Source: Euglena gracilis (taxonomy: Eukaryota). Taken from it: DNA of 64,000 bases. The position numbers and the translations under genes were made by a program. This document shows positions 1 to 64,000 of this stretch, piece after piece. The stretch is taken from positions 32,837,455 through 32,901,454 of the forward strand of contig CP154954.1 of assembly GCA_039621445.1 (NCBI GenBank), read 5' to 3'. The stretch's first letter is position 1; every line of letters starts with the position of its first letter. The notes under the pieces are model-generated. The model was not told the DNA's origin. It worked only from the letters and a program-made list of their open reading frames with translations, and made no database searches.

Positions 1-790
1 ATTGCGGGAAATTACAGAAATTGCGGAAAATTGCTGAAATTGCAGAAAAATTGCGGGTATCAATTTCCCCCCCCCTGCCCTGCCCCGGGTCCTGCAACGC
101 CAACCCCAGCCCGCCGGCCAGCTGCACGATCCCCGGCTGCGGCTACTCGCCCCCTCTTGGAGGGCGGGCCAGCCCCAGGGGGCAGGCCTGTCCCTCATCC
201 CCTCTGCCCCCTCTACACCGCCTCTGAGAACGCACTCGGCCTGCTGGGACCCGGGACCAACCCGTGCCGTTGCCCATGCCCGCTGCCGGGCAGCCGGTGT
301 CGGACGTGGCTCACCCCACTCATTCCCACCACCCCACCCCTGTACCACGCTCATCACGGAGCGGCATCCGGGCCCCGGGTAGGCCCCTTGAAGGCAGGGC
401 CATAGTGGCCCTGTCGACCTTGGGCATTGCAGTGATGTGGGGCACTTCTAATCCTAATCCTGATCCCACACCCCCCACACCCCCCACACCCCTCCCACAC
501 TTGACCAGTGTACGAGCCAGTTTTGCAATATATGGATGCCAGACATTTTCCAGTGGTGTTGGCTTGTTTTTGCTGATATTTAATTTCTCAATATGTTTTA
601 AAAAAAGCCATTGAAAAATTGCTAAAATGCCTGTGAAAAAATGGTCCTAACGTGTGAAATTTTCGGCCATGCCCAGGCCCCCACTTCCTCCCTGCTTTTG
701 GCCAGCAATTAGCCTAGAGGTGGTCTTTGGGGGGTGGGTTTTGACCAAAAAAAACTTCCTGTCTCGAGAGGACTGCACACCATGGCTCAC

Positions 791-3700
791 GGTCTGCCTG
801 TCGCAGCACATCGTCGTGGACATACCATTGCTTAGCGACCCGGGGGGGGGGGAGGGGGTCGCTTTCCACTCTGAAAAACCCAGTCAGTCACTTTACCCCC
901 CTTTACTTTACTTTACGGGGGGGGGGGATTGGCCACTCCTCAGGAGGCAATGAACATTTGCCAAAAAGTCTCAAAAAAATCCAAAAAAATTACAGCGCCT
1001 TCGGCGCCAGGCCACTCACATTTTCATTTTCGGGCCAACCCCACCCCCGGGGGGGGGGGGGCTCTTGGCGAAAAAAAACCAGTCAGTCACTCTGACTACT
1101 TTACCCGGGGGGTAAAGTAGGACAGGTGTTAAGCAATGGTATGGTCGTGGACCACGACGTCCACTTGGCCAGACACAATCGGGGACATGAAGAGTGGGAC
1201 CTCCCCCTCCCCTGTGGAAGAAGAAGGAAATACCCGTAATGAATAATTGTCGATCCATGTGTGCCGGGCTCGTATGCCACCACAATGCACCCCCTCCCGT
1301 GTCCGCCTAGCACTCAGGTCACAAAGGTTGCAGTTTGAACAGGGGGGCCGAACTTATTTGCGAAAACAGGACAAAGCCGGAAACGGTATTTTTAGGCTTT
1401 TCGGGGGGTTTCCCACAAGCATTGGCCGAAAGGACCTTCGTTGGCACCCTGCCGTAGCCAGTCCAGGATGAGCCCCTGCATCCCACACACCGGGTTTGAA
1501 CTTTGCCATCTTTTGGGATCCACAGACGTTGATGAGGATCGACTCCTCCTTGTTGGTGGACAACGGGCAGCGAAGGCCCCATCTGGCCACGGACCAAGTC
1601 TTGTGCAAAATTTGTCGAAACACATGTGATAGCAACGATTCCAGAGCCGAGGAACGCAAACAAACTTTGCGGCTGTCTGTGAACGTCCAGACAACGAAGC
1701 AGCCCGGTCAGGGGTGATATCAGCGTTGTCCGCTGGCGGGGAGTTCTGCGACGAATTCTTGAGAAAGTCTCTGCCACCCTGCAGTGAGCAATGGGCAGCA
1801 ATAATGGGGGGTGCGGGGGGGGGGGGAGGCGCAGTCCCCCCCCCCGGTTGCCCTAGGCCACCGGACCCCCCATTGGTGCCGTAGGCCTTGATAATGTCTG
1901 TCTGGGCTCCAGTTTTTCACAAAAAAAAGCTCAAAAATTTCAGGTTTTTGTGTTAGTGGTTTTTAGGGGGAGGGGGTGAAAAAAAATGCAAAGTCAAAAA
2001 ATTGGACCAAATTCTGGCACAGTCAAATTTTAATGACATTTTCACAATTTTTTGGATTTTCAAAGGCATTTTTTTTTTGCTTCAAAAACCTTTCAAAATC
2101 AAAACGGTGTGAAAAAATGCAGGTTTGGGGGGTTTTTGGGGGGACCTCCTACATGGTCCCAAAATGGGTCCCAAATACACCCGGCGCCTTTGGCGTTGGG
2201 AAAATTTTTGGGGGTCGAAAAACGAACAATGGGAAGGGGTGGTGGAGGGCCCCACCCATCATGCACGGGGTGGCCCCCCCCCGACCACCCTGGCTGTTTG
2301 GCCGATTCCCGTTCTGCCCTGGGGGTGTGGTGGGGGGTGTGGGGGGGGTGTGGTGTCGGGTGTGGGGGGGTGTGCAGGTAAATATCCAGTGTGGGCTCCA
2401 GTTTCTTGCAATGCCTCTCCAGATGAACACATGAACCGAACCCTGATTGACTTGCTGCTGTAATTCGACGTGGATGGGCAGACCATTTTGGGGGTGTTAA
2501 AAGGTTGTTCAAGGGGATTCCTGTTTTGGCCGTCGGAAATTTGCTTTGATTTTTGCCTCATTTCCAAGACATTCTGAAACCATCGTTTTGATTTTCCCAT
2601 AAATCCCTGATCTGAGTTATGGACATTTTCTGTTAGCACAACCCCAAATGCACCAGTTTGGGCCGGGTTTGACGACGCAGTCATTCCAGGCAAACGCTGT
2701 CCTGCGAACTGACGAAGCAGCGAACGAGACACGGTGATCGAAAGCATACCTCCAGCGAGCCCTTCACAAACGCACGATACTCCTCTGGGTTGCTGGCTGC
2801 AAGCTGGTCCCCTGCACCACCCCCTGGGCCGGGACTGGTTTGGCTGTCACTTTCCAAAACGATGTATGCTTTTTCGAGATGTTCCTTGGCGAGAAACAGA
2901 GTCAAAGAACGCAGGAAGTGGGGTTGGCCAATCCTGAGTTTGCAGTGCAAACACAGAACTGTTTTGTTCATCCACTTTGCACTTTTTTTTTCCCACTTTG
3001 CTCCCCTTTGTCGGGTGAATAGCGCCGGCCTGGCGGTCCCCAAATGGAGGGGATTCGGAAAGCCGGGATCTCAGGAACAGGAATAAAATTTTCGGGTTCA
3101 CCCCCACTGAGGCCAATGGGGGCGCCAATTTTTGCAAGATGCGCCTATTCCAAAATCGGCACAAAAGAACTGGAGAAAATTGGACTTTCTCAAAGTGCCG
3201 GGAAAAATTGTGGACAAAATTTTGTGCAGATTTTTTCCCATAACGATTTATCCCATTCAAGTCCCCCCCCCAAAAACCCCCCAGGGAGGGTTCAGCCAGC
3301 ACCTCTTTTCGGCAGGACCCCCTCGGCCCCCCCCCCCCGCGTTCTCATGAGGGGGACCCCCCTCATGAGAACTGTGGATTATCACCGTGCTGCCCTCTGG
3401 GGCCCTCTGGGAGAGGGCATTTCCAGACAACCAGGGGGGAGGGGCGACTCTATGTTGTGGCTCGATATTCTGGCAGAAAAAAGTCCCAAAATGTCCGCTA
3501 CACGAGCGGACATTTTGGGACTTTTTTCTGCCAGAATATCGATTCGTTTTATCGCTGAAAAATGTCCACAAAACGAGCCAAAACTGGGCCAAAATCTGCG
3601 GAAGAATGGGTCAGCAGAAAACAAAGTCATGGTTTGATGGGATCTTCCAAGGGCTTCGTTTGAGATAGCCGGACGTTTCCTTTTGGTTTTTTTTACAGTT

Positions 3701-4778
3701 GTGATTGTTCAAAAATATTTCGAGAATGGTGGGAATAAAAAAAATCACTAGAGCCCTGAAACCCTCTGCCAACTGCTGCGGCCCGAAAAAGGCATTATCA
3801 ACATTCATTTTTATAATTACAATTTACAACATTATGATATTATTGTAAACCCCCCCCAAATAATACCCCCTGGGGTATTATTTTTTCGCCCGAAGTCCCA
3901 GCCCGAGGGGGGGAGGTATTATTTGGGAGGGGTAATAGCACCCCAAAATTTTTCCAAATTTTTCGAAGTCCCGCAGAAGCCAAAATGGCGCCCTTTTGAC
4001 CCCCTTTGGGGCCAATTTTTGAGGTCAGATGATCCAGAAAAATCGATTTTTTTTGCAATTTGTTGTCAGAGATAGTGATTTTTACCTACATTTTCAGGTC
4101 AAAATCCGGGCCTTCGGCCCGAAATCAGGGGGGGGGGTATTATCCCGGTCGCCAAAGTCGGACCCCAAGGGGGGGGGTTATTTGGGGGGGGGGGGGAAGA
4201 CGCCTTGAAGACCCTCAAAAACCTTAAGGAACCGAATCAACTTTGGCCCAAAAAACCCTTAAAACGCCTTAAAATTGTCGTCCTGAATTTTTTTTGAATT
4301 TCGAGCAAAAAAGAAGTTGCAAAATCTCGGCAAAAACAGCCCACTCCAGAATAAAATGCTTTCTGGCATCGCTGAAACCAACACTCAAAAAGAAGGCGCT
4401 CTTGAACTGTTTGATTTTCAACCTGGGACCGACGTTGGTTTGATGCCCAGATGGCTCTTCGATCACCTTAAACCCCTTAAAAATTCTGAAAAATTCAAAA
4501 TGCCTTGAAAAAAAAACCCTGTAAAAAATTTGAAAATCTTCGCCTTAAAATGATGCCTGGTAGGGAGGTGCTGGTGGGAAAATTGGTGTTGAACCCCCTG
4601 GGGGGGGGGCGCCCTCCGGCTTAGAAATTCCTGGATCACCAACGTGCCCACAGTGCACCACTCCCAGCCCCACGACAGACAAGAATCCAGGCTGGATTGC
4701 GGTGCGACTGGGAAGGGGATGGTGGCGAAGGTACCGGAAGACCTCTTGCCCGACGAAGTCCGACCCAGGGACGTTCAT
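791..4778 (-). CDS. PIH1-domain protein, PIH1D2-like (R2TP/R2SP co-chaperone family); multi-exon, 3' end unresolved
   Basis: Hand-joined exons 4778-4728, 2809-2750, ~1779-1688, ~1577-1491, 1211-1147 and 815-~791 give MNVPGSDFVGQEVFRYL|DQLAASNPEEYRAFVKGSLE|GGRDFLK...ITPDRAAS|(C)LRCPLSTNKEESILINVCGSQKMAKFKPG|EGEVPLFMSPIVSGQVDVVVH|DDVLRQAD. This follows the PIH1D2 motif order as I recall it: LDDMAQSDPEGYEKFI, LFINLC, VPL, IDVAYNPDVL. Introns are both GT-AG and non-conventional. Further exons below 791 are likely but were not resolved. Confidence 0.7.
821..1143. mobile_element. hAT-like MITE inserted in the PIH1 coding sequence; predicted to be a non-conventional intron (minus strand 1146-816)
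   Basis: Perfect 14-bp TIR CATACCATTGCTTA at 821-834 and 1130-1143. Perfect 8-bp TSD GTCGTGGA at 813-820 and 1144-1151. Removing the element plus one TSD copy restores VDVVVH|DDVLRQ in frame. Confidence 0.85.
3462..3542. repeat. Perfect inverted repeat (38-bp arms, 5-nt loop) within PIH1 intron 1
   Basis: TCGATATTCTGGCAGAAAAAAGTCCCAAAATGTCCGCT, then ACACG, then the exact reverse complement. Confidence 0.9.
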
Positions 4779-5587
4779 CGCCCTAGTCTGCCATGAAGGC
4801 ACATCTGGAGAAAATGCAAGGGATGTCGTCCAGCTGTAAACCCCCCAAAATAACCTGGCGGGGCCCTTTCTCCTGCCGGGGGCCGATTAACCTGGTGGGG
4901 CGAGGGGCAAGAAAGATGGTTCCAGCAACCTGGCACCCCCCTTTTTAGGCGAAATTCCTTTATGGTGCTGCAAAAAGGGCCCAAATAACCTGGCGGGGGG
5001 GGGGGGCAGGGCCAAAAGTTGGTTCCAATAACCTGGCACCCCGCCATGGCATTTGGGGGTTTACAATCGGGGGTGGTCGTACACCCCTTACCTGCAACCC
5101 CCGACCGGGGGGGGGGGGGGGTCGTTGTGTAGGGGTAGGCGGGAGGGGGGAGAAATGGGGGAAAGGGGTCGAACCGGGGACATAATATTGTTTTTGACCC
5201 CAAATTTGCCCAGGCCAGCCTAAATCTGACCCATTTTGCCCATTCTTGGCCCATTTTTTGCAGACCTGAAAACGAAAAATCAGTTGTCGTATGGCCACCC
5301 TTCCGGCGGGCTGGACTCAGGGGCGCCTTAAAACCCCTGAAAAACCTTAAAAAAAGACCTTGAGGTTTTTGGCCAAGATGCCTTAAAAAGGTAAAAAAAA
5401 AACCATTAAAAGCCTGGAAAAAACACTCCTGGCAAAATAGCCGAAATCCAAGCAAAAAAGAAGTCGCATAACCTCGGCAAAAATAAACGAGTTCCGGAGA
5501 AAAAACGAATAGCTGCGGACCACGGACCAGTGATGGTTCAAAACACAATAGCTCGAGAGGGCCTTGAAGAACAAAGGTTGGCATTTC

Positions 5588-5643
5588 AGCCGAAACAGTT
5601 GGGTTTAGGCTGCTTAGCCGAAACAGTTGGGTTTAGGCTGCTT
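5588..5643. repeat. Two-copy ~29-bp tandem duplication
   Basis: AGCCGAAACAGTTGGGTTTAGGCTGCTT occurs twice in tandem. Confidence 0.85.
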
Positions 5644-6021
5644 TACCAACCCGGGGAGGTGCCCGGTGTTGTGGGGTGCCTGCCACAGATGGCACACCCC
5701 CCGGGGGGTCAGTCGACCAAACAAGCAAACGAGAACTGGTGTGGGCAATGCTGGCCCCAGCATCAGGGAACAGGATAGAGTACACCAATACAGGTTGGTG
5801 GTGAGTGAGTGCCAAAAAACACTGCGAACCAGGACCTGAAAATCGCACCGGGTCATCAACGGTTACAGAGCTGCGGTGCAGTGGATCGGAGACCAGGTCA
5901 TAGAAGGCGGCCGCCTCAACTGGCACAAGGATGCGAACCTTGGCACCGCCAGGCAGACCCGAGCCGTGTGAGGCCAGAGTCGGGAAACGTCGTCGGGAGA
6001 CGCTGCGCCGCACCGCTGACC

Positions 6022-9000
6022 TCACCAGTCGTCGTCCTCCGCCACCTTCCGCTTGACGACTATGCTGGGGCCGGTGGAGCCCCCGCCGCCGCCGCCGATC
6101 TGCTCCAGGAGGGTGATGAGCTGGTCCTCCTCCACTGGGGGGCCCTGACAGCCCCCACTCCCCGCCGCCGCCAGGGCACGGATGCATCGCCCTCCGGTTC
6201 ACACGCACAGACCCAAACGCACCATACAACCCCAACCCCAAATATTATTACATATAAAATAGTAAACAAATAGTTATAATAAAAAACACATATGACATAC
6301 AATATTCAATAGTGTGTGCACCACACACACCACCCCCTCCGGCTCATTGGCCTGGCCACGTTGGCATCCTGCCCGGGTCAAACTTGGGAGGCCGACGTCA
6401 CTTGGGGTGGCGGCGAGCTCCATCCATCGATGCACCGCAAACATGGTCGCCGCCAAACCGCCACCCAAACCAAAGCCAGGGCTGGGCGGAGCTGACCGCG
6501 GGAGACGGCCTGGAGGAGGAGGTTCTCGACTTGCCGGGCCTTGTCGGGCTTCACGGTGGAAATGCGGCCGAGCCGCTCTCGAGCCTCAGGGGAGAGGACG
6601 GCCAATGGCAGGGCGGCCTCGCAGTGTGTTTCAAATGGCATTCCAGGTCCGTTCACCAACTGATCTGTACTAATGCCAAACGTAAGCGTTGCTAATAAAC
6701 CCCATCGTTTACACTGACGGGTCGGTATGTCACCTTTCTTTCTTGAAATCCTGGGGAGGGGGGTCAGTAAAAATGGGTCAAGATACTCGACTGGAGGGGG
6801 GGGAAGGGACGAGGCAGCGTGCATTCATCCTGTCCCCTGTCCCTAATAAACAAAAGTCCATCGGTTTGCGTTTTGCCAAAATAGACATTGGGGTGAGCCT
6901 GAGTGCTTTGTTGTGTTTATCCCTGTGTTTTCTTGTGCTTACCTTGCTGTGCACCGGTGCAAAAGAGGGGGTCGGTGTAGATGGATTTCTTCTGATTTTT
7001 CTGTGGTCGGCCGGGGTCGATCTAAATGGGTTCTCCAAAAATTGGGTTTTATTGTTGGGCTCGTTGCTAGAACCTGTAGGAGTCTTGCCTTTTGGGGCCT
7101 AATTTGCCTTTTCTGACTTACTTTGTACATTGTATCGTGCATTTTCCCTCGACCAACCGGGCCCAGAATACCATCGTTTTATCCAAAAAAGAATAAACTT
7201 CCTCCATATACTTATTAAAAAAGACTCCATAAACTTCCTCCAAAAAAGGCTAAAAATAAACTTCCTTGGACATGTCAGACCATCATACTTTAAAAATAGG
7301 GGCCCACCAGCCTCGGTGGGGGGGGTGTAGGGGGGGTGTTGGGGGGGATGTGGGCGGGGGGTGTGGTGGGTGTGGGGGCGAATTTGCTAGTGGAGGCGCC
7401 AATTTTTGCAACACCTGCACCGCCGAAGGCGGCTGTCCCTCTAAATTTAATATCCCTGCCAGCATCACCGCACCAAGAAACACTTCGTGCCAATTTGCGC
7501 AGCCTTGGGAGCTGGCTTGCACTGTCCCGACCCCAGACTGAATGCAACGTGCAACGAAAGCTACCCACCGCCGAGCGGAGGCGGGGGCCCTGGGGAGCAG
7601 CATGGACTTCCGCTTCTCCTCCTGCTCCTGCTGCTGCTCCTGCTGCAGCTGTTGCTGCTCCACCTGCTGCTGGAACGGCGCCAGGGTCCGCGTCGGGGAG
7701 GCGGGTGGGGCTGGGTAGGAAGGCCGGGGGGGGGGGGGGCTGGTCGACCTCTCCCCACACCCAAGAGGTGTGGGAAAGGATGACCGCCCACCCACCAAAA
7801 TTGCAATTTGCAGAGAAAAAATCTGCTGGCGCTGAAGGAAAACGTTGACCAAAAACCGGCGCCCCTAGATATGAGAAGGGATCACTGCCCATTGCCCACC
7901 CCTTGGGCTATTGATCCGGTGAGGTTCCGCCAAAGCCCTCTGGGCATCAACTGTCCCCAAGCCTCCTTGGAGGTTGACTGTCACCCACCGGTCAAAAAAT
8001 GTTTCATGGAATCTTCTCCAGAGTATCCTGCACATATGCCAACCGCCAGGGGGGCTTCCAAAAACCAGCCACCCCCTCCCCCAAGGGGGGTCGGCCACTC
8101 TGGAATCCAAGCAGGGGGTATTGTTTTCATTAGTTTTCAAATTTTAACTATTTTAATGGTGCCTTTAAAATACTTGGCCGAAATCCCTTAAAAAATCTGA
8201 AAAAATCATTCTGGGAATTTTTTTGAAATTCGAGCTTAAAATGAAGGGCGCAAAAATCTCGGCAAGAAACAAACCAATTCCAGGAAAAGGCGATTTCTGG
8301 CATTTCGCTGGAACATTCTCCGTCCACCCAAACCCGAAATAATGGGATTTTCGACATTTTTGATTTTGTGCCCGGTTCGATGCCAGGATGGACCTGGATT
8401 TCCCTTGTAAAATGGACCTTAAAACTTCAAAAAACGTCTTAAAAACCTTGAAGGAAATAGAAAATTTCTTAAGAAATAATATCCCTGAACCCAAGAGAGA
8501 TTTCACAACAAACTTGAAAAAAGTAAAACCTTTTTTCCCGGCGCCTTCGGTGCCAAATCAAGTGGGGTTTTCTGTTGACCCCCTGGGGGGGGGGGGAGGG
8601 AATCCGGGCCAAAACCAGTTAGTCACGCTGAAAAAATCAGTCACCCACCCCCCCAGAGGGAGTCAGCCAGTGACTAAGTCATTGTGTCTTTGACAGCAAC
8701 CTCCTGGAGGCCTGGGCGTCGCTTAACGCCGCCCCCCCCCCCCCGAGAGGTTCCACCTCAGAGGAATTGGAAAATCAGGGTTGGCTGGAATAAGACTGCT
8801 GGCTGATCTTCAGGGATATTTCTTTTCAGGACCATGAAGACCCACCCGGGGGCACTCCCCCCCACAGGGGAGGGGGGGAAGGAATTCCAGGGGACCTCCT
8901 TTTGGGGTCAATTCTGGAAGGAAATAATTAAAAGGAGGGTGCCCCCACCGTGGAGCGGGTTTGCGGACCAACCTTTTAAGAATCCCTCCCCCACCACCCC

Positions 9001-9286
9001 CATGGGAGGGTGGGAATTGGCCCAACTCGCAGTCGAACCAGACACCAAAGATTGAAACCCAAATGCAAACACCAAAAATGCAAACAAATGCGAATTATGC
9101 AAAAAAATGAGTTTTAGCCCCAACTTCGAGCTGGAGAACCTGTTGTGTCCCGTTTTTGCCATTTTTGGGGGGTCAAAATTCTACAACCGACCAGCTGCCC
9201 TTCCCTTCAGCAAGCTAAATAAATGCAAATCTGGTCCCCCGAAAAAGAACCCTGGACGCGGCATGGGTGTCCGCGTCGACGGGCAT
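6022..9286 (-). CDS. PDCD5: Programmed cell death protein 5 (PDCD5/TFAR19 family), ~115 aa, 4 exons, all 3 introns non-conventional
   Basis: Exons 9286-9258, 7676-7596, 6603-6488 and 6143-6022 (348 nt) give MPVDADTHAAFQQQVEQQQLQQEQQQEQEEKRKSMLLAVLSPEARERLGRISTVKPDKARQVENLLLQAVSRGQLRPPVEEDQLITLLEQIGGGGGGSTGPSIVVKRKVAEDDDW*. The PDCD5 signature L...ARERL..I..VKP.KA..VEN.L.Q....GQL is clear. Alternative in-frame ATGs lie at 9292 and 9298. Confidence 0.9.
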
Positions 9287-10634
9287 ATTCATTTTCATGG
9301 TGGTTTGCCTGGGGTGGGCCAGCACAGGACACTCAACAGTGGTTGTGTGTTCTTCTGTCCTGTCACCATGCAGGCGTCATGGACGTAGGGTGCAAAAAGA
9401 GTGCATTGCTTTCAAAAGGTCACACATCCCAGAACAATTCTGCCTTGCCGATGCACACAAGAGAGATGCTGGGACAAAATTATTCTTTTTAAGGACTGCC
9501 CTGCAGAGCTGTGAAAGTAGTCTGTTGCACATTCATTTCAATCACAACTATGTGTCAATTGCGACCCTTCCAATGAAAGATACACACACACACACACAAA
9601 ATGGCCATATTTTGGCAAAAAAAAGGAAACGTATTTCTGGCATCCTTGGACCATCCGCCATTTACCCTTGTTGTTTTCGGCTTCTTTTGTTTATTGATCT
9701 TGTTTGAGACCCCGGAGCAGCCGTTGGGTGCCCTATGACCCACCACAACCAACCCATGGTCCACCACTGGTTTCATGTTTGGCCCCAAGGGGGCCGATCC
9801 AGGGGGAGGGAGGTCCTTAAAGAATAAAAAAAACAGTATAGAATTCTGCAGTCCCAGCACACTCAACCAAAGGCACACAGGAAGAGGTTGAAAAATGACC
9901 ATTTTCGGTTAAAATAGGTCAACATTTGGGGGGAAATGATTCCTGCAACCTTGGATCATCGCCCATCCACTCAAAACGTCCATAAAAACACGTCCCTTGC
10001 GTTCAGGGGTGGGGGTTGCGGCTTCAGGTGTGCCCAGAAAGGGCGCAGAAAAAGTCTGCCGCTGCGCTGTTACAGAGGGATTTTCATGGGACTCCTTCAA
10101 TTGGGTTTTCAGCACACTGTGAGGTTTGCGGCATTTTGTTGGCATGATGTTTTTGTGTTTCATCACCATTTTTGGTGGTTTGAATGTAACCCACCCTGAA
10201 TATAAGCAACCGGTTGCTCGTATCTGGGTTTCCAAAATCTGCCTGTTGGGGCTTTTTATATATGTTTTTTATAGTTTTTATATTTTTTTTTATTTGGCTA
10301 ACGCGGCTTTTTTCTGCCATTCCAATGCATCATAATGAAAACCAACCAACCAACCAACCAACCAACCAACCTAATGCAAACTCCTGCACAGCCAGTCAGG
10401 GGTTGCTTGTGTTTGGATGTCGGCCCATAGCCGACCAAAGGGTTGCTGATATTTGGGCTGATAGGGAGGGGATGGTTATATGTGGGGTGGGTGGTTGGCC
10501 CCAAATGGACGGGGTTACGGACGTGGAGGGTTATGATTTGCGGGGTTTATTTGAAGGGGGCAGCTGCGGACCGCTTTTCTGGTACATTTTGGAATGATGG
10601 AGATCCGGCACTTCTGGGGGCCCGGTTGGGTTGG

Positions 10635-12120
10635 ATGGGAATCTCTGGGGGGGGGGGTGGGGGGACCCCCCTTCCGAAACTAGGGGGGGGGGGTGGGGGG
10701 ACCTCCCCCCGCCTACCTCCAGTTTTCGGTGGCCGAAAATTTCGGCCGTTTATTGGGGTTAAAAGAACAATTTTTCTGAAATTTCTCAAAAATGGTGAGG
10801 AATCAGAGGAGATGTCAGGAGATCAAATTGAAGCCCTCAAAATGCCCTATCTAACAGTATTTTGATTTCCACGCAACTCCCCGCCTGTCCCGAGTTATGG
10901 CCATTTTTGGCCATTTTGCCAAAATTTCATGTTAAGCCTCAAGAGGGTCCTAAAAATACATACCTGGTGCGAAGCGCCGGAAATTTTTTTTTGCCCCCAC
11001 AGAGGAGGGGGAGGGGGGTGGGGAACCCCCTTCCGAAACCAGGTTTTGAATAGTGCTGAGCTCTTTACCTTGCGCGGATTTAGACTGTAAAACGGAAAAC
11101 GTGGCTCGGACGCTAGGCAGAGGAGGGGACCGGGGGGGGGGGTCGAAAAACGCTCATTTTCAGCTCAAAAACAGGTTTTCCGGGTCCGGGAGGCCAAAAA
11201 ACATCGTTTCGGACAAAAATTTTTTCGATTTTTTTTCGACTTTTTTGACCCGTTTTTGATCCAAAGTTAATGGGTTGGCGGCCAAAAACGGGGGGCCGGG
11301 GGTCCAAAAACACTCATTTTCGGCTCAAAAACAGTTTTTCCGGGTCCTGGAAGCCAAAAAAATGGTTTTGGGCAAAAATTTTCCGATTTTTTCGATTTTT
11401 GACCCAAAAAAATGGCCGAAAACGGCCAAGTCAAACAGGCTAAAACTGTACAAAATGGCCAAAACGGGCCGGAAAATGGCCGTAACTCGGGCTAGGCGGG
11501 GAGTTGCGGGGGAATCAAAATACGGTTAGATAGGGGGTTCTAAGGGCTTCAAATTAGGTCTCCGGACATTTCTTTTATTCCCCACCACTTTCGAGAATTT
11601 TTAGAAAATTTGATTTTCTGACCCCAAAAACGGGCCGAAAACGGCTAAGTCACAAGCCTGCTGCACTGTTTTGGGCCGTAAATCGGACATATTTCGGGCG
11701 AGGCGGAGAGTTGCGGGAAAATCAAAATACGGTTAGATAGGGCGTTCCAAGGGCTTCAATTTGGTCTCCGGACATTTCCTTTGATTTTGCTTCATTTTCG
11801 AGATATTTTGAAAACATCGATTTTTTGACCCCGAAAACAGCCCCTGAAAAAGGCCAAAATTGGCTGAAAAATGGCCATAACTCGGGCTAGACGAACAGCT
11901 GGGGGAAAAGTAAACCATGGTTGGATAGGGCATTCCAAGGGCTTCATTTTTGCTCTCCGGACATTTTCTTTGATTTTGCTTCATTGTTGAGATATTTTGA
12001 AAAAACCTATTTTTTTGGCCCAAAAAATGGCCCGAAAATGCCCAAAACGCCCAAAAAGAAAATGGCCATTTTGGGCCGCAAAAGCACGCCGGAACACGAG
12101 CCAGGCCTGTCGGTGGCCAA
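10635..12120. repeat. Composite dispersed repeat with internal ~190-230-bp tandem and inverted subunits
   Basis: The AAATCAAAATACGGTTAGATAGGG...AAGGGCTTCAA unit recurs at ~11513, ~11720 and (degenerate) ~11910. It is inverted at ~10830-10870. Related copies lie at ~54350-55060 and ~61520-61830. Confidence 0.65.
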
Positions 12121-13079
12121 AACGGCGAATGGGGGGTGATAGAGGGCCTCCAGGGATACATTTCGTCAGTGGGACACTTCCGGAAATAATGTACGTTTTC
12201 TCGAGATATTTTCGAAAAATCGATTTTTTGACTGATTTTTGGACCCTGGCGAAATGGCAGAGTCAGAAGAGGGGGGGGGCGGCCTATTCTACCCAGTTTG
12301 GACCCCTTCGAGTTAGGGGTCATATGGCGGTGATTCGGAAACTAGAAATCCAGTCGCTCGCAACTGAAATAAAATTCTGGGAACCGGGTGGGGGTCATGG
12401 TGATAATCCGCGGTTTTCACGGTCTACTCAGGGGTGGGGGGGGGTTCCACCCCCTTTTCCCTGGTGGTAAGCTTCGCTCTTACTCTAAAGAGATAAGAGT
12501 TCAGCGACTGGGGGGGGGGGGTGGGGGGACCCCCCTACCACCTACGTCATATCTGTGGAGATTCCCATACAACCCTGGGGCCTGGTCTGGGAATCGGGGG
12601 GGGGGGGAGGAGGTTCACTTAACTGAATCTGAATGGGGGGTTTGCCGACGTTTTTCGATATTTTCTGTAAAACTTGGGGAGGGAATGCAAAGAACGATTG
12701 GGGCGAGGAAATTTGCGTTCATTATTGGCAAACCATCAACTCTCACCGAAATGACCAGCCATAATCATAATCATAAGGTTAAACCTCACTCCAAGAAATA
12801 CAGGGCCAACTTGTCAAACACCGGACCCTGGTAACACCACTGCCCTCCCCAAATAATATTGTGGTGTCGGGTTTGCTGGACTCTCTTGAAACTGTTTCTG
12901 TTGTCTTTTTCCTGTTCATAAATAAGCATTTCTGTGTTCACCCATCAGTGGGGTTGGTTCAGACTGTGCAAGAACTTCATTGCTGCGCGGGGGTGAGCAG
13001 CAGGTGAGCGAATGGCACCCCGATGCCGCCTTCGTGTGACGGGTAAGGGGAGGAACGGGGTTTGCTGGGAGGCGGTGTG

Positions 13080-16000
13080 CTACCACAGGGAACGATGGGC
13101 ATAGTGCTTCCCCACCGCGAGCAGCACGATGTCGAAGATGAGGTCGGAGCCGGGGCTGATGGTGGCCCCGCCGCACGTGACGCGGGGCAGGCCAGCGGGG
13201 AGAGCCGGCTTCGGCAGTCGCAGCAACCCCAACTTGCCTCTGAGCTCAAAACGGAAGTGGCGCACGGCCAAAGTATTTTTCGTTCAGGAAAGGCCGGTTC
13301 AGTCTTGTACAGGGGGGAGGATGGGTCCCGATGGCCATCTGTACTGCCTTGTCTCCACCGGCTTTGTCCTTCGGATACAGCCGGTAACAAGCTGGTGAGG
13401 GGGGATCTTTCTTGATAGCCGGGGGTCCCCTGCCTAACCCAACGGTGAACTTCATCGGTGAAATTCACCAAAAAGGCGCTTTCTTGCAACTTCTTGAATT
13501 TTCATCAAATTTTTACACCCATTGGTGGCCTGGGCTGCCTTTTCGCCGTAGGCGAGGTCGGCACGAATGTGGAAGCGCGCCTGCTCCCCGAGGGACATGG
13601 TGGGGATGCCCTGGTCCCAGCCCGCGATGACGGCCCCTGCGGGAGGTGGGCGGCGACACCCACAGGGGCGACCCATATCTCCAGCCAGCCAACAACCCCC
13701 GGAATGGGAACGGAAAGGCTGGCACATGGTGGCAGTTGTTGTCAACACCAAACGCTTAACCCTGTTTGAGGCGTTCCTCTGTTAACTGGGGATTGTGTTT
13801 TTTTTAAAGAAACAAATTTGAACAAATGAAGAGGTAGACACTGCCTTTTAAAATTATTTGGCAGCCCCACACCTCTACCTGGAAGCCACGAGGGACAGAT
13901 AATATAATATGTAACTCCCCCCCAAATAACCTGGCAGGGTGCCAGGTTATTGGGACCAACTTCTGGCCCTGCCCCCCCGCCAGGTTATTTTTTTTCAGCG
14001 TCGTAAAGGAATTTTGCCGAAAAAGGGGTGCCAAGTTACTGGAACCATCTTTTTTCCCCTCACCCCCTGCCAAGTCATTCTGCCAGGAGCAAGGGCCCCG
14101 ACAGGTTATTTGGGGGAGGTTTACATATACATATACATGTGTATTCATTTATAACATGTGTCTAATATATTCATTAATGCATGTAATGTACACATATACA
14201 TGTACAAATGTATACATGATATATGATCTGGTGGCATGTGACACGAGGACATTGGATGTGCCATTTTCACCCCCATTTCGGGAAAGAAAGATTTGGCTAA
14301 TCACAGGAGTGGGGCTTAGGCTAGGGTTTGCATTTCCGTTCTTGGGCACCTTTGGACGAATTCAGGCCCAAAGTTAGGCCAGATTTTTTACCGAGCTCCA
14401 CATAAAGCGCTTTGGCGCTGAAGGACTTTCCATCGCTTTAATTTCCAGAAAAACGGAGTCTTAACTTATTTACTCAACTCAGCTGGGCGAGTGGGTGTAA
14501 ATCCCAGCTGTCGCTTACACAGGGGGGTGGAATTGCGCTAGCCTGGCCTTGGGAAAACAAAGATGCATTTTTGGAAAAAATGCGCAATAATATGCAAAAT
14601 CTGAGGGGAAAGCGCAAAAATGATGCAAATACAGAACTTACCTGAAAACATGCAAAAATGGCACCAAATTCACAAGAGTTATGTGTATTTACAAGGAAAA
14701 TCTGAGTTCCAAAAAAAGTAAAAATTTTTCAAAAAATGCAAAATTTGCAAAATGCCCAAAAATGTAAAAAACTGGGTAAATCACGAAAAAGGTGCCAAAA
14801 AGCAAAAAAATGCGCTGAAAAAAATCGAAAAATTTCAGCAAAGATGCAGATTTTTGGAGAATTTGAAAAATGCGCAAAAAATTCACAAACATGCAAAAAA
14901 CATGCGAAACGTACTTCTCCCCTGCTGACAATAAATAAAAAAAAGGTACAAAATGGCGAGAAGGGGATGTTCTACAAAGGTCTGTTTCTTCCTTTCAAAC
15001 TGAGCGGCCTCTCATACACCACTCCATTCATTCAGTACTCGGTTCAAAAGCTGGCAGCACCATGCCACAGGAGGGAAAGCAGAGATACCCTGGCCCAGGA
15101 CAAAGGTGAACGGCTTCTTCTTCTTCAACACGGTGATGCCGTTGCAGGTGTCGGCCCACTCGCCCCGCGACGTGTCGAAGGTGGACCCGTCAGCCGCCAG
15201 TTGAGCCACGGCGCGCTCCGGGCAGGCGGGCGGCGGTCCCGGCCGGGGGGCCCCAGCAGCGGGCAGGGCGGGGGCCGTGCGAGCTGCGCCGCCCGGTCCC
15301 CGGCGGTTCGCAGAAACCCGAACGTCCGGAGGCCCGCAGAGCGAAACCCGAACGTCCGGAGGCCCGCAGAGCGCTCCGTGGGCGTGCCGGTGTAGTGCAC
15401 CATCACGGTCTCCCCGGCGGTAGGGAACGTCGCGCCGTCCCCTGGGACACAGGGGGGCCGGTAGAATACCCTTGGGGGGAGGGTTGGCACATGGTGGGGC
15501 CACCTCCTGGTCTGTCTGGGGGAGGGGGCTGCTTTTCTGGCCCTGCTCGCAGCAGGAATGGGGGAGGGATCGGGCTGAGTCCAAGGCGGTCCTTGAGCGC
15601 AACGGAAATTTCCCGTCCCACCGTATGCAATGTAAATCCATGGGGAAAATGGCGGAAAAATGCCCATTTAGAGAGGTCCACTTCGGGATAAAAATGAGTT
15701 CTGGCATCCTTGAACCTTCGCCCCTCCCCAAACTGCCAAGGAATGCATCGTGCATATCTTTGACATTTTAAGGTTCGACCCCGTTCGACGCCTGGATCAG
15801 CTGTTGGCCTGAAAAGTCCAAGTGTTTTTGAGGCGCGGTCCTTGGCAAGAAAAAAAAGCTCGTCCCATGTGGGCCGCCTGGTTGGGTCAACACTGGATCT
15901 GACCCAAAGAAAATCCCCTTCTTGGAAGTGGTTTCTTTCGAGCCCCTGGCACCGGCTGTGTGATGTGCCTCCAACCTAAAACCCAGCCCACTTCGGGGGA

Positions 16001-16320
16001 GGTACCAAGAGATCCTCTCTCTGGGCTATGGGGGTCTGCACTTCCTCAACTGCCAAAGAGAGCCCGGTTTTTGCCCCAGACGACGTGTCTTTTTTATTCC
16101 CACACAAAAGGGTTTGCAATGTCATGCAAAAAAATCCTTGGGTTCGTGGGTGTTGTTGTTTTTTGGGGGCTGGCCCCACAACGAACTGTTTCCTGGTTTT
16201 ATTGTGCACAGCAAAAAAGGCCCCGCGAAGCAGCAAAAAAGGAAATCGTTTTTGTTCACCTGGCGTGACGATGTCCTTCATCAAGCCGTCGGTGATGGTC
16301 TGTGCAGCAGTCAACGCCAT
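13080..16320 (-). CDS. Single-domain FKBP-type peptidyl-prolyl cis-trans isomerase, 5 exons
   Basis: Exons 16320-16260, 15441-15384, 15201-15089, 13636-~13539 and ~13207/13192-13080 give MALTAAQTITDGLMKDIVTPG|DGATFPTAGETVMVHYTGT|LAADGSTFDTSRGEWADTCNGITVLKKKKPFTFVLGQG|AVIAGWDQGIPTMSLGEQARFHIRADLAYGEK|...LPRVTCGGATISPGSDLIFDIVLLAVGKHYAHRSLW*. Introns 1 and 3 are GT-AG, intron 2 (15383-15202) is non-conventional, and the intron 4 junction is ambiguous. Confidence 0.92.
15313..15372. repeat. 30-bp tandem duplication inside the FKBP non-conventional intron
   Basis: GAAACCCGAACGTCCGGAGGCCCGCAGAGC x2. Confidence 0.85.
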
Positions 16321-17325
16321 CCTACGGCATCCGGGTGGGCATTTGTGTGTCTGCGGTGGACATAGTCCAAGGATGGCCAACTGCCAAACCGTTCGTTCCC
16401 AGCAACTTATCACTGCAAAGGACAATTGACAACCAACCCAAGGCAACATTGTGGGTCATGTTGGAGGGCACCCACTTTATGCACTGTTCACTTGTGGTGA
16501 TTGGTAAAGAGGTTGATATACACCAACTCTGCTGCCCCAACTGCTGCTCCAACCCGGGCGTCGCTTGGTGCCCGAAGGTCCAGCTAACAGGATGGAAAAT
16601 TATGGCGGGCTGGAAAAAAAGGCTGCTGGCTAACCCACCACCCCATGGGGTCCCTGGCTGGAACTGGTCACCAGGGGTTGAACAGGAAATGCAAACTAAA
16701 AGCGCCCCCCCCCCAAACTGCCAACTTTGCAATTTCTGCCAACTTTGCAGGTTTGGGCTGGCAAATTTTTGCCCATTTTTGGTCTATTCCTGCCGAAAGC
16801 AAAAAATTTTTGTCACTGCCCAGCCACCCCAAAGCAAACGGAAAGCAAAACAAAATTAGTTCATAGAGGTTCCGAGGCTGGGAAAAAAGCTGCTGGCTGG
16901 CTGGACCCGCTGGGCCTAAGCGACGCCGCCGGGTGACCGGGGGTTGGATCACCTCCCACACCGCACCGCGCCACAGCCCATTGCCCCACGCACCACACCA
17001 CGTGACGCATCCCACCCCACACGGTTGCCTGTTCCCATTGCAGGTTCAAGGGCCTCTTCCCTCCCTTTTCTCATAAACCCCACCCACCTCATTGCTGACA
17101 ACACATTAGCCAAGGAATCGAGGGGGGGCTTGGGGGGTTTGTTATTTGGGGGGTATCGAATTGAGAGGAGGTTTTCTGTTTTGTTTCACATTGGCCTGAT
17201 AGTGATGGTACTCAAGGCTGAATAGTAATTCATGATGGTGGGCGGGGATTGCAGGTCCACCTCAAAAATGGAAAATATGTCCTTTTGGTTACCTGCAGGA
17301 GGCTCCGCGGAGGCTCGCAGGTTAC

Positions 17326-17737
17326 CAGGCATTGCTTCTTCAAAGGCGCCTGAAAACACTTCAAAAAACCCTAAAACTTTTTTTGGGCAAAACGCTTTAT
17401 AAGACCTTAAAAAACAGTAAAAACCTCAATAAACTTGGAAAATTTTTTGAAGTTTGAGCAAACAAGAAGTCGCAAAATATTGGAAAAAACAGCCAACTCT
17501 GGGGGAGAAAAATGGAACATTGTCTATCCACCCAAAACTCAAAAAAATGGGTTTGATTTCAACCTGGACCGACGTTGGTTCGACGCCCAGATGGCTCTTT
17601 GACCGCCAATGGAAAATGGACGCCTGAAAACTCTTTGAAAATTTCAAAATGCTGTAAAAACCTTTAAAAAAAACCTTAAAAAAATTCCTCAGAAAACTTA
17701 AAAAATTGAGAAATTTCACCTTAAAAAATAATTCCTG
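17326..17737. mobile_element. hAT-like MITE (CAGGCATT... family) with degenerate TSD
   Basis: Termini CAGGCATTG...AATAATTCCTG. Flanks CAGGTTAC / CAGGTAAA match at 6/8. Internal sequence is shared with 43553-43972 and the ends of 48107-49610. Confidence 0.65.
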
Positions 17738-19099
17738 CAGGTAAAGAAGCACTGCGAAGGCTCTGCAGGTAGGGGGTATTTTTAAGACGCAAATCTGCAA
17801 AAAATTTTAAGGTTTTTTAAGGCGTGTTTCAAGGTTTTTCAGGCATTTTCAAAAATTAAAAGCGTCTATTTTCAAAAAGGGAAGTTCAAGGGCCATCCCG
17901 ACATCGAACGGGGTTTAATACTGAAAAGGTCGATAACCCATGCTTTTTTCGAGTTTTGTGGATAGAGAATGTTCCAAGGATGTCGAGGATTTTCCCCCCT
18001 GGTGTTGGCTTGTTCTTGCCAAGCTTTTGCGACATCATTTTTGGCTCTAATTTCGAAAATTTTGCAAAAATGATTTCTTTGAGGCTATTTAAGGGCTTCC
18101 AATGTTTTCCAAGGCATTTTGGCCAAATGGTTTTTTTCAGTTTTTTTTCCGGTTATTTAAGGCGCCTTGAAAAACACCCGTGACCCGCGGGCATCAGCCA
18201 CAGTAATCTTTCTGCATTTTCAAAGCACAGGCAGCACAGCTACAAATGTGCATTGGAATCATCCAACGTGTGCCCAGAATAAGGACTGACATGTGTTGGA
18301 ATGGACGGCAGGACGACGTCAATGGTAGAGGGAAGTCGGGCTTTTGGGTGGACCCGGGGGGAGTGGGCAGGCAGGGGGGCTGCAGGCCACTCCGCCCTGC
18401 TCCTTACCCCAACCCCCTCCCTCACCCCCTTCCTCCCACCCCCGCCCCCCACATTCATGTAACAAAAATCCCATTGTGATATTCACGGGTGAACGCTGTT
18501 GTGCACAAATTCGACTGCATCATGTTGTGGTTCATTCTGTTCATTCTGGGAGAATTTCTTTTGGATTGTGCACATTTTTGCTGAAAGGAGTTCGAAAATT
18601 TGTCACAGCCGCAGGGTGATATTTTTCCATTTCAAACTGTAACTTCAAATTTCAAATAACACAGTGCATGCTTTTTGCCAAAAACAGGTGCTTCAGGGGG
18701 GAAATTGATGTCTGGCGTACTTGGACCATCGCCCATCCACCCATAACATTAAGAATGCGTTTTCTTTCTAAAATCTTAATATTTCACCCTGTCTGATCCC
18801 CGGACCGCCTCAGCTGCCCTTTGACCGAGGTAAAACAGGGACAACCAAATAGAAGTGCCCCCCCCTCCGGTTTTCTGCAGTGCGACCAAATAAATAATTA
18901 CCCCAGGGGGCTTCTAATTGGGGGGGGTTACAAAAGCACGAGAGCAACTCTGCGGACGGAGATAACTCCGATGAGTTCGCTGACGACTGCAACAACATGC
19001 GCAGCGCAACGAAAACGCAACACAAACGGAGAGTGCAACGGCGGCTGCCTGCCCAGCAAGGCTGGGACATGCCCGCGCGTGATTTGCGGAGAGGGCGCT

Positions 19100-22000
19100 T
19101 CACGGCGGCACCCGGAGGGCGTTGGCCAGCTGGTGGAGGGCGACGTTCAGCCGCTCGAGGGGGGCCTCGGCGGTGGGGTCCGCTGGGAGGTGGACTGATA
19201 GACCCGTGCAGGGCTCCAGGGCGGCCAGCTCCAGCAGCCACGCCTGCGGCAGGAGGACGGTCGGCCCCACCAACCCGTGCCATTGATTTCTAAAACTTTG
19301 CCATTTTCTGACATGGAAATTTTTTCATGATTCTGGCAATTGCCATGGCCAGCAAAATGCAAATGAAGCCTCACGGGAGGTCGGCCTGGCTCCGCAAATG
19401 ACACCTCTCTGTTGTTTGTTCTCTGGAAAAATGCATGGTTTGATAACCTCCTCCAACAAAAACCAGTCACCGTTTGAAGGCCAGTCGCCCACTCCACCCC
19501 CCCCCCCTGGGGGTCAGGATTGCACAGGCAAAAATGACTCCAAATAACTGGATTTCAGCCAACTTTCCAAGACTTTTCCGCCTTGGCCATTTTCGGCCAA
19601 TTCTGACGGACCCCACCCCCTGGGGGTCCCGGAGCAAAAAAAGAAAGCCACTTTGAAAACCAGTCCGTCACCCCCCGGGGGGTGGAGTCAGACACAGACC
19701 TTGGCAATCTGGTATGGTCATAACACACGGTCTGTGGGGGGGGGGGCAGACCTGCCAATTCTGCTCCAACTGCATTTCCATGCAGGCACACCCGGCGGGT
19801 GCTGACGAAGAGGGGCGTGAGGCCGCGCAGGCGGACGTGCTTCTCAACCTTCAACAACAGGGCGGCCAGCAGGTCCACGCGCCGGGCCGACTGGGAGGTG
19901 CGGGGGGGCCACGGAAGCCGACGGCTGCGCCAGCCATTGGAGGTCGTCTTGTTCCACCCCCACCCCCCTCCCCCCCCCGGGGAAGTTCGGCATAAAAGCG
20001 GTGGGGGGGCTCTTTGGGGGAGGCCCCCCCAACAGATTGAATTGTTGCCCTGACCCACTTGCTTGGGCGGCAACAAAGGCACGGAAGGGTTTCCCTCAGG
20101 CTGGTGCTTACCAACCGGGGGGGGTGAGGGTGCCTGCCCCCAGCAGGCACACCCCCCGGGGGGGGGGTGGGTTCCGGGGGGGGGACCGAGAAAATTTTCA
20201 TTGAAAATGGCCTTTTCCGGGCTCCTGGCGCCTTCGGCGCCGGGGCCGGAGGGGGGTGCCTGCTATGGGCAGGCACCTGCCAAAACCCTACTCCCCCCCC
20301 CCGGGGGGTCGGATGGGTGCTTACCCCTAGAACCCCCCCCCCCGTGGGGTAGGTACCCGACTAAGCACAAGCCTGGTTTCCCTCTCGCCTGCCTTGATGA
20401 TTCATCCCTCATCCCCATTTCGTCACAGGCGGACATATCCACCAGAAACGATGCAGGGTGACACGTCCAGAAAGGAAGAGACTATGACCTCGCATTTTGG
20501 ACCTGCCTTTCCGGGGTATTTAAACTTCGTTCATAGCAAAAAGGCAGCCCTGTTCATTTTCATCGGAATTGCCCAGAACAAGACTTTTCTATCACAAAAA
20601 TGATTAAAAGATCGAAAAGTTATTTTGGACTTTGGCTTCCATAGAGGGTGGCGATGTCAAACATTTCACATTTTGTGCAAAAATTGGGGTAAAACCCGTC
20701 CCAAATATAAACCCCCCGTTTTTATATTTGGGCGGAAATTCCAAGACCCCCAGGGGGGGGTTTATACTTGTGGGGGCTTTTATATTCGGTCGGAAATACC
20801 AACTTCCTGGCGGGATCCAGTATTCACTTTTTTGGTCCAAAATCACAAATACGCCCACCCTTGGGGGTACAAATATTTCACTTTTCGGGCGAAGGAGCAA
20901 ATTTCACATGTTTTTGGTAAAAATTGTTCCCAAATCTGCCAAAAACCACAATTTCAGGAGATATTTTGTCGGAACTTTTTCCTTCCGGTGCTTCGCGCTG
21001 GAGAGGGGTTTTATATTCGGGCAGGATATCAAGGTCCTCAGGGGGGGGTGTTTATATTTGGGGGGTTTTTGTATTCGGGGGGGGGGTTAAAATTTGGGGG
21101 GTTTACTCTATCATTGGCGGTCATGTCAACTGGCCTTGAAATACCCCACTGTTTGTGCGTACTACTGCAGGACTCACGCCCTTAAAGATTCCTTGTTCCC
21201 CTGCACAATTTTTCGGAGCCAACAGTGCCCCTGTAGGATTCCTCAACCCCGGGGAAGGGGGTCCTTAAGCAAAAAAAATTCTGTTCCAGCACATTCAATG
21301 CAAAATCCGCTGGACAAATGGCCGAAAAAACGGCCGCATTTTGGCCAAAAGCTGCATTCCCGGTGGTTCGGGGCCAACGCCGGCGGCACACACCGCCACC
21401 CGGGCCACCCACAACTGCCGCCGCTCAGCCCACGGGGCGCAAAAGTCACCGGCGGCCCACACCCGCTCCTCGAGGCGCAGCAGCGCACTCTGTGCAGAGA
21501 AAGCAAACAGGGGTGTGAGAAAGCCAACTGCACACGTGTCCGGGAGCGAGTGCCGGGAGTTCTCCATCTGGTGGCCATCCCTCATTCAGCTGGGAGCAGG
21601 GGATTTCTTAAGGAACTCTTGGGGGGGGGGAGGAGGCGGTCCAGTCCAGGGGTTTTCCCAAGCTGGATGGACCCCTACCGGGGGGGGGGGCAGCCAGCCA
21701 GCACCTTTTCTCCAGCCAGCACCTCCCAGCCAGTCCGCTTTATTTCAGCGGACCCCCCCGGGGTCCGCTGAAGAAAAGTTCGGGCTGGACCGAAATTTTT
21801 TTTTTGAAATTTCGAAAAAAAAATTCGAAATTTTGGAAAGAGGCGTCAAAAATGGCCAAAAATGGCAGTTCAGGGTGGTTTCACCTCCAGTTTTTGGATG
21901 CAAAATGCCAACCCAGCTGGATTTGTGCTTTTTTGGGGTATATTTTTGGGGGTACTAGCTCCCAGCTTGCCGGACCCCTCCTGGACCCACCCCTGGGAGG

Positions 22001-25000
22001 GGGGGTTCCAAAAGCACCTTGTTTCAAGCCAGCACCTTTTTTCAGCAGGTCTGTGGGACCCCCCCCCCTGGGGGTCCTTGAGAAAACCCCTGGTCCAGTC
22101 AGCCAGCTGGAAAAAGGTGCGCTGACCCCCATTTTAGTAGGGGTATTCCAGGTTCCAGGGGTCCTACTGGCTGCTGGGCTGGCCCCAGCTGTGACTCAAA
22201 ACAGGCAAAAATCCCAAATCTGTCCGGGGTGGAAATTCTTAGCCAAATTTTTGAGGTGAAGACACAACACCCAAAAAGCCATTTCTGGGTGTTTGAAAAT
22301 TATTTGGCCTATCCTTGCTTCCCCAGGCAAGAGAAACTGTGTTTCCACTTGAGCCCAAATGGGAGCTGCTGGCTGGAAAAAAGGTGCTGTCTGGCTGGAC
22401 CCCCAAGAGTTCTGGGTCCAAAGGATTCACTTGTCATCCCCCCCCCGTTTGGGGTCACAGGGGAATCAAACCACCCACCACTTTTTTGAAAACCCACCCA
22501 TGCACGCCTCTCCCCCCACGGGGGGTCCGTCCACACCCCGGGGGGGTTGGGGTGTGCATGTGCCATGGGCCGGAATTTTCAAAACGATTTGGCAAATTCT
22601 TAGAGGGTTTTGGGTGGGACCCAAACATGGATTTCAGGGGTGCAAAGGCCAGAACATTTATTTGGTGTCTCCATTCTTAAAAAAGGGATGCCCAATTAAT
22701 AATAATGATCGTCCACTCGGACAAAAAATGGTTGTTTAAATTGGTCAGGCTCCGAAATGCACCTGTTGTAATGGCTGCAATCTTGTGCTCCTTGATTTTG
22801 CTTTTACAAAAAATCCAATCCTTGTCTTTAGCGAATTTGTTGTTAAATTCCAATTGATCCAACCTATTTCGCTTACGGTGAAAAAAGACACCTTTTTCGC
22901 AAGGGAAACCATAATTGATTTGGAGAAATTCCTGATTGGACGTGATGCACTGCAGAATATATCTTCCCCGTGCACAGGTGGGAAACATTCTCGACGCAGC
23001 GCATCGCTCACCGCCCCTCTCGGCAGCGCGGGTGCCGGCACCTGAAGACCGTCCATCGAGAGCATCAACGACGCCCGCCGCTCGTCCTTCTGCAGGGAGC
23101 TGCGCAGCGCCAGGCCCAGCTCTGTGCAGACCACCGCTGCCAGCAGGGACCGGACCCACTCCGCCGCCATGAAGGGCCGGGAGGCCACCACTGTGGGGGG
23201 GGGGGGCAGGGATGCCACAAGAACAGAAGCTGCACAGCAAACAGAGCCTCCATCAGCACTCCTTGAAGTTTTGGGGTAAACATTTTCCGGTGGGAGACGA
23301 TTGGAGAAGCCAATGCACTTAAAAGGCAGTTTTTTCACCAGTGCCAGCAGGAACAAAGATCACAGGGGAAACCTGAAGACAGGTGTGAAAAAAATCAGTA
23401 TTCTCGGAGGCAGACGACCACACTCTGAAGAGCATCCAGCGCAGTTGGCCAACCCCCGACGGCCTCTCGCCATGCTCCCTGCAAAACCCCTCCACCCCTC
23501 CCCTGCCAGGGTCTTGGCAGGGGTGGGGTGCCCGGCTCTGCTGCGGACACACCGAGGAGGGCGGCGTAGGAGAGCCGGCGCAGCCGCCCCACGCACGGCA
23601 CGGAGCAGGCCTGCGGGCCGCCGATGACCAACGCCAGCAGCGCCGCGGCCACTGGGCCGGGGACGGGCACACGCAAAAGGTGCGCACGGAGCGGCGCTGC
23701 CCGGGCGATGCCGGGGGGGGGGGGCAGGGCCGCCAGGCCGCTGTGTGTTGTTCTGGGAAACGTACGAAAGCTGTTGTTGCCCTTCGGGCGGATGTTTGTT
23801 TCTGGGGTTCCATGAGCGTTGCAGCCGTTTCGTGAACTCCACCCGTGTCATATCTTTGTTTTGCCTTACGGCTCTGGGAACTGACTGGCGAAGCGGACGT
23901 ATTGTGTAAGCTATGCTGCCTCTGCGATGGCCATCACAAGGGCGCCCGAGTTTCATCGAACGGCATGTGCCATGGACGTATTTCCCGCAACGACAGCGGC
24001 AGCAGCAGCAGCAGCAACAACAACAAAACACGACATGGAAAAAAAAAGGCAGCTGCACCACCCAGGGTTGCCACCAGAATAACCCTATGGGGTATCGATG
24101 CGTTGGTTGGAGGATATTAAGACACTTACATTTATTACTTTTTGGATTTTGGTCACAGATGGAGACAAGAAATGAGTCAGGTTTTGTGTGTTCGGGCTGG
24201 AAGAAAGAAACCTGAGTGTTGGCGACATTCCGGCCAAGAATACTAAACCAGACCCCATTCCCATTTCACGCAATAACAGAGCTTCGGTTAAGCCGAAATG
24301 GACTCCATTCCCCAGGGATTACGATGTATTTGCAGCGTGTGAAATTTTGGTGGTGTAACACAGATTTTGATTTTCTTCGCCAGTTGCTTTTTGCTGAAGA
24401 AAGAAGGGGCCCAGAGGGGCACGGAGGTGGGACCTCCTCCACACTTCACCCCGATCTCAGAGTTCAGTGAGGTTTGAGGTTAGAACAGGGAGTGGGGAGA
24501 GCACACCCGTCATCCAAGCCGCTGCATCGCTCCTCAGCGCGGGGAGAGTGCGGACGGCCACCAACAGCGCCAGGCACAGATGCAAGAAGGCGTTCAGACC
24601 ACGGCTGGAGTGGTCTCCGGCGGCCGTGCGGTGGGCCTCCCCCTCTGGACGCCCCCCCCGAATCAGCCAAAGCTTCCGCACGGTCCTTGAGGAGCAAAAA
24701 AAACTGGCGTTCGGCTCATTCCACTTCCAACCCAGGGAGAAGACGACAACATTTGAACTGCATTGGCGAAGACAGGTCCGCTTTGGCAAAAAACAAGCTG
24801 ACTTCCGGCATCCGTGGACGAGTTGGCCATCCATCTGCAACCTCAAAAGAAGGCGGGTTTGAAGTTTTTAACTTTCCACCCCATTGGCCCTCTGGTCAAA
24901 GTGGGGTCCTCAAAGGCCGGTCCTTGGTGAAAAAACTACCCGTCCCTTGAAAGCCAGCCGGCTTGGTGCACCGAGGGCTTTGCACCAACCCGGCTCATTC

Positions 25001-28000
25001 CTCGCGGTCCCAAAGCCGCAAAATGCTTGCCATGCTGGGTTGGGACGGGGTCCCACGGGTCGGTCCCTGCGACGCTAGCATTGGGGGGGACAGCCGGGAA
25101 GGTGACAAAAGAACTCATTTCTGTGTTTGGCCGACCAGCTCTGAATCCTGTGCCGACGGAATTGGAATTGGAATTGGCCACGCGAGTCTCCTACTCGCGT
25201 GGCCATGCACTGAATTGTCAACAAGACGCTGGTGTTTCAAACCCCGGACAACTGACCCATTTGCCATCGAGGCGCCAGATGTCACAAGCCCATTCCAGCT
25301 CAGCCAGCAAAATGGACGTCAGCCATTGCCTGCGAGGCATACACTGCTGCGTGCACAAACACCCGTTAAGGCAACCTCGAGGTTGTAGGATTCAGGCAAA
25401 TGTCGGAGGAAAAAGGCCTGGCCAGCAGCGATTTCACGCGCTTGCACCGGGAGGCCAATCTGTTGTGAAGGGTGTGTGTGTGGCTGGCGGTCGGAGCTGC
25501 CATCCTCCCTCGGGAACCCTGAGCCCACAACTTATCCCACACTCAACAAAACCCTTTTGACGGCGGTGGTGTTCGGCCGCCCCATTCGCAAGGAGGCGTT
25601 ACACACTGCACACCCGCTCCGCCCTCAGGTACGCTGCCCCCTTGTGAGAGGCGGTGGGCACGAAGAAGGAGACCGCCAAGGAGGCCCACAGGGTGTACGG
25701 CCGCAGCCCGGAGGACCCTGGGGGTGTGCGGTGGCCAAATTGACCGAATCCGTGAATGTTCCACGGCGGCGGCATTTCCATCTTCTGACTGGAATCAATG
25801 GAATGTCGGTCAACATGCAATTAAAACATTAAAGGTGGGGGATTTGGGGTGATGCAATTGCTGACGCAGAGAGAAATGACTCTCTGATTGACACATGGGC
25901 ACTCCAGCAGCAGGCCGATTCAACTTTTCAGCTCCTGAAAGGAATCGCTTCAATATTTGGAGAGGTGGGCAGGGGGCAGTTTTTAAGGTGCCTTTAAAAA
26001 CCTAAAAAGCCTTAAAAAGGAACGCCTTAAATCTTTGGCCAAAATGCCTTAGAACATCTAAAAAACTTAAAAAAACCTAAAAAATAAGAACCTTATAAAA
26101 CAAAAACAAGCCAACTCCAGGAAAAAATGATTTCTGGCACCGCTAAAACATTCTCAATCCACCCTAACTCGAAAAAATGGGGTTTCGACGTTTTTGCTTT
26201 TGGACCCCCGTTCGATGCCGGGATGGCCCTTGGACTTCCTTTGGAAAAGAGACGCCTTAAACTTTTAAAAATGTCGTAAAAAGCCTTAAAATACCTTAAA
26301 AATGCCTTGGTGAACCTTATATAACTTTTTTTTCAAAATTTATGCCTTAAAAAGAAACCCCTGGAAGAGGGAGCCCGAAAATGTTTGAGAGTCCCTGAAA
26401 AAGATAGACCTGCGAACGTGGGGGACAGGTAGTGCAGCAGGCAGGCCAGTGTTGGGACGAACGCCGCTGGCTTCTCTGATGCACATTTCTGTGAACGCCG
26501 GCATCCGAAACCTTCGCTGGTGCAGATGGGTGATTTTGTGGTCCGAAGGCTCCAACAAAACAGATGTGCAAATGGCACTTCCTGGAAACAGGCTTCCTGT
26601 TACCATCCCTGGGGTTGCCTTCTATTATTATGGGCTGCCTGCCCAAAGCAGGCACCCCCCCCACCCCAGGGGTCACTTTTAGGCCCTGGTGCCTGCCGAT
26701 CTAGCCAACTTTTCCTTGAAAATGGCCATTTTTGGACCCCTGGCGCCCTCCCCAAAACCGAAACCGCCCAAGGGGGGTGCGAATTCGCACAGGGGTTTGC
26801 TCTTCCCACCGAATGCAGCTGCTTTGACTTCAGAAAAACGATACCCCCCCCCCCGAATAGTGCTGCGGGGCCAATAGAGCTGCGGGTCCAAATAGTGCTG
26901 CACCCCGCCGGATGAAGCGAGCGTCCAATAGAGCTGCGGGTGCAATACTATTTGGGGGGGGTTTGCTGACCGTTGCTGGTGGCAGAAGAAAGGCCAGTCA
27001 AAGCGTCTCCAGTGATGCTGCCCAGGAAGACGAAAGGCGCCCACGCCCCCGGCGGCAGCTCTGGCTCCCAGGTCATCACGCCCGCAGGCGGCGGTTTGGC
27101 GGAATCCGTGACGCGCCAAAACACGACTGAAGGGAAGCCCTCTGGATGGAGCCCTCCCCTGCAGCTCGATCAGTTAACGAATTAACCCCTCCCAAACTTA
27201 AAAGGTAATTAAAAACTGGAGGACAGGGTGGATATGCCATTTGGTCAGATTTTTCAAACTGAAAAAAAAATGGCGAGTCTTTTTCTTTCGGGTTCACACC
27301 AGGGCGGTCTTTAAATGAAAAAAAGTGCTAGGGCTTCCCGTCCTAGCACATTCAATGCAAAATCCACAGGAAAAATGGGCGGAAAAAAAGGACATATTTT
27401 TGCAAAAACGAGTGGACTTCGGGGAAAATAAATGACCATCGCCGATCCACCAAAACGTTAAAACTGCGTTTTTCGACTTTTCCATCCCTGTTCGCCAGTC
27501 CGGCCCTTGGACAGGGAAAAAACTTCCTGTCCCTTATGGACCACCCTGGTTCACACACTGTGCAGTACAGACCGCAACAACACAAAAGCCGAGCGATTGG
27601 TCAAACAAAGCAAAAAAAAAACAACAACACGTATGCACAGGCGCAAAGCGCTGGCTGCTCTTCACACAGGCTGACCACCACATAGTGCAGGCCGACGCAC
27701 AGCAGGCTCGCCTGGATGGCCGCCTCCTCCGGCACAGCAGCGGCGAGGCGCTGCGGCAGAGGCCGAGAGCGGGACGAGGCCCACAGGACGAGGGCCGGTT
27801 GCGCATCGGACAGGCGCCACGGCGACCAGGAATGGTGGGGGGAAGGGGGGGCGGCAGTGTGCATTGAAGCCTCAGGCAGGGGAGAAGCGGGTCAGAGGCT
27901 CGCCGCGGACGTCAATGACACCCAGAAAGAGAGGAAAGAAGACCACCCCATCAATGTGGGTGGGGGGAATGATGAGCCACTCGGCCACCTGCTGGTTGTA

Positions 28001-31000
28001 AACTCCCCCCAAAATAAGACCCCCCTGCCGATCTTCAGCAAAAATCCAAAACCTGACACCCCGAATAAGAACCCCCCCTCGGGATTTTGGGGGAAAATCC
28101 AAAAAAAAATAGACCCCCCTAAAGCTGTGAAAATGCCCGAAAATGGGTGATTATTTGACTTATTTGATTTTGCCTATTTTGCAGGTGCTAAAACCAGCAT
28201 TTTTTGAGACAATTTTTGTTCATTGCCAGAAATTGCCCTTTTTTGTACCTATCTTTGGAATTTTCTTTTTGGGGAGGTTTTTTTCGGTCAAATTATTCAG
28301 CAAAAATCCAAAAAGTAGACCTCCCAAAAAGAAGACCTAGGCGTTCTCTGCTTGGTATTTTCAGCAACGGAGCGGAGGACCAAAACGTAAACCCGGGGTC
28401 TTTGGGGGGGGGGCGCTGTCATTGGTGCTGGCTGGGGGGAGAATTCCAGCGGTGGCTGAACCGCACCAACCAACCCTAACTGTAGATCCCCCGGGCGAAT
28501 CAGATCAATGATCCTTCCAGGGGTGAAGAATAAAAAAATAAAACCCACCAATTCACCAGCACGCCAGTAGCAGGGCGGTCCTTGAGGGACAGGAAAGTTT
28601 TTTATAAATTTCCTTAAAGACCGCACCCCCTTTCGGCCAAAGTACCGGCTAAGGGCCAGGCTGGGAGTTGAACGGGAGCAAAAATTAAACAGTCGAAAAA
28701 CACAGTTTTTGATGATTTGGGTGGATGGACGATGGTCCAAGGATGACAAGAATCAATTTTTTTCCTGATGTCGACCTGTTCTCGCTGAGAAATGCCAAAA
28801 TTTCTTGCCCATGGGACAGCGGAGTTTTTTTTATATTTGTTTAAGGACCGCACTGGCCCTGAAGCATGCCCATGGAAAGATAGTTAATTTTTCAGCTTGA
28901 AGTTTTTGTGTCTAAATGAGCTGAACATAACCAGAAACAAAAAGGAACAGTCACGTGCCGATGCACAGACAGCAGAAGAAGTGACCGACACACCAGGAGA
29001 GGGTTGGCTTCATCAGGCTGCAGAAGGAGCCAGACGACCAGGAACTCGAAGGCAACGGAGGCGAACGCGACCATCGTGCTCCAGGACCGCGCGGCGAGGC
29101 GGGTGGGGGCCGCCCGGTAGCGCTCCTCCGCCCCCGCGGCAACGGGGTAGACCACGGCACATCCCAGCACCAACCCCAGCCACCCCAGCTGTGTGCTGAG
29201 GAACAGCTGCCAGGCCCTGCAGAGGGGTGGCGGGGGGAAGGGGGATGCAACATAGAGCCTCACAAAAAAGGAGAAACTTCAAATGCAAAAAAACCCGCAA
29301 AAAAAACAGAAACTTCGATTTCATGCATTATTGGGTGTTGCAGTGGCTTTGGGGTTGGGTGCAAAAAAAAAAGTAACAATCCCAACCCAAAAACGTGATC
29401 TTGGTGATTATGGGACATTCCTTGTTTCTAAAATGAATTCTGCAAATCGTGGCCCCCCAAAATAACGAAAATTGATCTAATGTTTGGCCAGAAGGGACAA
29501 AAATGGTCCAAACAGTGGAATTTGTGCAAGTCAAAATCACTTCCCAGCAGAACTTGAACAAAAATTCCAAAACACACAGACAACGCCCACAAACTGTGTT
29601 TGCTCCCCACCCACGCAGCTGGGAAGGGCTGTGAGAAGGAGGTTGGGATAAAGAGGGGCAGGAGTGTGTTGGAGGGCAGGGCCACACACTCCAGGAGGTG
29701 CCCGGCGGGGAGCAGGGCCCCGCACACCGCCGCGGGGGCGCCGTACAGCCAGCCGAGCAGCAGCAGGCACGCGCCGACCGAGAGCCACTTCGCCCGCGGC
29801 TCATCTGTGCCGGGATGGGGTGACCCGGGGGCCTTCCCAGTGAACGACTTTCTGGACAGTCAAGGCCGATGTGGTGCTTGCTGCCCATTCACTGCAGAAT
29901 GGCTGCAGCTGTTCAAAAAATGGCCCCCACCACAGAATTGTGTTCAGCCCAGGAAATAAAGCAAGGAAAGTGACCGTTGACATCCCCCCCAGGGATTTGA
30001 AGCAGAACAAAAGAAAAGAAAAACAGAAGAAGAGGCTTCTGTTTGGCTTTGGAGCCGCAGGATGATTGGGCCAAGCAGGCAATTTCTTAAGAACCTCTCC
30101 GGGGGGTCAAGCCAGCAGGCTTGGAAGAGGTGCTGGCTGTATCTCCTGTGGGGTCCGGGGGGGGGGGGTCCTGCCGTCTGCGGGCGGGACCCAGCTGGCA
30201 CCCGAAAACCTGGGTTGGCTTTTGACAGCCAAAATTAATTCGAAACTCAAAAACCGCTCAAAAATGACATTTTTGGCCATTTTTGACCTGGGTCAACCTT
30301 TCGGTCCAGATCAGCTTCGCTGGGTTGCAAAAAACATATAATCATTCGACCCCCCCGGGGGGGTTGCAGTCCAGTGGCAGGGTGGGAGGTCCTGGCTGGG
30401 AACAAGGTGTAGCTGACTGGACCCCTGGGGGGGGGTAAGATTGGGTACGGCTTAAGAAATCATGCGAGACCAAGAATTGGCTCCTTGGCAAGCTCATTTT
30501 GTTTGTATTTTTTTTCCTGGTTGGCAAAGAAATGCTAAAAGTGGCCCAGGCGGTGGCAAAGACACCAATTTTTATAAATTTTTTGAATAAATGGTCAAAC
30601 TCATAAGGTTTGAGCGGTTTTTGTTCTTGGTGTGACTCCTCCAGGGGTCTGAACAGATTACTGGTTATGTGAAAATGGAAATGGCTCTCCGTCAACCAGC
30701 AATATGGCTCGTGGCTGTCAGAAAAACATTGCCACAAACTTCAACCAGCAACCTACACCCTGGACTCCCCCATTCCACCAAATCCTGAGCGTGACCCAAG
30801 AATTACCATTGGAGGGTTTGATATCCAGTAAGGCCAAGTGCTGGCACACAGATAGGCTACCCAACGTGTTTCCTCATGCGATACACATAATACACCTGCA
30901 GGAGAGGAGGGCAGGGAGTCCAGCACGAAGCAGGGGCAGCAGAAGCCCCAGACCACGGAGGACAGTGCGAAGCGCCAGACTCTCATTTTGCACATCCCGG

Positions 31001-31071
31001 AGGCGGCGGCCGGCCGCTGCTTGTGGTACACACAACGCCTCAAGGAACGACAAAGCGGTGGCGTGCACCAT
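19100..31071 (-). CDS. Multi-pass membrane protein, ~12 or more exons, possibly TMEM82-like
   Basis: GC-rich exon islands lie at ~31071-30896 (MVHATALSFLEALCV...), ~29805-29680, ~29220-29000 (AWQLFLSTQLGWLG...), ~27825-27650 (...LHYVVVSLCEEQ), ~26490-26410, ~25720-25600, ~24625-24515 (...LALLVAVRTLPAL), ~23670-23540, ~23190-22950, ~21490-21370, ~19890-19791 and 19243-19100 (ends ...ANALRVPP* after a phase-0 GT-AG join). Several junctions are unresolved and the family call rests on short motifs only. Confidence 0.55.
20097..20375. mobile_element. hAT-like MITE with perfect 8-bp TSD
   Basis: TIR CAGGCTGGTGCTTA / TAAGCACAAGCCTG (1 mismatch). TSD GTTTCCCT at 20089-20096 and 20376-20383. Confidence 0.85.
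27300..27548. mobile_element. hAT-like MITE (CAGGGCGGTC family) with perfect 8-bp TSD
   Basis: Termini CAGGGCGGTC...GACCACCCTG. TSD GTTCACAC at 27292-27299 and 27549-27556. Confidence 0.85.
28571..28855. mobile_element. Older CAGGGCGGTC-family MITE
   Basis: Termini CAGGGCGGTCCTT...AAGGACCGCACTG. TSD is largely decayed (GCCAGTAG / GCCCTGAA). Confidence 0.6.
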
Positions 31072-31329
31072 TGTGTTTGACAGCTCACCCTTAGTTGCAC
31101 TGTCTTGTCTGTTTATCGCCGGCGCCAGCTAGGCAACCTCCCCCGGACGCAGTTTGACCGGACCCAAACCAGCAACACCTGGGTGAACCCCCCCAAATAA
31201 TACCCCCCGGGGTATTATTTTTCTCCCGAAGTCCCGGCCCGAGGGGGGGGCATTATTTGGGGGGAGGGTTTAGTGTCCCTGGCCTGATCCTGCACCGGAG
31301 GCACTGATCGGCAGCCCTGCAATCTCCGG

Positions 31330-34300
31330 TCACACACCATGGCACCGGACGGGCATTGGTGGCGCTGGGGTTGCTGCTGATGCTGTTGCCGTTGTTTGTT
31401 GTGGGCGGACAAATGGCGCAGTGGGGCTAGGAGCCAGCCAACCACCAAAAGCATCTCGCCATATTGGGGGGTACTTGAATAACGCAAGGCAAGCAGAGGC
31501 CGCCATGAACCAGAAGAAATCTGCAAAAAGAGCGTCACGGTACTGATCCACCACCTGCGGCGACCATGAGAGGTGGGTGGGGGGGGAAATGCGATAAAAA
31601 TCCGCGAAAACAATTTTCAAAAACAAGTTCACATTCATTGGCAGCATTAGAGTGCTCAGCAGTGGTTAATGTGCATGCATCTGTGACTTTGAATTTTCTT
31701 ATCTTATGCACTCTTGCAACTTGTATTCATTGGCATTTTCTTTTTCCGAGTTGATTTACTGAAAGGGAAGGGGGGCCATGTGTTTGTAGTTACAACTTGT
31801 TTGCTTGCATATGTAAATTTTTGTATATATGAGAATGCTCAAAAACCGTAAACACCACCCACAAAGAATGACTGGCAGCACAGACAAGGTTGGTTAGGGA
31901 CATAACGTTTGGCCTGACCTAAACCCAAGCAGCCCGCATCAGCTGAGAGTTAGAGGTGTTGCAAAAGTTGGCTCCCCACTGGCAAAATGGCCTCCACCCC
32001 CGACACCACCCACTAGATTTTTGGCAGTGCTTGGAGGAGGGGGGCTGCGACATGCCCAAATAATTGTGAAAAGGTCACTTTCAGTCTTTTTTTTGAGAAG
32101 CATTCCCCCCCTTTTTTTGACCCACAAATGACCACAATTTGCAGGGCAAATTTCACAGCGATTGCAAAAATGCAGCAAAAAAAACAACAGAAATCCCCCA
32201 CATCCGTGCTCAGGCTTGTGTGGGGACCATTTTTTGCAAAACACAGGGCCTGCCCCACAAAGGTTCCTTGGGCTTATTCTGATTGAAGGCACAGGCTAAG
32301 GTTGGGATGGTTGGAAATGTCCAACCAAATATAGGTCTGGGCCAGAATTTTTTTGGGGTGCATCCCTCCCATACTGCCATAATCCGTCGCTGGCGGGTCA
32401 AGATATGTCATATGTATACTCCGTTTTGCCACCTGTGAAATAGCCATAAAAAGGTCATCCCTTCCCCAAGTTTGCCCTCTCAAAATGAATTCATGCCTCA
32501 TTCAAAATTCATGCCTCACCAAAACTTGCCAAATAACCTTCCAAAATGAAAAATTGCTGCACCAGGGCGGTCATAAAGACCAAAAAGACCCGCAGTCCCA
32601 GCACCCAATTTTGCGACCCACGGTCCAGCCATTTTGGGGGTTTTGAAGTTCTTACCGACCACATTTGAGCGCCTAACTCCCCAGAAATCTGGAGGCCGAT
32701 TTGACCGATTTGAAATGTGTTTGAATCTCTTTGGTTATTCTTTATTGGGCTCCTAACGTGGGATGAAAGGGGCAAATTGGAGACATGGCTGGGACATATT
32801 CATGGATATTTTTCAGGTATCAAAATGGGTATTATCTTGACCACAAATACAGCTGAGATGATCGAAGGGGTGTAAAGACAAATACAAATATTTCGTAAAG
32901 ACGCTTGCTTTCGACTGTGCATACACGCTCAAAAATGTGTCCATGAAAAGATGCATATATCAATACATCTATGGCAGGTTTGCATACACAACGACATACA
33001 CATATGATATTGAATCCCAATGCTGTCAACAAAAAGCTCTATCATCGGTGTATGTGTGCAGGTGTGTGTGATCAAAACAAGACCACATTTCAGCAGCAGA
33101 CCTTTCGCAGCTGCTTCACAGTGCCCCCTTGAACAGCAGTGTGTATCAAATCGACGGGCAGATGGAGGAAATATCGAACACAGGCCATGATCAGCACGAC
33201 CTACAAAGCGAAATCAACACAGCATTTCCCCTTTTAACTTACACAGCAGACGTGGAATTAAGCCACTGTGGATTTGGATGCATTCTAAGTATTCATTTCG
33301 GATTGTTTCGGAGGGTGTGCCCCTTCTTCAGGCTTGGGCTTACAACTCTTGGACAATTCGAGGGCAGAAACTCACAAACCCCTCCCAACTTACTTCTCCT
33401 GCTGATTGGATGGTTGGATGTTCAAATGGTGCCCCTTTGGGGGACCACTTGAACATTTAATGGGGGTGTTATTCAATAGAATCCCTCCCCTAAGATACAC
33501 ATTTCCATTCAAATCCCTGGATGCAAGGGTAGACAAAGAACTCCCAGGAGGGACGGATGGTTAGGGCAGTTTAGGGCACTTCGCCACCAGCAAACAATCA
33601 GCAGACAAGTGCATCGTGCACCACAACGCGTGCACTTTCAATCCCCAGCAGGTTGGCACATGCCTCTTGTGGGCCCCTCGCACCAACCACCTTTGCACCT
33701 TTGCCGGCACCGTGGGCGTGTCCGGCCGGGCCTCCACCACACCTGGACCCTGGACACACCCCTGGCCACACCCCTGGACACACCCCTGGACACACCCCTG
33801 GCCACACCCCTGGCCACACCCCTGGACACACCCCTGGCCACACCCCTGGACACACCCCTGGACACACCCCTGGCCACACCCCTGGACACACCCCTGGACA
33901 CACCCCTGGCCACACCCCTGGACACACCCCTGGCCACACCCCTGGACACACTCATGGCCACACCTGGACGAGGTACCAGCCGTCCACAACGATGGCCCCG
34001 CAGTACTTGAAGCACTGCCCCCGGCGGTCCGGGCTACGCTGCAGGGACGCCACGAACGGCCTGCGAGGGAAGGGACCCCATGCAGTGGCGTGAGGGGACA
34101 GCCCTGGTCTGCCCTGCAGGTGTTATTTTTTTTGAGGTGCCTCAAAAACTTCAAAAAACCTTAAAAAATTGGACCCGGAAAAATTTGCAAATTTCGAGCA
34201 AAAGAAATCGCAAAATCTCGGCAATAACCAATGAAATACGGGGGAATGTTGTGGCATCGCTGGAACGTCGTCAATCCACCCAAAACTCAAAAAGCTGGTG

Positions 34301-36157
34301 AACTTTTTGATTTTCAACCTGGACCGACGTTGGTTCGATGCCCGGATGGCTCTTTAACTTTCTGGGTCGAATGTGTTGTCGAAGACAGTTTGCTGTCTGG
34401 TTTTTGATGTACTGATGTTCTGCCGCAGGATTTTGCGAGGGAGGTCCTTAAAAAAATACCTGTCCCAACATATTCAACGACACAAAATCCACCGGGAAAA
34501 TGGCCGAAAAAATGGCCCCATTTTGACAAAAAAGAACAGGTCGAATTCAAGAAGAAAAGGTGATTTCTGGCATCCTTGGACCATCGCCCATCCACCCAAA
34601 CCGTCCAAAAAGCGGTTTTCGGTGATTAAATTTTTGACCCCGCTTGACTCCCAGACCAGCCGTTGGCCTTTGACTGCAACATATCGGACCGCACGACCCG
34701 GTCAGTAAAGGTGCTGAGCCCTTTCTGTCCTGGCAACACTCCGTGAACCAAACAAATCCATATTGCGACCCATAAATGGAAATTCATTCAGGATTGCTCT
34801 CAGGGGCGATCCTGAATTTGAACCAAGGTTGGCAATGGATCTTGCATTTGGGGGTTGCGATATTTTGCGAGATATTGCACCCCTTGCGAAATTTGCGGTA
34901 CAATCGAGAATTGCGCGTGACTGGATGTGACTGGGCGTGACCTGGTTTGAAACTTCACCGGGGTCCTGGACCCCTTCCCCCCTGCCCAACCAGTGACCTT
35001 CACCGTGAAGTTAACCACAAGAGCGCTTTTCGGCCAAAAATGGCCAAAAAAAGACATTTTTGGCAAGTGCTCAGAAATTTTGGTAAATGTCCTTTGACCC
35101 ATCAATCCAAAATGACCATTTTGTCCCCCCGATGAAATTCACCGGCCGAGGGTTCCCCCTCCCCCGCTGAATGTTCCCAGTGAACTTCACCTGGGGGGTC
35201 CACAGTCCCCTGCCATCAACTGAGACACGTGATGAAATTGTATGCATCATCTCTAAAGTTTGGGATGACTGGCATATCTCTTAAAACGCCCCCAATTAGA
35301 AGCCCCCCCTTAGGGTTTCCCTCCAAAAATTCAAATAACAGCCACCCCCCCCGACCAAGCCGGCCGACAAAGCTGACCATGAACTGTTCCGAAAAATGGT
35401 GAAAAACTCGAAAAATCTCCACGAAAACAGGTCGAGATCGGGAACAAAATGACTTCTGGTGTCCTTGAAACATGGCCTATCCTCCCAAAACTCGAAAAAA
35501 ACGCATCTTGCAAAATTTAAAATCTGGGCCCTGTTCGATCACCGGATCGGCCGCCAGCCGACGGTTGGTTTGTCCTTTAGACAAAGGGTGCCAAATTAGA
35601 AGCTCCCCTCGGGTTTTCTGCAGACCCCCGGGGGGCTTCGAATAGGGGTGGGGGTTTAGTGTGAATGGGCTTGATGGCGTGAATTCGTCGCGGGGGGATG
35701 GGGGATTTTCGACTCGCTGTGCTGACGTCACCCAAAAATGTGCAAGAAGTTAGTCAAAGAGTTTCTGACACAGAATTAAGCATTACGGGCAAAAAAAAAT
35801 ATAATTGCGATATTTTGCGCGATGCTTGCAAGATATTGCACCCCTGTGCGATATTTTTCGAGATTGCGATATTTGCGATATTGTGCGATATCCAATTACC
35901 AACGTTGTTAAGGAATTATAAAACGACAAAGATGCTGTCATTTGCACAATGCCTTAAAATGCCTTAAAAATAAGCCTGAAAAAATAATGCCCATTGATGA
36001 CCCTTCAGCCAGACAACAAAGAAATATATGAACCACTCCTCAGCCACACACCGCAGTCGGTAGCAGGAAAGAACGATGACGAGGGCACATCCCACTGGGG
36101 AAGGAGGCCAATGCAGAGCCTGCCAATCCCCACATCAAATCAGACTGTCAGTTCAGA

Positions 36158-36197
<40 letters not shown>

Positions 36198-39100
36198 TGG
36201 ATGGTGGGGTGTCACTGGGTGAGAAAATTTGATGTTTGTCTGTAGTCTGACAGCTGCTCCCCAATGCAATTAACAGTCGTCAAGTGCAGCTGGCGTTCCA
36301 CAATCGACTGCAGATATGTGTGCAATCACAACACACAAACCCTGCAATCGACGGGGGGGGGGGAGGCAGGCATGCCCATCAGCTGTGCCATCCGCCCCCG
36401 CCCCCCCCCCCGGCAGACACGGCTTGCAGCCTTGCGCAGCAAGAAAAGGGAAAGGGATGGGGCTTGGAATCGCATCGGACCCCAGCTGCGAGGCAATCAT
36501 ATACCGCCTGCTGCAGCCCCAACAGGATGACCCTCCGGCTCTTCGACCACTCCGCCGCCCCGAACCAGCCCAGCGCCGCCGCGGCTGCCGACCGCTCACC
36601 GCGCGCCGCGTCCAGCTCGGCCGGCGCCAGCGGCCAGGGACAGCGCTGATGGTTTGACCACAGCCGGGACCCCTTTTTTGGTGAGTTGAGTAACGGGCGC
36701 AACCAAACAATTTAAACCACTGCTCACTGGAGAACGGGTGGGAGGAGAAGGGGGCAGTGTTTCGGTGCCAACCAGACGTGGAACTGGACTGGCCATAACC
36801 TCCTCAGTGACGCTGACGTCCGCTGATCCCGGCTGCCAGGATGAAAATTGAGCAACGAATATGTGCAACTTTTCGAATCACAACTGGGCAGGGAAGGCCT
36901 GGTGGGGAGGAGGTCGATAACCCCCCACCCACCACAGCATCCCCCAAGGCAAATTCCTTCGGCGCCGAAGGCACCAAAAGACAAATTTGACCTGAAAATT
37001 TGCGAAAATTTGACCTGAAAATCCCCGGAAGCACGGGAAGGCTGGTGGGGGGGTCGAACCCTTCCACCCACCACCCTTGGGGTTTTGGGGATTCCCGCAC
37101 AGCGCTGGATCTGGGAACAAATGGCCCCGGAATTGAAAAACGAAGCGGAAGCCAAGGGTTCCGAAAGACGCCGGGGTGGGGTTGGCCGCTGTCCAGAATC
37201 GCTGCCCTCCTCGCCGCAACGGCCGCCTCCAGGGCTGCCATCCGGCGGCTGAGCTGGGCGGCTTCGTCCTCTTCGGACAGACAGGGAGTCCGGTTTGCGG
37301 GTGCAGGCGAACGGATAAAATCTGGGGTTCGGCAATGGGGCCCAGAGGTGTCTTGGGACCCGGGGGGGGGGGTCCAGACCCACCGATCCACCCCTGGGGT
37401 CAGTCGGGACCCACTTTTGGGGGTCAATGGGGGGATCCAAAAGGTTTTTGGCTTTTTGTACCGAAAACAGAGGAAAGTCCCCCCCCCCCACTCAGTCCAA
37501 CCCCCATCCCCCAGGTCATCAAACTTTAAAAAAAAGCCCCGGTGCCTCCCCGAAAAAACCAAGTTCGTCTGGGCCACCACACCTGCTCCGCGGAGCGATG
37601 AAGCCATCCCTGCATGCATCTCTGGCGGTGCCTTGCACATCCACCACCAGTGCATTTTTCCGGCGCAGCTTTGCTTGATTTCCCTCTCTTTGGTGAGGCA
37701 GGCGGGGGGTATATTGTTTGAGCAGCCGAAGTCCCGGGCCGGGGAGGGTGCATATTCAAGGGACTTTTTTAGGTGTAAATTTTCAAAAAAAGGTTTTTAA
37801 GGGTTTTTAAGGCATTTTTAAAAATTTTCAGACGTCTCGTTTCGAACGGAAGTCCAAGGGCCATCCCAGGATCGAACAGGGTCCAAAATCAGGAAAAAAA
37901 ATTGAAACCCCCATTTTTTCAAGTGTGGGTGGATAGACGATGTTCCAGCAATGCCAGAAATCATTTTTTCCTGGAATTGCCTTGCTTTTGTGGTGATTTT
38001 GCACGTTCATTTTCGGCTCATATTTCGAAAATTTCGCGAATGATTTTTTAAACACATTTCAATTTTAAATCATTTTGGCCAAAAATATTTTAGCCGTTTT
38101 CCAAGGTTTTTCAGGCACCATATTAAAATACCCCCTGGGTATATTGCTTGGATTATTATACTTGCTTGCCAAATCAAACGCCCCAGGGGGGTTTTATATT
38201 TTGGGGGGGTTTGTATTTTGGGGGGTTTTGTATTTTGGGGGGGTTGACTTTTGAGGTCGAAAATTTTTCCCAAAGAATAGACGCCCTGAAATAATTTACA
38301 CCCCCGGCTACGGCCCAAATAATATACCCCCCAGGTCTCTGATTTGGGGAAAACTCCTGATGCATCGCATTTGGCCTTGGGCAGGGATATTCTACGTTAC
38401 TTGCGCTGCAAATGACGCGGTGGCCGCCGTTGAACAAGCACAGCGTGGCACTCCCCAGAAAGGTGCATAAAGGTGCAGGGACTTCCTGGTCAGAGGCCCC
38501 TTCCTTCTCCTCCTCCTCCTCTCCTGTGGGGACAAAGGGTGGGGCCAACTCGCCATGGGACAAAAAATGCCCTGGGAGTGGGTTCCCCACCAGGGTGGGG
38601 GAACCGCCAGGCATACGTTTTTTGGGGTACCCGAAAAACTGCTTAAAAATCTCAAAAAAACTTTAAAAATGCCTTAAAAATCGGAATGGCAGATTTCTTC
38701 TCCTACCAAGCACAAATGAAGTTGCAAAACCTCCGCAAAAACAAGCCAACTTCAGGGTAAATCCGATTTCCTGCATCGCTGGAACGTGGTCTATTCAACC
38801 AAACCTCAAAAAAATGTTTTTTTTTTCTGGATGGATCTTGGACCACGTTAATAATCAAAAACGTTGGCCTGGACTGCTCTTGGACAACCCAAGTAAAATA
38901 GTGGATTAAAGGGCCTTAAAGAGCCTTAAAAAGCCTGAAAAACCTTAAAACTTGAAAAAATTTGCCTTAAAAGTTTAATGACTCGGAATCGTCCTACCCA
39001 GGTTGGTTAAGATAAAAAGTCCCCCCCCCCAGTGGATTCTGGCAATGGACCCAGAAACAAGATCTCATTTGGCACCAAATCTTTGGTCCCAAAAACCCGA

Positions 39101-42100
39101 AAGTTTTCAGCTTGGTGTTTTGCACATGTGCAAAATTGGATTATATTGAGGTTTCACATGAGCATTTTGGTCCGAAAATCCCCCCAAAATGAGGCTTATC
39201 ATCATTTCATGCTTGAAAATAGGATTTCAGCAGTTCCCCCTCACCAGAAAGGCCTTGAAATTGGGGGGGGGTTCTTTTGGATTTTTTGCTTGGTGGGCCC
39301 GTGGGTGGCCTTCTTCTTTGGAGGAGCTTGGTTCATACATCTCTTTAAGGACCCCGGGGGGGGTTGCTGGGCTAGGGCTAGAAATTTGGGCTGGCTGGGG
39401 GGGGGGCGGGCTGGACCCCGGCTGGACCCGAACCGGGGCGAGCTGGACTGAAATCGGAAAAATGTCCAAAAATGACCTGCAGAACACAGTTTTGAAAAAA
39501 TGATGCATCTGAAACCCCCCAAAAATGCCCCAAACACCCCCCAAACCCCATTTTTGGCCACTTTTGAACACAGTTTTTCAAAAAATTTCGGCGCTTCGTG
39601 CCGAAAATTTTTGGGCTGGACCCCCAAAAAAGGGGCTGGCTAGCTGGGCTAGCAGCAACCCCCCCCCCGGGGGGGGTGCTGCTGCGGCTGGGCTGGGCCC
39701 AAATCGGGGCTGGCTGCAGCCGCCCCCCCCCCGGGGGGGGTTCGCAAAACCTTAGAGAGATGTATGGCTTGGTTAGCACAAATACTGACACAAAATCCAT
39801 CCTCCTGATCGTCGACATTATCCTGCCTATAAATAAAGAAACTTGAAGTGGAAAAGCTTGGAACGAGGCTTCCACAGAGAAGAGGGAGGAAATTGGGATC
39901 AAATCGAGGCGACTTGTTTTGTTGATTGCAGGATGGAATGGCAGAGGGGCCCACCCAAGCAGAGCGGCAGACTCAGCAGCGCCCCCTCGGCCGCTTTCAG
40001 GTGCATGTGTTTCCCACGATGACCGCACTGGATGGCGCTTGCAGGGCGGCAATGCCGCGGGGAGACACGCTTCAGGGGAAGCGGGAAGCGGAAGCGTTTG
40101 TGGTGTGGGGGATGTCCCTTTTCTCCAAACGTTGAGAACTGGGTTTACCGGGAATGATGGCTGCAGAGCCACTCCATTTTGGAGAGGGGCCGTTCAGCGA
40201 AAAAAAAATCTGTCCCGTGGCTGAATGGGGAACCATGGCGCCTGCCGACCCTTCGGGTGAGTCTTACTGCTACCGTTCTGGTGAGTCTTACTGCTGCCCT
40301 TCTGGTGAGGAGTCTTGAGGACACTTTTACACGACGAATCCGCCTGTGCTGTGGTCCAGCCCCGAGGCACGGTGGAGCTTTCGGCCGCCCTTCTCGCCGG
40401 CCGCTCTGCTGCCGCCCTGGGGGTGCTCCAGCCGCGGCAGGCTGTGGGCAGGTTCACACGCCGGCAGCAGCGCCCGCAGCAGGCGGTCCAGGGACCGGCA
40501 CTGCTCCTTCAGCAGGCCGAAGTGGAGGGCCCCGATCTCGCGAACCCACTGCAGGGGGTGGGCGGGGCGGTCCTAAAAAACCCTGTCCCGGCACAGTGGA
40601 AAAGATGGCCGTGGATGCGAACGTTCTGGCAAAACCGTGTTGACAGTGGCGACTGGGGCCGGTGATGCCAACAGGTTTTGTTCTGCACATCGAGAAAAAC
40701 CTTCTCATTAGACGCCAGAAGGAATCAAAGGTATAAAATTAAGCACATGGACCAAAAGAACAAAAGGGTGGATTCCACCGAAGCTGGGTTGGAGGGACAG
40801 CAAAATGCTGCGCACTTGCGCAACGGCCACACACAAATGCTTAAAAACGAGTTCCTCAGTTACCGAGGCCCGGAACAGTTTCAGCCAATGCCTGCTTCAA
40901 CACCAAAGAGAAATAACTCCCAGGGAACGAAAGGGGTGACCCAAGAACTGGGGCGAATTTCGCCCTCGCGGAGGGGGAATCCTGTTTCACTGGGAAGAAA
41001 CGAAATCACCCGAGACCAAAGACCCACACTCAGAGAACAAAGCGTGCCTTCTGTTTTCACCCGATGCCTGTTTTTTGGGGGTGGTCGCAGCAGCATGGGA
41101 CAAACACCGGGCATGCCAGATGACTCCTGGGAAGACCCGCATCACCGCACACCTCCGCCATCGAGGCCTCCCCCTGGGCCTGCAGTTGCCGACAAGGCTG
41201 TGTGGATGGGGGGTCAGATCCCCCCACCACCACAGCACCGTGCAGGAGAAAATTCCTTCGGCGCCGAAAGAAAAATTTGCTGCTTTTTAACCTGGTGGTG
41301 GTGGGGGGGGTCCACTCCCCACCACAGGATTGAGGGGGTTGACCCCCCCTCTCCCCCCACCATAGGGTTTCGAGGAGTCCCCCACAGCCCTGGGTGCAGG
41401 GCGAGGGAATTGAGGGTGGAGAGGTGCCGCTCGTACTGCTGCTCGTGCCGCCGATCGATGGCCGCCCGGGTGGGCAGCTGCAGCGCGATCTGCTTCGCCT
41501 GATTGGGGGGGGGGGTTGAGGAACGGAAGGTTTGAGGGCAGGCGTGGGCAGCTGCACTTCGAAACGAACCTGGTTGGACTCAACTGCGGGATTTGACTCA
41601 TCCTTTAGGGAAGTGTGAAGGATTTCGAATGAGGGAGAGGACTTATTTTGCTTTTGGCAGGTGGGGGGAAAGTGCGCTGGCCCAGCGTCGGAAAAAAATG
41701 CGTATGGGTTTGCCGCCCAAATATAAAGCCCCCCCTGCTGGGAAGCCAGACGATGATGTCATTCAGGAAAAGTTGAAAAATTTTAGGTGGATGCAGCATT
41801 TTTTTTTCACCAAAAATGCTTCATTTTGGATAATAATTGCCCATTTTTGCGGAAAATGGGAGGTACAAAACGGAAATTTGGAATAAACTTAGTATTTTTC
41901 CACAATTAAAGGCCGCCGAAGGTCATAGAGGCCATCCAAATAAAGTTTGTTCCCCCCCCCCCAAATATAAAGCCCCCCCCCTGAGGGTTGAAATCCCGTC
42001 AAAATATAAAGCCGGGGGTCTTATATTTGGGGGGTTTTTACTTTTTTTTCGCCACAGGCCAGCTATCGTCATGAGCTGACTCCCCCCCTCCAACTGGCTT

Positions 42101-45100
42101 GAACAAACAGCACGCTGGAATGGGGGTTGGACCTTTCCTTCGAGCCGGCACACGAGGTTGCCGTACAGCCACGGATGTCGACTGGCTTCCAGCAACGTGG
42201 AGGCGAGGCACTTGGCCACGCGCCGCAAGCGGAATGCCTGTTTGTGGGGGCAGGCGCTGGCCAATGCCCGGGGCAGTAATGTGACGATAGCTTTGTCACC
42301 ATATGCACATACATACACAGATACACGCGCCACAGCATCACATCATGTATCTTGGGGGACAAGGGCGCCACGGACGGGATTTTTCTTTTTCGGGTTCACC
42401 CCAACACCCCTGACTAAGGCTAGTGGGGGCGCCAATTTTTGCTATATGGACAAATTGAACTGCCCATCATTTTCTGAAATCGAAATATTCCCATCATTTT
42501 CCCCCTGTCATTCCCCCCCCCTGTCATTTTTGTCTGGGATGTAAGACCGAGAAACGCGCGATCTGCCCCCTCCACCCACTTTTGATCCAGAATAGGATTC
42601 TCAGAGGATTCTACAGGCAGGGAGCACACCTCTTCACCGTTGCGGAACCGCGACCACACCCACCAGGCCCGGAAGGGGTTGGCGGTGACTGGGGCCAGGG
42701 CCACCGATGGGGTTCGCAAGCAGTGCATGTCCCGGGTGACTCTCAAAAATGCACCACACTCCACAGGACTTTATGCTTCGGAGCCACTCCCAGGAGGCCA
42801 CCTTTTCCTGTCTGGGGAATAATGCTTTGCCTGTCGTCTGCAAGAAGGACTCCGCCTCAGGACCAATTTTTTACGTTCGATGGGTGCGAACATCCAAACA
42901 AGTGGTAGACACAAACGGCGTCGACTGACCATGTCTGCAAGATTGTTGGTGACCCCCCCAATCACTTTGCAGTGCCCTGAAACTTTGCGTGCCCAAATAA
43001 CTCTGCAGACGGGAAGCCAAAAAGGATCCTTTTTGGAGAATCAGGAGAAGGTTAGAGCAAAAATCATCCCAAACGCCACAATGTTCTGTTGTCTGATGAC
43101 TGGAAGCATTAAATTGTGTCACAATTCTTAAACAAAACAGAATTTGGCCACAATTTGCTTTGGGAAAAGTGGTCAATCAACCCATCAATGGTGTTGGCTA
43201 CTGCTCAAATATCGTTGCAGGGGGTCCGGCCGAAAAAGATCGGTCTACTAACTTTAAGCGTAGTTTATGTAATAGTTTCATCCTTTTTTTCGGCTCCACG
43301 AGGTGGCCAGCCATTTCAGCACACATTGCACCCTGCCGAGCCCATTTGAGGTGTATGGCAGGTGGCATGGTGTATGCCAACTTAGGTGGGGCGAACCGAA
43401 ATCCCTTAGAACCGACTGTGCGCCGTCCCGCAGCCTGTGCTGTGCCGGTGACGTGCGGGGGAGCGGCAGGGTTCAGGGTAGCCAGGTGGGCCTGTGCAAC
43501 AGCAGCCCAAAGACCGCAACCACGTCCAGCAGCAGCTCCATCACCTCTGCGGCAGGCGTCATTTTTTTCAGGCGCCTTTACAAAGCTTCAAAAAACGATC
43601 TAAAAAATCAAAATTAAAAAAAAGGCAAACATGACTGAAAATAACATAAAAAAATCTTGAACAATTAGGCTGGCAAAATTTTTCTTCGACCGAGGAAAAT
43701 GAAGTCGAATATCTCGGCAAAAACAAGCCAACTCCAGGGGAAAAATTGGATTCTGGCATCGCTAGAAGATTCTCTCTGCTGAAACTCAAAAAAATGGGGT
43801 TTCGTTTTTTTTTATTTTGGACGCCATTTGGAACCCGGATGGCTCTTGAACCGCCGTTGGAAAACCAAACTTCGAAAATTGTAAAAAACTTAAAAAAGAA
43901 CTTAAAACGCCAGAAGAAACATCAAAAAAACTAAAAACTTAAAAATTTATCGCCTCAAAAAAACAACGCCTGCGCCGCGGCGACCTCCCGCCGGAACACG
44001 TCGCACAGCCGGGTGGTGGGGCGGGGGCCAGCCCCGGCCTGCGGCGGCAGCGAGTACGCCAGCGGCCGCTGCTCCCGCGCCGCGGCCAGGTAGGCCTGGA
44101 CTGTGAACCGCACCGCCAGCAGCGTGCCCTGCGGGGCAGCACGGGCGAAAGAGGGCCAGGGCGTGTCATTGGGGTGGCCGCCGGGGAGGGGGCCATGGGC
44201 GGGCACCCATTCTTTACTTGTGCACGGACCAGGGGGGCACAGGATCTGCCCCTTTTCACACTCTTCTGAGGCATTTGCAGTCCGGACAAAAACAACAGAA
44301 ACACCCAATATTCCCCGTCATTTTTCTCGTTGTTTTCCCCCCCGTACCTTTTCTGCACCCTTTGGAGGAGCCAGTTTCAGTGGTGCTCGAGTTTCACACA
44401 CGCAAAAAAAACTGGGTTATGATGAATTCCTTTTTGGGTTTGTTTTGTGATGAAGAATAACAAAAAACACCACTAGAAGACGTGTTGAATTCTCTCATCG
44501 TTGATTTTGCCAAGATTGGGATTTTCCTCATCATTATTTCCTGTCATTTTCCCCCATCATTTAGTTTGCCATCATTTGCCGGACTATGGACGAACAAGTA
44601 ACACACAATGCTCTGTGTTGCGTTTACCTTTTGTTCACCGCCCCCCCCCCCCAAACGTGGACCCCAGGAGAAACCTTATAAAACTTATTTCAAAACGCCG
44701 TTTAAACACTTTCAGAGCTGACTATTTCCAATGAAATCTTTGGCTGGACACATACCCAGTCCACCTGCACGCAATCCATTGGGGGTGTGGCTCAGGTGGG
44801 GACCACCTACGGTCCCTCACCCTCCCTTGAAAAAAAAGCCCCTTTTCCTTCATCGAAAGAAAAAGGAACAAATGGGACTGCCACTCACCAATTGAGTTCT
44901 GTGACAGGTTGGCCAGATCATTCCACTCCCAAAAGGAAGCAAAACGATGTCCATGCGCGCAATTGCGGACACACAAGCCAATCAAATCTAACCAACAACC
45001 TCTTATCCTCTGTTTGGCGCGGGAACATTGAACGAACCGTGGTTTTGAAAAAGTTTGTATTGGCACTTTGGCAATGGTAAAAAAAAGTTTGTATTGGCAT

Positions 45101-48100
45101 TTGTACTTTGTATTGGCAGCAACTCTGTTAAAACATGCGTTTCGAGATGTGTGAGCTTGATACACACTGCAGACTGCGAAACTATTCCCAGACACACCTG
45201 CCCGCTGCCGTACCGCACCTCCAATTGAACAATGGGGTTGTGGCAGGTCCCATATTCCAAATTCCGTGCGCCAGAACCCAAACCGGCAGTCATCCAGCTC
45301 TGTGGGGAACCCCTGGGTGAAGAAAATGGCGGGCAAAGCTCAGGAGAGCGTCGACTTCGAAGCCTGATGTTCATCAGAAAAAGATGGCACCAAAGGGGGG
45401 GATTTCCTTTTGTTTGTTTTTTTTTTGAAGAGGAAAGCTTTAAAAAGTATTTGCCTCAAAGAATTTGGATTTGGAATCAGCTGTTTGGGTTGGGCGCTGG
45501 TGGCCTCCACCCGATGGAGGAGGACGCCAGAACGTTCGGAGGGTGAAACGGCTGGTTTTCTGGTTCCTTTCCTCCTCCGGACAGAACCCTCCCCCCAACT
45601 ATAAGTCCTCCCGGGTTTGCTGTTCAATCACAGTACAGTGTGGAAAGCCTGTGGGGGCGTCTTCTATTCTGCTTTGGCCAAATGGCCTGGGGCCGGTCTG
45701 GGGATCAAACAAAAATTAAAAAAAAGCCAAAAAATGTATCTTTTGAACTTTTGGGTGGATGGGCGTTGGTCCAAGGATATCCGGTTTCAACTTTTTTCCC
45801 TTTGTCGGCTAGACATTGTAAGTTTTCCCTTCATTTCTGTCCGATTTTCGGCCCAATGCACTGGGCCGCCCTGGAGGGGGCTGTTATTTGGATTTTTTTT
45901 TGCGGGAAACCCGAGGGAGGGGGCTTCTAATTGGGAACTTCTCTCCGTCGATGCAGCAGCACATGGCCTGGGCGGATCGTTCCAGCTTGGACAGCACGTC
46001 GTAGAAGGTGTGTCTGAGGCAGGAGGCGGGTGCACGGGGGCAAATACATAGCGACAGCCCCAGGAAAAGAAAAATGTCAGGGGACAGGTGACAGGGCTTC
46101 TTCCACGCCCGCCAGGCGTTCCGGACAACCCCCAGAATTTCACGGGGTTGGCTGAAAGCACCAGAAACGTCAGGGTAAAGAGTCCGGAGTGCTCCCTCAA
46201 AGCCCGAAAGTGGAATTGACATCCGACGCTGCGACGAAATTTTTATGAATCAGCAGAACCCCTGAGGCAGGGCGGTTTTCAAAAGTTGAAAAAAAAACCT
46301 CCAAATCCCAGCACATTCAATGAAAAATCCACCAGATGAATGGAAGAATGGCTGTGCAGCTATATTAGGCTAAAATAGGTCGACTTCACGGGAAAAAATA
46401 CTTCTGGCATCCTTGGACGATCGCCCGTCCACCAAAAACATCAAAAGATGTATTATTTGAGCTAAAACTTTTCGACACCGTTCCACATCTGGACCAGTCA
46501 TTGGCTGGGTATTAAGCCTAAGGGCGGTTTGGAGGGGAAAAAAGAATCCTGTCCCTTATTGACCAAAAAAAAACACCCCCCACCACCCGCAGTTCTTGAA
46601 AGCAGAGGGGACACTTCAGTTGCCAGGCATGGCGGGGGCGGGTACCGGCTCATTGGAAGCTTGACCACCGTGGCCACCGTGGCGCTGCCCGCCACGAAGT
46701 CGCCGGCGCAGACGTACTTCGGGCACAGCTTGAGGGGCAGGAACGCCCGCAGTATAGTCGGGTAGTACCCCAGGAGGCCCAGCCGATGCCAGAGGCCCCG
46801 GTTGGCGGCCTGCGCACAAAATACCGTTCGGGTTTTACCGACCCGCTTTGACGAGGTCATTTGGGGCACAAAAATTTTCTGCGTTTTGCATTGAAATTAA
46901 GAATCCCCTTCTGAGGGAGTACCGACTCGGCCCGAACCCTCAGCTGGGGTTGCTGCCCCCCCCCCTTCCCCTGGGTCGGAAACTTTGAAAAAAACCTCCG
47001 GGTTCAACGGGCATTGGAATCAGGGCGCTGAAGAGCAGTGGACAGAGGGGCACACGTCGTCGAGGTGGAGGTAGCTGGACTGGAAGGCCAGCCCCGGGGG
47101 CTTGGAGGCCGTCAGGAAGAGGCGGGGGCACTTCCCCTCGACGCAGGTCGGGGGCTCCGGGCGGAGCTCGACCCGGTCCAGCTGGGGCGTGGGGTCGGCG
47201 GTGCCTCGGGTGCGGCGGGCCAGCGTCCGCGCCAACCGCACGAAATAAAACCTGCGGGTGTGGGGGGTACAGCGGTCTCAAGCGCAGGCAGCAACTGTGC
47301 CGTGGTCAAGGGTTCAATGCTGGGGAAAGTCAGCGTTTGTTAGTGGTTGGCTGGCTCCGTGGCTTGGGCACCCGTCTCACTGGGGGTGTTTCCTGGGCCG
47401 AAAGAATAGACCCAGGGCGGGGGGCAATGCCTTAACGCCCCCCCCTCCAGTTGTGTCTAGAGCTGTCTGACATCCTTGGGTCACCTGCAGTGCAAAGGGA
47501 AGGGCCCAGGGAGAGGCAGGGCAGACCGGGAAGACCTGGTGGGGGGGGTGGTCGACCCCCCCCCCCACCACAGCATTTTCAGTGATTTCGGGAAAACAGG
47601 GATATTGGCCGGGAAGATTTTTGAAATTTTTTTTGAAAAATGAACCCAAAACGCATGATTTTTTGATGGAAAACCACATTTTTCACAAAAAATCTCAAAA
47701 TTTTCGTCCTAAAAACTGGTACTTTTTAGGAGGGGGGTGAAAAAAACGAAGGTCAAAAAAAGTGGACAAAATTTTGGCACAGTCAAATTTTACTGACAAT
47801 TTTTCTCGTTGAACTTTTTTGGACTTTCAATGGCATTTTTTTGCTTCAAAAACCTCTCAAAATCAACATTTTGAGAAAATGTTGAGGTTTTGGAAGGTGT
47901 GAAAAAATGGGGGTTTGGGTGGTTTTTGGGGGGACCCCCGATATGGGTCCCAAAATGGGTCAAAAAACCACCCGGCGCCGAAGGCACCGGAAAATTTTTT
48001 TAGGGTCCAAAAATTGGTGCTCCCGGAAATACGGGAAGAGGTGGTGGGGGGGTCGACCCCCCCCCCCCCACCCACCATGCAGGGGGTGGGGGGAGGGGGT

Positions 48101-51100
48101 GGTCGACAGGCATTATTATTTTTTAAGGCGCCTTAAAAAACCTTAAAAACCTTAAAAACCTTTAAAAAATCACCCCGGGGAAGTTTTTCTTCCCTGTGAT
48201 GACCTTAAAAAACCTTAAAAATTATCCCTGAGAAAATTTTTTCTTTCACCAAACAAATAATGGCATGTCTGAAACCCCGCATAAAGCCAGTCAATGCAGA
48301 AGCAGTTGTGAACAGGCTTCTTTTTAAGACCCCTGGGGGGGAGGGGGGGGTCCCCCCCCCACCCACCCAGGGTGGCGCGGGACCCCCCCGGGGAGGGGGG
48401 GCGGGGACCCCCCAAAATCGGGCCCGTTAAAGGCAATTTTCAAAATTTCGGCGCTTTGCGCCGAAAAGGTATACCCGGCGCCTCCGGCGCGGGACCCCCC
48501 AGGGGGGGGGTCCGGCCCAGACCCACCCACCCACCCCCCCTCCCCGGGGGGGGGGGGGCTTCTGACTAAAAAGGAGCCTGGTTGTGAACAACCAACATGA
48601 AAACCGGATTGTTCGCCAAGGTTTCTGGCACAGTTCGTTTGGCCTCGGTTCACCAAAGGCTATGACACACGGCCAGAAAAAGTAAAACTTGCAACCACAT
48701 CTTTCTTGATTTGAATTACTTGAGACATTCGTAGAGGAGTCAACCCAAATTGCTCAAAAGTGCAATTGCAGCAAAAGTTGCATGAACAACAAAAAAATAC
48801 CGATTTGGGACAATTTACTACGCTGGAGCAGTTTCCCACACTTGCCACAGCATTTCAAAAAGCGAAACAGCGCGTTCTCCAATTGAGCTGTGATTCCGCG
48901 AATTTTTCCCACTTTCTTGCCCAAGCACGCGAAAGTTTTGATCCCCGCACTCATGTGCAGCAGTTGGAAGAAAGAATTTCTCGTTTATAGCAGAAATCTT
49001 GCCATTGTGGATAAATTCCTGCTGAATTTGCAAGCTTTCACACCCAAAATCTCGAATATAGCAAGTAGGATTGAGAATTTGCAACAACAGTGGCAAAATG
49101 ACACAGTGGATATCCGAACTGCAATCGCGGATTTGCAGACCCGCAATGCGGCCGTGCACCCACACCGGATAGTCTCATTAACACCGAGAAAATAATCAAA
49201 CTTCTTCATGTGAGCAATACCAAACGCGTGCCCATGCAGTGTGCTGCCATACACATTGCTCAACAAACTCGAACTCGAACTCAAACTCGAAACCATCCAT
49301 TTTTTATTCATTGCAATTACTTTAAATTTCTGACCCTATTCAGGATATTTGCTTGCATGTTGACAATAACTGTCCCTCATGGACCGCCCTGATCCCCATC
49401 CTTCGCCCTCTCTTCCTTGGGCGTTCCGAAGCCACAGAGGAGTCTGAAGCCATTGGGCCATCTTCGGGGTCTGGCATTTTACCTGAGGAAAAAAATGCCT
49501 TAAAAAATCTTAAATTTTTTTTAAAATCCTCAAAAAACCTTAAAAACCTTAAAAAACCTTAAAAAACGCCTTAAAAAATTTGAGAAATTTCGCCTTAAAA
49601 ATAATGCCTGGTGGTCGACCCCCCCCCCCCACCCACCACCCTGGCTGTTCGGCCGATTCCCGTTCTGCCCTGGGGAGAGGGGAGACCCGGTCGGCAGCAG
49701 AGCCACAAACAGCGCCATGAAGGGCAGGTCGAAGAGCAGCCCACCGAAGTGCCGCAGGCAGACCCCCCGCCACGCGTCGCTCTCCCCCGCGGCGGCCTGG
49801 ACCACGGGGGCCGGTTGGGGGGATGGGTCAGGGTCGCGTATGAAACGAGCAAAATAATGGGGGGTGGGTCGACGTGTGTGACAGACACTCTCATTCAGAC
49901 AGAACCCAAGGTCATCTCTCTCCCTGGGTGCACCAGTTGAGAGTCAAACGGTTCATACAAAGCGTGGCCCAAGATACGGTCGTCGATATATGAACATGAT
50001 GGGTACCAAAATGGGTACCGCCAGCTTCGACCCCTGGGTTTTTTCCTGGGTGAAACGACTTTTTTCGTTTTGAAAATAGTGGTTTAGCACCTCCGCCGAC
50101 CAAGGAGAAACCCCGTATGCCAAAGGAGGTGTGACACAAAACGCTGTTTCACGAGGACGAACCCTGGTCAGGTGAAGCCGTTGTACCTGTTGCTGTCCCC
50201 CCTGTTTTGTGGTTCCCAATGAATGCGCAGGAGCGCATTCACCCCCCCTCCCCGCCCCAGCCTTTTCCTGAAGTGTTGGACGGTTATTGCGGCTCCGGGG
50301 GAAAGAGGCACTGTGGTCTCTCTGTTTAGAGTGGCGGGGACGTTCTGTGCCGTGTGTTTGAAGCAGGGCCTGGGGGGAGCGCCAGCGAATGTTTGATGTG
50401 TGCGTGTGGTGTGCATTCAGAGGGTGGCGGGGGGGGGTGTTTAAATCCACACCAGATGTTGGTGGGGGAGGGCTTGTTACCCTCCTCGGGATGCCTGCTG
50501 TTTGCATTCCACACGGCGCACTGCAGCCCTCATCCTGGGTTCACTAGGCCCTGCCCCCCGGAAGCCATCAGCACACATCGGTGAACACAAGGCACACCCA
50601 GGTCCAGGTTGGCCTACGTCGCCCGTGTTCCGCATGTCATGTGGTGTGTCGAGTGTGTGTCCAGCCGCGTACCGTACCACAGTCGTCGTGAAACAGTTGT
50701 AAACAGCATGATACGTAATTGAAGCAGTATACAAGGGGGTGGTCCCTGTGTTGTGTTAAATCCAAACAGCTCATTTTGTGGTGTTTACCCCAGTCTGGAA
50801 GAAGCACAGAACCATCCAGAATGCGCACCTGCGCACTCCGCTTCCGGAATGGGCGGATGCGCATTTTCATAAAACTGCCAGAATTTTGTGACTCAACAAG
50901 AAAAGTGCATTCCCGGCTGTCTAAGCCTTTGGCCCAAGGGTGGTTTCTAAGGGGCGGCCCTTAAAAGAAAAAAATACATTCCTGTCCCTTGTGGACCGCC
51001 TGTTTCTAAGGCTGCGAAGCATTTGTGACGTCAGTGGGGATGAGTTCCTTTATAGCAAGCATACCATCGTTGTTTACGTCCTATTTCCTCCCAAAGCGTG

Positions 51101-54100
51101 TTTTTGTCCAAAATGGAGTATATATGGTGAAAAAATTGTTGTATCCACCCATTTCCCCCCTGCTTTTCCCGATCATTCAGGCGGCAAAACCAAACCCCCC
51201 CAGGGGGCTTCGTTTTTTTGGGGGGCTTTACATTTTGGGGCTAAACATTTGGGGGTTTACAAGCCGACTAACCGGCAAGGCTTGCATGGGGGATGGACAG
51301 GACTCGGCGGAGCACCTGCAGGTCCTCCAGCAGCGCCCTCGTGCGCCACAGCGTGAGGGCCACCACGATGCCGCACAGCGCCGCCGGGACGTCCAGCGCC
51401 ACGAGGCCCAGGAAGTGGCGGCAGGGCCCGCCGGGATGGTCCGGGGCACGGCACGCCTTGGCACAGTCATCCGCATCGGGACCCAGACCAGCACATGTGC
51501 GTGTCGAGGCACACATGCGGACACATATTACACAGACCCGAACTCATTTCTGTGGTTGGGTACAGCCCAGCCGCAGCCTCGGGGGTTCCGCTGGGCGGTG
51601 GGTCTGGCGGGCTCTGGAGGGTAAAACACGATGGCCTTGCACTGGAACAGCTCTCCGTCCCGCCAGGGGCCCCGCGCCTCGGCCAGCACCCGGGGGAGGC
51701 GGTACCCCCCCACCCCACCAGCGCGATGGGCAGCAGCAGGACGTCGAACACCTGGGGATGTGTGTGTTGTGTGTGTGTGTGTGTGTCTGTCGGTGTGTGT
51801 GTGCGTGTGTGTGTGTGTCTGTCTCTGTGTGTGTCTGTGTGTGTGTGTGTGTCTGTCTGTCTGTGTGTGTGTCTGTGTGTGTGTGTGTCTGTCTGTGTGT
51901 GTGTGTCTTTCTCTGTGCGTGTGTGTGTGTGTGTGTCTGTCTGTGTGTGTGTGTGTGTGTGTCTGTCTGTGTGTGTGTGTCTGTGTGTGTGTGTGTCTGT
52001 CTGTGTGTGTGTGTGTGTGTGTGCGCGCGCACGTATGTCCCAACACTGGAAGGGAACCGTTTTCCAGCACTTTGCGAGTTGTTTCCACCGCAGTCCCCCC
52101 GTTCTCCAACACACATGCCCGCAGGGAAAACCCCTGAGGTGGCCCCCTGACCCCTGTAGCCCCCGGCCGTGTCCCCCAAACCCAAGATTCCAAAAAAAAA
52201 GCCTCGGGTGCTTTGGAACCTTTGGGAATTTGGGGTTCTGTCTGTTTGGGGTGGCAGGCATAGTGCCGCAAAATTGGCCCAAATGGCCATTCACTGCTGA
52301 GGTGTGAGGTTGCCCTGGGTGGGTTCCAATTCGAGGCGGCATCCCATCAGGAGATGCAACACACGCACGACCACCCCTCCGCGGCGGACACCACATGGCT
52401 GTTAGGGTGGGGACCACACAATTTTTTACCGACCTCGGGGGGGGGTCACCTCCACTTTTTGAAAAACCAGTCAATCACTTTTTTTCGGGAAACCAGTCAG
52501 TCACTACCCCCCCCCCTGGGGGGTCAGCCACTCTGGAATCCAAAGAAAATTTGACCAAAAACGTGGAAAAAAGGCCAAACATTTTCCGTCACCTTCGGCG
52601 CCGGGTCACTTTAGTGGTTTTTTGCCGACCCCCCCCCCCGAGGGGGGAGGGGGTCCGGGCTAAAAACCAGTCAGTCAATCGAAAAAACCAGTCACCCCCC
52701 GGGGGGGGGGGGGAAGGTCGGCCAGTGCTTAAGCAATTGTCTGGTGGGGACAGGGGGTGCACACCGTGTGGCAGAAATACTTCCAGATGAGGGGGCGGAA
52801 CGACGGCGTCAGGTTGTCCTGGTGCCGCTCGTGCTGGCGGGACCGGCGCCGGGCCTCAAGGAAGAACAGGACGGCCTCCCAGGGGCACAGCGCAGGGGCA
52901 GAGCCGGGGTGCTGCAGGTAACTGCAAGGGAGGACTGTGGCAGGCTGGCAGGCATGGGTGGGCTGTGGGAGGGGCGGCTCCGCCCCCGGTGGCAGGATGC
53001 AGAGGACCATCACGACGAATGGGACGTCCAGCACCGCGAGCCAGAACTGCACGATGCACTGCCAGCGGAGGTTGTGGTTGTAGCCCGGCTCCTGCCACGG
53101 GGGAAAGGAGGAGGCGGCGGCGCAGGCAGGCGGGAAGAAAAGCAAACACAGAACACCAGCGGAAAGACCTGAAAATAGGATCTCCGGCAAACACATGCAA
53201 ATCTTGGAGGAATAAACTTCCAGGTGACAAGGAACAAAAAAGGAAAAAAAATTACAAATACACACACATACGTAAAAAACAGCAGTGGGAAGCAGGGGAT
53301 CTGCACACCTGACCCCACCACTCCCACAGGTTCAGCAGGAGGTCGTAGCACCGCCACGTCAGGAGGGTGGGGAGGAGGTGCACCACCGCAACCCAGTCGA
53401 AGAGCGTGTAGCAGAACTGCGTCACGCCCAACTGCCGCAGCCTCCTGTGAGGACAAACCAGGATGCTTTTTGAAAAATGCCTTTAAAATTCCTCAAACAA
53501 CCCAAAGAAAAATCACTCTGGAAAATGCAACTGAGAAAAAATGCAAAACATAAAATCTCGGCAAAAACAAGCCAACTATTGGGAAAAAATGCTTTCTGGA
53601 ATCGCTGGATCGCTGGATCATTGTCCATCCATCCACCCAAACTCGAAGAAATGGGGTTTCCGACTTTTGTCTCATTTCGGACCCCATTCGATGCCTGGAC
53701 CGCCCTTGGACCACCCCTGGGCAATAGAACTTAAACAGCCGTAAATTTTTTCACTTTTTAAAAAAATGGCTGGGAGAGACCCGACCGTGCTGAGGGGTCG
53801 GCGTCGAATCAAAGCGTGCGTGGGCAGCTTTGGCCCCGGAGGGCCTTGCCAGAGGCGGCAGCGGCCTCCCGCCTTTCACTCCAGCAGAGGGAAGGAAAGG
53901 CACACCACCGAAGGCCGTTCTCATCGTCCTCTGCTGCCTGCCGCAAGACATCGGCAGGCCACGACGGCGCCGCCAACCTTGCGAGGCTGGAATGTGGGGG
54001 CGGCCGACCGCCCATCGGTCGGCTGAAAACCCGGTGCTTCCCCCAACCTCGTAGGACTCGGGGGTCTGAGTTGAAATGTCAACGTGAGGCCGGGTTGCAC

Positions 54101-56949
54101 TGCTGTTGTTGCGGTTCACAAAAGACGTGTGAACCACAATTTTTTTTTTGGTGTCCACACGTGAACCACAAAATTTTTTTGGTGTCCACAAAAAATTTTG
54201 TTGCCCACAAAACTTGATTGAGGATCGAAAAAAAATCAAGTTTTACAACTAAAAGCGGATTGATCTTGAGACACATCAGCCAAATTGTGGACCTTGGCTC
54301 CGGCTCAATCCATAAAGTGTGGCAGCGAATCACACCCCCAGGCTTGTATGGGAATCTGGGGGGGGGTGGGGGACCCCCTCCTACCTCCAGTTTTTGGCCG
54401 CCGAAACTTCTCGATTTCCAGGTGAAAAAAGTCGAAAAAATCGAAGCAAAGGGGTATGGGGGGTATGGGGGCGGTCGCTGACTTCTTAACCTTTCAAAAA
54501 CTACTGTAAGTAACCGTAAATTGCAGGTGTGTAATTTGTAAATCGTAATTTATGCGATATTTGCAATGCCAGTCTTTTCGGCTGTCCATTACGTGCAAGT
54601 CCCATTAAGAGCTCAGCATTATTCAAAACCACCCTCCTAGTTTCGGAAGGGGGTCCCCACCCCCCTCCTCCTCTGCGGGAGTGGAAAAAAAACTTCCGGC
54701 GCGGAGCGCCAGGTGTGTTTTAGGACACTCTTGAGGCTCAATATGAAATTTTGCACCCAAATGCATGGGTTTCGGGCCAAAAACAGTTCTTCCGGGTCCG
54801 GGAAACATCGTTTCGGGAAAATTTTTTCGATTTTTTTCAAATTTTTTTCGACCTTTTTGACCCAAAAATGGCCCACAACGGTTAAATCAAAACAGGCCAA
54901 AACTGTACAAAATGGCCAAAATTGGCCGAAAAATGGCCGTAACTCGGGCTAGGCAGGGAGTTGCAGGGAAATCAAAATACCCTTAGATAGGGCTTCAAAG
55001 GGCTTCAATTCAGGTCGCCGGACATTTCCTTTGACTCCCCACCATTTTTGAGCAATTTTTAAAAGGGGGGAGGTTAGAAGTCAAGGTCTGAATGTTACCG
55101 CGGCAGACTCGCGACTAAGCTGTTTTCGGCCCTTTTTTGGGGTCAAAAATCCATTTTCGGCTGACGCACCAAACGAGATCCAGTAAACCACAGGGTTCCA
55201 AGTGGTTGGGGGTTAAGAATCCCCAGGTAGGGCCATTTTTAAACATGCCTTTCAAAGCCTTAAAAAAAACTTTAAAAACCTTAATTTTCATTGGCCAAAA
55301 AGCTTCATAATGCCTCATGAAACCTTAAATAAGCTTAAAGGAATCACAGGCGAAAATTTATCTGACCGATTTGGTCACTAACAAAAGTGAAATCACACAG
55401 TCTCGGCAAAAACAAGCCAACTCCCGGAAAAGCATCAGTTCTGGCACCCATGGAACATTGTCCAGTTCCTCAATTGTTTGAGCTTCCACCCCTTTCGATG
55501 CCCCAACACCCAAAATACTCCCCAGCGCCATGGATTGGATACTGGACAGCCACCAGAGGCAGTCATCCCCCTACCGCTCTTGGACAGCTCTTGGGACACA
55601 CCCACCTAGTGGGAGTACTCCGGCAGAAAATTAAAGACCCTGAGCAAAGTTCTGAAAAAACTTAAGCAAAATTCTCAAAAATTCAGGTGTTTAAAGCATT
55701 TTTTAAGTTTATTTTAATTATGGATAGGTGTGTTGGCTCGAGTCCAAATATTCGCGGTCCATCATACGACAATTGCAAAGAACTCAATTTTGGGTTTTGC
55801 AGCAAAAATAAAAAGAATTCGTCCCTGAACCCTTTCTTTTGTTTTTCTTCACCAGGTGGGGGGGAGGGGTTATCCGTCGTCTTGGTTGGTTGGCCCAAGG
55901 GAGGGTTTTACAAGTCAGGGTTGCTGAGCTGGCTTAGGATAAGCCCCCCCCCTTTTTCGACTCGTGTCTGCGAGACCAAATGCACCAGGGTACCTGGAGG
56001 GGGCTGGGGAAGCGGGGCTGGATTGCAGGGAGATCAAGGAGGGGGTGGGCCAAGGGGCATTGAACAAGATGCATTTTCTCGTTCACCTGCCTATTGCTCC
56101 TTTTTCCTGCAAAGTGGATGGAAGGGGGACCAAGACTCAAATTACGAGCACCCAACAACCTTCATGCAGTTGTGGTAATTTCGGTCCGTTTCACAACGCA
56201 CTCCAACAAAGACATTCATTTTGTGTGGTACACCAAAATTGTCATTTTGTGGTTCACTGTGGACACCAGAATTTTTTTTTGTGGTTCACGTATGGACGCC
56301 AAAAAATATTTGTGGCTTCTGGGGGACCAGAATCAGCGGTCGGCTGCCACCGGTGCCTGGGCCGCCGGGACCCGCCACACCGCCGTCAGGGAGCACAGGA
56401 GGAGGCCGAGGCACAGTCCGTCCAGCGCCAGCTCCAACGGGCTCAGGGCCCCAACGCCACGCACCACGCGGCCGCCCAGCGGCAGGGGTTTCCTCAGCGG
56501 TTTGCTGATGGTTGCCGCACTGTAATGGCGGAATTGAACTTTATGGAAAAGAAGGCAAACCCCATCCTTTTGCTGAATTGACCAACAAGAAAACACACAA
56601 AATCACGAAAAGGTACCGCAATGAAATCGAAATGAGGACTTTGTCGGCATGCAAATTCTATTTGGACTGGACATACAAAAAAAATGAGGCAGGAAATCCT
56701 TAGCAGATGTGTGTGACTTGTGACTTCTTTGTTTTAAGGATATTCTGCTGCCGAATGCAAGCTTTAAAATTGGTGGTGCGAAATTCCCCCCCACAAAATC
56801 TTATGACCTGGCAAAGTTCGATTGTCGGGTTATTTCTGCAACAGTGGAGAGGCACGGTTGGACCACCTGACCAGGAACTGTACCGTCGTGCGAACGAACT
56901 GCACCAAATCCTGCAGCATTCCGCCACAACTAGCATGGCATCGCTGCAT
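31330..56949 (-). CDS. Large uncharacterised multi-pass membrane protein with internal repeats; roughly 25 exons (could be two genes)
   Basis: Exon islands include ~56949-56870 ([17 protein letters not shown]), ~56490-56355, ~53980-53910, ~53445-53330 ([35 protein letters not shown]), ~53090-52995, ~52885-52775, ~51750-51715, ~51435-51300, ~49800-49688, ~47235-47056, ~46810-46620, ~46015-45945, ~44130-43976, 43547-~43470, ~42255-42130, ~41498-41396, 40546-~40371, ~37270-37190, ~36120-36040, ~34065-33965, ~33200-33101 and ~31555-31330 (stop). Several joins checked are in frame. Confidence 0.55.
33749..33950. repeat. 12-bp minisatellite (CCTGG[A/C]CACACC) x17 in an intron
   Basis: Direct reading. 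Only one position varies (A/C) and there are no spacers. Confidence 0.95.
36160..36195. repeat. (CA)n microsatellite
   Basis: About 17-18 consecutive AC units. Confidence 0.9.
43553..43972. mobile_element. CAGGC-family MITE that forms a whole predicted non-conventional intron (minus strand 43975-43548)
   Basis: Termini CAGGCGTCATTTTTT...AAAAAAACAACGCCTG. Flanks CTCTGCGG / CGCCGCGG are a 6/8 TSD remnant. Removal with 3+5 flanking nt joins ...[16 protein letters not shown] in frame. Confidence 0.75.
48107..49610. mobile_element. Middle hAT-like element of the nest, carrying ~0.8 kb of internal cargo
   Basis: TIR CAGGCATTATT / AATAATGCCTG. TSD GTGGTCGA at 48099-48106 and 49611-49618. Confidence 0.85.
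48313..48580. mobile_element. Inner hAT-like MITE of the nest
   Basis: TIR CAGGCTTCTTTTTA / TAAAAAGGAGCCTG. TSD GTTGTGAA at 48305-48312 and 48581-48588. Confidence 0.85.
50529..50925. repeat. ~400-bp dispersed repeat; inverted copy at ~57152-57569
   Basis: For example, GAAGCCATCAGCACACATCGGTGAACACAAGG is the reverse complement of ~57508-57539. The copies are colinear over their full length. Confidence 0.85.
50951..51001. mobile_element. Minimal (~50 bp) CAGGGCGGTC-family derivative
   Basis: GGGGCGGCCC...GGACCGCCT flanked by duplicated GTTTCTAA(G). Confidence 0.55.
51759..52024. repeat. Interrupted (TG)n/(TC) microsatellite
   Basis: Direct reading. It accounts for the spurious CV/HT-repeat ORFs here. 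Confidence 0.95.
52415..52743. mobile_element. hAT-like MITE of the same family as 821-1143, located within an intron
   Basis: Termini CACACAATT...AAGCAATTGTCTG, internal AAAACCAGTCAGTCA motifs, and TSD GTGGGGAC at 52407-52414 and 52744-52751. Confidence 0.8.
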
Positions 56950-57151
56950 GACGGAGTGATGGCTGGGGGTTCCGGAATATGTGAGGAGAATTGCGATGCA
57001 TGCATGTTAGGCGGACCTTAAAGAAATAGCAAAAAAAAAAAACTCCGCTAGCGCATTCAGGCCGAACAGAAATGAAGCCACAAACTCTCGGCAAAAACAG
57101 CCAACTCCCACAAGAAAATTGGCAAGGAAATTTGGCTTTTTTCAGGCAAGA

Positions 57152-57569
57152 CTTAGACGGCCAGGAATGCACTTTTCTTGTTGAGTCACAGAATTTTGGC
57201 AGTTTTAGTGAAAATGCGCATCCCCGCATTCTGGAAGCGAAGTGCGCAAGTGCGCATTCCGGATGGTTCTGTGCGTCTTCCAGACTGGGCGTAAACACCA
57301 CAAAAATGAGCTGTTTGGATTTAACACGACCACAAAGACTACCCCTTGTATACTTGTATACCCCTTGTATACTTCTTCAATTACGTATGATGCTGTTTAC
57401 AGCTGTTTCACGACGACTGTGGTATAATGCATGGCTGGACACACACTCAACACACCACATGACATGTGGAACACGGGCGACGTAGGCCAACCTGGACCTG
57501 GGTGTGCCCTTGTGTTCACCGATGTGTGCTGATGGCTTCTGGGGGCAGGGCCTGGTGAACCCGGGATGA
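57152..57569. repeat. Inverted copy of the 50529-50925 repeat
   Basis: Reverse-complement match seen directly. Confidence 0.85.
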
Positions 57570-59420
57570 GCATGGGAAGGAACTCCTTGCAGCCATGGAG
57601 ACACAGCCCTCCCTATGACCGCAACATGTTCAGTTGTTCTGAAATACATTGGGGGGGGGGAGACTGTGGCCCAACCATTTCCACACGTTTCCTTTGGTGT
57701 CACTCAAATTTGTGTGCATTTTTCCTTTGGGTGACGAAAAAACGTGCCCGTCCAAAATACAATAATCGCAAAAAGAAACCATCAACGACCCATGAAATAT
57801 GGAAATTGAGTGCAGGCGTGCCTGTTTGAGGCAGACCGTTCCTTCAGGAGCTTTCCCCTCTTGCCGTCCACCAACTGCTGACTGTGAATCAGCAATGGTG
57901 GAGCGAACCGCATCCACCGACCAGTGGCACTGCCTACTGGATTTGAAAGGGAGGCTATACAGATGGGGAAACCCCATGGACAGGTTGACAGTGGCGCGTT
58001 CAGGGATAGGGAGGGTTAGGTATTTATGGTTCGGTTGTGCGCGCTGCGTTCCCATTTGATGCCTTGCTTTGGGGTTTGGCATGAGGCATTGGGCCAGGGG
58101 GGGGGGGGAATGCGCTGGAGAGCCCTGGAAAAAATGCGCAAAAAAGCGCAAAAATAAGCGCTGAGTTGTGACATTTCTAAGGGAAAAAGGAATTAGAAAA
58201 ATTTCCAACGATAAGCCCAAAATTAAACCAAACTCACCAAAAAGAGCTGAAATGAAGGCATTTTGGCCAAAAAAAAAATGCACGAGCAAGGCGTCACTCT
58301 CCGTTCACCATAACCAACAATGTCAGCCATGGTGCCCCTTTCTTGTGACCAGGGAAGTAGGATTCCCCCGCATTTCATCTTGCTCCATCTGCTCAGCTCC
58401 TTGGCAGCAAGCTTTTGTCCAATAATAAAATTTCCATTGAACAAAAGCTTGGATGATCAGCCCTTGAACTTGAAACCATTTTGTGAAAAAATCTGAGGGA
58501 GGAATAGAGAATTTGATTATTGGCGGAAAGAGGGATGGATGACAACATAGAATTGTTCAGAAGAACGGTGTTCAAGAACACCAATGTCAAATTTGTTTTT
58601 GACATATGGACAATGTGGACAACATGGACAATATGGACAAAATGCCTCCAAAAAGTGTAAAAAAAAGTAGGAAAATGAAAAAAATGTGCAAAAAATGCGC
58701 AAAAATGCGCATTTTTGAAAAATTGACAAAAATGCGCAGCGCATCCCCTGCATGGATGCACCCCCTGCATTGGGGTGCTGGCAGCATGGCCGCGGTGCAG
58801 TGGTGAGCGGGTTACTTGTTGTACTTGCCTTACTTGTTACCGTTGCCTGCGGTGCGCGATGCTTTTCTTGCTGCGCCTTCACCCTGGGCGGTGTCCTTCG
58901 GCGTCGTGGTTGCTGGCTACGTGGCCCTGGGGCCAAATTCACCGACAAGGCGGGTTTAACAATTTATTGGCGATGGGTATCTGAGTGATAAGGAAGGGGC
59001 TGCGTGCATTTTTTAGCGAAGGATGTGTTTGGGCCGCAAGAGTTCTACGACTTGCCGGAATTGCACTACTTGCTTTGGTAGCCTAGTTAGTAGCTTAGTT
59101 GGTAGCCTGGCAGGCAGAACGAACTGCTCCTTGGTCCCAGGTGGTGTTCCTCTTGGCAATTCGTCCCAGAAGTTTGGCGCTCTTTGGTCACAAGCCCCCC
59201 CAGGGCCAGGGTGGCAAACGACCAGCCACCATCATGACAGGGGACGTCGTATTTGATGTGCTTCGATGTTTCACGCCTTGCGAGGAACGTCCTCCGGTGT
59301 TCTCAGCTGACTGGGAGTTGGAAAAAAAATCGTCTGAGGACTGGTGCGCAGGGGTTCAGGGGTTCGCGGAGGATGTGAAATCCGAATTGCCACAACGGAA
59401 CAAAAGATGGCAGTTTATTT

Positions 59421-59492
59421 TGGACGAACAGGGGATCGAACCCTGGACTTCCCGCATGCGGAGCGGGCGCTCTACCACTGAGCTACACGCCC
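59421..59492 (-). tRNA. tRNA-Ala(CGC), or a recent pseudogene of it
   Basis: GGGCGTGTAGCTCAGTGGTAGAGCGCCCGCTCCGCATGCGGGAAGTCCAGGGTTCGATCCCCTGTTCGTCCA folds as a cloverleaf with the G3:U70 Ala identity pair and A/B boxes. The anticodon loop TCCGCAT has C33 in place of U33. Confidence 0.8.
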
Positions 59493-60419
59493 CATGCCCC
59501 TTTCTCGCTCTTATAATTACAGGTGTTTTTTTTTGAGCGCTTCAGAACCGTTCTCAAAACACAGGAAACACAAACAGAACACACAAAACACATTCAGATA
59601 GTTCGCGCATGATTTCGCGTCATACCACATCATCATTTCAGCTCGCAACCTGGGTTCGCAATTGTCCACACATTGATCTCTTCTGCTTCTCCTCTGTCTT
59701 CTGATGCTCCTGCGGGGTTGGCAGTTGCAAATTTTTGACTTTGCTGCGTCGATCCCCTGTCCAAAGCAAATAGCAAAATATCCATTTTGAGATTTTGGGT
59801 GCCCAACCCTGCCATTTTTTGCCAAACCAGAGGGCCCTCAGGATTTCAGATCTTTCATTCCCCTCCGTTTTAAAACATTTTGAATTTTTCAGCTTTTCTT
59901 GGCCTCAAAATAGCCCAAAACGGCCAAAAGGGCTGTGGACCTTTTAAAAACAAGCGCAGGGACCTCTAGGGTCTGTCAGGTCCAGGCCACAAATTTCCAG
60001 TCATTTCCTTTGATTGCCCACCAATTTGGTGGTGCCTTGCCAACTTGACAACAGCCTTGCCCCAAAGCCAGGGGGGGAGGAAACCTCCCAAACTGTTTCG
60101 CTGTCCGACCGCCACCAAAAATTTGACAAGTCGGCTGCTGTCAGCCCTGATTCGTGGTTTTACGGGCCATTTGAAGGGTTGAGACTTGGGTTTCACCCTT
60201 TGGCATTGTCCAGGAAATGATGAGTCTTGATGTCCATGACCTGAACATTGGTTCATTCATCTGAATGATGTACTTTAGTTTCGCCAATGCTACATTCATC
60301 ATCAGAACAATAGGGGTGCCACTGAGTGTCAAGGCCGAAGAATGCGCACGTGCGCATTTTTGGAACTCCAAAAGAATGCGCAGGTGTGCATTTTTGGAAT
60401 GGACACAGGCTGTGGGAAG

Positions 60420-60476
60420 CAGGGCGGTCTTTAACGAAAAAAAACTTCCTGTCCCAGCACAGCCAATGGGGGATTC

Positions 60477-60556
<80 letters not shown>

Positions 60557-60870
60557 GAACAAAAAAAAAAAAAAAAAAAAAAAAAAAAACACAGCCAATG
60601 GGGGATTCATTAAAAAAAAGGACGAGAAAATAGCCACGTTTTGGCAAAAATGGATCGACTTCGGGGGGGGGGGGGGAGTGATTTCTGGCATCCTTGAAAC
60701 ATCGCCCATCCACCCAAAACGTCAAAAAAATGCGCTTTTTCGACTTTTTTTGATTTTACCCACCCCCCGTTCGATCCCTGGATCGGCCGTTGTCCCTTGG
60801 GCCTAAGGGCAGTCATTGAGGGGCGGTCCTCAAGGGAAAAAAAACTTCCCATCCCTTATGGACCGCCCTA
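60420..60870. mobile_element. hAT-like MITE (CAGGGCGGTC family) with perfect 8-bp TSD and an internal poly(A) tract
   Basis: Termini CAGGGCGGTC...GACCGCCCTA. TSD GTGGGAAG at 60412-60419 and 60871-60878. Confidence 0.85.
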
Positions 60871-63759
60871 GTGGGAAGGGGGAATGCGCACACACGCGCA
60901 TTGATGTTGAAGGACGCACTGGGTATGGCCTGTTCTTAGGCGGCCAAACTCGCACTTAGCTTTGAAAGTGACTGTAAATTTACGCCGACGGGCAATGCCA
61001 ATTTTTTTTCTGTTTTCGAACACCGAGGCCTGAGACTCGAGACGGCCCGCATTAGTGGTTCCCTGCACCCCCCGGGCCTGGGGACGAAACCAACGACTTA
61101 GAACTCCACAGTCTACGGGCACAGCGCTCCCGAGTCTCAGTGTGCATGAACACAAAGCGCCGGGTAATGAAACGAGGGGACTCCATTGCGCAATTGCGCT
61201 TTGGCGCAACGATTTTTTTCATTAAAAAATAAAACGCTTTGCGCTTTGGCGCAAACTTCTTAATTTTTTGCAATTCAACATGTGGGTGACCATTGCCGCA
61301 TTTGCACAACAATAACAACATAACCCCCCCCCCAAATAACACCCCCCCTGTTTTCCTTTGGTTTCCTATGTAAAAATAACCCCCCCAAATAACACCCCCC
61401 CCCCCCTGGGGCCCCAGTTCGGGTGCCCAAATAATACACCGGGGCGGGGTGTTATTTGGGGGGGTTTATGTGTCAACATGTGTTTCCATTGCGCCACAGC
61501 GCAATGGGCAGGCTTGCGACTTGGCCGTTTTTGGCCGTTTTTTAAGGGTCAAAAAAGCAATGTTTCTGAAATTTCTCAAAAGTGGTGGGGAATCAAAGGA
61601 AATGTCCGGATACCTAAATTGAAGCCCTTAAAATGCCCCATCTAACGGTATTTTGATTTCCCCGCAACTCCCCGCCTAGCCCGAGTTATGGCCATTTTTC
61701 GGCCAATTTTGGCCATTTTGTACATGCCATTTCTGGGTCAAAAAAAGTCGAAAAAAATCGAACAACATTTTTTTTGCCCGAAACGATGTTTCTTGGCCTC
61801 CCGTACCCGGCAAAACTGTTTTTATGCTGATTTGTAAATTAGAAATAATGTAAAATTTGCAATGCTCGTCTTTACTGCCGTCTATCCATTTTTTGCAGCA
61901 CAAGTTTTGCGTCTGTATGATTCAATGCCTAGGCGTCTGTCCTGTTTGAAGCTCGCCAAGTGTGTCTACACCCGACAGGTGTACTGACAGGTCACACTGC
62001 GCCTGATTTGTCACAAACAATTGCTCTAGTGGGGGCAAAAGTGTTTGCAGCCAAAAGGATCAGTGCTGTGCCTCCAAATATCCCCAGTCTTGACTTTAAA
62101 ATATTTTTTGGGGGGCGTTCAAAAAGTTATGAGCAAAAGTCGTTCAAAAAGTTATGCTCCATACTGTATTGCGTGCAAGTCCCATTAAGAGCTCAGTACT
62201 ATTCAAAAACCTGGTCCCGAAGTCGGGTTCTGGTGGAATATTATCAGGATTGAAAATATCGCTTCAAAAAAAGGCAATTCCTAATTTAATTTGTCCAGTT
62301 CCAGGTCTTCCAAAAAACTGCTTTCTTTTATCCCTTAAAAAAACGTACGTGTGCTTTTGGACAGAAGAAAAACTTTAAAGGGAAGAGAAGAAGGGTTCGG
62401 GAGAGGCGATGGTGTTAAAGGAAAGAGGAGGTTAGAGCGATGAACAAATACAGCACAGAAAAGTTGGACTTGGTCCAACCTTGGTTAGCTCTCGGTCATC
62501 CATGGTGACTTTGTGACTCTGCCCGCCGTCAAAAGCAGGACTGAAATCCAGACGCAGATGTTGATTTGTCAAATGGCGGTGAACTTCCGGGATTGTGGAG
62601 GTCAGGCACACCCCAAACAAAATTTCTACTCCCTGTAAAGAAAAAGGAAACAAAGGTACCAACTGCAAAAACAACACAACAACAATAACAAAACAACTTA
62701 ACCCTCTCCTCCCATAGAGGGGTTCAATCTCAGCTGACTTCCATACAGAATGGACAAACCCTTGTTGATGACCGAGGGAGAGAAACACACACACAGGGGG
62801 AACTGTTGGTTGATTATGCGAGAAAAATGAGGGAGTGGGCAAAAGAAGGATAGTCATTCTGCAGGTGTGACTCCTCCTTTCAAGCTCTGTAGTGTGTGCC
62901 TCTGTTTCGGTGTGTGTGTGTGCATGCGCATGTGTAGCTCTGACCCAAAGGTGGGCAATGAGGTTAACGTAGGATGGCTCAGCGTGTGGCATCTGGTTTC
63001 TGGGCACGGCATACTTCAATGGCGATGGACCGACCCACACCGAAAGGATGCATTTTGTTTGCAATGCACATCATTGCACAGAGTGGCTTGCTGGGTGTGT
63101 CCAGTGTGCCGAAATGAAATGCGCAAAAGGGGTGATTGCCACCTGCACCACGCGAACCCGATTAGTGGGAAAGGAAGGGACAGCGGTGGGTCAGAGGAGG
63201 CAGGTTGGAGGGGCAGGGAGGGAAGGGAGCGGTGCTCCGTGAAGTGCCTACGTGAGAGCCGGGGGGAAATGGTGGGAAGGGAGGCCCAGCCCTCCCGTCT
63301 TCGCCCCCCTTTCTCCCGCACTGGCCATCCACGGGTTGGGTGGTTGGGGTGGATGAAGCTACCCCCCCTCGGTCCTGCATGCGGATGAGTGTCAGGACTG
63401 TGCGTGATGAGTCCCAGAACAACCTTCAGGGGAACGACATAGGGAGGGCACATAATGCGGGAGTGGTGTCACATATTCCTTGGCGCGGCTGTTTTCTCAA
63501 CGGGCAAAACAAACTGATGTGGAATAAAACAAATTGTCTTTTGAAGTTCACCTCCTCTTCTTGAAAATGACCAACAGTTTTGTTTTCGCAAACAGAAACG
63601 TGGTTTGTACGGAGGGGACACAAACAAAAATGAATCCCTCTCAAAGACAACTGAGGAAGAGCAAGACGCAAAGGCATCGGGGCTGAAGGGAGGCATTCGC
63701 CCAAATGGGACACACACAGGACAGAAACGGAGTTGGGGCTGGCGGTGGTGGGCAGCGGC

Positions 63760-63920
63760 CTAGAACGACCCGAGGCCGTCGGGGGGCCCCTGCAGGGCCT
63801 TGCGGCCGGTGGGCCGGGGCCCGGGGGCGGTCGGGGAGTGGCTGACCATCCGCTTCCCCAGCAGAGCGCTTCCCTGGTACGTGACGCAGCCCCCCGGTCC
63901 GAGGCGGCCCTTCGGCGTTC
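63760..63920 (-). CDS. Probable exon of an upstream gene extending beyond the window
   Basis: GC-rich island following CCACAG on the minus strand. Frame and product were not determined. Confidence 0.3.
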
Positions 63921-64000
63921 TGTGGACGAGAGGGGTTGGCCCGCAGCGTTTTGAGCTGGGGGTTGTTGTTGTCAATGGTTGCCATCAGGCATTATTTTTT

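Follow-up and report, generated by a model that had tools for sequence, protein, structure and literature searches.

Nonconventional (NC) introns have been described in Euglena and other euglenids (Milanowski et al. 2014, PMC3935182). Their CAG at positions +4 to +6 and CTG at positions -8 to -6 were noted earlier by Milanowski and colleagues, as recounted in the accessible portion of a review (PMC11282704), and genomic knock-in has since yielded the Euglena NC code 5'-N3CDG-/-CH'GN5-6|R (Nomura et al. 2025, PMC12501133). According to the available sections of that study, the length of the 5' spacer is fixed at 3 nt, a 3' spacer of 5 nt is preferred and the following exon starts with a purine; the splicing signal consists of CAG/CTG, the spacer lengths and the purine, and not of the border dinucleotides. 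The available text of PMC11282704 and PMC12501133 further describes NC introns as being released as full-length circles and removed later than conventional introns. The origin of these introns is called unclear or hypothetical in the accessible parts of PMC12501133, PMC6221363, PMC11170887 and PMC12621601. The hypothesis that they derive from MITEs has so far been built on inverted ends and "TSD-like" repeats, and the accessible portion of the review draws CAG/CTG as the terminal inverted repeat (TIR) and the border repeats as the target duplication (TSD) (PMC11282704).

Two other systems come close, both as covered in the available part of the same review (PMC11282704). In the introners of Micromonas, Aureococcus and dinoflagellates, a DNA transposon with TIR and TSD inserts into an exon, is spliced out of the RNA and contributes its TSD to the borders; removal is spliceosomal, at GT/GY-AG sites that derive from the element or its TSD. 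In Fritillaria borealis (Henriet 2019, as cited there), non-GT-AG introns are likewise derived from MITEs, and they have AG-AC or AG-AT borders, their removal being attributed to a modified U2 spliceosome. The NC class, its splicing code and the MITE hypothesis are already in print. A search of the literature outside subscription journals and supplements returned no named MITE family with non-intron copies behind NC introns, and no statement that the two spacers sum to the TSD length, although either may exist in print.

In this study, a candidate intron of 428 nt was followed up within a 64-kb stretch of Euglena gracilis DNA (the window). The initial annotation, made from the letters of the sequence, had described this intron as an end-to-end copy of a MITE family and had predicted an in-frame join by a "3+5" rule. 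RNA from four sources was mapped onto positions 41000-47500: two contig sets of probable RNA origin (X1 and X2) together with the raw reads of two RNA-seq runs (X21 and X24). The joint 43546>43975, which leaves a gap of 428 nt, was present in all four runs, each from a different study. It was carried by one contig in X1 (depth 181.3), one contig in X2 (depth 58.8), three reads with three different start points in X21 and one read in X24. This joint can be slid by 1 nt, the equivalent placements being 43548-43975 and 43547-43974, so the placement predicted beforehand (43548-43975) is included. In the X2 contig, record positions 1349-1501 correspond to 43975-44127, the 49 letters that come next are the exon 43498-43546, and record positions 1551-1612 correspond to 42629-42690. 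Because exactly 49 letters lie between the outer contig pieces, as many as the 49-nt exon holds, there are no further letters and no further exon in between. Spliced RNA with the expected gap was thus found at the expected site, the flanking exons are joined there in four studies, and neither a failure to join nor an additional exon was seen.

The remaining RNA data were in keeping with this joint. Raw-read depth was 0 to 0.19 inside the 428-nt intron versus 0.8 to 2.4 in the bins of the neighbouring exons. In the stranded run X24, the + strand was covered by first mates only, which fits RNA from the minus strand. Exact contigs of low depth were found within the intron in both contig sets (X1, 43716-43939, depth 3.8; X2, 43577-43727, depth 2.2), so the intron's own MITE copy is present in the RNA samples. 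The reading frame stays open across 43546>43975, and the junction peptide of 12 residues that had been predicted for this join matches the translation of the RNA-joined exons. When 12 exon pieces were joined, one frame gave 364 codons without a stop, with stops in the other two. An open frame across an excised site is uninformative for finding further transposon introns, given that background spans are equally long in this GC-rich DNA. The coordinates of the features are collected in Table 1.

Table 1. Features of the intron locus and copies of the MITE group elsewhere in the window.
Feature	Position	Strand	Evidence and remarks
Upstream exon	43976..44127	-	Contig pieces and joints, frame; ends ...EVAA
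Downstream exon	43498..43547	-	Contig pieces and joints, frame; starts EVMELLLD...
NC intron, 428 nt	43548..43975 (3+5 placement; equivalent 43547-43974)	-	2 contigs and 4 raw reads, border letters
MITE body, 420 bp	43553..43972	.	GC 0.35 between flanks of GC 0.67 and 0.81; family similarity
Inverted-repeat arm, intron 5' end	43951..43973	-	Carries CAG +4 to +6; paired in MFE and centroid folds
Inverted-repeat arm, intron 3' end	43552..43574	-	Carries CTG -8 to -6; paired in MFE and centroid folds
Upstream TSD copy CCGCGGCG	43973..43980	-	First 5 nt kept in mRNA; last 3 are the N3 spacer
Downstream TSD copy CCGCAGAG	43545..43552	-	First 5 nt are the N5 spacer; last 3 start the next exon
Family copy, full-length, 412 bp	17326..17737	+	In repeat cluster; TSD CAGGTTAC/CAGGTAAA, 6/8
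Copy with family ends	48107..49610	+	Perfect TSD GTGGTCGA, 8/8
Related copy, same core, CAGGGGG ends	8112..8487	+	TSD 7/8
Related copy, same core	25970..26363	+	TSD 6/8
Related copy, same core	53459..53772	+	TSD GGACAAAC/GGAGAGAC, 6/8, read by eye
Start of further copy (CAGGCATTATTTTTT)	63986..64000	+	First 15 nt only before window end

The borders of the intron place it in a known class. In the placement 43548-43975 its sequence is GCG-CAG...CTG-CCGCA, with G opening the exon that follows. CAG therefore stands at +4 to +6 after a spacer of 3 nt, and CTG stands at -8 to -6, followed by a spacer of 5 nt and then by a purine. The two compatible placements give CG..AG or GC..CA, neither of which is GT-AG or GC-AG, and a GC-AG alternative with a length of 431 or 429 nt was rejected, being absent from the RNA. 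The predicted fold pairs the intron ends in both the MFE and the centroid structures (z = -2.35; 1 of 100 shuffles was as good). With all of the sequence features that define the class, 43548-43975 is a euglenid NC intron; it is the same as the published ones in its borders, CAG/CTG, 3+5 spacers, purine, paired ends and GT-AG neighbours, and does not differ from them in kind. The 3+5 rule of the initial annotation is the published N3/N5 spacer rule, and a known intron class had gone unrecognised there. The rule itself was borne out: at the joint shown by RNA, the intron is made up entirely of the MITE copy and its 3+5 flanking bases. What sets this intron apart is its membership of a multi-copy MITE group with sister copies located outside exons and flanked by 8-bp TSDs; in the papers on NC introns cited above, such an origin is treated as a hypothesis only.

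In the host gene, high-depth contigs gave nine joints in 41000-47500, five of them GT-AG on the minus strand and four noncanonical (41187-41394, 42691-43497, 43547-43974 and 45240-45973), so that four of the nine introns of the mapped stretch are noncanonical and of the code type. The three noncanonical introns other than the 428-nt one all begin N3-CAGG. Intron 42691-43497 ends CTG-N5|A, cannot be slid and lacks any border repeat, and NC splicing therefore certainly acts on the host transcript. Intron 41187-41394, when slid by 1 base, ends TTG-N5|A, a G:U variant, and 45240-45973 ends CTG-N4|A, its spacers being 3+4 and not 3+5. None of the three showed a TSD or belonged to an end-to-end repeat family within the window. 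The suggestion that the mechanism is not specific to one MITE family was upheld, as it fits these three introns, which are unrelated in sequence (two of the form N3-CAG...C/TTG-N5|A and a third with a 4-nt 3' spacer), as well as the published code, in which CAG/CTG, spacer lengths and the purine suffice according to the available sections of PMC12501133.

A different splicing route was also considered, in which a tolerant U2-type spliceosome would act on CG-AG borders, as in the MITE introns of Fritillaria, with no separate NC pathway. One of the compatible placements does end in AG, its ends reading CT..CG on the + strand, and the accessible text of PMC12621601 proposes an adaptable spliceosome for diplonemids. 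However, the 5' border that goes with this AG has neither GT nor GC, and the neighbouring noncanonical intron ends in CC, so AG is not required here. Moreover, the conventional introns of this gene (the five GT-AG joints and two additionally placed introns) have C-rich polypyrimidine tracts, as reported for conventional introns of E. gracilis in the available part of PMC11170887, whereas the 3' end of the 428-nt intron is A-rich. Taken with the intron code, these C-rich tracts also point to a euglenid as the host. The signal defined by knock-in is also CAG/CTG with spacer lengths and not dinucleotides (PMC12501133, available sections). Removal by a tolerant U2-type spliceosome is therefore quite unlikely. 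The borders also differ from the AG-AC or AG-AT of Fritillaria borealis, with which the intron shares a MITE derivation and the lack of GT-AG. The intron resembles an introner in that a transposon would have entered the gene and is excised from the RNA, but an introner of the dinoflagellate or green-alga type was rejected because no GT/GY-AG is present at the borders, and the intron instead follows the structure-plus-spacer rule of NC splicing.

We then considered the element that fills the intron. Read on the minus strand, 43553-43972 starts CAGGCGTTG... and ends ...GACGCCTG, and its TIR of 23 nt is 87% complementary. It is short, AT-rich and non-coding, and together with the TIR, multiple copies at unrelated sites and a TSD of fixed length identify it as a MITE. 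The element coordinates, the flanks and the TIR given in the initial annotation were all correct. The two TSD copies, CCGCGGCG and CCGCAGAG, agree at 6 of 8 positions; in GC-rich sequence, a 6/8 flank match taken alone is expected by chance in about 1% of cases.

The intron MITE gave eight non-self BLAST matches at E<=1e-5 in the 64-kb window, the best of which were a 150-nt match with 78% identity (E 2e-27) and a 215-nt match with 73% (E 4e-24). When the full-length copies 17326-17737, 8112-8482 and 25970-26362 were aligned with it by MAFFT, the elements proved to have the same ends, the same core and A-rich arms of the CCTTAAAAA type. Identity between the intron MITE and the other copies was 0.60-0.63 overall (MAFFT) and 70-81% over the core (BLAST), and the low overall value indicates that the MITE group is old. 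The intron MITE is thus a diverged relative, not a near-identical copy, of the other family members. The claim that the intron is an end-to-end family copy holds in that it is collinear and has both ends, but it has to be qualified by this divergence (about 60% overall).

Three other members of the family had been named. The first, 17326-17737, matched the intron MITE collinearly from end to end. The second, 48107-49610, has matching ends and a fully matching TSD; it is nested in another element with a perfect TSD (47517-49672) inside a GT-AG intron of the same gene, and is a true ordinary insertion. The third, which begins at 63986, is visible as 15 nt only. Among seven copies with both ends placed, the intron MITE included, six have a TSD of at least 6/8; the exception, 34117-34462, has a TSD of 1/8 and a doubtful right end that is probably not the true one. 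Since copies with CAGGCRT ends and copies with CAGGGGG ends share an internal core, the family as first named belongs within a wider group.

The length of the target duplication was measured on all 61 CAGG...CCTG pairs of the window in which 11 or more of the 14 end bases are complementary. A perfect 8-bp TSD was found in 6 of the 61 pairs, and a 6/8 TSD in two more. When lengths of 2 to 12 were tried, perfect TSDs occurred only at 8 among lengths of at least 4. As a control, the flanks were shifted by 10 bases; the maximum was then 4/8, and none of the 61 pairs reached 5/8. A scan that used no motif returned ten TIR-bounded elements with perfect 8-bp repeats, nine of which start with CA, the tenth being a probable poly-C artefact. 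These combined length tests indicate that the CAG-ended elements of the window duplicate exactly 8 bp. With their common terminal CAGG and 8-bp TSDs, and with the core shared between CAGGCRT and CAGGGGG copies, the CAGG...CCTG elements of the window probably belong to one superfamily; the initial annotation had called the family of the intron a second, unrelated one.

Of the 15 open reading frames of at least 230 aa in the window, 10 were scanned against Pfam, the other five overlapping these; none gave any match, a transposase included, and the superfamily is therefore unproven. The consensus of hAT TIRs is YARNG. CAGGC fits four of its five positions and the CAGGG relatives fit all five; hAT elements are also alike in having an 8-bp TSD and a short TIR that starts with CAG. 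Merlin elements with 8-bp TSDs are reported from E. gracilis, and their TIRs have a terminal 5'-GG-3' (PMC8101967, accessible text). Merlin was rejected here, as the ends read CAGG...CCTG, with CA/TG within the inverted repeat, in contrast to the GG ends of Merlin; the 8-bp TSD is alike in both.

Given the element, its borders and the RNA joint, we conclude that the 428-nt intron very likely arose by insertion of a MITE into an exon and is removed by NC splicing. Several findings weigh against this: the TSD of 6/8 in GC-rich sequence, the identity of about 60% to the other copies, the lack of a transposase among the 10 reading frames scanned, the 3+4 spacers of one noncanonical intron, and the lack, in the other three noncanonical introns, of a TSD and of an end-to-end repeat family in the window. 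Joined RNA could also come from an allele or paralogue that lacks the MITE, the element at 43553-43972 then being left unspliced. The joint data consist of RNA or RNA-like runs only, and the mRNA observed is precisely what an ancestral target CCGCGGAG would produce. Against such an empty site, the borders fit the code N3-CAG/CTG-N5|R exactly, and the three sister noncanonical introns have no flanking repeat and so are not empty sites. The same junction recurred in four studies, and exact interior contigs of the intron's MITE copy occur in X1 and X2. Very little probability is thus left for an empty site. It is equally improbable that the 6/8 match is due to chance, an older NC intron having merely taken up MITE sequence or come to look like it. 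The GC-rich setting of a lone 6/8 match, the old and diverged state of the family copies and the nested repeat pieces inside other introns speak for it. Against it, nothing but the element and its 8 flanking bases makes up the intron, the element has both ends of the family type and aligns collinearly with full-length copies, an 8-bp TSD of at least 6/8 accompanies six of seven copies with placed ends, and no control flank pair among 61 reached 5/8.

The preferred origin, by insertion into an exon, can be set out as a series of steps. A 420-bp non-autonomous DNA transposon with CAGGCGT... inverted ends would have inserted into a coding exon of this minus-strand gene, presumably duplicating 8 bp. 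In the pre-mRNA, the inverted ends are predicted to pair and bring the borders together. The NC machinery would then read CAG at +4 to +6 and CTG at -8 to -6, and would cut 3 nt 5' of CAG and 5 nt 3' of CTG, before a purine; the junction is the one seen in RNA, and the rule is that of the published knock-in. In this way the element would leave with exactly one duplication's worth of bases, and the frame that existed before the insertion, which is open in the joined RNA, would be restored. Because 3+5 equals 8, the length of the TSD, excision from the RNA would undo the insertion. If the original target was CCGCGGAG, both TSD mismatches would fall in the spliced-out halves, as expected of neutral decay after insertion.

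We favour, with some reserve, the reading that the NC spacers are the two halves of the 8-bp TSD and that CAG/CTG is the tip of the transposon TIR. Jointly with it, NC splicing would on balance represent a precise excision, at the RNA level, for one superfamily with CAG ends and an 8-bp TSD. If so, any exon insertion with a purine as the sixth TSD base would be born spliceable and silent, which would explain how such introns can account for the majority in a Euglena genome. The arithmetic would also give a reason for the genetically defined spacers of 3 nt and 5 nt, which together remove one duplication, and it makes the hypothesis of a MITE origin testable genome-wide and by knock-in. At this locus a complete member of an identifiable MITE group makes up an intron, while its sister copies lie outside exons and have clean 8-bp duplications; the locus illustrates in a concrete case the transposon origin that has long been suspected for Euglena NC introns.

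The host gene was also searched for known domains. Six exon translations matched no Pfam family at the cut-off (DUF7066, with E 0.03, was below threshold). A comparison of exon 6 with a collection of longer proteins returned 256 candidates, none at E<=0.01, and an Rfam scan gave tRNA only. Three further joints (41732>41958, 41836>41960 and 46333>46402) were set aside, as they lie inside introns, have a contig depth of 5-26 and have no raw-read support. In addition to the nine joints, two GT-AG introns of the host gene (40549-41152 and 47253-49687) were placed from loose contig ends located in the window.

Contigs matching the interior of the nonconventional intron 43548-43975 (minus strand) exactly, at low depth, were recovered from both X1 and X2, two contig sets that are probably derived from RNA. 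These contigs covered 43716-43939 and 43577-43727, and their depth was ∼2-4% of that of the mRNA contigs in the same sets; they may represent pre-mRNA, excised intron or DNA carry-over. In the adjoining exon, position 43515 is C in the assembly and G in the contigs of X1 and X2, and G was also read in 3/4 reads of the RNA-seq run X21 and in 2/2 reads of the run X24. The discrepancy reflects variation between strains or between alleles. Another intron of the same gene, 45240-45973 (minus strand), was found to be noncanonical, with spacers of 3+4 at its 5′ and 3′ borders (GCC-CAGG...CCTG-CCAC|A) as compared with 3+5, and high-depth contigs carry this 3+4 form.

When the window was scanned for elements bounded by terminal inverted repeats (TIRs) and flanked by perfect 8-bp target site duplications (TSDs), with no end motif presupposed, ten were obtained, of which one is a probable poly-C artefact; the other nine are considered here (see table). 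On the plus strand, the first TSD base was G in all nine and the TSD began with GT in eight; the last base was C in only three. Therefore, either the target preference of these elements is asymmetric, or all nine share one orientation.

Features located in the window
Feature	Position	Strand	Remark
TIR-bounded element, perfect 8-bp TSD	821-1143		CATAC... ends
TIR-bounded element, perfect 8-bp TSD	20097-20375
TIR-bounded element, perfect 8-bp TSD	21647-22092
TIR-bounded element, perfect 8-bp TSD	27300-27548
TIR-bounded element, perfect 8-bp TSD	39334-39766		CATAC... ends
TIR-bounded element, perfect 8-bp TSD	48107-49610
TIR-bounded element, perfect 8-bp TSD	48313-48580
TIR-bounded element, perfect 8-bp TSD	52415-52743
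TIR-bounded element, perfect 8-bp TSD	60420-60870
tRNA gene	59421-59492	-	sole Rfam match in window

The two elements with CATAC... ends constitute a further family. Their CAT tip would fail the CDG signal of the nonconventional splicing code (N3-CDG...CH'G-N5-6|R), and exon insertions of this family might for that reason not be spliceable. Three MITE-like elements, 47517-49672, 48107-49610 and 48313-48580, lie one inside another, each with a perfect 8-bp TSD, and all three are housed in a single conventional GT-AG intron (47253-49687). Irregular joints and inserted letters mark the numerous contigs of low depth that piled up at 41700-41980; this stretch is probably a high-copy repeat within the conventional intron 41498-42131.
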